A stretch of DNA of 64,000 bases from Mobula hypostoma (taxonomy: Eukaryota), in the NCBI RefSeq assembly GCF_963921235.1, contig NC_086108.1, positions 91,080,001-91,144,000 on the forward strand, in the 5' to 3' direction. The position numbers were made by a program, and so were the translations under genes. Under the pieces are notes generated by a model. The model was not told the origin of the DNA. It worked only from the letters and a program-made list of their open reading frames with translations, and searched no databases. Shown piece by piece: positions 1 to 64,000 of the stretch (the stretch's first letter is position 1; each line of letters starts with the position of its first letter).

Positions 1-765
1 ATGGTTTGCAAGACAAGTTTTCAGTGTATGTCAGTGCATATGATAATAATATACCAATTTAACTACTTAATTAGATAAATAGATGCATTAAGGTAGTAGA
101 ATGTAAAACAATAACAGAGTACAGATTGATATATTACAGAGAAAGTGCAGTGCAGGTAAACAATAAGGTGCAAGGCCATAACAAGGTAGATAGAGCGGTC
201 CAGGGCCATCATACAAGAAGTCCATTCAATATTCTTATAAGAGCGGGATGTTGGCACTCATTTCCAGAGAACTATAATATAAAAGCAATGCTGAGGCTTT
301 ATGAAGCATTGTAAAGACAACACTTGGAGTATTCACGCTGGTTTCCATGATGTGCTTAGTTGTGTGTACAACTCTCTGCAATTTCTTACAATCTCAGACT
401 TCTTGTCCCATCAACCCGCAATGCATTTGGATAATGATTTTAGATTAATTCTGGGAGAAAAGAATTAGAAGCCCAAAGCTGAGTTCAACCCACAGAACTG
501 ACCTCACTTGCTGAATTAACTGCAGGCACACTGTTATGTCTTGTGGCTGCTTCTGAAAACGCTTCCAGCTCACTGGGGCTGACATCTATTCAGGCTGGGA
601 ACTGTGAAGTTAAATTGCCACCACCCATTCCTCCCCACTGTCCCACTCGCACATTTCCCAGCTGCCACCCAGCTAAGCCCCTGTAAACAGCCATCTGCAG
701 CATTTGTTTCAGATCTGATGGTTTTCTTCCTATCTCTTTTCCCCAATTATTGATTGCCTGTTAAG

Positions 766-1470
766 AACATAGAAGATGGAACATTAGAGCATAGTACAGA
801 CCCTTCAGCTCATGATGCTGTGGCAACCATCTAACCTACTGTAAGATCAATCTAACCCTTCCTTCCTACATAACCCCCCATGTTTCTATCCAGAACGAGG
901 GGTCACAGTTTGAGGATAAAGGGGAAGCCTTTTAGGACCGAGATTAGGAAAAAGTTCTTCACACAGAGAGTGGTGAATCTGTGAAATTCTCTGCCACGGG
1001 AAACAGTTGAGGCCAGTTCATTGGTTATGTTTAAGAGGGAGTTAGATATGGCCCTTGTGGCTAAAGGGATCAGGGGGTATGGAGGGAAGGCTGGTACAGG
1101 GTTCTGAGTTGGATGATCAGCCATGATCATACTGAATGGCGGTGCAGGCTCGAGGGGCCGAATGGCCTACTCCTGCACCTATTTTCGATGTTTCTATGTT
1201 TCTATAATCCTCATACCTACCTAAGTGATTCTTAAATGCCCTTAAAATATCTGCCGCCACCATCCTCTGTATAAAAACTTGTCTCTGACATTCCCCCTAT
1301 ACTTTACTCCAATCTCCTTAAAACTATGCACCCTCATATTAGCCATCTCCATCCTGGGAGAAAGTGTCTGGCTACGCACTCAATCTATGCCTTGTCACCT
1401 TGGACACCACTATCAAGTCACCACGCATCTTCCTTTGCTCCACAGAGCCCTAATTCGCTCAACCTGTCCT
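766..1470 (-). mobile_element. Old CR1 LINE 3' fragment, interrupted by a younger CR1
   Basis: Reverse tail aacatagaa...gacccttcagc at the left. Degenerate CR1 ORF2 C-terminal sequence resumes after about 1207. Confidence 0.7.
891..1206 (+). mobile_element. Younger CR1 3' end (same subfamily as 54361-55794)
   Basis: RTRGHSLRIKGKPFRTEIRKKFFTQRVVNL..., 3' stem-loop region ggccgaatggcctactcctgcacct and a (TTCTATGT)n tail. Confidence 0.9.
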
Positions 1471-2888
1471 CATATGACATGAAATCACACATAACAGTAT
1501 AACCAATGGGCTCTGCACAACTTGCTCAGCAACAGTCCCCAAGAGCCCAGGGTTATGCTCCTTTACTGTAGGAATCAATTATAATAGAGATTCCGGAGGC
1601 ATTGCTGTTTCAGGGCACACCTTGCAAGATTAATGTTTGCTGGTACAAGCTATTTACATGTAAAATATGTACTAGGCTGCTGCTATGACAGGAAGAAGTG
1701 AGAGGTGAGGCTGGGTTTAACTCACAGGAAATGGGTGGCTTGAGGTTGCCAACATGATAAAAATTTAAGAGTCTGAAAGCCCAATGCAGTTTTCATTCAA
1801 AATATATTCTTCTGGAATTTACGGAGGTGAACTATCATTGCATTTAAGAAACTTGATATGACGATGGTCTCAGTTTAAACCTTCTTCGTAATCTGGATGT
1901 TGGTGGGAGCGGCTTTCAGGGGAATGTAAATGCCTTTCCTGAACAGCCAGTGATCTAGCATTCAGAGCAGTAGACTCACACACAGCACCTCAGCCATCCT
2001 ATTCCTGTTAGTTCACCATGTACTATTCACCCCCAGCCAAAACATTCTGTGCTTGACGATACACCCTCTCACACTTCCGAACATCCCCATCACTCTACTG
2101 TCATCAGGGATTGGACATCTTTTTGTGTGTCAAGGATTTGGACCCATTTGCTCACATGCCCCCATCTGCATCTAAGACAAACTTTTTTAAATGAAGCCAA
2201 ATTTTGAAGGTGGGAATATGGCACGGAATAAATCTGCAGCTGTGGTGGTAAAAAAATTCACACTACCTTCTGAAAAGCCACCCTGCCTGTCAATCCCAGC
2301 ATTGGCAGCACTGAAACCATATTAGTTCTCAGCTTTAGAATAATGGGGTTAAATATCACGTTGGCATCAGACTTTTTATTCTTCAAACCATTCATTTGAT
2401 CTCAGCCACAAAGCCATTTGTGCTCTCAGCAGTTTCTCAATGATCCCCAGTTCCGATTGACGATGGGGCCAGAGCATGGTGATTCGTTGCAAATTGCTCT
2501 CTGCGGATACACTCATTATTTCTATTGTAATTGTTCTCATTCTATTGCTATTTTACTACCTCAATCAACTGTTTCATGAATTGATCTTTATGGATGGTTT
2601 GCAAGACAAGTCTTTCACTGTAGCTTGGTACTTGTCACAATAATATACCAATTTACTAATTTAAACCAAGTTTATTGTCATTCGAACATATACTGCAAAA
2701 ATAAACCAACTTTCTGTTGGGCCAAGGTCCACAACACAGTATATATAACTCACACAAAACACATAAAGTAATATTACCACTAATAAATAACACTAACAAG
2801 TAATAGTATATATTACAGAAGATTGATATTTAGAATAAGATGCATTTACAACACAAGTCATAAAATAAACAAGACCGTAAGACCATTA

Positions 2889-3551
2889 TCAGTTCAGTTC
2901 AGTTTTCGTTTATTGTCATTTAGGAATGCATGCATTAAAAAATGATACAACCTTCCTCCAGAATGATCTCACAAGAAAACACAGGACAGACCAACACTAA
3001 ACTGACAAAACCACAGAATTACAACATATAGTCACAACAATGCAAAGCAATACCGTAATTTGATAAAGCGCAGACCATGGGCACGGTTAAAAAAAGTCTC
3101 AAAGTCCCAATAGACTCATCATCCCACGCAGGCAGCAGAAGGAAGGAACTCTCCCCGCCATGAACCTTCAAGCGCTGCCAACTCTCCGATGCAGCACCAT
3201 TGGAAGCACCCGACTGCAGCGGACTCTGAGTCAGTCTGAAAACTTTGAGCCTCCGACCAGCCCCTCTGACACAGCCTCTCCGAGCACCATCCTCTGCCGA
3301 GCGCTTCGACCCTGCCCCGGCCGCCGAGCAACAAGCAAAGTCGAGGACTCAGGCCCTTCCCCTCCGGAGATTCTGGACCACACAGTAGCAGCAGCGGCGA
3401 AGCAGGCATTTCAGAAGTTTCACCAGATGTTCCTCCGTGCTCTCACGTCCGTCTCTATCAAATCAGGATTGTGCACAGCATCCTACTTGACAAATAACAG
3501 ACATCACCACCGGCGTGGCCGCTACGAGCTGCGTCGCGCTGCCATCTTCTT
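2889..3551 (-). mobile_element. Non-autonomous non-coding retroelement, family A copy 1
   Basis: Colinear with 29953-30634. On the minus strand it starts AAGAAGATGGCAGCG and ends gacAATAAAcgaaa(ACTGA)n. It splits a CR1 tail (gaccgtaagaccatta / ctagagcagagttaggcc). Confidence 0.8.
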
Positions 3552-3765
3552 ACTAGAGCAGAGTTAGGCCATTTGGCCCATTGTGCCTGCTCTGCCATTT
3601 CATAATGGCTGATCCATTTCCCTCTCAGTCCCATTTTCTCCCCGTATCTCTTCATGCCTTGACTAATCAAGAATCTGTCAACCTTTGCCTTAAGTATACC
3701 CAATGACTTGGCCTCCACAGCCGTTTGTGACAACAAATTCCACAGGTTCACTGCTCTCTGGCTTT
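3552..3765 (-). mobile_element. CR1 3' fragment
   Basis: SQRAVNLWNLLSQTAVEAKSLGILKAKVDRFLISQGM in ORF 3458..3895. Confidence 0.85.
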
Positions 3766-4553
3766 TCATAAGTGATGACACCTGGGAGTAAAATAGTCTC
3801 ATGGCCTGGGAGGGAAGAGACTGTAAACTGGCCAGGGGGCTATATAAAATCAGGGTCGTTTTGAAGCAATGCAAAGTCCAATTTTCCAAGCTCACGAGTA
3901 AGATGCCTTGAGCACTAATATCAGAAAGCTGACTACGTATTGTTGGAAAATTGAGATCAGTACAGACTTGATTATGAATATCCTTCTCTGTGACTTATTG
4001 TAATTGATTCTTTGTAGTGTTTGGTGAGTGCAAGGAGCTGTTGCATGCAAATAAATATCTCAGTGAATATGGCAATAATTAGCTACGGTTATTTCTAAAC
4101 TGATAAATATTCCTTCAAAGTTTTAACAAAAGCTGTGCAAGACAGGGCTTTGAGTGCATTTGCCTCATCTGGGAGCCATCTAGTGTTTAGTTAACAATAT
4201 GCAAGAGTGTTTCGACGTTATCCAATGTACAATTCAGATGCAGTGATAGACTGGTTATAGGAGATCCACAAGGTTTGCATTTAAGTAATTAGCACAATAT
4301 TTGATGATCACAAAACAAATCCCGCAAAAAAAACTCCCCTTCAGCAAAACTATTATATAAAAAAAAGTGTTGTGTTGTTCGGCATCATGGTAAATACCTC
4401 TGCAGGTATTTTACAGATTCTGATTTCCTTGAAGAATCTAAATACTATACTTCCACAATCAGGTTGCATTCTCTTTTTTTTTATTATTCTAGATAGGATT
4501 CTCTTTCTATAAAATCATGCGTATATCTTAGAAATGATTCCTCACCATGGATT

Positions 4554-5403
4554 AGAATCAGAATCAGGTTTATTATCACTGGCATGTGATGTGAAATTTG
4601 TTAACTTCGCAGCAGCAGCAGTTAAATGCAATACATAATCTAACAGAGAGAAAAATAATAATAAAAAATAAAATAAAACATGATAATAAATAAACAAGTA
4701 AATCAATTAATATATTGAATAGATTAAAAAGACATGCAGAAACAGAAATACTGTATATTTTAAAAAAAGTGAGGTAGTGTCCAAAGCTTCAATGTCCATT
4801 TAGGAATCAGATGGCAGAGGGGAAGAAGCTGTTCCTGAATCTCTGAGTGTGTGCCTTCAGGCTTCTGTACCTCCTGCCTGATGGTAACAGTGAGAAAAAG
4901 GCACGCCCTGGGTGCTGAAGGTCCTCAATAATGGACGCTGCCTTTCTGAGACACCGATCCCTAAAGATGTCCTGGGTACTTTGTAGGCTAGTGCCCAAGA
5001 TGGAGCTGACTAGATTTACAACCTTCTGCAGCTTCTTTCGGTCCTGTGCAGTAGCCCCTCCATACCAGACAGTGTTGCAGCCTGTCAGAATGCTCTCCAC
5101 GGTACAACTATAGAAGTTTTTGAGTGCATTTGTTGACATGCCAAATCTCTTCAAATTCCTAATAAAGTATAGCTGCTGTCTTGCCTTCTTTATAACTACA
5201 TCGATATGTTGGGACCAGGTTAGATCCTCAGAGATCTTGACACCCAGGAACTTGAAGCTGCTCACTCTCTCCACTTCTGATCCCTCTATGAGGATTGGTA
5301 TATGTTCCTTCGTCTTACCCTTCCTGAAGTCCACAATCAGGTCTTTCGTCTTACTGACATTGAGTGCCAGGTTGTTGCTATGGCACCATTCCACTAGCTG
5401 GCA
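4554..5403 (-). mobile_element. Rex1/Babar LINE, 5'-truncated
   Basis: ORF 4807..5436: WCHSNNLALNVSKTKDLIVDFRK...FKFLGVKISEDLTWS...RFRNSFFPSAI. AT-rich 3' UTR with a (TGATTC)n tail. Confidence 0.9.
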
Positions 5404-5422
5404 AAGCACAGACTTTAAAATG

Positions 5423-5980
5423 CACTCAGTGGCCACTTTAAAAGGTACCGCCTATACCTGATAATTGGTCGTTCAGTGTATGCCCATGGTCTACTGCTGC
5501 TGTAGACCATCCACTTAAAGGTTTGACGTGTTGTGCGTTCAGAGATACTCTTCTGCACACCACTGTTGTAACACGTGGTTATTTGAGTTACTGTCACCTT
5601 CCTGTCAGCTTTAACCAGTCTGGCCATTCTCCCCTGATTTCTCTCATTAACAGGGCGTTTTCACCCACGGAACTGATGCTCACTAGAAGTTTTTTTTTAT
5701 TTTTCACACCATTCTCTGTAAATTCTAGCAACTGTTGTGCCTGAAAATCCCTGGAAATCAGCAGTTTTTGAGATGCTCAAACCACCCCATCTGGCACCAG
5801 CCATCATTCCACATTCAAAGTCACGTGGATCACATTTCCTCCCTATTCTGATGTTTGTTCTCAACACCAACTGGACCTCTTGACCATTTCTGCATGCTTT
5901 TATGCATTGGGTTGCTGCCACATGATTGGCTGTTTAGATATTTGCATTAACCAGCAGGTTTGCATGCTTACCTAATAAAC
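5423..5980 (-). mobile_element. Internally deleted Tc1/mariner element
   Basis: Left end cactcagtggccactttaaaaggtac; partial right end acctaataaa. Transposase N-terminal HTH remnants RDFECGMMAGAR...SISKTAD and MARLVKADRKVTVTQITTCYNSGVQKSISERTTRQT. Confidence 0.85.
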
Positions 5981-6569
5981 ATGGAATTTGAGAAACTCTT
6001 AGCTAGGCGCATGGATGGCTATGTAGAAGGGAAGTGTTAGCTTGTTTTCAGAATATGGTAAAAGATCAGCACAACATCATGCATGGAATGGCACGTATTG
6101 TGCTGTACAGATCTATGTTCTAAATATGATATAGAATAATGACAGACATGATACTTCCAGTGGGAAACAATGCACAGAACTGTAACAACTCAGAAAGAGA
6201 CCATTCAGCCCATCAAATCCAATAATTGTACTAGCCACAGACCACTTCAATACATAAGTTTATTTTTAAAGGATCAAGTTTAAAATTATCACTTTTAACT
6301 CTCCACCCAACTCCCACATATCAGTCTGTTGTCTCCTAGACTGTTACAACAAGTTTTAATGCAAGCATGTGGAACAGCACCTTGTCTTCTGTCTGGGCCT
6401 GTTGCAGCCTTAGAATCATCGAGATGTACAACAGAGAAACAGGCCCTTCAGCACATTGCATCAATGCTAGTCCTCAGTCTTATTTATTCTAATGCCACTT
6501 GCTTGCAGTAGTTCCCAATCCCTCTAGATGATGCTCATTAAATGCTGTTAAACTACCTTTGACACCTTG

Positions 6570-7857
6570 GATAGACATGGACTGGAAAACAGCATGGCTT
6601 CTTGTATGGTAGCTTGCATCTAACCAATCTTACAGAGTTTTTTGAGGACATTTCAAAGAAAGTTGATGAAGACAAGACAGTGGATGTTGTGTACATGGAC
6701 TTAAGCAAAGCATTTGCAATGGGAGATTGGTCCAGAAGGTTCATTTGCTCGACCTTCAAGATAGGGCACTGAAATGGATTAGACATTGCCTTTGTGGGAG
6801 AAACTAGAGAGTGGCAGTAGATAGTTGCCTCTCTGACTGGAGACTTGTGACAAGTGGAGAGTTGCAGGGATTGGTGCTGGGTCCATTGTTGTTTGCCAAC
6901 TATATCAGTGATCTGATTGATAATGTGGTTAACTGGATCAGCAAATTTGCAGATGACAGCAAGATTGGAGGTATAGTGGATGGCGAAGAAAACTATTATT
7001 GCTTTCAGTAGGATCTTCACCAGCTGGAAAAATGAGCTAAAAAAATGACAGATGGAATTTAATGCAGATAAGTGTGAAATCTTGCACTTTGGTAGGATCA
7101 ACCAGGTTGGGCCTTACACAACCAGGGTAGGGCACTGAGGAGTGCAGGAGAACAAAGGGATCTAGGAATACAGGTCCATAATTCATTGAAAGTGACAACA
7201 CAGGCAGATAAGGCTGGAAAGAACACTTTTGGGTCATTAGCCTTCATAAATCAAAATATTGATGACAGGCAATTGAATGTTATGTTGAAGTTGTATAAGA
7301 CATTGGTGAGGCCTAATTTGGAGTACTGTGTGCAGATTTAGTCACCCACCAACAGGAAAGATGTAAATAAGGTTGTAAGATTACTGAGAAAATTTACAAG
7401 GATGTCGCTGGGACTAGAGAATCCTAGTTATAAAGAAAGATTCATTAGGTTAAGACTTTATTCCTTGGAACATAAAAGATTGGGAGGAGATTTGATAGAG
7501 CTGTACAAAATTATGAGGGATATAGATAAGGTTAATTCAAGCAGACTTTTTCCCACTGAGGTTGGTTGGGACTACAATTTTAAATCGTGGGTTAAGGGTG
7601 AGTCTTGAAAAGTTGAAGGGGAACATGAAGGGAAACTTCTTCAGTCAGAGGGTCATTAGAGCGTGGAATGAGCTGCCAGAGCAAGTGGTGCACACGGGCT
7701 TGATTTCAATATTTGATAGATACATGGATGGGTGGGGTGTAGAGAGCAATGGTCCCATTGCAGGCCTGGGAGTAGTCAGTGTAAGTGGTTCAGCACAAAC
7801 TAGATGGGCCAAATAACCCGTTTCTCTGCTGAACTTTTCTATGACTTTGTAACTCTG
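6570..7857 (+). mobile_element. CR1 LINE RT/3' fragment (decayed)
   Basis: QHGF...LTNL.EFFE; VTSGELQGLVLGPLLF..YISDL...ISKFADDSKIGG; NFFSQRVIRAWNELPE; 3' tail. Confidence 0.9.
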
Positions 7858-8986
7858 CAAATGCTGTTACTGTTCTCATCTTCACCACCTCATTCCGGAT
7901 ATCATAGCTTTCTGAAGGGGTGGTAGATAGAACATATAGAGAGGTAGATACACCCAAGGTGCAAAACACAGGAAACTGGGTGACAGGAAGGGGAAAGAGG
8001 TTAAGGAGCCAGTGCAGAGTACCCCTGTGGCCGTCCCTTCAACAACAGATATCTCACTTTGGATGCTATTAGGGTGGATGACCTAACAGAAAAAGTCACA
8101 GTGGTCAGATCTCTGCCTATGATACTCAGAAGGGAGGAGGGGAGAAGAGGCATCCTGTGGTGATAGGGGATTTGTTATTTAGGGCAACAGACAGGAGGTT
8201 CTGTGGGCGAGAGAAAGATTCCCAGATGCTGTGTTGCCTCCTGGGTGCCAGGGTCCAGGTTATCTCAGATCGAGTCTTCAGCAATCTTAAGTGGGAGGTG
8301 AACAGCCAAAAGTCATTGTCCATGTAGGTATCAATGATATGTGTAGGATGAGTGATGAGGTTCTGCATAGGGAGTTCAGGGAGTTAGGTGCTAACTTAAA
8401 GGGCTGGACCTCCAGGGTTGTGATCTCAGGATTGGTACCAGTGCTACGTGCTGGTGAGGCCAGGAATTGGAAGATTATATAGTTTACCATGTGGCTAAGG
8501 AGTTGGTGTAGGAGGGAGGCCATAAGATTTTTGGATCATTGTGCTCTCTTCTAGGGAAGGCGAGTCCTATACAGAAGAGATTCTTTGCACCTGAACTGGA
8601 AGGGGACTAATATCCTAGTGGGAAAGTTTGTTAATGCTGCACGATGGTGTTTAAACTAGATTTCCAGGGGGATGGGAACTAGAGTGCCAGAGCAATGAGT
8701 GGAGAGGCTGTGGAGGCAAATATTGGTAAGATAAAGTTAGGAATCAAAAGGTTGAGCATGGTGCAACTAGTGTCCTGTGCTGCCTATATTTCAATGCAAG
8801 AAGAATCATAGGAAAGGCTGATAATAGTACTGAAGATGAGGTAGCTGGTTTACAAATAGAGGCAACGTATAGTGAAGGGAGGTTGCTAATAGGGCAAAAT
8901 TGCAGTCATCAGGATAAGTTTCAATGTAAAATATGGACAAAATTGAAAATAGTGAATACAGGACTGAAGGTGTTGTATCTGAAAGT

Positions 8987-9274
8987 CGTTGTCGTGGCTA
9001 TCCCTCAAGGTCGAGGATGATGGTCTTCGTTCTGAAGAAGTGGCCCTCAGAGTGAAGACGCCTGTGTGTGTATTTGTTTAACATGTAGTTGATGCTGCAC
9101 TCCAAGAAGCACACGATACTTCACAAATCAACCAATCGATTCCAATGGCATGGAAACCATGATGATTGGAGCCGACGGATTTGTTGCAGCCTTCATCCGC
9201 CTTCACAACCGTTGAGTTCCAAGTAACTTCATCCACCTGTTCTGCCGTTGAGGTCTTGGTTGGATTATTCTTTG
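8987..9274 (-). mobile_element. 288-bp short retroposon with RTE-like 3' end
   Basis: Perfect 9-bp TSD TCTGAAAGT (8978-8986 and 9275-9283). Minus-strand end accatcatcctcgaccttgagggatagccacgacaacg resembles RTE-clade 3' ends; the family assignment is inferred. Confidence 0.7.
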
Positions 9275-11027
9275 TCTGAAAGTGTGCAGTATACCAAATA
9301 AGATAGATGAATTTTCAGCACAGTTGCAGATTGGCGGGCATGATGTCGTAGGCATCACTGAATCATGGTTGAAAGATTATAGCTGGGAGCTTAATGTCCA
9401 AAGATTTACATTGTATCGAAAGGATAGGCAGGAAGGTAGAGGGTGTGGCATTGCTCTGTTGGTAAAAATTTAAATCAAATCATTAGAAAGAGGTGACATA
9501 GGGTTGGAAGGCGTTGAATCATTGTAGATAGAGCTAAGGAGCTGCAAGGGTAAAAAGACCCTGATGGGGTTCTATATAGAATCCCAAATAGTAGTGCAGA
9601 TGTGGCCTATAAATAGCCACGGGAGATAAAAAAATGCATGCCAAAAGGGCAATGTTACAATAGTCATGGAGGACTTCAATATGCAGGTAAATTGGAAAAA
9701 TCAGGTTTGTGCTGGATTACAGGAGGGGAAATTTCTAGAGCGCCTACAATATGGCTTTTAGGAGCAGCTTATGGTTGAGCCCACTATAGGATCAGCTATT
9801 CTGGATTGGGTGTCGTGCAATGAACCAGGATTGATTACAAAGCTTAAGGTAAAAGTGATCATAACATGATTGAATTCACCCTGAAATTTAAGAAGGTAAA
9901 GCTAAAGTCAGATGTATCAGTATTACAGTGGAGTAAAAGGGAATTACAGAGGCATGAGAGAGGAGCTGACCAGAAAAGAATACTGGTAGGGATGATGGTA
10001 TAGCAGCATTGGCTGAAATTTATGGAAGTAATTTGGAAGGCACAGGATATATACATCCCAAAGAGGAAGAAGTATTCTTAAAGGAAAGATGACATAACCG
10101 TAGCTGTCAAGAGAAATCAAAGCCAATATAAAAGCCAAAGAGAGAATATATAATAGAGCAAAAATTAGTGGGAAGTGAGAGGATTGGGAAACTTTTAAAA
10201 ATCAACAGAAGGCAACTAAAAAAACAATTAAGAAGGAAAAGATGGAATATGAAAGCAAGCTAGCCAATAATAGAAAAGAGAATACAAAAGGTTTCTTCAG
10301 ATACATAAAGTGTAAAAGAGAGGGGAGAGTGGATATCAGACCACTGGAAACTGCTGCTGGAGAGAGTAATGGGGAACAATGAAATAGTGGATGAACTGAA
10401 TAAGTATTTTGCACCAGTCTTCACTGTGGAAGACACTAGCAGTCTGGTGGAAGGTCCAGATACCTGGGAACATGAAGTGTGTGAAATTACCATAACTGGA
10501 GAGAATGTTCTTGGGAAACTGTAAGGTCTGAAAGTAGATAAGTCACTGGGATCAGATTGTGTTCACTTCAGAGTTCTGAAAGAGGTGGCTGAAGATATTG
10601 TGGAGACATTAGTAATGATCTTTCAAGAACCATTAGATTCTGGAATATTCTGAAAGACTGGAAAATTGCAAATTCCACTGTTCAAGAAGGAAGAGAGGCA
10701 GAAGGAAGGAAACTATAGGCCAGTTAGTCTGACATCAGTGGTTGGGAAGATGTTGAAGTCAATTACTAAGGGTGAGGTCTCAGGGTACTTGGAGGCACAT
10801 GATAAAATAGGCAGTAGTCGGCATAGTTTCCTCAAGGGAAAACCTTGCCAACATATCTGTTGGAATTCTTTGATGAAGTAACAAGCAGGATATTCAAAGT
10901 AGAATTAGCTGATGTTGTGTGCTTGGATTTTTAGAAGGCCTTTAACAAGGTGCCACACCTGAGGCTGTTTAACAAGCTCCAAGCCAATGATATTACAGGA
11001 GAGATTCTAGCATGGATGAAGCAGTGG

Positions 11028-11533
11028 AACGCAGCAGGCCAGGCAGCGTCTATAGAAAGAAGTACAGTCGCTGTTTCGGGCTGAGACCCTTCATCAGGAC
11101 TAACTGAAAGAAGAGATTTGAAAGTGGGAGGGGTAGGGAGAGACCTGAAGTGATAGGAGAAGACAGGAGGGAGAGGGATGGAGCTGAGCTGGAAAGTTGA
11201 TTGGCAAAAGGGATACAAGGCTGAAGAACGGAGAGGATCATGGGACGGGAGGCCTACCGAGAAAGAAAGGGGGAGGGGAGCACCAGAGGAAGATGGAGAG
11301 CAGGTAAGAAGTTATTGTGAGAGGGACAAAGAGAGAAAAAAAAGAGAGAAGGGGAAGTTAGAGAAATCAATGTTCATGCCATCAGGTTGGAGGCTGCCCA
11401 GACGGAATATAAGGTGTTGTTCCTCCAACCTCGACTGTACTTCTTCCTATAGATGCTGCCTGGCCTGCTGTGTTCCACCAGCATTTTGTGTGTGTTGCTT
11501 GAATTTCTAGCATCTGCAGATTTCCTCGTGTTT
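11028..11533. mobile_element. Penelope-like element terminal fragment with inverted pLTR piece
   Basis: 11028-11431 is the minus-strand PLE 3' end (similar to 57760-58207). 11432-11533 is the same terminal repeat on the plus strand. Flanked by an 18-bp duplication gcatggat(g/a)aagcagtgg. Confidence 0.88.
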
Positions 11534-13824
11534 GCATGGATAAAGCAGTGGCTGATTGGCAAGAGGCAAAGAGTGGGAATAAAGATAGCCTTTTCTGACT
11601 GGCTGCCAGTGACTACTGGTGCTCCACAGGGGTCTGCGTTGGGACCGGTTCTTTTTACATTATATGTCAATGACTTGGATGACAGAATTGATGGCTTTGT
11701 TGCAAAGTTTACAGATAAAATGAAAATAGGTAGAGGGGCAGGTAGTTCTGAGGAAGTAGAAAGGCTACAGAAGGACTTAGACATCTGTCTAAGAAATGGC
11801 AAATGGAATGCAGTGTTGTGAAGTGTATGGTCACTGTGGTAGCAGAAATGAAAGGGTTGACCATTCTCTAAATAGAGAGAAATTACAAATATGTGAGACG
11901 CAAAGGGTCTAGGGAGTACATGTGCAGGATTCCCTAAAGGTGAATTTTCAGGTTGAGTCTGGTGAGGAAGGCAAATGCAATGTTAGCATTCATTTCAAGA
12001 GGACTACAATATAAAAGGCAGGATGTAATATTGAAACTTTATAAAGCACTGAAGATGCCTCACTTGGAGTATTATGAACAGGTTTAGGCTCCTTATCTTC
12101 AAAAGAATGTGCTGAAACTGCAGAGGTCTCAAAGGAGTTTCACAGAAATGATTCCAGCATTGAATGGCTTGTCATATGAAGAGCATTTGATGGCTCTGGG
12201 ACTGTATTCACTAGAATTCAGAAAAATAAGGGGTGACCTCATTGAAACCTATTGAATGGGGAAAAGCCTTGATAAAGTGGATGTGGAGAGGATATTTCCT
12301 ATAGTGGCAGTGTCTAGGACCAGAGGACCCAACCTCAGAATAAAGGGGAGTCAATTTAGAACAGAAATGAGGAGGAATTTCTTTAGCCAGAGAATGGTGA
12401 ATCTGTGGAATTCTTTGCCACATGCACCTGTGGAGGCCAAGTCATTATGTATATTTAAAGCAAAGGTTGATTGGTTAGGGCATGAAGGGATATAGGGAGA
12501 ACCAGGAGCGTGGGGCTGAGAGAAAAATTGGATCAGCCATGATGAAATGGCAGAGGTGATTCGATAGGCCCAATGGCTTAATTCTGCTCCTATATCTGAT
12601 GGTCTTATGGTCTTATCAGTTACTTATTGTGTGGAAAAACAGACCCCTCTGGCCCATTTTAAATCTCCCTCACACCATATGTCTTACAGTTTTTAACACC
12701 GCTAACGGGAAAGACTTTGATATGTACCCTTTCTATGCCTCCGATACTTCCATCATGTCACCTCTCAGAGTCCTTTGCTCAAGATCCAGATCCTACTTGT
12801 TGTAAGAGAGAATACTTCTTATAATGATGATTAGTGAGGCACAGAGAGATCTGTATTTACTGACAAATATTTTTATTGTTTAAACTAATAAGTATGTGAA
12901 TTCATACACTAAATACCTTGTGTGCACACCCGCTAAGTATCCCTGACTCTCCTGAATAGTCAAAGAATAGCAAAGGTATTACCCGGGCAACGGAGTTTAC
13001 GCTGACCAGGCGTTCCTCGTTGTCCTGACTCACTCGCCACATGTTTCACACAGGGTTGCTCAGGCTTGTATCTGCGATGGTTATTCTTGAAAGTTACCGC
13101 TGCCAGCACACACAAAGCATCCACTTTTATATCCATTCCTCATCAATTCAAATATTGCATTCCAGCTTTCATTGGCCACAGGCCATGTATCTGTTGTTTA
13201 ACACCTTGTTATTGGCTCTGCTCCAAGCCAGCATCCATTCATTGCCCTCTTCCCATCAAGTGACAGTCGATAATTTATGGCTGTTTGTTCTCAATCAGCA
13301 ATGGGCTCGAATCACGCCAGGCAGGCACCAACCCCAACATTCACAAACTGCATGTTATAGCCAACCAAAGAACATCTCACAAATGACTTCAGATTACCTG
13401 AAGTATCATTGTGTTTTCTTTAAAACATTGATCACGCTCAGCATGTCAAGCTCACAAAATGCAGAATAGAGTGTCTTCACAAAACGGCAGCCTCCATCTC
13501 CAAGCATGCGGCAAGAACAAAGACAATAGTCCATCTGCTTCCACTGTCCTTGATTCATTTGCATTCACTGATTTGTAGACTGTCATTCTTTCTGGCCAAC
13601 ATTTTTATTGAGAACCCAAGTCCTCCAATCCAGACAAAATCCTTGTGCATCTTTGCTAGATCATCCTAGCATATTAACATCTTTCCTTTAGTACGATGAC
13701 CACAACTGCACACAATAGTCCAAATGCTGCCAATCAATGTTTTGAATAACCATAGCATGACAATCCTTCTGAATTCAATTATGAATTTTAATATAATTTG
13801 CTGACTTCTGACTTCTGACTTTCC

Positions 13825-13955
13825 GATCTTGATGAAGAATCTCAGCCTTCCATTGATTCCCATTGTTTGGCGCTGCCTGTCCTGCTGAGCTCCTCCAGCA
13901 CACTGTGTGTATTGCCCCAGCTTTCCAGCATCCACAGTACATCCTGTGTCTTCCA
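13825..13955 (+). mobile_element. PLE terminal-repeat remnant
   Basis: cttgatgaagaatctcagcc...gctgcctgtcctgctgagctcctccagcac...tttccagcatc. Confidence 0.65.
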
Positions 13956-14726
13956 TATAATTTGATTTGTGCACCCACATCAGTTGTCCATTTGTGGTAT
14001 TGGCTCAGCCTATTTGTTTTTTTTAACTATTTTTCTTCTTTCCGTCTGGGAGCAGAGGACATGCCCTGCCTAACCAATATGGCTTCCTGCTTTGCATTTT
14101 ACAACTCTCACATTTTTGTTTCCATGTTCTTTTGTTAATGCTCTCACACTCAAACTGCTCCCATTCACCCATCGAACCTTGAGTTGCCCCCTTCTTACCC
14201 TGTCAGAGACAGCCTCACTCCCCAACCCTCCCTGCTGCTCAACAAGATTCTTTCATCTCCTTCCCCTTTCTGTGGAAGGGATTTTGATCTGAACATTCAC
14301 TCCGCTTCTCGTCCCACAGATGTGGCCTGACCTTCTCAGCATCTTCAGCATTTTCCATTTTTACTTAAGCTTCAGCTCTGTGATCTGGGGGATGAGAAGC
14401 ATACACAATGCAAGCTATTTATTTTTGCTTTCCACATAGATGCAGTGCTTTCAGATGCAAACAACAGGCTAAAGATGCAAATAAATCAATTTTTGATGAA
14501 GAGTGTTTGACTTAGTTAATGCCAAATGTAATCAGAGACATCAGAAATATTTGGGCAATGTCAAAGCAGCATGTGACTGCAGCTCCTACTTCTGTTCTTG
14601 CATGTAAAATCACTCATATCAAACATCTGAGTACAAGAGACTCTAATACCTTCGTTGTTCATAATGGCCCAGATTTTGCTGGCTTTTGCTGGCTCTTCCA
14701 CTGGGGTCTGAAAGCATTTGTCAAGA

Positions 14727-15000
14727 TGGGGCAAGGTAGCGTAGTGGTTTGCCTGATGCTATTGCACCTCAGGGTGTCGGAGTTCAGAGTTCAATCCCAG
14801 CACTGTCTATAAGGAGTTTGCATGTCTTTTTCGTGAGCACATGCGTTTCTTCCACGTGCATTGGTTTCCTCCATGTTCCGAAGGCCTACTGGTTGATAGG
14901 TTAATTGATCATTGTAAATTGTCCCCTGATTAGGCTAGGGTGGGTTGCTGAGGGCTGTGTGACCTCTTTCATACTGTATCTCTGAATGAAATAAATTAAA
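14727..15000 (+). mobile_element. tRNA-derived V-SINE (HE1-like)
   Basis: A box tagcgtagtgg, B box gagttcaatcc, V-domain ggagtttgcatgtc...ggtttcctcc...cattgtaaattgtcccc, A-rich tail. Confidence 0.85.
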
Positions 15001-15064
15001 GATTTGGGGCTCCTGTGTGAACATACACGTCCCAAACTTACTTTCCAAACTCCGCCAGCAATTA

Positions 15065-15153
15065 GCACCCACAAAATGCTAAAGGAACTCAGCAGGTAGC
15101 ACCTATAGAAATGAATAAACAGTTGACATTTCGGGACAAGACCCTTCATCAGG
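15065..15153 (-). mobile_element. PLE terminal-repeat remnant with hammerhead core
   Basis: Minus strand CTGATGA-agggtcttgtccc-GAAA-tGTC-aactg; the 5' arm of stem I is lost. Confidence 0.75.
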
Positions 15154-16059
15154 TACCGGCGATTTGTCCGTTGTGTATCATCATTTCATCCCTCATGGAC
15201 CTCTATAGTGAGTCAGAAGCTTTCTGAGTTTGCCCCACATTTAGCAAGGAAATATGCTGTGGCTTTTGTTACAAATTAAATCTGTCAGAGAATGAGTGAC
15301 CCCACTTATTTGAATGAGCACACTAGATCTCCAAGGGAAATAATATGTTTATCAGGTTATTTATATTGTTTTTAATTATTTATATTTAACATAAATATGG
15401 AAGTGTTTTCTGCTAAAAAAGACAATGCAATTTTTTAATGTCCATTTCACTTGTATGTGTCCAGGACAAAGAAGTAGGTAGGAAAAATCATTGTGGACAC
15501 TACCCATGCACATCGCGCAATATAATGATTGACATCAAATTTAGTTGACTTCAAGTTGTGATATAAAGGCTGGGGGCTCCATGGGTGCTGCTTGAATGCA
15601 GTGCACATGGCCACCTTGTTGAACTAGTAAATTGAGACAGGCAAACTCATAGAAATTAAAATGGCACTTCTCCAGTTACTAAGAAAGCATCAGTGGTGAC
15701 TTTGCAGACACGAAGTAGAAAATGACTTGAAGTATATTAAGCACAATATCATTTCCTTAATTTCCATGTGAATAAGAAAGGAATTGCACATTCCAGGAGA
15801 TGTAATAACAAACGTGACCAACAGTTGGAAATGGACAAAATTAATTCTTTGCTATGTTCATGGAAACTCTTACACCACTGAAACTGCATTTCCCAAAAAA
15901 AGAGTACAGAATAGAAAAGAAAATGCATCCACAAGAAATAGCAATTTTGCATAAAGCAAGGTAGTAGAAAACAAGCCCCTTGGATTCGTCCCTTGATAGT
16001 GTGAAAGTGATCAGGAAATTTGCTTACCCCCCTGAGCCTACGACAAACTTCTAACGGTG

Positions 16060-16668
16060 TGTGGTGGAGACTTGCATCACAGCCTGATATGGAAACACCT
16101 TATACAGAAAAGACTACAAAAAATAGTGGATATGACCCAGTCTATCACGGATAAAGCCCTCCACACCTTTGAGCATATCTACAAGTCTACTAGCGCAGAA
16201 AGCAACATGCATCATCAGAGATTACCACCATCCCGGCCAAACTCTCTTCTCGCTACTGCCATCAGGGAGAAGATACAGGAACCCCAGGACTCACACCACT
16301 AGGTTCAGGAGCAGATATTACCCCTCAACCATCAGGCTCTTGAAACAGAGGGAATAACTTCACTTGCCCCATCACTGAAATGTTCCCACAACCTATGGAC
16401 TCACTTTCAAGAACTCTTCATCTTCATCTCATGTCCTTGATTTTTATTGCTTACTTATTTATTATGACTTCTTTCTTTTTATATTTGCACAATTTGTTGT
16501 CTTTTGCACACTAGTAGAATGCCCAGTCTTTCATTGATTCTGTTATGGATATTAATCTATTATGGATCTATTGGGTATGCCTGGAAGAAAATGAATCTTG
16601 GGGTTGTATATGGTGACGTATATGTACTTTGATAATAAATTTACTTTGAACTTCTGAACTTCGAACTC
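16060..16668 (+). mobile_element. Rex1/Babar 3' fragment
   Basis: KATCIIRDYHHPGQTLFSLLPSGRRYRNPRTHTTRFRSRYYPSTIRLL; 3' UTR ending gatAATAAAtttac(TTTGAAC)n-like. Confidence 0.88.
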
Positions 16669-16699
16669 TATCTTTAGGAAATGTTAGAAATGTAAATAC

Positions 16700-17785
16700 C
16701 AGACGTTTGGAAATGAGCTAATGTAAAATCAATTTTTGAAAGTAAAGTAGAAAAATATGGAAAACATATTGACAGATTCTGTTGCCAATGGACTATGATG
16801 CCCAGAACCCAGTGAGGTTGTGCCATTCAAACAATAATTGCACAGGGCAGGAAATCAGGACAGCAGATTGACTATGAGCGAATTTGGAGAAAGTAGAAGC
16901 ATATGTGAATGGGGTACATTGATTAAAAACAAGTTAAGTAATGTTGTATGCACAAAGCATAAAAATTTGGAGCTGAAACATTGGATAGACATCTAGTACA
17001 TTTGCAGATTGTATCAATTTTGGGAAAAGTAAACAGGAAATCAAAGAATAAAAGGAAAACACACTAAGATAGGGGGTATCTAGATGGGATCAAATGGAAA
17101 AGGCATATAATATGGACAAAGAGTCTAAGAAAGAAAAATAAGCAATGGGAGTACAAACTAAATGGCTCAAAAATTTGAGATAAAATACATGAGGGATCTA
17201 GCTAGTTCAAAAGAATCAATGACGTATTCTAAATCAGAAGTAAGAGAAGGTTTGGGTTGTGTTGCCAAGAGAATAACTCACAAATCCCAGCAGATTATAA
17301 TGAGCCAAATAAGCATTGATACAGTTGCACCTTAAGAACTACATGAAGTGCTGGTCACTTTTATAGAGCCAGTATATTCTGGCTCTACGGGCAATGCAGA
17401 GCATTGCAAAGGATGTTATTTTCTGTAGATTGGCTTCAAAGCAGGTTTGAAAAGCCTGAGATTGTTTATTTTGGAGAGGAGACTCAGGGGAGAGACAGTT
17501 CAAATAATAACAAATGTTAAAAAGAATAGCTTACTCAAGGTTTGATCAAATTCTCCTAGCAAGGAGAATTTGGCTCATATTTATGGGAAGAAAAATGTAT
17601 GAACATTGTATTATAACCATTTCACACTGTGGGTGCCTAGGGAGTTAATGTGGGCAGATAATATCAAAAGATTAAGAAAGAATTAGTTAAGTGAGTGTAA
17701 ATCAAAGCTATTACATTTTTGAATAGGCCAAATGGACAGTGCAGTTTTTTTTTATCCAATCTTCTATTTTTCCTGCGTTTCTATG
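16700..17785 (+). mobile_element. Very old, highly decayed CR1-like sequence
   Basis: Faint CR1 ORF2 3' motifs (cagtatattctggctc; attgtttattttggagaggagactcaggggaga) ending in a tttctatg tail. Confidence 0.45.
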
Positions 17786-18081
17786 ACATCCCAGTTTATT
17801 GCAGTGAGTTGTATGCTGATAATGATGGCATTTAAATCAAGTCAGAACATCATTCCATAAAGCTGCATTTAGAGTATAATAGATGCACTGAGCACATATG
17901 AAGAGGCAATCATTTCATGAGATCTGCAGGATTTTTTAATCCAAGCAAGGAATTGGTCCTGCATCCTGTACCTCTATTAAAGATCTTTTGCCAAACAGTT
18001 AAATGACTTTTTTATTAATGTATTTTGCAGACAAAAAGGTTCCAGTATGTTGTTAAACTAAAATAACCTCTGTGATTACAG

Positions 18082-18261
18082 GTATGCAGTGCAGTTCAGA
18101 ACCAGGACTTCACCTTAATTGATGACTATTGCACAGGATTGAAAGCACTGCTGTATTTGAAAAGCATTGAGGAACTGCAAAATTGGGATGGGCAGAGTCC
18201 TCCAACAATGATTCATCAGAAAGGAAAGCCGGTCGCTAAAATCTCGGGTATATTTGGACAG
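18082..18261 (+). CDS. DPYD: Internal coding exon (180 bp, phase 0/0) of dihydropyrimidine dehydrogenase; probably equivalent to human exon 20
   Basis: Bounded by ...ttacAG and GTatga. Translates to [60 protein letters not shown], closely matching vertebrate DPYD as I recall it ([40 protein letters not shown]...HQKGKPV). No other DPYD exon was recognised in the window. Confidence 0.96.
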
Positions 18262-18734
18262 GTATGAATTCTTACTTCTTTCATCTCTCTCTTTGCTTCT
18301 ACCTTCAACTGCAAATACTCATCATATTTTCGTAGGTAGATCTGTGGTAGATTGGAAAATTATTGTAATGGGAGTCACCACAACTGCCGTGATCAAGATG
18401 GTGCTCATGTTCTAACCTCCCAGCTACTTCAAATCCACACATACGTGAACTGAAGTTACATGTGGGTTTCATTAAAATGCCCCACCTTATTATTAGATTT
18501 CCATGCTCATAGTTTCATATTATAATTTAAGCCTTTATATTTGGTTTCATCAACATTTATTGTCTTAGACAATTCAAAGAATATCAACTTACGAATTTGC
18601 AATTCTATTCAATATGGTTTTGAACATTAACAGGTTTGTGAATAAGCAGAAAGTAGTTTAACATGTAGACCAAAAATACTTATCAACGGAGTCTTAAATA
18701 AAATATCGTGAATGATCTGATATGAACAAGTAGT

Positions 18735-19100
18735 AAGTTCCCTTCTGTTCACCTCACCTGCCTATCACCTCCTTCTGATGTCCTTCTTCCTTTCTTTCTC
18801 TCATGGTCCACTCACCTCTCCTATCAGATTCCTTCTTGAGCCCCTTACCTTTTCTACATATCATCTCCCAGCTTCTCACTTTAGATCCCCTATCCCACCT
18901 ACCGACCTTCCTCTTTTCCTGGCTTCATCTATCACCTGTCAGCATGTATTCAGTCCCCTCCTGCCACCTTCCTCTTTCAGCTTCTTCCCCCTTTCTTTCC
19001 AGTCCTGATGAAGGGTCATGGTCTGAAATGTCGACTGTTTATTCATCTTATAGATGCTGTTAGACCTGCTGAGCTCCTCCAGCAATTTTTTTGTGTGTTA
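18735..19100 (+). mobile_element. PLE 3' UTR/terminal repeat
   Basis: Pyrimidine-rich PLE 3' region, then cagtcctgatgaaggg...gaaatgtcgactg and agatgctg...cctgctgagctcctccagca. Confidence 0.85.
19000..19037 (+). ncRNA. Minimal type I hammerhead ribozyme motif (sense to DPYD pre-mRNA)
   Basis: CAGTC-CTGATGA-agggtcatggtct-GAAA-T-GTC-GACTG: perfect 5-bp stem I, intact core, weakened stems II and III. Confidence 0.6.
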
Positions 19101-21024
19101 CCTACGTGTAGTAAGTTAACTTGCTGTCTTACAGGGAATTCCATCCATTTAAAACAAACTCTGTTAAAAGAATGGAAAAAGCATATTCATATGGCAATAT
19201 AATTATTGTAAAATATTGCCCATAATAGTGGTAAGATCTTTGGTACTTAAGATGATTTGAGCTGGAAGAGCAAACCCAGAAAGTGACCACATTTGTTGAA
19301 TTTTGTCCCTCAGCTTGCCGTGATGGGATTGAACCTAATTACTTCTAGGTTGCCAATTATGTGCCATAAAACATGACAGCCTCAGAGTTGGCAGTGGTAG
19401 TATGAAGCTAGCCCTGGCATAAAGAATTAAATGATTCTGTGACAAAACCCATTAAGCTGTGCTGAGGATATTGCATTTGTCTTTAAGGGTAATTGGACTG
19501 CATTCATCTCCATGATAGTTTTAATGAAAACATATTCAAATGGTCTATAATTCGATAATTGGAATGCAGATTCAATGGTCTTTAGTGTAGCTCAATCTTA
19601 GCCCAGCTTCGGATTTCCAACAGCCACACTCCATGCCTGGGAATCAAATTTATGCCATTTTAGTGATGCCAAGAGAAACCTTGCCATAAAATTCAACAAT
19701 TTTACAAATTCAGCCTTTCAATCTTTTGTCATACTTCCAGTCATTCATAATTAATTATTTTAATTGTTTACATTTATTTATATTTTATGAAAATTATTAT
19801 AAATACAGATATGATTTGATCATCATTTTGCCTAATTTAAAAGTATACAAAGCAGTCTCAGAAATTGACCAGGCATGAAAACACAATAAAGTGGGTGACT
19901 TTCTCAGTAATGGAAGGTTTACCTATAAACAGAAAGAAAATTGCAACTGAATTATTTCCGGTAATTGCATTTGCTCATTTCACTAGCTATTTTTATTATA
20001 ATACTAAAGATGGCCATTTGTTGCAGATGTTGCACAGATGAAGAGTGTGAGCCTGAATGTTTAGTCATTGGCCTGTCTTGTCTAATTCTTCCAGAAACCT
20101 TTTGTGAGTAACTCACTAATGTTACTCCAGAGATTTCATCCAATTAATGCCTCAGAATGATTCTTCTGGCACTTGCTTGAAACATCACGATTGAATGTTT
20201 CAACAAATGGCTTCAGCCAACGGATGAGTGCGGAGGGAACATTCTGTCTGTACACAGCTGGAGAAGTATACTGGATTTTGTTGGCAGAGCTTTAAATGAG
20301 TGATTTCAAAGTAGAGCCCACAGAGATTACTTTGTAGTAATTGTGGAGCAAGAAATCTGTTGTAAAATGTTATTAAATGTGGTTTTCACACAGAACCAAG
20401 CATGTTTTATAGTTAACAAATCTAAGAACTTTAGTGGAAAATGGTAATTTACAACTTTGAAACAGACCACATACAAATATTATCCATAATCTAGATAGAA
20501 TATGGCATCAGGATCAAAAGTTATTGGCCTTGACTCAGTGTTGTCTCTTACAAAGAGCCTTAAGCTCGTTTTGCACACTGGGACATTGCATGTGTCCCTA
20601 GGTCTGCTGGTTGTTAATGGAAACAATGCTTTTCTCTGTACGTTTGATGTAGATGTGAAAATTAAACCTGAATCTGAATTTTCAGTAATATTCTAAACAT
20701 GCATGCACATTGAAAACAATCTTGCACAAGCATTAGTGTAGATCTTTCTACCAATGTCTCTTAACATTGTGCGACCAACAGAAGAAATCTGGCTGGTCAC
20801 TGAACCTCGGTGGAGGAGTAGGATGACGCTGAAGAGCCAGATTGCAGTAGAATAGAAAAGGTGGTGTTGGCTGGGGAGGAAGAGCTGGGTCAGGTCAGGA
20901 CATTAGGGAAGCAAGCGGTAGTCATAATCTGCTGGGCAATGGGTCGTGATTGGCCTCAGCTTTGATGATGGGAAGTGGCAAATTGACCTGCAGCAGTGGG
21001 TGGGTTAGGGATGGTAAAGTAGAA

Positions 21025-21282
21025 GATTCAAGATTCAAGATCAGGATTCAACTTTATTTAGCGCATGTACATTGAAACACTCAGTGAAATGTGTCATTTG
21101 TGTTAGCAACCCACACACCCAAGTGTGTGCTACAGTCAGCCTGCAAGTGTCTCCATACATTCTGGCATCAATACAGCATGACTTTAATGCTTGGCAGAAC
21201 AGCACAGAACACAACTAACAATAAAACAACCACAGCAAAACAAGCCCCACTCCTCCCTTTCACCCACACACAGACACAGTCC
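21025..21282 (-). mobile_element. Non-autonomous retroelement, family B copy 1
   Basis: (TGAATCT)n tail with AATAAA on the minus strand. Colinear with 31834-32110 (cttggcagaac...cagaaca...aaacaagcccc...cacccacaca). Confidence 0.7.
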
Positions 21283-21294
21283 TTTAAAAGTCCT

Positions 21295-23065
21295 TTAGAA
21301 GCAAGTAAAAAACAGGAGCTCAAGAAGGCCAATCAGCCCCTTGTATCTGTCCATCATTCAGGAGATTAAGGTAATCCAATCCTTATCTCAACACCACTTT
21401 CCTACTCTCTCCCCTATCCTGTAAGTCCTTTGTCAATATTTTCAATATCCCTAACTACACAGCTCCTAAAGGGTCCAAAAGAATTTCAAATATTCATTAC
21501 CTTCTGAGTGTTGAAATTCCTCCTCGTCTCCATCTGAAACAGACACCCACTAATTCTGAATCTATGCCTCCCTGCCTAGTTCTAGGGTTCCTTGTTAGAG
21601 AATAGATCCTCTCAGTAATCACCTTCTCAATATTAAACAGTATTCACCGCTTCACATCTTTAGAACCTTGTATGTTTCAGTACAATTACTCTCATTCCTC
21701 TATGTTCAATTATGTTTCAGTGCAATTTCTTCAATCTTTCTTCATTACCTCCTTCATTCCAAGAACCATTTGATGAACATTTTCTGCACTGCCTCCAATG
21801 CAAATATATCATTCCACAAAAAATGAACACTCATACACCATTTTATTCTTTATATTGCTTGCAGTAAAAACTGACATACTATGAGCATTCCTAATTACCT
21901 TCTAAAGTTGTACTCTAACCACTTTTTTCTTGTACTAGCACCTTTGTGCTGCAAAATTTTATACTTTCAATCCTTTAAATAGTAAGATGCATTTTCATTC
22001 TTGAATCCAAAGTGAATAATCTCCTATGCTATAGCCCATGTGGCAATTTTTTTGCCCACTTGCTTAGCCTATCTATATCCCTTTGCAGGTTCTTTGTAGT
22101 TTCCTCACAGTCTGCTAATCCGCCTAACAAGAAGTCATAGAGTCCAGCAGCACAGGATGGGCCCTTCAGTCCACTATACTATATCTGTGCCTACCTTTTT
22201 GTCGATCTAACCTAATCCCATTTACCTGCATTTAAGTGTTTGTCTAAATGCCTTTTAAATATAGTAATTGTATCTGATTCCATCACTTCTTCTGGCAGCA
22301 TGTTTCCAGATATAAGACCATAAGACATAGAAGCAGAGTTGGACCATTTGTCATATTGAGTCTGTTCCGCTATTCCATAATGGCTGATTTATGTTCCCTC
22401 TCATCCCCATTCTGCTGCCTTCTTCCCATAACTGTGAAGCCCTTACTAATAAAGAACCTAGCAACCTCTGCTTTAAATGCACCCAATGATTTGCCTCTAC
22501 AACAGTTTGTGGCAATGAATTCCAAAGACTCACCACCCTCTCACTGAAGAAATTGCTTCTCACCTCTGTTCTAGAGGAATATCCTTCTATTTCGAGGCTG
22601 TGCCCTCTGGCTCTAGTCTCCCTCACTGTAGGAAACATGCTTTCCATGTCCACTCTATCTAGGCCTTTCAATGTTTGATAAGTTTCATTGGTATCCCCAC
22701 TAAACTGCAGCAAGTACAAACCCAGAGCCATCAAAGACTCCTCATACATTCTGGTGTTTAAAAAAAAGTAACCTCAAATACCCTTTAAATCTCCTTCCTC
22801 TCACTTTAAAACTATGAAGTCTTGTTTTTGATACAGTTGCCACAGGAAGAAAGATATTGACTATTTACCCTATCAATTCCTCTTACAATCTTATATATTG
22901 TTATCAGGTACCCCTCAGCTTCCTTTTCTCCAAGGAAAATAAGTCTTGTCCATCCAATCTAGTCCTCCACCTCCATTCTGGTTAACACGCTAGTGAATCT
23001 CCTCTGTACTCTCTCCAATACAACCCCATCATTCTTTTACTGTGGTGACAAGAACCACACTCACC
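21295..23065 (-). mobile_element. Stack of CR1 3' fragments (younger copy 22315-22750 nested in older ones)
   Basis: ORF 22351..22749: YEESLMALGLY...RSNFFSERVVSLWNSLPQTVVEA; several reverse CR1 tails. Confidence 0.75.
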
Positions 23066-23472
23066 ATTGTTTACCCCAGAGAATGGGATGCAAATTATAT
23101 GCAGATTTGACTGCTGTACACGGAGCGACCTTATGGGTTCAGACTAGTAGACCCTGACATCTTCTTTGAAGCTAAGCTGGGGTGTGAGTACAAAAGGCAT
23201 GCCTGCCTAAACAAGTTTCAAGCAAGTGTGTGGGTATCCACTGTGCACATCTAGGCACCTTTCTACATGAGCAAAATATATGCACAGAAGACGTGGAATC
23301 TTGAGGTCTTTCTACAAGAAAACTGAATCCATTTAGTGAATAGCTTTTGAACAAACTCCTTTCCACAGTGCACCAAAACACTGCACCTTGTGAAAGAATT
23401 TCTTGGCTCTTGTGTTGGGTAGCCTTGATTTTAATTACAGAATTTCCATAAAGTCTTTATGAGCTCAATGAT

Positions 23473-23712
23473 TTACAAACAGCTTCTTCCCCTCTGCCAT
23501 CGGATTTCTGATTGGACAGTTTTTTTTTTGCATTAATTACCTCGTTTTTTGCTCACTTTTTGCACTAATTATTTAACTTATTTTTTAATATATATATATA
23601 TTTCTTCTTGTAATTTACAGTATTCTCGTGTATTGCACTGTATTGCTGCCACAGAACAACACATTTAATGACAAATGCCAGTCATATTAAATCTGAATCT
23701 GATTCAGATTCA
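23473..23712 (+). mobile_element. Rex1/Babar 3' UTR/tail
   Basis: aacagcttcttcccctctgccatcggatttctg (NSFFPSAIGFL), then an AT-rich UTR and a (TGATTC)-like tail. Confidence 0.8.
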
Positions 23713-23714
23713 GT

Positions 23715-24335
23715 ACATCACAGGAATAGGTCCTTTGGCTCATAATGTCTGTGCTGACTATAATGCCAATTGAAACTGAACATCTGCTTGCACATGGTCT
23801 ATGCCCCTCCATTCTCTACCTGTTCATGTGTGTAAACACTTATTAAAGATTTCTCATATACCGGCTTCCACCACTTCCGCAGCAGCACGTGCCAATCTCT
23901 ACCACTGTGTGAAATGTTTACCTCATAAATCTCCTTTAAACTTTTTGCCCCTTGCCTTAATGCCTTCTCAAATTTGATATTTCCATCTTTGGAAAAAAGC
24001 TCTGAAAATCTACTCTGTAGCAGAGGTTCATGTTCTTGATTAGTAAGGGTATTAAAGGTTACAGGGAGAAGCCCGGAGAATGGGGTTAAGAGGGCTAATA
24101 AATCAGCCATGATGGCATGCTGAAGCAGACTCGATGAGCCAAATGGCCTGTTTCTTCTTCTATGTCCTGCAGCCTTATGGTCTATAAGTATATAATTTTA
24201 TATACTTCTGTCACATCGCCCCCTCAGCTTCTGACACTCCAGAGAAAGCAGTCCAAGTTTATACAACCTCTTATAGCTCATACTCGCTGATCCAGGCGAC
24301 ATCCCAGTGAATCTCCTCTGCACCCTCACCCAAAC
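23715..24335 (-). mobile_element. Old CR1 3' fragment with a nested plus-strand CR1 tail (about 24020-24186)
   Basis: Reverse CR1 3' motifs flank gcagaggttcatgttcttgattagtaagggt...ccaaatggcctgtttc...ttatggtct. Confidence 0.65.
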
Positions 24336-24454
24336 CTCCGGCTCCTTCCAGAAACGTCAACTGTTTATTCCGGTCCCTGCACACACTGACACACTTTCAG
24401 CTTCCCCGGCCCTGAGATTCAGCATTCCCTCAATAAACCTGTCTCCTTTTATAC

Positions 24455-24735
24455 CACAACACCTTTCTGAGTGTTCATCTTTACAAGACGGGTGACCCCA
24501 GCCATTATGAATACTCTAGAATTTGTCTGCCTGGCGTCAGTGGTCGCACAACCAGGACCTGTGATATGCACCAGCTGCTCATACGACCATCCACCACCTG
24601 TTCCCATGGCTTCACCTGACCCTGATTGGGGGGGGCTAGTGCTACACCACGCCCAAAGGTGACCTGCAGAAAGGAAAGAGCACCTTATACTTACTTTGAT
24701 AGATGCGTATCTCCACCTCACCAACCACAGAGGAC
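24455..24735 (-). mobile_element. Short interspersed repeat, probably RTE-associated
   Basis: GC-richer island (minus strand: ggtggagatacgcatct...gaagccatgggaacaggtggtggatggtcgtatgagcagctgg...ggggtcacccgtcttgtaaaga), recognised from memory as a repeat; the class is inferred. Confidence 0.45.
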
Positions 24736-25547
24736 ACACAAGCGGGAGGAGATTGAAATAAGCTTAGTTTCTCTCCTTCGAATTACATCTTTTCCCCTTG
24801 CAGACTAATTTATGTAGATAATAAGCAAAGTGTGTCTGCTGCACCATCAGCTTACTTAATCCATTTATTTCCTGGTTGCCCCTTTTCCCTTGTTGAGATG
24901 CCCCATAGCCAATTCAGCAATTCAGAAGCTAGTAAAAGATGTCAGTAGATAATCTGTCTCTGAAGATAGAGGAATCTACAAAGGAGGGAAGAAGAGAGAG
25001 GTTCTTTAGCTTGAAATGTCATCTCTTTATTCCACTCCATAGATGCCCCCTGACCTGCTAAGTTACTGTAGCATTTTATGAGTATTGCCCAAGATCAGCA
25101 ACCTATACTGTATGAGAGATTAACTGATGTTGTGAAGACTGAAGAAAACAATCTTCTTGAGGGTCAGAGTGAAGGTAGAGGGGATAAGAAGGTAAGGTCA
25201 GTAAACTGGGGGCAAATCAACCACAGTCTGACTAAATCACGGAGCACTTCTGAAGGGATTAATGATGTTTATTTATCAATGTACCAGCCCAGAGATATAA
25301 TCCAAAAGGCAAGGTTACAGTCCTGATTCCAATTTTTGGTGTCATTTTCTTGACTCCGATGTATCCATCCAAAGTAGACATTGTCATTCACATGTGGATT
25401 GAAACAACTGAGCCGATCTGAAAACTGAAATCCATTCTGCTGCGTCTAGGCCATTCATATGGAAGGTATCACTGGTCCAGTATACAGTATAATCCCTTTA
25501 TTTAGTTTTTAATTGCAGAAGAGAAATGAATATTGGATAAGCACAAA

Positions 25548-25667
25548 TAGTCATAGTCATACTTTATTGATCCCGGGGGAAATTGGTTTTCGTTACAGTT
25601 GCACCATAAATAATAAATAGAAATAGAACCATAAATAGTTAAATAGTAATATGTAAATTATGCCAGT
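25548..25667 (-). mobile_element. Rex1-type 3' tail, (TAGTCA)n subfamily
   Basis: Near-identical to the start of 51861-52150 (tagtcatactttattgatcccgggggaaattggttttc). Confidence 0.8.
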
Positions 25668-25769
25668 TTAAAGAAGGATTTCACTTCAGACATTACACCT
25701 GTGGTTCGCAAAATGTTCCTCTTATGAGGCTTCTGCCTGAATATATTATAAATTGCTTCGTTAGAGATT

Positions 25770-28065
25770 GAAACATAGAAACATAAAAAACCTACAACAC
25801 AATACAGGCCCTTTGGCCCACAAAGTTGTGCCGATCATGTCCCTATCTTAGAAATTACTAGGCTTACCCATAGCCCTCTATTTTTCTAAGCTCCATGTAC
25901 CTATCCAAAAGTCTCTTAAAAGACCCTATCTTATCCACCTCCACCACCGTTGCCGGCAGCCCATTCCACCAGTGGTGTATCTAAGGTATGGCAGGTATGG
26001 CACGTGCCCTGGGCATCACTGAGCAGTTTCTGTTAAAGTCAGACAAGCCATCCTCGGATAGTGAAAAAAGAATTTTCTGCAGATGTATGATCTGTCTTTG
26101 ATTATCATGGGTGAGAAGCACTAGGATGGCCTTATTTTTTGAGCATTGGGTAAGAAGACCATGAAACGTTTCTTCACGAAGAAGAAGGAAAGTGGAGCTG
26201 AAGGATGGAAGAGACGAAAGTTGGAGGTGGAGGAAGCCAAGAAGTTGAGTAAGTTCTTCATGCCCTTCTTTGAAAAGCCCGGAACAAGTTGTTCGACACG
26301 TTCCATGGAGTCGCCTGCACCTGCTACAAGTTTGTTAGAATCCGAAGGTGGATCAAGTACAAATGCATCACAAGCCGGGGAGGAAGTCAAGTCAGATAAA
26401 TCCGAGTATGATGAGATTAAGAGTGAGGCTGCCACAGAGAATGTGGATGACAGGAGGGGAAGACGATGGTGGTGGTGGTGATGTTGAGTTTGTTGACGAG
26501 ATTTTACCTGACGAGATTGAACCTGACGACACTGAACCTGGTGAACTGGATGGTGTCAAAGAGCCTCGAACTGTCATACCAGAAGTGATTGGACAGCATG
26601 ACATTGGACTTCTGAAGTTCGACAAGGATACTGGAAAAGCAATTCTGCCTGACACGTTGAGAACAGGAATAATAAAGCTGGGTTTGAAGCAGTTCCAGAA
26701 CAGTGAGGGGCCTTTCCTACCAACAAATAACCGCTCAATGAACAAAACTTAGTTCAAGAGGAAATTGGGAAATGGTCATGGGGAGGAAGTGATTCGCTTA
26801 TGGCTGGTCTATTCCCCTTCTAAAAAGTCTGCATTTTGTATCTGTTGTCTTCTCTATTCCCAGTCAGACCATCAATCATCATTGGAGCAGGAAAGTAGAT
26901 TCAACCAGTGTAAAGCACCTGAAAGGATTAGTGTTCATGAAAATGCCAAGAATCATCAGGAATGCTTCACACAGTGGAAAAAAATGGAAAGAAATTTAGC
27001 TGGAAACAGACGATTATTGATGTGGTATTTCAGCCACAGATTGAGAAGGAAAAGCAGAAGTGGTGTGATATCTTGACGAGAATATATTGGTCAGTGAGTC
27101 ACTCAAAGAAGGAGTCGGCCTCTGTCAAGAATGGATATTGAAGTTGAAAGACATCAGAGACGAAAGAGATGAATAGCTGATGAGAACTCGAGAGACGCTA
27201 GGTTAACAGCTAAGGAGAAAATGGAAGGAGTCATGAAGGGAACACTCGATCATCTTTACAGAGAAATGGATGAAAGGTTTGCTCGTTTGCCCGACACTAA
27301 TGCCAAGTTTGGGTTCTTTCTTGATGTCGAGGGACTGTGTTACGGCGCCGACAGTAGCGACCTAAAGAAGAAGTGCGAAAATTTGGGCGAAAAGCTCAGC
27401 AGCTATATGAAGAAATTTTGGATTGCAGAATCAAGGCAGGTCAACATGAAAATATCAAGACCTGAAGAGCTTCTTGAATTTATTGTTCAGTATGGAGATG
27501 AGAGCATCTTCCCCAATCTTCACATTGCTATTCAGATAATGCTAACCATCGCATTTTCCATCGCTAGCTGTGAGAGATAATTTAGCAAGATAAAACTAAT
27601 ACTTTTGTATTTGAGAGCCTCCATGGGTCAAGGCAGACTCTGTGATCTTGCTCTGCTGAGTGTAGAAAGAGAAGAGACTGAAACAACTGACTTTGATCAC
27701 ATCATAGACCAATTTGCATCAGTGAAAACAAGGAAGGTGCAGTTATAATTTTCATGTAGTGCCATAATTTGTTAATTAAAAGATTAACGAGCTTGACTTG
27801 TATTTTCGAGCTGATATTATGGTAAAGTTATCTAAAAGATGGGTATCAGATGTTTGGACAGGGGCACAATTTCAGTGCTTGCCATAGGCGCTATTTTCCG
27901 TAGATACGCCCCTTTATTCCATGCACTCACCACTCTCTGCGTAAAAAACTTACCCCTGACATCTCCTCTGTACCTACTCCCCAGCACCTTAAACCTGTGT
28001 CCTCTTGTGGCAACCATTTCAGCCCTGGGAAAAAGCCTCTGACAATCCACACGATCAATGCCTCA
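25770..28065 (-). mobile_element. CR1 3' fragment split by the hAT element
   Basis: Tail aaacatagaaac at 25770; DCQRLFPRAEMVATRGHRFKVLGSRYRGDVRGKFFTQRVVSAWN continues across the insertion. Confidence 0.88.
25970..27914 (+). mobile_element. hAT DNA transposon (TTF zinc finger/ZMYM-like transposase), internally deleted pseudogene
   Basis: Imperfect 14-bp TIRs CAGTGGTGTATCTA / TAGATACGCCCCTT; 8-bp TSD CATTCCAC / TATTCCAT. Zinc finger WLVYSPSKKSAFCICC...HENAKNHQECF. hAT dimerisation domain FPNLHIAIQIMLTIAFSIASCER*FSKIKLIL.YLRASMGQGRLCDLALLSVERE. Confidence 0.93.
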
Positions 28066-28089
28066 TCAATTCCTTTATTGATCACGGCA

Positions 28090-28392
28090 ATTAGCCACGA
28101 TAGTGTAGAGACTAGCACAACTCTATTACAGCTTGGGCTGTGGTCGTAAGGAGTTTAATTCTGGCTCTGTCTGTAAGGAGACTCTGTACATCCTCCCTGT
28201 GGAATGCTTGGGTTTTCCCCGGGTGCTCCAATTTCCTCCCACAGCTTGAAGATGTACCGGGTAGGTCTATGGTCATTGTAAATTGTCCCTTGGTTAGGCT
28301 GGGGTTAAATCAGCGGTTGTCAGGGATTGTGGGGGCAGCACGTCTCAAGGGGTCAGAAGGGCCTACTCCGCCCTGTATCGCTAAATACATAA
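28090..28392 (+). mobile_element. V-SINE (HE1-like)
   Basis: V-domain ggttttccccgggtgctccaatttcctcccacag...ggtcattgtaaattgtccc; CR1-like 3' end agaagggcctactccgccctgtatc. Confidence 0.85.
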
Positions 28393-29952
28393 TTACCCTG
28401 TAATTCTGTTAACATTGTTTTGTATGACCATTAAAATGCACAAAGATAATTCAACAAATGTTGGATGATTTTCATCCAACAGCTCCTAACTTCTGTAAAC
28501 TATCAATCTGTGTTTTACTTTTACAGATAATGAGTAATTTATTGTGCATTTCTGGTAATTTTATCCTTTTGCTTGAATCTTCCAGTGTTTGTGGGAGTTT
28601 CTTCTTTAAACCTGTACTTCTGGCTGTAATAAATATTAATTCACTTCAACACTGAGAATAGTTTAGGTCATATGAGTAAAATACTCTCATGACATTCAAT
28701 GCACGCAAATATTATTCTGCGTAATGCATGCGATTGGCCTGTATAATTCAAATATTAACTTCAGTTTTTTTGTTGAGGGTCTGTGGAGCTGAAATGTAAC
28801 TACAAATGACTTGTCATCAAAGTAATGGAGCATTACTCATTTCCAATAAAAATTCAAATTTTGTTCTGTCTACCTCTTGGACATACTCAGCTTTACCTCT
28901 TTTTCCTTTATTGGAAGAACCATTTAGACCATCAGACCATTAGGAGAAGAATTAGGCCATTTGGCCCATTGTGTCTGCTCCTTAGGTGGTTAATTTAGAC
29001 AATTACAGAGCAAGCAGCACTCATCAAATAATTAAGATGGGTAATATCTTTTATTTCAGAATCTGGTAAGTTAGGGAAGGTGAGCTATTGTCTGTAGGAC
29101 TCATTATAACCAAAGCTTGCCTTCTTTCCATAAATTTCCATTTACAAAAAAAAAGCCCAGAATGGAAATTTGAGAAATGTGATCACCTCTTGATCAAGCA
29201 GTGTTGAAATAGGTTGTTGTGTCTTGAGTCCAACATAGCACAATTAAGAATTTCAAAATATGCTGAGAATTACACTCAATTTTTTTCATAGCTCAATTTG
29301 ACTTTTCATCCTCTCATAAAATTTCTCCTGCTTGCTTTTGCATCTCCTAATTTGTTTTTTAATTCTCAAGATCTAGGGTCATGTGATTGTAATTTCCTTA
29401 AAATGACTGGTAATTCCATTCACTTATATTGGAAATAATATGAGGCATTGATTGTGCTCAAACAACTAATGTGAGTGGAAGGATGATGCAGCTTGATACA
29501 GTACTGATTTTTTTTAAAGTGCGGATGCTGGAAATCAATAATAAAAACAGAAAATACTGGAAATACTCGGCAGGTCAATCTGCATCTGTGGGAGGTAAAA
29601 CAAAGTTAATGATTCCAATGAAAACTCTTCTTCAGAATTCGAACTTTTGAAGAACCTTCTTCAAAATATAAAACAATACTGAAGTGTTTCATATCCTATT
29701 TTTCTATGGCCAAAGAGGGTTCTCCTGAATTCTTTACTGGATTTATTAATGAATTATATGGGTATGGTCCCCAATTTTAATGTTCAATGTAAAAATATTT
29801 TTTTTCATATCTGTCGAAGTCATTTCAATATAGAGAGTTTCATAGAGTTGAAAAGCACAGAAGTGGGCATTTATCCCATCTCATCTATGCTGACCATGAT
29901 ATCTATCAACTCTACTCACGTTAGGTCCATATCCTTTTTTCTAGCCAAGTAA

Positions 29953-30634
29953 ATAGATTAGAATAGATTATGAGGACACACAGTCCTCTTTTATTGTCAT
30001 TTAGTAATGCATGCATTAAGAAATGATACAATGTTCTTCCGGTGTGATATCACAGAAACACAAGACAGACCAAAACTGAGAAACTGACAAAAACCACATA
30101 ATTATAACATATAGTTACAACAGTGCAAGCAATACCGTAACTTGATGAAGAACAGGCCATGGGCACGGTAAAAAAAAAGTTCAAAGTCTCTCAAAAGTCC
30201 CATCATCTCACGCAGACCGGAGAAGGAAGAAAGCTCTCCCTGCCATGAGCTTCCAGCGCCGCAAACCTGCCAATGCAGCACCCTAGAAGCACCCGACCAC
30301 AGTCTGACTCTGAGTCGTCCAAAAACTTCGAGCCTCCGACCAGCCCTCCGCCACCAAGCACCGAGAACCATCTCTGCCGAGCGCTTCGACCTCAGCCCCG
30401 GCCGCCAGCAATAGGCAAAGCCGAGGATTTGGGGCCTTCCCTCCAGAGATTCTCGATCGCACAGTAGCAGCGGCAGCAAACCGGGCATTTCAGAAGTTTC
30501 TCCAAATGGTCCTCTGTGCTTCTCACGTCTGTCTCCATCAAATCAGAATTGTGCATGGCCCCTATTTAACAAGTACGATATCATTTTACCGGAGAGGCCA
30601 TGCGCGCTGCGTTGCGCCACCAACTTCTCCTCCC
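29953..30634 (-). mobile_element. Non-autonomous retroelement, family A copy 2
   Basis: Colinear with 2889-3551 over the whole length; different short-repeat tail (AATCTATTCT). Confidence 0.8.
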
Positions 30635-30644
30635 GCCGCAGTTA

Positions 30645-31082
30645 TCAATTATCAAAATGCCTTTGTTCCTCTGACAGCATTTCCATATGACCACTACCCT
30701 TTGTGCGAAAAACTTTCCCCTGAGACCTCCTTTAAATTTTTCTCATCTGGTCTTAAGCCTACACCCCATAGTTTCAGACTCCACCCTCCACAGGAAAAAA
30801 AAAGCTCTGATTACCTACCTACCCTGCCTAATCTTTTTAACACACTTTATAAGGTCACCCTTAAGCAACCTGTGTTTTAGTGAGAGTAACCCAACCTATC
30901 AATGCTTCCTTATAACTACAGGCCTTCATTCTAAGCAACACCCTGGTGAACTCCTTCTGCACTCTGCATAATACTAGCAGGTTCTTCCCATAGTGTAGAA
31001 CTAGAACTGTACACAGCACTCCAAGTTTAACCTCACCAATGTTCAGTACAGCTGTAATATAACATCCCACCTCTTATACTCT
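30645..31082 (-). mobile_element. Old CR1 ORF2 3' fragment
   Basis: Decayed LE.CVQF..PHY.K...RVQKEFTRVL motifs. Confidence 0.7.
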
Positions 31083-31138
31083 TAAAGATCACAGTTGCAC
31101 TGATACATCGGACTTTAGCTTCTCCTTTTTAATCTGTA

Positions 31139-31464
31139 TCAGAATCAGGTTTGTTATCACTGGCATGTGACGTGAAATTTGTTAACTTAGCAGCAGCAGT
31201 TCAATGCAATACATAATATAGAAGAAGAAGAAGAAAAATAAATAAATAAACAAACAAACAAACAAACAAACAAACAAATAAATAAATAAATAAGTCTTAT
31301 TCCGTATACTTTATACAGTATATGTATATTGAATAGATTAAAAATTGTGCAAAAAACAGAAATACTATATATTAAAAAAGAAGTGAGGTAGTGTCCAAGG
31401 ATTCAATGGCCATTTAGGATTCAGATGGCAGAGGGGAAGGAGCTGTTCCTGAATCACTGAGTGT
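31139..31464 (-). mobile_element. Rex1/Babar 3' tail containing a compound microsatellite
   Basis: Matches 4554-4850; (GAA)n then (AAAT)n(AAAC)n(AAAT)n at about 31221-31293. Confidence 0.85.
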
Positions 31465-31833
31465 ATTTTTGAAATCCTTCCAGCATTTTCTGAAGATTAT
31501 AAGCTCAGTTTTAAAATCATTCTAATAAATACTTCCAAATATTTTCCAATGCTTCTACAACCCTTTTATGATATGCTAACCAAAACTGTTTAGGAAAGAT
31601 TTAGAAGAATATGAGCCAAATTGCAGGCAAGTGGGACAAGCTCAGGTAGGCAAGTTTGTCAAGGACAAGCTGTGACTCATTGACTCTATGATATACGTGG
31701 GCTAACTAAGATTCTTCATAAGTCAGAAATCATAACTTTTCAGTTCTATCCTTCTGAACATGAACAATTACACAATTTTTAATGACCTTAAAAATCTGCA
31801 GCACTATTTTAGAGATGCACGTATCTGGACCAT

Positions 31834-32110
31834 GAGATTCAGATTTATTTATTTATCACATTTACTTCAAAACATACAGTTAAGTGCATCTTTAGCGCTA
31901 TCAACCAAGACAGCCTCAGGATTTGCTAGGGGCATCCGCATGTGTCATGACTTACTGGGGACAATCTGCATGTGTCACTTGGCAGAACAACACAGAACAT
32001 AAGCAACAAAAACAGCAACAGCGAAACAAGCCCCTTCCCTCCCACCCACACATCCACAGACGCAGAAATCCTCTAACCACAGGACAGGCCTCCAGTCTCC
32101 AGCTTTTGAC
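31834..32110 (-). mobile_element. Non-autonomous retroelement, family B copy 2
   Basis: Colinear with 21025-21282. Confidence 0.65.
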
Positions 32111-32364
32111 TTATGGGCTTCAGTCTATGTCCAGGCTTCAATCTTCAGTGTTGACCCCAGGCTAGTCGATAACAGGACCAAGAACTCCAGGTTCAAACTC
32201 GGGAGTCACCAATTCACCAGGCCCTCTAAAGGGACTAAAAGGTCCCTTTCTTCATCCATACTATGCTATTTCAGTCTACAAGCTATTTATCGTTTGTTAG
32301 AAATTGGCACCTCACACTGCTCTACACCGAAATTAATTTGCACAATCATTCTACAAGTTTATTA

Positions 32365-32701
32365 GGCCAGGCAGCATCTATGGAAAAGAGTAAACAGTCG
32401 ACGTTTCGGGTCGTTTCGGGAATTTACACAAATAATTATTTTGCTAGCATTCTTTCTTTGTATGAAATTGTATGCCTTCATCATTGTCAACTGGACATTT
32501 AAAAATCTTCTGCTGATTCCCAAGTCCAAATTATTTGTGTAAATTCCGAACCAGCATACAGTATATCATTAAGAACAGAAGAAAATCTGCGGATGCTGGA
32601 GATCCAAAGCCGGAGATCCATTCAGCCCGAAACGTGAACTGTTTACTCCTTTCCATAGATGCTGCCTGGCCTGCTGTGTTCCTCCAGCATTTTGTGTGTG
32701 T
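32365..32701. mobile_element. PLE terminal-repeat fragments in both orientations
   Basis: Minus: ggcagcatctatggaaaagagtaaacagtcgacgtttcggg. Minus piece at 32572-32615 is joined to a plus piece gcccgaaacgtgaactg...ccagcattttgtgtgtg. Confidence 0.75.
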
Positions 32702-34739
32702 ATCATTATGAATAAGATAGTCCACCTTTCAAAATCTGAGTTGGTGTTCTTAATCCCCTATTCGCTGTTTCTGCATTGTAGCCAAATTGCTGTCCATTCC
32801 TCATCCCACCTCCCGACTCCATATCCTCATACTTTGGCCAAGCTATAGTGTCATAAATGTAAACAAATTACATCTATTACATTACCTAACTTAAACTTTC
32901 AATCATTTCGTCAAAGACTTCATATGGGTTGATCATGCATGACTTTCTCATATGAATTTTGTTACATCTTTGAGAAAATATTTTGTTATCTTTCCTACCA
33001 CTAGTTTCAAATTATCTGATCTCTTGTTCTGCAGATATGTACAAGAATTACATTAACTATCAGACCTTCCTGTCACTGTCCGGTTTTCTAATGAACTGAT
33101 TTTTATATATAATAGTCTCTGATAGTTAACCATCTAATAAGTGCCCCCAGATTAAGGGTTTGAGGTTTTATTTTCTGAGTTCCAGTAGTATGATGGCCAC
33201 CTCATTAGCATCCCTGGTAAACAGCAACTGGAAGTTATGTTCAACAGTTATGCAGAAGCAGAATATTTGTGTGTTAACATAAAAATTGAAATACTTGAAT
33301 ATTCAATCTAGGTCAATGGTTCTTCAATTCTGTTACCTTCTCCACAGTTCCTGTCTGTCTTACTCAGCATTCTGCTTTTAATTCAATAATTGTGCACGTT
33401 GCATTTTTTTAGAAGTTTTTTTTTAAGGGAGCTTAAGTTTTTGCCTCCTCGTGTGCAATGATTACCGAAACATTTAGTTGACAGGTACATTTTCCAGTAC
33501 TTGTAATATTGCCCTTTCATGAAGCAACTTTGACAGATTTCTAAATGTGGCAGCACTCTGCGTTTATCCAGCTGGGGCCTGTTCTTCTTAAATCGGCCAC
33601 CTGCCTGACAGATTATGCACATCACCAGTGGCTCTCATTAAAGTAGCCGTAGTTCACCGGTTCTTATACCTCTAAAGGAACTCAGAATGAATTATTATGC
33701 AACATAAATCCGCTGTCATGCAGAACATGAGACAGGTCTGAGGCAGCCTTGGATTAATGAGGCTAAGTGAGTTCCTTCCCTGCATTACAGCTGCATAGCA
33801 ATCATTGAACACATTTTTTGTTGACCATAGGCCTGGAATCCTTTGTACTAATACTTTAGGATTATGTATTCTGTTTACTAAGATATGCTTTGAGGCACTG
33901 GTTGGCTAAACAAACATAAAGAAACACAGGCTCTCCCTGTTGACTTAATAACAGCTGAGCAAAATGATGTATTTAGGTTTTCAAATTTAATTATGGAATA
34001 TCACAGTACATTCAGAATGGATAAATTGCAGTGTCAGGGTGGCATTTTAACGCTGGTAGTTTGTTGTCTTCCCTAATTAACCATGCACACTTTGTTTCTC
34101 AAGCATTATATCTAAGATTTTTCATACAGATTACTATCATCTTCTACTAACTATTAGAAGGGGAAACAGGGAAACTAGTGATTGCGACTGATAGTACATA
34201 TCCCCAGCGTGAATCATATCTAAATCGCTTCACATCTGAGAGATTTCAGTCGTAACCCTCAGGAGACTGACTGTCTTTTACAGCTTGTTATATATATTTT
34301 ATACATATTATACATAAAAAATATTTTTAAAAAATCTGATAATAGGAATGAATTAAAACAGAAAATCCTAGAAACGCTCAACAGGAGGGGGGAGATTAAC
34401 ATTTCAGGTCAAAGACGCTTTGTCAGAACTGCAGGGAGGGTGGGGGAGGGTGAGCATCTATGATAGGCTGAAACCCTGATGACCATGGGGGCTCTGTACT
34501 GTTGCAAATGAGGCCTTATCAGGCCTCAGAGACAGCAATCATCTTCTCTCCAGGCATGTTGACCCTTTTAGACTCAATACCGAATTTTACCACTTCAGGT
34601 AACTTGCTTTCTGTCTCTATTTGTCTTCCATTTGTGAAATCGGCTCAGTCTGCATTTTCCCTGTTTTACCCCTTTTATTTCCTTTCCTCTGGAAATGGAG
34701 GACTGTTCACTTCGAGCTGATGGACATTAATTTCAGTTT

Positions 34740-35420
34740 TGCATTGTGCAGCACCTCTTTTGTCTATGCAAGTCTGTCGAGGTCTGATACAGTATCCAGT
34801 GCTCCCAGTGCAGCTTCCTGTACATCGGTGACACTCAGTGTAGATTGGGGGACCATTTTCTTCATCACCCTTGCTCCATCCACTGGAGGCCGCCCATTCC
34901 CATTTCCATTTGGACATGCCTCCTTTACTGCCATGATGAGGCCACATACAGGTTGGAGAAGTAACACCTCATATTCCATATATGAATATCAATTTCTCTA
35001 ACTTCCCCCTCCTCTTCTGTCTTTTTCCATTCCTCATTGTGGCTCTCCTTTTACCCCTTCTCTTATCCTCACCTGCCCATCATCTTCCTCTGGTGCTCCT
35101 CCTCCTTCCTTCCTCTCATAATCTGCAGTCCTCTCCTATTAGATTCCTTCTTCTTCAGCTGTTTACCTTTTCCACCTATCTCCTCCCTGCTTCTTACATC
35201 ATCCACCCTTCCCCACCCTCCTTCACCCTCACCTTGTCTCACGTTACACCTGCCGGCTTGTACTCCTGTCCCTTCCCCCCCCCCCATCTTTTTCTGTCTT
35301 CTGCCCCCTTTCCTTTCTAGTCCTGATAAAGGGCCCCGGACCAAGACGTATTTGGTTTATTCCTCCCTGCAGATGCTGCCTGATGTACTGAATTCCTCCA
35401 GAATTTTGTGTGTGTTTCAC
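34740..35420 (+). mobile_element. PLE GIY-YIG endonuclease remnant plus 3' repeat
   Basis: IQCSQCSFLYIGDTQCRLGDHF...LLYCHDEATYRLEK*HLIF..MNINFSNF; decayed hammerhead agtcctgataaagggcc at about 35319. Confidence 0.85.
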
Positions 35421-36589
35421 ACTCCCATTCACTCACTCAGGATAACCTTGTTTACGGTTTAGCCCCACTTTCACCCTTTCAGAGTTAACCTCTCTTTCAG
35501 CCTTCCTGAATTTCTTTTCTTTCCTTCCCAGTTATGACAAAAAGGTTTTCAACATAAAGCATTATCTCTTCCTTTTCCCAGAGATGCAGCAGAAACTGCC
35601 GTGTACATACAACATCTACAGTTTTTATTGTTGATTTCCAGCTTCTGCAATTCATTTTCTTATTTTTGGGAATAAACATAGGCAAAGGGATGTAAGAAAA
35701 ATAACTTCAAAATGTAATAAGTAGCAAAATTAAATGAGAGAGGAAATGCCACTATCAATTTAGTTTGAATTAATTTCTGCCATAATCTGTCATATGTAAT
35801 ACCCACTACAGTTAACAAACACTAACATCAATGATTGAGTGTGATATAGAGAAAAGTATATGAAGAAATTATTTGAATGATTTGTTCTCATAATTACTGA
35901 TTCATATTCACCTGGAAGGTGAATTCATAATTCATATTCACCTTTGTCCTAGGCTCAGTTATCAAATGATATATGCAAGATAATATCTGTGCAGATTTAT
36001 TACAAGTTGCTGATGACTCCATCATTTGCTTTTTTTCCATTCTAAAACTATAGTTTTCCCGATATTTTCATCTTGTAATTGCACTATTAATAAGTAAAGT
36101 TCTGCAGATGTTGGATGTCTGAGGTAAAATTAAATATCCAGGACAACACTCACCAGGTCAGATGACATCTGTTCTCTTCTCCCCCACTTGTCTTGATGAG
36201 TATCTCCAGCATTAATTACAATATTTTCATCATGAAATATCATGTAACTGCACTTCAAAAATTATAGAGGACATTTGTACTCAGGAATGTGAAATATATT
36301 TTTAACAAAGTAAACTTTATTTACAATAAAAAAATTAATAAGAATAAACCGTTCCACGCTTTTGCATGCTTGACAATATGGTCAATGCTTTCCATAACAG
36401 TTCTAGCACTGCTGCCTCTCATGTGGTATTTCCATGTTTTATTAAGTTCAATCACTGATGGTTAAATATGTATCTTTTAAGAGAATCATATCACTTTTGT
36501 TTAAAAGTAGCTTCATAGCTTGGAACAATATCTAAATTTCTTCCAAGCACTATATTTTACATTTAAGTAGATTAGCACTCACATCTACT

Positions 36590-38112
36590 GTGATGAGAGT
36601 GCTTTGGGAAGTTGGTCATGGCCAGAATTAACTCCTGTCTGTGCAGGGTCCTGGATCTGCTGTAATTTGCCTCATGCACAACAGGTCTATAGTGGGCATG
36701 ATCTCACTGGCTCTCCATACAACTTTAAAGCACTCTGATACATATGCCAAGCTGCTGTTAATCAATTATAGCTTGGCATTCAACAGCATCGACCCTTCAC
36801 GACTAATCAACCAGCTTCAAAACCTGAGCCTCTGTATCTCACCCTGCAACTAGATCCTTGACATTCACACCATAGTCAATGTGGGTCAAAAATAACATCT
36901 CCTCCTTGCTGACAATCAACACAGGTGCATCTCAAGGCTGCACGATTAGCCCGCTGCTATACTCCCTCTATATTCATGACTGTGTGACTAGGCACAGCTC
37001 AAATGCAATCTACAAATTGCAGAGACACACAGTTGGTGGCAGAATCTCAGACAGCGATGAGCAGGTGTACAGGAGTGAGAGAGGTTGGCTGGTTGAGTGG
37101 TGCTGTAGCGGTGTGCTACACAGAGCGCTAAAATAACTACACGTAGTTGGTAAGTTAGAGTTGCGATGAAAGAGATTTATTCAAACCGCAGCCTGCTTTA
37201 AAGCCTTCCCATCCCCGCCCTCCCCAGGCGGGACTGCTGTGGGGAATGCATATTCCCAGACCCTGTCCGCGTGTGGGATTTTCCCCCTGCTGGTGAAGAT
37301 GGCCTGGCGCCCTTTTTGGTGCCGGCCTCTCTGCCTGTGCGCGCTGTTTCGTGAGCCGGTTCGTGTGTGCTAGAAAGTGGGTCGCCACAGTGCCACAATA
37401 ATCTTGCACTCAACAAAACAAGATGAAGGAATTAGGAAGGGGAAATCGGGAGAACATACACCAGTCCTCATTAAGATGTCAGTGGTAGAAGGGGTGAGCA
37501 ACTTCAGGTTCCTGGATATCAACATCTCAGATCATCTATCCAGAACCCAACATACAGATGCCATCATGGAGAAAGCATGCTTCATTATACATCATTAGGA
37601 ATTTGAGCTGATTCAGTATGTCACCAAAGACTTGCAAGTTTCTACAGAAAGCATTCTGATTGGTTGTATCATGTCCTGGTACGGAGAAACTAATGCACAG
37701 GATTGAAAGAAGCTGCAGAGGTTGTAGACTCGCCAGCCCGTCACTGGCATGACACTGCCCACCATCAAGGACATCTTCAAAAAGCTGTACCTTAAGAAGT
37801 TAGCATCCATCATTAAGGACCCTTGCCATCCAGGACATACCCTCTTCTCATTACTACCAATAGGGTGGAGGTATGGGAGCCTGAAGACGCATGCTTAGCT
37901 ATTTAGGAATGACTTCTTCCCCTCTGCCACCAGATTTCTGAATAGTCCATGAACACACGAAGACTACTTTCCTGCTCCTCTTTTATTTATTTGCAATATT
38001 ATAATATTTATTTATTTATTTTCAGTGTAACATGGTAATTTTAATGTTTAGCACCATATTGCTGTCACAAAACAATATATGTTAGTAATAAAAACCTGAT
38101 TTTGATTCTGAT
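36590..38112 (+). mobile_element. Rex1/Babar RT/3' fragment, interrupted by a solo LTR
   Basis: [43 protein letters not shown] | HNNLALN; (TGATTC)n tail. Confidence 0.88.
37104..37389 (-). mobile_element. Solo LTR (Gypsy-type, 286 bp)
   Basis: TGTAGCG...CGCCACA inverted termini, 4-bp TSD GTGC (37100-37103 and 37390-37393), AATAAA on the minus strand at about 37166-37171. Confidence 0.88.
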
Positions 38113-38149
38113 TATTTTATTTACCTCCAGAATGTATTAATTTATTCTT

Positions 38150-38346
38150 ATTTATTGACATTCAGTATGCAATAGGCCCTTCTGGCCCTTTGAACAGCAC
38201 CGCCCAGCAACACGACTTAACCCGAGCCTAATCATGCGACAATTTACAATGGCCAATTAGCCTACCAACCAGTACATCTTTGGACCATGGGAGGAAACCA
38301 GAGCACCCAGAGTGAGCTCACGCAGTCATGGGGAGAGCGTACAAAC
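38150..38346 (-). mobile_element. V-SINE (HE1-like), 5'-truncated
   Basis: Reverse V-domain gacaatttacaatggccaatt...gggaggaaaccagagcaccc...ggggagagcgtacaaac. Confidence 0.85.
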
Positions 38347-38594
38347 ATGAAATACTATATTTCATTAAAAATTAAAAGGCAAACACTCCTCTTTCTCAAA
38401 GGCTTATGTTGAATCTATAGTTCATTAAGAGACGGCTGGAAGAATATGATTTCCTTGTTGTTGCAGGACATTAGGGACATTATCATTGCTATTGCAAATC
38501 TATCAAACATTTCCACTAAACAATCCCAAAAATGAGAGGGAAATCACAGTCCCAGAAAACTTCCTACACAGTCAAAAAAAGCTTACCAATGCCC

Positions 38595-40173
38595 CTACTT
38601 TCTAAGGAGGCTGAAGGGAACTGGACTATATACATCATAATTCAGACTTTCTACAGACGCACAGAAGAGAGCATTGTAATGTGCTGCATCACTGCCTGGT
38701 ACGGAAACTGCAATGAGGCGGAAAGGAATCTCTACAATGGTGGTCAAAACTGCCCATTGCATCACCGGCACCACCATCAAGGACATTTATACAGCAAGGT
38801 GCCGGAAAAAGGCTAGCAATATCATGAAGGATCCCACCCACTTGCTCATGAACTGTTTGTCCCACTCCCATCAGGGGGGAGACTATGTTTACATCCACAC
38901 CAGGGTCACCAGACTCAAAAACAGTTACTTTCCCTAATCAGTAAGGCTGATCAACGCAAGCACCCACTACCCTACCCCACTACCACTACTTTATCATTTC
39001 CTGTCAGTCACCTTATGTACAGACACTCCTGTACCTAGACCACATTATGTACATACCATCGATCTATGTATATGAGCTATCTTATGTATTTGTATTTATT
39101 ATGCTTTCTTATTATTGTACCCTGGGCCTCTGTACCTCTCTCTGAAACTGGATCGACAACTTCCTAACCAGAAAACCACAATCTGTGCTAATCGGAAATA
39201 TCAGCTCCACTTCGTTGACAAACAACACTGGCACACCACAGGGATGTGTGCTTAGCCCAATGTACTCTCTTTACACCCATGATTGTGTGGCTAGGCATAG
39301 CTCAAATGAATACAACCATCGTTGGCAGAATCTCAGATCATGATGAGAGGGCGTACTGGAGTGAGATAAACCAGCTAATTGTGTGGTGTCGTACCAACAA
39401 ACTTGTACTTAATGTTACTAAGATCAAAGAGCTGATTGTGGACACTCAGACAAACTAAGACGAGGGAACACAAACCAATCCTCAGAGAGGAATCAGAAGT
39501 GGAGAGACTGAGCAGTTTCAATTTCCTAGATGTCAAAGTCTCTGAGGATCTAAGCTAGTCGCAACATATTGATGCAGCTATCAAGAAGGCAAGACAGCAG
39601 CTATATTTCATCAGGAGTTTAAGGAGATTTGGTTTGTCACCTGAAACACTCGAAAACTTCTACAGTTGTACTGTGCAGAGCATCCTGACTGGCTGCATCA
39701 CTGTTTGGTATGGGATGTGGGGCGGGGGGGGTGGGGTGCTACTGCACAAGATCGAAGTAAGTTGCAGAAAGTTGGAAAATTAGTCAGCTCCATCGTGTGT
39801 ACGAGCCTCCATAGTATCCAAGACATCTCCAAGGGACAGTGCCTCAGGAAGGTGGCATCCATCATTGAGGACCGCCACCACCCAGGATACGCCCTTTTCT
39901 CATTGTTACCGTGAAGAAGGAAGTAGGCCTGAAGGCAGACACTGAGTAACTCAGCAACAGCTTCTTTCTCTCTGCTATCGGATTTCTAAATGGACAATGA
40001 ACCCATGAACACCACCTCACTACTTTTTTTCATTTCTGTTTTTGCACCACTTACTTTAACTTAATACAGTAATTCCGTTTTTATTTCTTTTTCTATTGCA
40101 TTGTACTGCTGCCAGAAAGTTCACAAATTTCACAACATATGTCTCTGATATCGAACCTGAATCTGATTCTGAT
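38595..40173 (+). mobile_element. Two adjacent Rex1/Babar 3' fragments (38595-39118 and 39120-40173)
   Basis: FYRRTEESIVMCCITAWYGNC...RLKNSYFP; ATAQDRSKLQKV...HPGYALFSLLP; (TGATTC)n tail at about 40160. Confidence 0.85.
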
Positions 40174-40311
40174 TATCTTATTGTGGATCTGGACTAACAA
40201 TGATCATTCTCCTTTATACTTGTGCAATGAAATTGCATTAAACGGTGAAATTGCACAATAGGTCAACGGCAGACACAATCTTAATGGCTCTTCACAAGGC
40301 ATTAGACCACC

Positions 40312-43300
40312 CGGGCTCGATTTCTGAGGTTGGCGGCGGAGGCCTCACTTCCGGGAGCTGTGGATGTGCACCAACGGGGCTTTACAGTGGTCGCTCCGGG
40401 GAAGCGTCTGGGACACCTTGAGGTCTCTGACGTCACTTCTGTGTGGTCATCTGCTCCGGAGAGGTGCTGGCCCGACAAGGAACACCCGACGACGTGACCT
40501 GCCGATCGATCTCCACGGGACGCGTCCACCAAACTCAAAGAGATGACAACAACACACTGCATAGATGGAAACCTGGAAAGATGCACTATTTACTGAGGAA
40601 GTGTGGGAAAAGAGCTGGGCTGCTGGTCAGATTGAAGCTGAGGGGCTTCGGGGTCCCTATGCCCACCATCCTACTAGCTAATGTGCAAGCCATAGAGAAC
40701 AAGGTGGATGATCTTAAAGGGAGACTCAGCTACTGCAGGGAGATGCAGAACTGCTGCGTTATCTGTTTCACCGAGACCTGGCTCTCCCCTGCCACCCCCA
40801 ACTGTGCCATCCGACCGGAGAGACTTTTGATCCATCCGATGGACCGCACGGCGTCTTCGGGCAAGATGAGGGGAGGTGGTGTCTGCCTACTGATCAACAC
40901 TGGGTGGCGCTCGGACACAGTGGCACTGACAAGCTCCTGCAGCCTGGATCTGGAACACCTGTCGGTGAAGTGTCGTCCCTACTATCTGCCACGGGAATTC
41001 ACCTCGGTCATACTGACAGCGGTCTACATTCCCCCCCAGGCAGACGTGGAGTGTGCTCTGAACATACTGTGTGCCAACATCAGTGAACTTGAAACCAGGT
41101 ATCCGGAGGCTTTGCTCATTAAGCCAGGGACTTTAATCAGGCCAAACTCAGAAAGGCGCTGCCAAAGTTATACCAACATGTTTCCTGCCCCACTGGATGC
41201 CCGAATGTACTTGACCACTGCTACACAGCAGTCAAGGATGCCAACCGTTCCACCCCACGACCTCACTTCGGAAAATCGGACCATCAGGCCGTACTCCTCC
41301 TCCCGGCTTACAAACAGAAACTGAAGCGGGAGGTAACGGTGTCAAAAGTGGTGTCGCGTTGGACGGAAGAAACGGATGAGGTTCTCCGTGACTGCTTTGA
41401 ATCGGTGGACTGGTTAGTATTCAAGGACTCGGCAGCAAACCTCGATGAGTATGCCTCAGCTGTCACGGTCTTTATTTGGAAATGCACGAAGGACTGTGCG
41501 TCTCGCAAGACGATCTGGGTATTCCCTAACCGGAAACCTTGGATGAATTATGAGGTCAAGTCCCTTTTGAAGGCTAGAGCTGTGGTTTTTAGGTCCGGGG
41601 ATACCCGTCGCTGCACGGAATCCAGACATGAACTCCGGAAAGCCATTAAGCCTGCCAAGAGGCAATATCGAGCCAACTTGGAAGCCCAGGCTAACCAGAG
41701 GGATGCTGGTAGACTATGGTAGGGTCCAAATGAGATCACTGGGCACAAAGAAAAGGCTGGGAATATCAATAACTGTGGCGCCTCTCTTCCTGACGAACTT
41801 AACGTATTCTACGCAAGATTGGAACATAAGAGGAGCGTCCTGCTCCCTCCGGATGAACTGGACCTGGTGGCATTGAGATTCATCATCACCAAGGAGGACG
41901 TTAGAAGGACCTTCCTGAAGATAAATCCAAGGAAGGCGGGGGCCCAGATGACGTCCCTCGACGGGTTATCTGGGCCGGTGCAAGCAAGCTAGCTGGAGTG
42001 TTTGCTGACATCTTCAACTGCTCCTTGCTTAAGTCTAAGTCCCCCTCATGTTTTAAGAAGGCAATGATAATCCCGATGCCGAAGAAGAGCAAGGTGGCAT
42101 GCCTGAATGACTATTGACCTGTGGCTCTGACATCAATTGCTATGAAGTGCTTGGAGCGATTGGTTATGGCACACATCAGCCACAGCCTACCGGTCAACGT
42201 CGACGCTTTGCAATTCGCCTACTGGAGCAACAGGTCAATGGCAGATGCCATCTCTCTGTCTCTGCATTCCTCCTAAGAACACCTGGAGAATAAAGACGCA
42301 TATGGAAGGCTCCTTTTCATTGACTACAGCTCTGCCTTTAGTACCATCTTTTCAAATAAATTGAAACCTAAGCTCTAGAACCTAGGCCTTAGCACTCAGA
42401 TCTGCAGCTGGATCTTCAACTTCTTCACAGACAGGACTCAGGCCGTAAAAATAGTGGACAAGCTCTCCTCTACAATCACTCTGAGCACCGGTGCCCCACA
42501 AGGCTGTGTACTCAGCCCCCTGCTGTACTCACTGTACACCCATGATTGTGTATCCAAGTTTCCATCGAACTCAATATATAAGTTTGTGATGACACCACAA
42601 TTGTAGGCCACATCTCAGGTAATGATGAGTTTGAGTACAGAGAGGAAATTAAGAACCTGGTGGCATGGTGCGAAGACAATAACCTATCCTTCAACATCAG
42701 CAAGATGAAGGAATTGGTTGTTGACTTCAGAAGGAGTAGCGGACAGCACAACCCCATTTACATCAGTGGTGCGCAAGTGGAACAGGTCAAAAGCTTTAAG
42801 TTCCTTGGGGTCAATATCACAAATGACCTGACTTGGTCCAACCAAGCAGAGTCCACTGCCAAGAAGGCCCTCCAGCGCCTTTACTTCCTGAGAAAGCTAA
42901 AGAAATTTGGCCTGTCCCCTAAAACCCTCACTAATTTGTATAGATGCACCGTAGAAAGCATTCTTCTAGGGTGCATCACAACCTGGCATGGAAGTTGTCC
43001 TGTCCAAGACTGGAAGAAGCTGCAGAAGATCGTGAACGCACATCACCACAAACCAATCTTCCGTCCTTGGACTTACTTTACACCACACGCTGTTGGAGCA
43101 GTGCTGCCAGGATAATTAAGGACTTGACCCACCCAGCCAACACACTTTTCGTCCCTCTTGCCTCCGGGAGAAGACTCAGGAGCTTGAAGACTCGTACGGC
43201 CAGTCTTGGGAACAGCTTCTTTTCTACTGTGATAAGACTGCTGATCGGATCCTGACCCAGATCTGGGCCGTACCCTTCAAATATCTGGACCTGCCTCTTG

Positions 43301-43484
43301 GTTTTTTTGCACTACGTTACTTTCCCTTTTCTATTTTCTATTTATGATTTATAATTTAAATTTTTAATATTTACTGTTGATTTGTACTCCAGGGAGCGTG
43401 AAGCGCAGAATCAAATATCGCTGTGATGATTGTACGCTCTAGTATCAATTGTTTGGCGACAATAAAGTATAAGGTATGAAGTAT
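40312..43484 (+). mobile_element. Near-full-length Rex1/Babar LINE (APE + RT, frameshifted), nested in an older Rex1
   Basis: APE: PTILLANVQAIENKVDDL...CFTETWL...RGGGVCLLIN...[55 protein letters not shown]. Ends AATAAAgtataaggtatgaagtat. Confidence 0.92.
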
Positions 43485-44645
43485 ACAAACACCAACGTCA
43501 GGATGCTGTTCATCAACTATAACTCAACATTTAACACCATCATTCCCACAATCCTGATTGATGTTACAGAACCTGGGCTTCTGTACCTCCCTCTGCAATT
43601 GGATCTTTAACTTCCTAACCGGAAGACCACAATCTGTGCAGATTGGTGACAACATATCCTCCTCGCTGACGATCAACACTGGCACACCTCAGGGTGTGTG
43701 CTTAGCCCACTGCTCTACTCTCTATATACCTATGACTGTGTGGCTAGACATAGCTCAAATATCATCTATAAATTTACTGATAATACAACCATTGTTGGTA
43801 GAATCTCAGATGGAAACGAGAGGGTGTACAGGAGTGAGATATGCCAACTAGTGGAATGGTGCTGCAGCAACAACCTTGCACTCAATGTCAGTAAGATGAA
43901 AGAGCTGATTATGGACTTCAGGAAGGGTAAGATGAAGGAACACATACCAATCCTCATAGAGGGATCAGAAGTGGAGAGAGTGAGCAGTTTCAAGCTCCTG
44001 GGTGTCAAGATCTCTGAGGATCTAACCTGGTCCCAATATATTGATGTAGTCATAAAGAAGGCAAGACAGTGGTTATACTTCATTCAGAGTTCGAAGAGAT
44101 TTGGTATGTCAACAAAAACACTCAAAGACTTCTATAGATGTACTGTGGAGAGCATTCTGACAGGCTGCTTTACTGTCCGTTATGGAGGGGCTACTGAACA
44201 GGGCCGGAAGAAGCTGCAGAGGGTCATAAATTTAGTCGGCTCCATCTTGGGTACTAGCCTACCAAGTACCACAGACATCTTTAGGGAGCAGTGTCTCAGA
44301 AATCAGCGTTCATTATTAAGGACCTCCAACACCCAGGGGATGCCCTTTTCTCACTGTTACCATCAGGTAGGAGGTACAGAAGCCTGAAGGCACACACTCA
44401 GTGATTCAGGAACAACTTCTTCCTAAATGGACAATGAACGTGTGAACACTACTTCACTTTTTTAATATATATTATTTATGTTTTTGCATGATTTTCAATC
44501 TATTCAATATACATATACTGTAATTGATGTACTGATTTATTTATTTATTTATTCTTCTATTTTGTGTATTGCATTGAACTGCTGCTGCTGAGTTAACAAA
44601 TTTCACGACACATGCCGGGGCTAATAAACCTGATTCTGATTCTGA
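43485..44645 (+). mobile_element. Rex1/Babar RT/3' part (host element; its 5' remnant is 40254-40311)
   Basis: HNRSTADTILMALHKALDH (40254-40310) resumes as TNTNVRMLFINYNSTFNTIIP; ORF 43698..44387; (TGATTC)n tail. Confidence 0.9.
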
Positions 44646-45028
44646 CAGTTGTGAATCTTGAGATGTCAGATACTCTTTCCAACTGCCATTTAAATATGGA
44701 AATTAGAAAAGAGGAAACTATCCCAATCAAAATGATAAGTTAGCTTTAAATGTGACCTAACAGACCTTTTATATTTCTTATTTATGATCTCAAGTTAAGT
44801 AAAAGAATATCTGGAACTTCCAATCAAGTGCAATTTATATTGCTCCATGACTTTATGTTACAGCTTGTTTCGTAAGTGTGACATGTTATTGACAGTGTGA
44901 GTTAAAAAATAACTTCTGTTCTTCCAAAACTATCAGTTTGATAGCTTTCTCAGTTAAAAGATCAGGTGGGTGAAGAGCATTTTCTATTTAGCTATATTGA
45001 TGGATTACAAATTATCATTCATGGTTAT

Positions 45029-45994
45029 CAAAGTTCTAAGTAGATTTATTATCGAAGTATGTATACTGTATTCAACCTTGAGATCCAGCTTCTTGCAGGC
45101 AGCCACAAAGCAAAGACACACAATAGAACCCGTAAAGGAACCCCACAAACACCCAATGTGTGAAAAAGAACAAATGGTATAAACAATAAAAACGTAAATA
45201 AATAACACACAAACATTAACCGCAGGGTTCCCAAAAATGAGTCCACAGACACAGAGCCGGTTCTTTGCTGAGGCGAGTGCCAATGGTTGCAGTCCACAGC
45301 TGCAGAGTCAGTTCAGTACCGAAGTGAGTAACCCTTGTGGATTTGTGAGCTGAACACCAGTTTGTCCCTTGCCCTGGGGCTTGATGCTTTGATCAAATCG
45401 CGCAAACAGTAAAAGAAAAATAGACAAAAACAAATGGAACATGAACTGCAGAGTCTCCAAAAGTGAGTCCACAGCTGCCGGTCCCAGGAGCCCGTCCAGC
45501 AGCCTGATGTCTGCAGGGCAACGAACGCTCCTGAACTTGGTGGTGTAGGACCTAAAGCACTGCACCTCCCTCCTGACGATCAAAGCAAGAAGAGAGGGAG
45601 ACTGGTCAAATGCGGGCGGACACCACTATATAGATATTCATTTTCCACTCTCGTCCTCAGTGATTTTAATTTTGCTCAGTGCTTTAATTGGCGCATTGTT
45701 ATGGAGTGAACCACAGGTTCATCTTCCACCATCAGGCCTCATCGCAGCACTCACCCTCAGCGATGGCCACCCTGGCCACACCTGCACTTCCTAGGATATA
45801 GTTCACAGAATCCCCCAGGAGATCACAAAAGTGCCAGATCATTTAGTCAACTCAAAAGAACATCCCTGAAAGGAAAATGACAAGCTACAGACTACAGTGA
45901 ACACATTTCAGAGGTACATTAAATCTACTCGAGTATCTAGTAATTTTATAAGCTGTCTGCAAAAATGTCACCATTGGTTGCTGTCACCATCTTG
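45029..45994 (-). mobile_element. Non-autonomous non-coding retroelement, family C (about 965 bp)
   Basis: Minus strand begins CAAGATGGTGAC. The last ~200 bp match the Rex1-type 3' UTR at 16480-16668 and 51500-51675. Confidence 0.65.
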
Positions 45995-46164
45995 CATCAC
46001 AAAACTATTTTCCAATATTTTCATAAATTTGGTTGGGTTCAAGACCATAACGGTGTAGGTTTGGTGACACAGATCAGTGCTATTCAATTGTGGTTTTCAA
46101 GATAGAAGACAAAATTTTACAACTAGTAAATCCTGGGCTTAGCAGCTATCAAAGCTACTTCTTA

Positions 46165-46388
46165 TTTTCTGACTGGGTAGCAACCAACTTGATGGCATGA
46201 ACATCAACTTCACTAACTTCCAGTAATTATTGCCCTCTCTAACTTAGCTCTTCTTCCATTCCCCACTCTAGTTATCCTCTCACCCCTCCCTCTACTTACC
46301 CATCTTCCCTTTCTTCCATGTTACCCTGTCCTCTCATATTAGATTCCTTCTTCTTTAGCCCTTTACCTCTTCCACCTATTACCTCCTA
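46165..46388 (+). mobile_element. PLE ORF end and 3' UTR fragment
   Basis: LGSNQLDGMNINFTNFQ* followed by a pyrimidine-rich tract. Confidence 0.75.
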
Positions 46389-47200
46389 TCAAGACCCTAT
46401 CAAGCTCTGCCTTAAATACACCCAACGACCTGTCCTCCTGTCCTCGGCAGCTGCCCATGGTAATAAATTCCACAAATTCAACACCTTCTGGCTAAAGAAA
46501 TTTCTCTGCATCTCTGTTTTAAATGGAGGTCCCTCAACCCTGAGGCTCTGCCCTCTTGTCCTAGACTCCCTCACATGGGCAACATCCTTTCCACATCTAG
46601 TCTCAGCCTTTCAACATTGGAATGGCTTCAAGGAGATCCCTCCTCATCCTTCTAAATTCCAGCGAGTACAGACCCCGAGGTATCAAATGTTATTGATGAT
46701 TTTGATGGTAACTTAATGAATAAGTTGCAGATGACACCAAACTGGTGATATTCAGATAGTGTCAGTGACAGTTTTAGGTTACAACAGGATCTAGATCAAC
46801 TGAGAATGCAGGCCACGAATGGCAGATGGCCAAGTGCAAATTAATCCAGGGCAGGCCTTACACAGTAAATGGTAGATCTTTGGAGAGAATTGTAAAACAG
46901 AGAGACCTAGGAGTAAAAATGTATAGTTTTCTGAAAGTGCCAATGCAAGTAAACAGATTGGTGGAGAAGGATCTGACACACTTTCCTTCATCAGTTAGGG
47001 CACTAAATACAGGAATTGGGACATAATGATTAAGACATTGTTGAGATCACACTTGGAGTATTATGTGTAGTTCTGGTCATAGGAAGGATGTCAATAAACT
47101 GGAGAAGTTCTGGTAAGGATTCATGTGAATGTTCCTGCGATTGAGGTGCTTGAGTTGTAAGGAGAGATAGGATATTCTGAGGCTTTTTCCCTGGAGTGTC
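46389..47200. mobile_element. Two CR1 fragments (minus 46389-46695; plus about 46700-47200)
   Basis: RESRTRGQSLRVEGPPFKTEMQRNFFSQKVLNLWN; K.ADDTKL...KQRDLGV. Confidence 0.8.
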
Positions 47201-47272
47201 AAAGCCTCTGTTGCAGTAAAGTGGTGCGAGTCTGCAACAAAAATAACAAAACAGAATGAGTATGTTGCAGAA

Positions 47273-47660
47273 AGAGGAGAAAATCTGCAGATGCTGGAAA
47301 TCCAAGCAACATGCACACAAAAGCTAGAGGAACTCAGCAAGCCCAGCAGCATCTATGGTAAAGAGTAAACAGTTGACGTTTCAGGCTGAGCCCCTTCATC
47401 AGGACTGGAAAAAAATGTTGAGAAGTTAGAGCAAGAAGGTGGGGGGAGAGGAAGAAGAAGTACAAGGTGGTAGGTGATGGGTGAAACCAGGAGCAGGGGA
47501 AAGGTGAAGTAAAGAGCTGGGTTGATAGGTGAAAGAGATAAAGGACTGGAGAAGCGGGTATCTGATATGAGAGGGAGGAGACTATGGAAGAAAGAGAAGG
47601 GGAAGAAGCACCAGAGGGTGGTGATGGGCAGATAAGGAGTTAAGGTGAGAGAGGCAATAG
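47273..47660 (-). mobile_element. PLE 3' UTR/terminal repeat with hammerhead motif (47370-47407)
   Basis: Minus strand CAGTC-CTGATGA-aggggctcagcct-GAAA-C-GTC-AACTG. Confidence 0.85.
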
Positions 47661-48952
47661 GTCTGTTCAAAATACCCCTTCCACTTCACAGCATGACCAT
47701 TTTTCTCTGCTCTGTTAACCCATTAAAATGGGAACAGCAGCTAACCTTTTGTCCCACCTTTGAGTACAACTTAAAAATTATTCCTGCTCTATTTTTATTT
47801 CCACAAATGTGCTTACAAGTATGTCTAACTTAACTTTGTTGTAATGTTTTATTGTCTCAACTGGTGACTTCCATGAAGATCTAGTTTTTACTTTATCTGT
47901 GTTTTTAGTCTAGTGTGACAACAGTAATGACCTTCCCACTAGTTTCATGCTCTTTCTGAATCAGCTTCAATTGTGCCATTAAGCATTCTTGCTGAGTATG
48001 TGGCCCATTACTTTCTTGCAATGGGAGACAATCTATCTTTTTTAGGCTCCCTTCACAACTCAATGATCCAAAACATGGAACCACATTTCCTCTTATCTAA
48101 ATTCTTTCCACTGCTTTTATATTCACTCCTAAGTGTGGTGAGCTCGGCTGGACCTAACGTGACATCTTATCTATGCTTCCTGAGCAGTCTGCCTCTTTCT
48201 TAGTCTGAATGTTTGTGCACCATCTTTTCCAGGCTATATTCTGTCTGTCTTTCCAGCTACTGCCATATTTTGAATATGTTTCCAAAGTTCAATTATCTTC
48301 TTGCAATTTTCTGCCCTGGACCCATCTTGTGCAATAATATTGCAATTTTAGTATCAAATTACATTCTATTGTGCTCCTTCTTATTAAGCACAATAGTCAG
48401 TAATTTGTCTGTAATTCTTGCGTGTTCCTGTGAGGTTGCAGTTTCTCAATACAGTAAGCCAATCAGTAAGCACATAGAAGCATTTCAAATTAGCTAGGAT
48501 AATAAGAACTGGATCTGATTTCAATGAAGAATCCCTAACAACCCAGAACAGTACTTTTGGGATGTTAAACATCATTTGCTAAAAAAAGGTACCTGATTTT
48601 TTTTTCCCCTTTCATCAAAGTGCATACAAAGTACTACATATAGGAAATGTAATGGCATGTACAGAACAACATAAAGGAAAACAGATTATCTTACTATTTA
48701 ACTAAGTGATACAAGCTGCTGCCACAACTCTGAAAAAGGTTACCTTAAAATATTTTCCTCTTGAGAAAAATATTCTAGTTGTAGAATTTTATATAAAAAC
48801 ACAACCATTCATATTTGCATTATGAGCCACCAAGTCAGAATACAAATTAGACCACTCATATCAGAGCTTATAAAACAGCACACAAATTTAAAATAAAGAA
48901 ATCTGGGGACTGCTTCTTCGAGTAACTCCAACCCATTTTGTGCCAAGATAAG

Positions 48953-50478
48953 GCATAGAGCATAGAACATAGAATAGTACAGCACAGTACAGGACCTTCG
49001 GCCCACAATGTTGTGCCGACCCTCAAGCCCTGCCTCCCATATAAGCCCGCACCTTAGATTCCTCCATATACCTGTCTAGTAGTCTCTTAAACTTCACTAG
49101 TGTATCTGCCTCCACCACTGACTCAGGCAGTGCATTCCACGCACCAACTACTCTCTGAGTAAAAAACCTTCCTCTAATATCCCCCTTGAACTTCTCACCA
49201 CTTACCTTAAAGCCATGTCCTCTTGTATTGAGCAGTGGTGCCCTGGGGAAGAGGCGCTGGCTATCCACTCTATCTATTCCTCTTATTACCTTGTACACCT
49301 CTATCATATCTCCTCTCATCCTCCTTCTCTCCAAAGAGTAAAGCCCTAGCTCCCTTAATCTCTGATCATAATGCATACTTTCTAAACCAGGCAGTATCCT
49401 GGTAAATCTCCTCTGTACCCTTTCCAATGCTTCCACATCCTTCCTATAGTGAGGTGACCAGAACTGGACGCAGTACTCTAAGTATGGCCTAACCAGAGTT
49501 TTATAGAGCTGCATCATTACATCGCGACTCTTAAACTCTATCCCTCGACTTATGAAAGCTAATACCCCATAAGCTTTCTTAACTACCCTATCCACCTGTG
49601 AGGCAACTTTCAGGGATCTGTGGACATGTACCCCGAGATCTCTCTGCTCCTCCACACTACCAAGTATCCTGCCATTTGCTTTGTACTCTGCCTTGGAGTT
49701 TGTCCGTCCAAAGTGTACCACCTCACACTTCTCCGGGTTGAACTCCATCTGCCACTTCTCAGTCCACTTCTGCATCCTATCAATGTCTTTCTGCAATCTT
49801 TGACAATCCTCTACGCTATCTACAACACCACCAACCTTTGTGTTGTCTGCAAACTTGCCAGCCCACCCTTCTACCCCCACATCCAGGTCGTTAATAAAAA
49901 TCACGAAAAGTAGAGGTCCCAGAACAGATCCTTGTGGGACACCACTAGTCACAATCCTCCAATCTGAATGTACTCCCTCCACCACCACCCTCTGCCTTCT
50001 GCAGGCAAGCCAATTCTGAATCCACCTGGCCAAACTTCCCTGGATCCCATGCCTTCTAACTTTCTGAATAAGCCTACTGTGTGGAACCTTGTCAAATGCC
50101 TTACTAAAATCCATGTAGATCACATCCACTGCACTACCCTCATCTATATGCCTGGTCACCTCCTCAAAGAACTCTATCAGGCTTGTTAGACAGGATCTGC
50201 CCTTCACAAAGCCATGCTGACTGTCCCTGATCAGACCATGATTCTCTAAATGCCTATATATCCTATCTCTAAGAATCTTTTCCAACAGCTTTCCCACCAC
50301 AAACGTAAGGTTCACTGGTCTATAATTACCCAGACTATCCCTACTACCTTTTTTGAACAAGGGAACAAACATTCGCCTCCCTCCAGTCCTCCGGTACCAT
50401 CCCCGCGGACAACGAGGACATAAAGCATAAAGATCCTAGCCAGAGGCTCAGCAATCTCTTCTCTCGCCTCGTGGCAAC
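48953..50478 (-). mobile_element. Young 5'-truncated CR1 LINE with uninterrupted 449-codon RT/C-terminal frame
   Basis: ORF 49023..50372: NYRPVNLT, QHGFVKGRSCLT, YMDFSKAFDKVPH, SGVPQGSVLGP, KFADNTK; (TTCTATG)n tail. Confidence 0.95.
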
Positions 50479-50906
50479 CCGCAGGATGGAGAAGCAACAC
50501 CTTATATTCTGTCTGTGTGGCCTCCAAACTGATGGCATGAATATTGATTTCTCCTTCCAGCAAAAAATGTTTCCTTCCTGTTCCCATCATCTTCTATGGA
50601 CTTTTACCTATTCTCACCTACCTATCACTTCCCCCGGACCCACTCCTCGTTCCCTTTCTCCTATGGTCTACTCTCTTGTCCCATCAAATTCCTTCTTCTC
50701 CAGCCCTTGACCTTTCCCACCCAACCAACTTCACTTTTCACCTTCTAGCTAGCCTCCTTCCCTGCCCCACCTTTTTATTCTGGCATCTTGCCTGTTCCTT
50801 TTCAGTACTGATGAAGAGGCCCGGCCCAGAACTTCGACTGTCCTAAGCTCTTCCAGTACTTTGTGTGTTGCTTTGGATTTCCAGCATCTGCAGACTTTCT
50901 CATGTT
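50479..50906 (+). mobile_element. PLE ORF end plus terminal repeat (decayed hammerhead 50803-50840)
   Basis: RMEKQHLIFCLCGLQTDGMNIDFS; cagtactgatgaagagg...cttcgactg; ends ccagcatctgcagactttctcatgttt. Confidence 0.85.
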
Positions 50907-50914
50907 TAAAATAA

Positions 50915-51250
50915 AGAAAAACTTGCATTCATATATAATCTTTTAGGTACTTAAGATGTCCAAAATCAAGTTAGAACCAATAAAGTATCTTGTGAAGCTT
51001 ATTCAGTGTTTCAGTGTTGGAAATGCAGAATTAAATTTGCATCTAGTGGGCTCCCATAGGCAACAGTGTGATAATGATCTGATCATCTGTTTCATTATTG
51101 TTGGTTAAAGGGTTCCTAGACTCCAGGTCACAAGAAATAAAAAGCTTACTCTTTAAACGTGATCTTGTACATCCAGCTGAAAAAGTATCATGTGATATCT
51201 GAAGCATATACACAACTGTGTACCCAACTGGATCTAGCCCTGGAATTTCA
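50915..51250 (-). mobile_element. Ancient Deu-domain SINE (SacSINE1/AmnSINE1-like), decayed
   Basis: aacttgcatt.atata...ccaataaagta...ggaaatgcag..aatttgc...ctcccata..caacagtgtgataatgatctgatcatctgttt...ttggttaaagg resembles the reverse Deu-SINE consensus as I recall it. Confidence 0.6.
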
Positions 51251-51499
51251 CGTTAGGCAATGACAAGCTAAATCAGCATGTACATCGGTTCACATAGCCC
51301 TTCTATTTGAATGTCAGGTCATCCACTAGAAAATTCAATATAGACAACATGACAAATTGATGAATTAGCATGTTTCACTTATCTTATTGAAGAGGAATTA
51401 ATTCAAAAAGTTAGCTTGCAGTATCTGCCGATTACTGATTTTAGCTCTACTCTCTATAGTGTACACTTTGATATAAAGTGAAGTACTGAATGCTATTTT

Positions 51500-51675
51500 A
51501 TTTGCACAATTTGTTTTCTTTTCTCTCTGCACATTAGGTGTTTGACGGTCTTTTTTGTTTTAATGAATTCTATTGTGTTTCTTTCTTTTGTGGCTGTCTG
51601 TAAGGAGACAAATCTCAAGGTTGTATGAAGTATACATACTTTGATACTAAATGTACTTTGAACTTTTGAACTTTT
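51500..51675 (+). mobile_element. Rex1-type 3' UTR tail
   Basis: aatctcaaggttgtat...atactttgatactaaatgtac(TTTGAAC)n, as at 16590-16668. Confidence 0.75.
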
Positions 51676-51770
51676 GCGTAGTGATCCATCTATACAACCA
51701 ATAGCCTTACAGCCACAATTTTAGATGTGAGAGTGTAGAATCAGCCAATCAGCCAATATTTCTATTGGGA

Positions 51771-52312
51771 AACACACACAGTATGCTGGAGGGACTTAGC
51801 AAGTCAGACAGCACCTCTGGAGAGGAATAAATAGTCGCTATTTTGAGTCAAGACTCTTCATAGTCATAGTCATAGTCATACTTAATTGATCCCGGGGGAA
51901 ATTGGTTTTCATTACAGTTGCACGATAAATAATAAATAAATAGTAATATGTAAGTTATGCCAGTAAATTATGAAATAAGTCCAGGACCAGCCTATCGGCT
52001 CAGGGTGTCTGACCCTCCAAGGGAGGAGTTGTAAAGTTTGATGGCCACAGGCAGGAATGAGTCTCTGGCTGAATGTACTCCTGTGCCCACCCAGTACATT
52101 ATGTAGTGGATGGGAGACATTGACCAAGATGGCATGCAACTTAGACAACATCATCAAGACTAGAAAGAAAAGGAATAAAACCCAGAACCCCTTTTTCCTT
52201 TCTAATCCCCATGAAGGGCCTCAATTCAAAACTTTGAATATTTATTCCTCAGTTCCTGCAGCATTTTGTGTGTTGCTCAAGATTTCAAGCATCTGTAGAA
52301 TCTCTTGTGTTT
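51771..52312. mobile_element. Inverted pair of PLE terminal repeats interrupted by a Rex1 3' fragment (51861-52150, minus)
   Basis: Minus repeat ...agactcttcat | catcaagactag, then plus repeat ccccatgaaggg...gcatctgtagaatctcttgtgttt. The insert encodes LSKLHAILVNVSHPLHNVL..RSTFSQRLIP and has a (TAGTCA)n tail. Confidence 0.78.
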
Positions 52313-52615
52313 ATAATTCTGTTGGAAAACTTTGCACTTTGAGGCCAAACTAAAATAGCAGAGAGAGTAGGGCATTGAAAAGAAATGCCCCAGAACTATG
52401 TGCTTCTTCAAATCCCCATCCATGGAGCCTTTTTATTTTATCATCAGATTATTTATTACTGTCACATTTAAAGCATACTCATGCAACAAAGGCTTGCAAA
52501 TGTGGCACATAGCTAACCAAGAAAAAATACCCTTCCTATGTATAGAAATACATATGGATAAAGCTAAAAGATTTTAAGAGTGGGCTACATTTGACCCTAG
52601 TGAGAAGGAAAAGTA

Positions 52616-53192
52616 TAGTGCCTATAAAAAGTATTCACCATTGGAAGTTTTCATGTTGTATTGTTTTACAACATTGAATCACAGTGGATTTAATTTAGCT
52701 TTTCTCTTGACACGATCAGTAGAAAAATACTCAAAGTGAAAATAGATCTCTACGAAGTGATCTAAATTAATTACAAATATAAAACAAAATAATTGATTGC
52801 ATCAGTATTCTCCCTCTTCAAGTCAGTATTTAGTGAATACATCTTTGGCAGCAATTACAGACTTGAGTCTGTGTGGATAGGTCTCTATCAGCTTTGTACA
52901 TCTGAACACTGCAATTTTTTCCCCCATTTTTCTTAACAGAACTGCTCAAGCTGTGTGAGATTGCATGACGATTGTGAGTGAACAGCCCTTTTCAAGTCCA
53001 GCCACAATTTTTCAGTTGGATTGAGTTCTGAACCACTCCAGGACATTAACTTTGTTGTTTTTAAGCCATTCCTGTGTAGCTTTGGCTTTATGCTTGGGGT
53101 CATTGTCTTATAGGAAAACAAATCTTCCAAGTTGCACCTCTCATGCAGACTGTATCAGGATTTCCCTGTATTTTGCTGCATTCATTTTACCC
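52616..53192 (-). mobile_element. Tc1-like transposon end with transposase C-terminus
   Basis: TA followed by (c/t)agtgcctataaaaagtattcacc terminus, with internal repeat agtattc at about 52805. [42 protein letters not shown]. Confidence 0.9.
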
Positions 53193-56100
53193 TGAGGGGA
53201 AGCTGAGGGGTTGATAGACAAGATATACAGGGAGGAGGACACAAGGTGCAGGACAAAGGTAACTGGGTGACCATCAGGAAGGGGAATGGGGATAGAGAGC
53301 CAGTGCAGAGTACCCCGGTGGCCGTTCCCCTCATCAACAGGTATACCGCTTTGGATACAGTTAACCTAGCAGACGAAAGCCACTATGGTTAGGTCTCTGG
53401 CACTGCTTCTGGCTCTATGGCTTAGAAAGGAAGGGGGAGAAGAGCAAGCTGCGGTGATAGGGGATTTTTTGGTCAGGGGAACAGAAAGGAGGCTCTATGG
53501 ACAAGGGCAAGATTCCTGGATGGTGTGCTGCCTCCCAGATGCCAGTGTCAGGGACATCTTGGATCAAGACTATATCATTCTCAAGTGGGAGGGTGAGCAG
53601 CCAGAGGTCATGGTCCATATAGGAGGGACATGGGTAAGAGGGGCGATGAGGTCCTGCAAAGTGAGTTCAGAGAGTTAGGTGATAAGTTAAGGACAGGACC
53701 TCCAAGGTTGTGATCTCAGGATTGCTACCCATGCCACGTGCTTTTTAGCCAGAAATTGGAAAATCATGCAGTTTAACACATGGCTATGGACAGTGCATGC
53801 AGGAGAGCTTCATATCTTTGGATCAGTGTGCTGTCTTCTAGGGAAGGTGAACCTGTACAGGTAGGATAACTTGCACCTGAACCAGAGGGGAAGTAATATC
53901 CTAGCAGGAAAGTTTGCTCGTGCTGCATGGGGGTGTTTAGACTAGAGTTGCAAGGGGATTGGAACCAGAGTGCTAGAACAGATAGTGGAGTGGTTGTGTA
54001 GAAAGATGTGTTAAGCTTACATACAAAGTAAGCAATCGAAAGTTCAAGCATGGTGGGACTAATGTTCTGAGCTGTGTATATTTCAATGTAAGGAGCATTG
54101 TGAGAAAGGCAGATAAGCTTGAGGCTGGATCAGTACATAGAATTATGAGATTGTAGCCATTAGCGATATTTGGTTGCAGGAGGGGCAGGACTAGTGGCTC
54201 AATGTTCCAGCTTTCTGTTGTTTTCGACATCATAGAGTTGGGGAGATTAACAGGAGGGTTAACATTTCTAGTCAGGGAAAATATCACAGCAGTGCTCAGT
54301 CAGGACAGACTGGAGAGCTCAGCTAGTAGGGCTTCATGTGGAGAAATGAGGAATAAGAAATATAGAAACATAGAAACATAGAAAATAGGTGCAGGAGTAG
54401 GCCATTCGGCCCTTCGAGCCTGCACCGCCATTTATTATGATCATGGCTGATCATCCAACTCAGAACCCAGCCTTCCCTCCATACCCCCTGACCCCTGTAG
54501 CCACAAGGGCCATATCTAACTTCCTTTTAAACATAGCTAATGAACTGGCCTCAACAGTTTGCTGTGGCAGAGAATTCCACAGATTCACCACTCTCTGTGT
54601 GAAGAAGTTTTTCCTAACCTCGGTCCTAAAAGGCTTCCCCTCTATCCTCAAACTGTGACCCCTCGTTCTAGACCTCCCCAACATCGGGAACAATCTTCCT
54701 GCATCTAGCCTGTCCAATCCCTTTAGGATCTTATACGTTTCAATCAGATCCCCCCTCAATCTTCTAAATTCCAACGAGTACAAGCCCAGTTCATCCAGTC
54801 TTTCTTCATATGAAAGACCTGCCATCCCAGGAATCAATCTGGTGAACCTTCTTTGTACTCCCTCTATGGCAAAGATGTCTTTCCTCAGATTAGGGGACCA
54901 AAACTGCACACAATACTCCAGGTGTGGTCTCACCAAGGCCTTGTACAACTGCAGTAGTACCTCCCTGCTCCTGTACTCGAATCCTCTCGCTATAAATGCC
55001 AGCATACCGTTCGCCTTTTTCACCGCCTGCTGTACCTGCATGCCCACTTTCAATGACTGGTGTATAATGACACCCAGGTCTCGTTGCACCTCCCCTTTTC
55101 CTAATCGGCCACCATTCAGATAATAATCTGTTTTCCTATTTTTGCCACCAAAGTGGATAACTTCACATTTATCCACATTAAATTGCATCTGCCATGAGTT
55201 TGCCCACTCACCCAACCTATCCAAGTCACCCTGCATCCTCTTAGCATCCTCCTCACTGCTAACACTGCCACCCAGCTTCGTGTCATCCGCAAACTTGGAG
55301 ATGCTGCATTTAATTCCCTCATCCAAGTCATTAATATATATTGTAAACAACTGGGGTCCCAGCACTGAGCCTTGCGGTACCCCACTAGTCACCGCCTGCC
55401 ATTCTGAAAAGGTCCCGTTTATTCCCACTCTTTGCTTCCTGTCTGCTAACCAATTCTCCACCCACACCAATACCTTACCCCCAATACCGTGTGCTTTAAG
55501 TTTGCACACTAATCTCCTATGTGGGACCTTGTCAAAAGCCTTTTGAAAATCCAAATATACCACATCCACTGGTTCTCCCCTATCCACTCTACTAGTTACA
55601 TCCTCAAAAAATTCTATGAGATTCGTCAGACATGATTTTCCTTTCACAAATCCATGCTGACTTTGTCCGATCATTTCACCGCTTTCCAAATGTGCTGTTA
55701 TCACATCCTTGATAACTGACTCCAGCAGTTTCCCCACCACCGACGTTAGGCTAACCGGCCTATAATTCCCCGGTTTCTCTCTCCCTCCTTTTTTATATGA
55801 CCACATTAACGGGATTATGTTATGGACCACCCAACAGTTCATAAGAGTTAGAGAAGCAAGTTTGTAGAGAGATTTCAGACAGTTGAAATAAACTTAAGAT
55901 TGTTATAGTAGGTGATTTTAACTTTCCACATATTGACTGGGACTCCAATACTGTGAAAGGGATAGATGGGAAAGGGTTTGTCAAATGTGTTCAGTAAAGT
56001 TTTCTTCATCAGTATCTAGAAGTCCCAACTAGAGAGAGTGTGATACTAGATCTCCTACTAGGGAATGAAACAGGACAGGTGACAGAAGTTTGTGCAGGGA

Positions 56101-56489
56101 AACATTTGTATCTAGTTTATCAGTGGAAAAAGTGCTAGGCAAATTCAAAGGTCTTAAAATTGATAAGTTGCCTGGTCCAGATGGACTACATCCCAGAGTC
56201 TTTAGAGAGGTTGCTAAAGAGGTAACAAATGCATTGGACATGATCTTTCAAGAATCACTTGATTCTGGCATGGTCCCAGAGGACTGGAAGATTGTAAATG
56301 TCACTCCACTCTAAAAGAAGGGGGAAAGCAAAAGAAAGGAAATTATAGGCCAGTTAGCCTAACCTCAGTGTTTGGGAAAGTGTTGTAGTGTATTACTAAG
56401 GATGAGGTTTTGGAGGATTTGAAGACTAATGATAAAATAAGTCAAAGTTAGCATGGTTTCTGTGAAGGGAAATCTTGCCTGGCAGATCT
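53193..56489 (+). mobile_element. Decayed CR1 (ORF1 esterase + APE + RT piece), interrupted at 54361-55794
   Basis: AVIGDFLVRGTERR...MVCCLPDASV...WEGEQPEVMVHIG; VLSCVYFNVRSIV.KAD; IVIVGDFNFPHIDW; KLPGPDGLHPRV...VPEDWKIVNVTPL. Confidence 0.88.
54361..55794 (-). mobile_element. Young 5'-truncated CR1 LINE with open RT frame
   Basis: ORF 54460..55842 (CR1 part starts at KKGGREKPGNYRPVSLTS): YLDFQKAFDKVPH, SGVPQGSVLGP, KFADDTK. (TTCTATGT)n tail; possible short TSD ATAT. Confidence 0.95.
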
Positions 56490-57735
56490 CAAGTCAAGTC
56501 AAGTCAAGTCAAGTCAAGTCAAGTCACTTTTTATTGTCATTTTGACCGTAACTGCTGGTAGAGTACACAGTAAAAACGAGACAGCATTTTTCAGGACCAT
56601 GGTGCTACATGAACAATACAAAAACTACACTGAACTACGTAAAGCAACCCAAAACTACACTAGACTACAGACCTACCCAGACTGCATAAAGTGCACAAAA
56701 CAGTGCAGGCATTACAATAAATAATAAACAAGACAATAGGCACAGTAGAGGGCAGTAGGTTGATATCAGTCCAGGCTCTGGGTATTGAAGAGTCTGATGA
56801 CTTGCGGGAAGAAACTCTTACATGGTCTGGTCGTGAGAGCCCAAATACTTCGGTGCCTTTTGCCAGATGGCAGGAGGGAGAAGAGTTTGTATGAGGGGTG
56901 TGTGGAGTCCTTCATAATGCTGTTTGCTTTACGGATGCAGCATGTGGTGTAAATGTCTCTAATGGCGGGAAGAGATACCCCGATGATCTTCTCAGCTGAC
57001 CTCAATATCCGCTGCAGGGTCTTGCGATCCGAGATGGTACAATTTCCGAACCAGGCAGTGATGCAGCTGCTCAGGATGCTCTCAATACAACCTCTGTAGA
57101 ATATGGTGAGGATGAGGGTGAGAGATGTACTTTTCTCAGCCTTCGCAGAAAGTAGAGACGCTGCTGGGCTTTCTTTGCTATGGAGCTGGTGTTGAGGGAC
57201 CAGGTGAGATTCTCTGCCAGGTGAACACCAAGAAATTTGGTGCTCTTAACGATCTCTATGGAGGAGTCATCGATGTTCAGTGGAGAGTGGACGCTCTGTC
57301 TCCTCCTGAAGTCAACAACCATCTCTTTTGTTTTGTTCACATTCAGAGACAGGTTGTTGGCTCTGCACCAGTACGTTAGCCGCTGCACCTCCTCTCTGTA
57401 TGCTGACTCATCATTCTTGCCGATGAGACCCACCACGGTCGTGTCATCTGCGACTTGATGATGTGGTTCGAGCTGTGTGTTGCAGCACAGTCGTGGGCCA
57501 GCAGAGTGAACAGCAGTGGACTGAGCACACAGGCCTGGGGGGCCCCGTACTCAGTGTGATGATATTGGAGATGCTGCTTCCAATCTGGACTGACTGAGGT
57601 CTCCCAGTCAGGAAGTCTAGGATCCAATTGCAGAGGGAGGTGTTCAGGCCCAGTAGGCTCAGCTTTCCAATCAGTTCCTGAGGAATGATTGTGTTGAATG
57701 CTGAACTGAAGTCTATGAACAGCATTCAAACGTAC
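56490..57735 (-). mobile_element. Rex1/Babar RT/3' fragment
   Basis: [14 protein letters not shown]...[39 protein letters not shown]; tail seen as (CAAGT)n at 56490-56525. Confidence 0.92.
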
Positions 57736-57737
57736 AA

Positions 57738-59580
57738 GCAACACACGCAAAAAAATGCTGGTGAACGCAGCAGGCCAGGCAGCATCTATTGGAAGAGGTA
57801 CAGTCGACGTTTCGGGTCGAGAACCCTTCATCAGGACTAACTGAAAGAAGAGATAGTAAGAGATTTGAAAGTGGGAGGGTGAGGGGGAGATCCAAAATGA
57901 TACGAGAAGACAGAAGGGGGAGGGATAGAGCTAAGAGCTGGAAAGTTGATTGGCAAAACAGATACAAGGCTTGAGAAGGGAGAGGATCATGGGACAGGAG
58001 GCCAAGGGAGAGAGAAAGGGGGAGGGGAGCCCACTATAGTGAGAGGGACAGAGGGAGAAAAAAGAGAGAGAGAAGAAAGGGGGGGGGAATAAATAAATAA
58101 ATACGGGAAGGGGTACGAACGGGAGGTGGGGCATTAACGGAAGTTAGCGAAGTCAATGTGCATGCCATCAGGTTGGAGGCTACCCAGAACGTGTTGTTCC
58201 TCCAACCTGAGTGTGGCTTCATCTTGACAGTAGAGGAGGCCGTGGATAGACATATCAGAATGGGAATGGGATGTGGAATTAAAATGTGTGGCCACTGGGA
58301 GGTCCTGCTTTCTCTGGCGGACAGAGCATAGGTGTTCAGCAAAACGATCTCCCAGTCTGTGTCGGGTCTCGCCAATATATAGAAGGCCACATCGGTAGCA
58401 CCGGACGCAGTATATCACCTCAGCCGACTCACAGGTGAAGTGTCGCCTCACCTGGAAGGACTGTCTGGGGCCCTGAATGGTGGTAAGGGAGGAAGTGTAA
58501 GGGCATGTGTAGCACTTGTTCCGCTTACAAGGATAAGTGCTGGGAGGGAGATCGGTGGGAAGGGATGGGGGGAACAAATGGACAAGGGAGTCGCGTAGGG
58601 AGCGATCCCTGCAGAAAGCAGAAAGTGGGGGGGGAGGGAAAGATGTGCTTAGTGGTGGGATCCTGTTGGAGGTTGCGGAAGTTACAGAGAATAATATGTT
58701 GGACCCAGAGGCTGGTGGGGTTGTAGGTGAGGACAAGGGGAACCCTATTCCTAGTGGGGTGGCGGGAGGATGGAGTGAGAGCAGATGCGTGTGAAATGGG
58801 AGAGATGCGTTTGAGAGCAGAGTTGATTGTGGAGGAAGGGAAGCCCCTTCCTTTAAAAAAGGAGGACATCTCCTTCATCCTGGAATGAAAAGCCTCATCC
58901 TGAGAGCAGATGTGGCAGAGATGGAGAAATTTCGAGAAGGGAATGGCATTTTTACAAGTAGCAGGGTGGGAAGAGGAATAGTCCAGGTAGCTGCGAGAGT
59001 CCGTGTGTTTATAGTAGACTTCAGTGGATAAGCAGTCTCTGGAAATAGAGACGGTGAGATCGAGAAAGGGGAGGGAGGTGTCGGAAATGGACCAGGTAAA
59101 TTTGAGGGCAGAGTGAAGTGGGAGGCAAAGTGGATGAAGTCGACAAGTTCAGCGTGGGTGCAGGAAGCAGCACCAATGCAATCGCTGACGTAGCGTAGGA
59201 AAAGTGCAGGACGGTCATCAGTGTAGGCTTGGAACATAGACTATTCCACATAGCCAACAAAGGGCCACACCTTTTGATTGAAGGAAGTGGGAGGAGCCAA
59301 AGGAGAAATTATCTAGAGTGAAGGAATATTCCACTAGACGGAGGGGAGTGATGGTGAGGGGAACTGGTTAGATCTGGTGTCCAGCAAAAAATAGAGAGAT
59401 TTGAGGCCTTGCTGCTGGGGAATGGAGGTGTATAGGGACTGGACATCCATAGTAAAACTAAGGTGATGGAGAGGCCAGGGAACCTGAAATAATTGAAAAG
59501 GTCCAGAGTGTGAAGAGATACGGATGTAGTTAGGAAGAGACTGTACTCGGGGCGGTGGGGGGGCGGGGGTAGTTGAGGAC
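57738..59580 (-). mobile_element. Penelope-like element (RT C-terminal half, Cys-rich linker, GIY-YIG endonuclease, terminal repeat); frameshifted
   Basis: MDVQSLYTSIP; FLRYVSDC; PFLDL; YYKHTDS..YLDYSSSHP; YPCKRNKCYTCPY; VIYCVRCYRCGLLYIGETRHRLGDRFAEH; LQPDGMHIDF. The Cys linker suggests the Neptune-like group. Confidence 0.93.
57801..57839 (-). ncRNA. Minimal type I hammerhead ribozyme, intact core
   Basis: TAGTC-CTGATGA-A-GGGT(tctcg)ACCC-GAAA-C-GTC^GACTG: stems I and II pair, palindromic ACGT as stem III; predicted cleavage between 57806 and 57805. Confidence 0.8.
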
Positions 59581-59585
59581 CCATT

Positions 59586-59696
59586 CAGGTAGACCCTTTG
59601 TTTCAGCTTGTTACAGTTAGACCCATTTTTTCAGCTTGTTACAGGTAGACCCATTCTTTCAGCTTGTTCAGGTAGACCCATTACTTCAGCTTGTTC
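59586..59696 (+). repeat. Minisatellite, 4 x ~28 bp
   Basis: Unit caggtagacccattNtttcagcttgtt(a). Confidence 0.9.
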
Positions 59697-59786
59697 CTGC
59701 CCCACTGAATTCATATCTGCTTACCTCGATTTAAGAAAATTTAGATAAGCAGCTGAACGAGTGTTCAATGGAGGGAGGTATGTCAA

Positions 59787-60312
59787 TAGGGTTGTCAACT
59801 GTCCCGTATATTAGGCTAAACTGGTTTATTCCCTACAGGACCGCCCTTGTCCCGTATCTCCCCCGCTAAGGTAGAGCGTTCCTATGAAACCTTTCGTGCC
59901 GAAATGGCATAAAGCGAAGAAGCAATTACCATTAATTTATATGGGAAAAGTTTTTGAGCGTTCCCAGACCCAAAAAATAACCTACCAAATCATATCGAAT
60001 AACACAATAAAACCTAAAATAACACTAACATATAGTAAAGCAGGAATTAAATGATAAATACACAGCCTATATAAAGTAGAAATAATGTATGTACAGTGTA
60101 GTTTCGCTTAATAGAATTGGGAAGATTAAGCCAAAACCGATTTGTAGAGAAAAAAATCGGCACGTACACACATGCACACGTGACACATGCGCACACAGGT
60201 GCCCGCGCAAGGCTTCATGGTCATGGTAGTCTTTCTCAGGGTAAACACAAGCGTCCCGTATTTGACTGCTACTTTTGTCCCTTATTTGGGAGTGAGAAAG
60301 TTGGCAACCCTA
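59787..60312. mobile_element. hAT MITE (Blackjack-like termini) inserted in an old CR1 3' end (about 59730-60423)
   Basis: TIR TAGGGTTGTCAACT / AGTTGGCAACCCTA; 8-bp TSD TATGTCAA / TATGTCGG; repeated subterminal GTCCCGTAT. Confidence 0.85.
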
Positions 60313-60949
60313 TATGTCGGAACATGATCAGGCAGATGGCATTAGTTTAAATTGGCATTATGGTCGGCACAAACTTGGTGGGACGAGAGGCCTGTTCCTA
60401 CATTGTGCCATTCTGTGTTCTATCTTCTCTGTCCATGAGTGATTCTGTCATTTTAGTTCAAAGCCTACTCTCCCAGCAGTGGTAACATGCTGGTAATAGG
60501 TAATATTCTATAACCTACAAATGTTGGGAATATAAAAAGGAATTAATTGAAATATTATTCACAATCTAGTTAATATTAGCAAAGCGCTTGGAATATTTAA
60601 TTTCAATTCTGGAAATGTTTTAAAAATGCCCATTATGCAAATCTATAGCTGGAGTCTGCAGTTGTGGGACTAGGGACTAATATACATAATAAAAGAAATA
60701 AGTGGGAGAGCACACTGACGAAAAACTATTAAATGTACTGAAACGTTGTGCTACAATGGCTCAGATAATTTGCATCTTCAGCATTGTGATGCAACCTCTC
60801 TGCAATAAAGACCTCGCCACTTAGACTTCAGTGTTTGCATGCTCACATAGGTTGCAAATCTACTCTTAAAAACAGCTTTCTGTGCTGCAGCAAAGGAACA
60901 GGTTCAAACATCTCTGAAAAATAAATATTCTGGTGTTTTGGACTAACCT

Positions 60950-62390
60950 CAGAGGCTAAGTGGTATCCATGCCAACCAAGGTGCCTTCCTGAGCTAATCT
61001 CATTTGCCTGCTTTGGGTTTATGTCCCTTTAAAATTTTCCAATCCATGTAAACATTGTAATTATACCTGTCTCTGTCACTTCTCTGGCACTTTGTTCTAT
61101 AAACCCAACACTCTCTGTGAAAAACTCATTCCTTTCATTTTCCCCTCCTCTTACACTTATGTACACTTGGACTCCCCTAACCTGAGAAAAAGAATGTATC
61201 CATCTGCCTCTCGATGCCCTTCATAATTTTACAGCTCTCTAAAAGGTCATCCTTCAACCTCCTTTGCTCCAAAGAAATGGTTACAGTTTATCCAGTCTCT
61301 CCTTATAACTCGAGCCTTACAATCCCAGCAACAGGCATGCCTTCTGCATCACTCTGGCTGAATCACAGCTTTCTTATAGTGTGGCAATCAGAATATTCCA
61401 GAGGCAGTCTCACCAACGCCTTGTACAGCTGTAACCACAAGACCATAAGACATTGGAGCAGAATTAAGCCATCTGGCCCTTCGAGTCCACTCTGGCATTT
61501 GATCTGAGCTGATCCATTTCTTCCTCAATCCCATTCTCCTGCCTTCTCCCCGTCACCTTACATGCCCTGTCTTAACAAAAATCTATCAGCCTCCACATTA
61601 AATGCACTCAATGACCTGGCCTCCACAGCAAATGGTAACAAATTCCATAGATTAACCTCCCTCTTGCTCAAGAAGTTCCTCCACATCTCTGATTCTAAAT
61701 GGATGTCCCTCTATTCTGAGGTACTGCCCTCTGTTCCTCGACTCCCCCACTATAGAAAACATCCTGTCCACATCCACCCTATATAAGCCTTTCAACATTC
61801 AATAGGTTTCAATGAGATCCCCTCACATTCTTCTAAATTCCAGCGAGTACAGACCCAGAGCCATCACATTCTCCTCATATGATAAGCCTTTCAATCCCAG
61901 AATCATTTTCGTGATCCTCCTTTGAATCTTCTCTAACGTCAGCACATTCTTTCTTAGAAAGTGAACCCAAAACTGCATAATACGTCCCAGCTCTTGTACT
62001 GAATGTCCCAACTGACGAAGGCAAGTGTGTTCTCTTTCTACCACTTTGTCGACACATGTTACACTTTCCGGGAACTATGAACTTGTACCCCTTGGTCTCT
62101 CTGTTCTACAGCGCTCCCGGGGCCCTTTCATTTACTATTTTAATTTCCCAAAATGCAACATTTTGCACTTTTCTGAGTCAAATTTCATCTGCCATTCCCT
62201 TACCCACTTTCATTGTTGATCGAGATCCTGTTGTAATCTTGGACAATCACCTTCACTGCCCACTGCACTATCAGTTTCAGTGTCATCCACAATCCAGCTA
62301 CGTTCTTATCCAAATCATTGGTATATATGACAGACAAAAGGGGACCAAACATTGATCACCTTGGCACATCACTTGTCACATGTGCTCAAT
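60950..62390 (-). mobile_element. Nested CR1 fragments (younger copy about 61435-61985)
   Basis: QFWVHFLRKNVLTLEKIQRRITKMILGLKGLSYEENVMALGLYSLEFRR; tail accacaagaccataagac. Confidence 0.8.
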
Positions 62391-63449
62391 GTGAGGAAAA
62401 AAATTTGCAGTGCTTGTGGAGCATGTAATCCAGTACCCAAAATATATAATGTTCTACAGCTATAGTTTAACTCGCTCTTTTCATTTAAGCCAAGTGAAAT
62501 CTCTGCTACAAACCTAAATTGTTGGGGGAGAAATCTATTAAAAGTCTATCAAATCAGCAATAATTAATCTGGGAACCCAATTGTATGTCACCAGCAATAT
62601 AAAAGCTATTTTCATCTAACAATAAACAGGCAGCATGCATCAAAAAGCTACAAACTCTCTAATTTAATATAATATTCTTGCAGTCTTTTGAAAACATGTT
62701 GTACCTCCAACCATCTCAAAACAATCTGCAGGAATAGCTCAGAAACAATCTGATTCCGAGCTGCAATAATGCATACTAGGCATGTGTTCAAATGCTGGAG
62801 CACCAAATTATGTTTTAAGGAGTTACTTAAAGGACAGGCTGTTTAACCAACTGGAACTACAGATGTTCATTGTGACAGCAACAATAATTTCCAGGTTATT
62901 CTTTCTATCCATTTACTTCAACATAATTATGAGGCTATGAGTTTTGAATACTAAATGCTGTAAAAAATGTTGTAAGCATTTGGAACCAAGGATACAGTCT
63001 AAAATAAAAAATAAGTTTTTGTACCTTTCAAAGACTGATGCTCTAGGTACAGTATTTGCATGTGAGAAATTGGCTGCACAGTTGAGAATCTTAGTTTCAA
63101 ACATTTTGCCAGCTTTGCTAGTCCCCGTCATAAAATTTGAACCAAAAAACTGAACACACTCTTACCTCGCCCCATGCATTAGATATTAAGGGTAGGTTCT
63201 GAATGGTGAAGATGTTCAGCGATTTTTACCTGCCAAGTAAAATCAATGCTAAATTTGATCAAAACCTGAAGAGGATGATATATATTCCTGTCACTAAGCT
63301 GCATTGCGGTGTATCCTGCTCCCATCATTTTTACAACAGTCAGCCTACTCATCTTATAAGAAGTCAAAGAAGGTTTATTTACCAATGCAATCTGTTAAAA
63401 AAAGATGCACAGTGTTAAGATACAAAGGACCTATACCCTAAGGTTGATG

Positions 63450-63545
63450 CAACACTCACAATACGCTGGAGGAACTCAGCAAGTCGGGCAGCATCCGTGG
63501 AAAAGCTCGGTCGACGTTTCGGGCCGGAACCCTTTATCAGGGTTG
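63450..63545 (-). mobile_element. PLE terminal repeat with mutated hammerhead (CTGATAA)
   Basis: Minus strand ctgataa-agggttccggccc-gaaa-cgtc-gacc. Confidence 0.75.
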
Positions 63546-63619
63546 ATATTGCTTGAAGGGCAGTGTTGAGGTCCTCCATCATGAAAGATGCTGGAGACAT
63601 TCTTCCAACAGAAAAAGTA

Positions 63620-64000
63620 GCTCTGATGAATACCTAAGAGATGGATTTTTAGAGCAGTTGTTGAGCCTACTAGGGGATCAGCTGCATTGTGCTGGGTGTT
63701 ATGTAATGAACTGGAGGCAATTAAGGGAGCTTAAGGTAAAAGAACCCTTAGGAACCAGTGATCACAATATGATTGACTTCAATTTGCAATTTAATAGGGA
63801 AAAAGTAAAGCCTGATGTGGCAGTATTTCAGTGGAGTAAAGGAAATTACAGTGGTATGAGAGAGGAGCTGGCCCAAGTAAACTGGAAGGAGCTGCTGGCA
63901 GGGATGTCAGCAGAGCAGCAATGGTGTGTTTCTGGGGAAAATGAGGAAGGTGCAGGACATGTGTATTCTAAAAATGAAGAAATACTCCAATGTTAAAAGA
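63620..64000 (+). mobile_element. CR1 APE C-terminal fragment (runs off the window)
   Basis: LRDGFLEQ...VKEPLGTSDHNMIDFNLQF...WSKGNYSGMREELAQVNW. Confidence 0.88.

Follow-up and report, generated by a model that had tools for sequence, protein, structure and literature searches.

A mostly decayed minimal type I hammerhead motif at the 3' end of a probable Neptune-type Penelope-like element in a ray

A short motif with the core of a hammerhead ribozyme recurs along a 64-kb stretch of DNA from the ray Mobula hypostoma (hereafter the window, meaning the whole stretch of 64,000 nucleotides), and this raises the question of whether its copies are working ribozymes or the remains of one. The first-pass annotation had taken the window to hold a very high-copy catalytic RNA family, carried by the repeats of Penelope-like elements (PLEs). 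An answer depends on what the motif is, on the element that carries it and on the condition of the individual copies.

The copy at 57802-57838 on the minus strand is the only one, among 15 full-span copies compared in the window, in which the core and every stem are unbroken. On the element strand, from 57838 to 57802, its letters are AGTC CTGATGA A GGGT TCTCG ACCC GAAA C GT C GACT, and its parts are placed in Table 1. It has the core CUGANGA, GAAA and UH with G10.1-C11.1 that marks a PLE minimal type I hammerhead, and it matches point by point the consensus that PMC4209133 gives in its supplement 2 ('U-rich NNN CUGANGAH GNNN..NNNC GAAAN palindrome NU H'). Stem III is loopless and palindromic, reading ACGU in this copy and likewise in the window consensus, and the extra base between A9 and G10.1 is an A in 16 of the 16 copies that cover the position. 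The letters, core, extra A and loopless ACGU are thus as first described, within a span (57801..57839) that was one flanking base too long on each side. The 4-bp stem II that had also been described is present here, but its fourth pair, U-A, is not a family feature. Contigs from related organisms have G at 57817 (element strand) in 80-97% of depth, which gives three G-C pairs and a U.G; the window consensus agrees with this, and the 57802 copy stands alone in its U-A pair and 5-nt loop. A search of the window with Rfam gave no hammerhead match up to an E of 5, and its three chance matches were to other families. Rfam hammerhead families have the same catalytic core letters, and the loopless form escapes their models.

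Eight main sites and four faint ones had been listed earlier and all twelve were located, the former at 11066-, 15121-, 19001+, 35319+, 47371-, 50804+, 57802- and 63509-, the latter at 13820+, 29604-, 34394- and 52204+. The simple pattern CTGATGA-N1-25-GAAA has 8 matches in the window compared with 2.06±1.60 expected, a number that 0 of 100 shuffles reach, and five of these eight belong to the family. A motif profile finds 22 remnants with E≤0.011, not counting a 28-nt match to the tail only (32580-32607). Thirteen of the 22 were seed rows, and the E-values of those are inflated; the best of the 9 non-seed matches has an E of 1.2e-20, and the best match in the reversed window, used as a control, has an E of 1.1. 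The 21 pieces lie 12 on the plus and 9 on the minus strand, with no apparent bias. It had been claimed that the motif always follows the end of a GIY-YIG ORF. This is true of the family but not of each copy, since the endonuclease end is retained upstream in 4 of the 21 pieces (57802, 11066, 35319 and 50804). Endonuclease-end fragments of the same PLE are also present at 46173-46400(+) and 6294-6410(+), and no hammerhead was found behind either.

Table 1. Positions in the window of the 57802 motif and its parts, of its host element and of the other copies.
Feature	Position	Strand	Remarks
Minimal type I hammerhead motif	57802-57838	-	Sequence and fit to published PLE consensus
Stem I (4 bp)	57835-57838/57802-57805	-	
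CUGAUGA	57828-57834	-	
Extra A after A9	57827	-	
Stem II (4 bp)	57823-57826/57814-57817	-	
GAAA	57810-57813	-	
Palindromic loopless stem III, ACGU	57807-57810	-	
C17	57806	-	Predicted cleavage position 57806/57805
Broken, 5'-truncated PLE ORF	58134-59450	-	RT core/thumb, CX4CxxC linker, GIY-YIG with CCHH
Pyrimidine-rich 3' UTR (pseudo-LTR part), ORF stop to hammerhead	57839-58133	-	74% like 11027-11431
Conserved 3' tail, short form	57735-57801	-	Abuts LINE RT fragment below 57735
PLE insertion inside LINE fragment	11025-11533	both	Minus copy (EN end, UTR, hammerhead 11066-11101, U16.1G) and inverted tail ~11430-11533(+)
Decayed copy, GAAA-GUC half gone	13820-13943	+	
Old decayed copy, absent from earlier list	14270-14355	+	Profile E 3.4e-7, non-seed
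Copy alike only from hammerhead onward	15062-15156	-	Core intact, stems I and III broken
Copy with UTR	18994-19103	+	Core intact, C11.1 and C15.2 to T
Faint decayed copy	20035-20116	+	Profile E 0.002
Faint 3'-half fragment	24344-24372	+	Profile E 0.011
Fragment: 3'-half and tail	25004-25099	+	Profile E 1.9e-14, non-seed
Old decayed copy	29515-29642	-	A15.1T
Back-to-back pair, 3'-half hammerhead and tail	32363-32707	32363-32413 -, 32622-32707 +	Inverted tail end 32580-32607
Faint decayed copy	34354-34431	-	C7, G8A; profile E 0.0011; missed by tail-only profile
Copy with EN end (34737-34982), UTR, dead hammerhead (35319-35354)	34737-35420	+	G8A, G12A, A14G
Older decayed copy directly after 35319 copy	35528-35652	+	
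Copy with UTR and long tail	47278-47412	-	Core intact, G1.1A, C11.1T
Copy with EN end, UTR, dead hammerhead (50804-50839)	50456-50900	+	G12A, A13G
Copy broken off at A6 by adjoining short-repeat tail; absent from earlier list	51770-51861	-	E 1.2e-20, non-seed
Decayed copy	52197-52305	+	U4C, G5C, G12A
Copy of different subfamily, alike from hammerhead onward	63445-63546	-	G8A

On the element strand the order is ORF end, pyrimidine-rich UTR (which differs between subfamilies), hammerhead and conserved tail. The ORF stop at 58134 lies about 300 nt from the 57802 motif. Tails stop at about +70 or +100 from the cut site, so that there are two 3' end lengths and the hammerhead lies about 70-105 nt from the 3' end of the element. 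The ORF is damaged by frame changes near 59115 and at 58630-58660 and by stops in its 5' part, and its GIY-YIG domain match (E 0.002) is below the curated cut-off; the remnant nevertheless aligns across RT, thumb, linker and endonuclease to annotated proteins of Hypanus sabinus and Rhincodon typus. The endonuclease part shares 86% identity with a protein of Mobula hypostoma, 75% with Hypanus and 52-62% with three sharks, as against 38-44% with coral, urchin and snail proteins, a gradient that makes a ray the probable host. The window ORF has the CX4CxxC linker and the invariant CCHH residues of GIY-YIG, and the linker is common to 98 of the 104 fetched relatives that bear the YIG-ET motif. A zebra shark (Stegostoma) protein, P0003, reads through the UTR and terminates in a peptide encoded by the motif. 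This protein, together with P0001 and P0009, belongs to the Hypanus, Mobula and Stegostoma gene models that contain the PLE ORF; two bear host-gene names, and such models are probably annotations of intronic or exonised elements. Imperfect short tandem repeats with units of about 28-30 bp occupy 59584-59700, just upstream of the PLE remnant.

By the motif definitions of Craig et al. (2021, PMC8557442), the host element is probably a Neptune-type PLE. As described in the sections of that paper used here, Neptune elements share with the window element a C-terminal GIY-YIG with CCHH, a CX2-5CxxC linker, 5' truncation, an inverted 5' piece, an optional 30-40 bp tail and a canonical hammerhead. Nematis also carries the linker, and the assignment to Neptune rests on motifs, not on an RT tree. 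A difference from the Neptune elements described there is that the one window insertion with clear ends (11025-11533) has no microsatellite target. It has instead a target duplication of 15-18 bp with one mismatch (11010-11027 / 11534-11551); the same source counts such a duplication among the hallmarks of PLEs, along with an inverted 5' piece and 3' ends of two lengths. The 57802 copy itself is dead, being solitary and 5'-truncated with a broken ORF, and no second pseudo-LTR lies upstream of it (there is no profile match between 57843 and 63445). Since solitary truncation is typical of most copies, this weakens the notion of an active copy and not that of membership in the Neptune family.

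Metagenome contigs were searched exactly for the core with a GGG/CCC stem, stem I being left out of the pattern, and this gave at least 131 matches in at least 120 loci, with flanks unlike those of the window. Among the matches listed, stem I is paired at position 1 in 127 of 131 and at position 2 in 120 of 131. The first pair is C-G in the window and A-U in 123 of the 131 listed, and the second is U-A in the window and, among the same matches, C-G in 58, G-C in 52 and U-A in 7. In a clustered test, based on 25 groups formed from the 126 matches with full flanks and the window (5 of the 131 lacked full flanks and were dropped), 63 of 78 stem I pairs were Watson-Crick compared with a shuffle mean of 41.9; 0 of 10,000 shuffles reached 63, a result that is not to be read as a probability because the groups are related. 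Among the window copies themselves no covariation or compensatory changes in stem I were seen. PLE protein matches occur in 33 of the 120 loci, and in 30 of the 120 the motif is downstream on the same strand, again among the matches listed. These data bear on the suggestion that we are dealing with a chance resemblance in the 3' end of a repeat. The motif is short, Rfam does not recognise it and its fold is no more stable than those of shuffled sequences (z -0.57), all of which would suit an accident. Against this stand its constant place downstream of a PLE ORF, in the window as in the 30 other loci, and the printed record of the hammerhead as a general PLE feature (PMC4209133). Stem I covariation and the ORF linkage in other loci refute the suggestion, and we give it a negligible probability.

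Motif scans yielded 0 and 0 matches in viral contigs and 0 and 1 in prokaryote genomes. The single match (L121:2001-2028) is in a bacterial MAG contig, its flanks resemble a metagenome family and no PLE ORF match was found there; it is likely to be eukaryote contamination. Two other arrangements were seen among the metagenome loci. In L083 two same-strand hammerheads are embedded in tail-derived units that form a short tandem array, which is retrozyme- or satellite-like. L007, L020, L095, L114, L116 and L120 contain inverted, back-to-back pairs of hammerheads tens of bases apart, and the 3' ends of the second pieces in those loci concentrate between +46 and +61 relative to the cut site.

Among fish PLEs, Cervera and de la Pena (2014, PMC4209133) reported minimal hammerheads in Xena, Poseidon and Neptune elements, and for coelacanth (Latimeria) and Xenopus they give 4,000-9,000 motifs per genome. 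In the parts of that paper relied on here, the metazoan PLE motifs resemble the window family in being type I, in the U-rich 5' flank, in CUGANGA with an extra base and G10.1-C11.1, in the missing loop III and palindromic 15.2-16.2, in their location in the 3' pseudo-LTR and in occurring mostly as solitary truncated copies; the stem II of the window family (3 bp and U.G) is at the short end by comparison. The initial identification of a minimal type I hammerhead in a PLE 3' pseudo-LTR is therefore borne out. No cartilaginous fish is present among the chordate entries examined in supplement 2, and a literature search, which did not extend to Repbase or the 2017 dimer paper, found no publication specific to shark or ray PLE hammerheads. 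The family may be covered by the retrozyme preprint supplements, by supplement 1 of PMC4209133 or by the 2017 dimer paper. The work extends a general published PLE feature to rays and sharks, which is expected rather than surprising. The preprint in question (bioRxiv 10.64898/2026.07.22.740005) describes non-LTR retrozymes with type I hammerheads derived from PLE pseudo-LTRs and, in the portion cited, hammerhead retrozymes in the one chondrichthyan sampled. Those are tandem arrays with a hammerhead per unit, whereas the window contains dispersed single remnants and no such array. A retrozyme array was considered for the lone neighbouring pair at 35319/35528 and rejected, as its members are decayed and of different age.

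Most copies are in poor condition. All 11 invariant core bases are retained in 4 of the 15 full-span window copies, and in 14 of the 15 either the core or a stem is broken. The three CpGs of the motif (C11.1-G12, C15.2-G16.2 and C17-G1.1) show an identity of 0.56-0.65 among window copies, compared with 0.71-0.90 elsewhere in the motif, and in related contigs C11.1 reads T in 30-49% of depth. The decay of the motif in inserted copies is mainly of the CpG type. Column conservation in the window is 0.875 for the core and, in two comparisons, 0.812 (P=0.051) and 0.791 (P=0.037) for the tail, differences that are marginal and come from a motif-biased seed.

Folding predictions for the 57802 monomer keep stems I and II but pair G5-G8 with C15.2-C17 at a probability of 0.94-0.96. 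The double hammerhead has a predicted energy of -13.9 kcal/mol. Two monomers reach -21.2 and the best dimer -25.5, which leaves the active dimer about 7 kcal/mol worse off than two monomers; the energy model is one without core contacts or Mg2+, and the off-state hairpin is a prediction. The transcript 57760-57880, proposed earlier as a construct for cleavage assays, is predicted to misfold, with pair probabilities of 0.02-0.03 for stems I and II. The predicted monomer off-state accords with the published behaviour of such motifs, which are described as inactive singly and weak as dimers (PMC4209133).

Four public runs of related organisms hold contigs that match the stretch, 83,281 and 72,281 in the DNA runs and 6,644 and 4,906 in two that are probably RNA. 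Depth in all four peaks on the tail beside the motif, which is a sign of abundance and not of copy number, strand or expression level. These numbers might encourage the view that dispersed copies function as ribozymes in large numbers and cleave host transcripts. One intact copy in 64 kb would amount to many in a large genome, the repeat is represented in the probable RNA runs, and a palindromic stem III permits pairing in trans. That two of the runs are RNA is a guess, however, and contigs give neither strand nor ends. The 57802 copy has no tandem partner nearby, its active dimer is predicted to be the poorer fold and published single motifs show no cleavage (PMC4209133); to this may be added the damage in nearly all full-span copies and an orientation of the pieces that betrays no strand bias. 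We consider such a role very improbable. As to the high-copy catalytic RNA family originally proposed, very high copy is upheld, by the 22 remnants in 64 kb and by the DNA-run contigs. The catalytic part is not supported, with 1 of 15 full-span copies having core and all stems, and with published motifs that are monomer-inactive or in need of a protein.

A second alternative is that the motif persists in the element as a signal, structural or bound by protein, or as a passenger; cutting would then be a side effect that transposition can do without. The best comparison is with the Anolis Poseidon element PAc (Frangieh et al. 2024, PMC11167929). According to the sections of that study cited here, its hammerhead cleaves only with protein present, an element with a mutated hammerhead still inserts normally in vitro, and none of the RNA reads has its end at the cut site. 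Like the window family, PAc has a hammerhead upstream of two alternative 3' ends. It differs in having no Zn linker, in an ORF that starts inside the motif and in a cleavage that has been demonstrated, with protein assistance, for PAc. An ORF start of the Anolis kind would be removed in the relatives, where N7 is mostly C and the ATG is consequently lost. N7 is the most variable core position in related contigs (C in 60-91% of depth, among the variant rows listed). It is a known variable position of the hammerhead core.

The Anolis insertion data favour a signal or passenger, as do the Naiad PLEs, which are described as thriving without canonical hammerheads (PMC8557442). Loose ends at 57816 point in the same direction, since in runs X1 and X17 their consensus has an A6C core, and in X4 and X15 an A6 (0.54-0.64 agreement). 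A6C is reported as a slow natural hammerhead variant in PMC3088659, and the consensus suggests that a subfamily with this variant core may be present, and may have amplified, in related genomes. Further, in 121 loci no second piece starts within 2 nt of the cut site, the nearest being at +6, although the query window limited many of the 5' ends. Related-run contigs show no pile-up of ends at the cut site, and contigs cannot show ends. What argues against a signal or passenger is that all the catalytic bases and a covarying stem I are common to the ray and to distant families with unalignable flanks, which is the pattern predicted by selection for catalysis, and also that the Anolis motif does cleave when its protein is there. 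On balance we regard this alternative as unlikely, if a genuine possibility.

The reading that we prefer, and hold to be quite probable, takes the motif for the minimal type I hammerhead of a Neptune-type PLE of rays and sharks. In the master element it would be a weak ribozyme that depends on dimer formation or on protein, and it is now mostly fossil. Its position, its sequence, the link to an RT-GIY-YIG ORF and the covariation of stem I between families are established. An active master element would yield a tandem transcript whose two motifs swap strands, the ACGU of one pairing with that of the other as stem III and stem I forming between the two copies. Cutting after GUC would then process the precursor RNA, by analogy with the known family, and the element's protein or a chaperone might assist. 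A lone motif would adopt the predicted off-state, with G5-G8 paired to C15.2-C17. Reverse transcription would begin in the tail, immediately 3' of the motif, and copies are mostly 5'-truncated; the density of motifs may thus arise because motif and tail, next to the RT start, are copied most often. Inserted copies would be free of selection and would lose the motif mainly by CpG decay. The 57802 copy, which lacks both partner and promoter, is most likely inactive in vivo, a fossil in a good state of preservation.

So dense a family supplies the numbers for computational tests of cut-site breakpoints, of intron strand bias and of core variants. Whether ray genomes have enough copies to reveal a role in vivo, by way of the breakpoint and A6C leads, seems to us doubtful. 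In the insertion at 11025-11533 the inverted tail begins 1-2 nt ahead of the predicted cut site, as may happen if a 3' cleavage product served as RT template; this is the one cut-site start among the 21 window pieces. If 5' breakpoints prove to be in excess at the cut site across the genome, cleavage by a PLE ribozyme would have left its first footprint in vivo, and a young, abundant A6C subfamily, if there is one, would mean that efficient cleavage is dispensable.

For the rest, the window is repeat-rich animal DNA. Long open RT frames are found at 54460-55893(-) (477 aa) and 49023-50435(-) (470 aa), which resemble 3' halves of CR1-type LINE ORF2. Decayed pieces of a hAT-type DNA transposase lie at 26000-27580(+), with a Dimer_Tnp_hAT match at 27173-27577 (E 0.0014, below the curated cut-off). 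Fragments of another LINE family are at 40431-44387(+), 4807-5451(-) and 56766-57733(-), and the C-terminal part of that family matches Pfam ALKBH8_N at 57074-57550 (E 3.3e-13).
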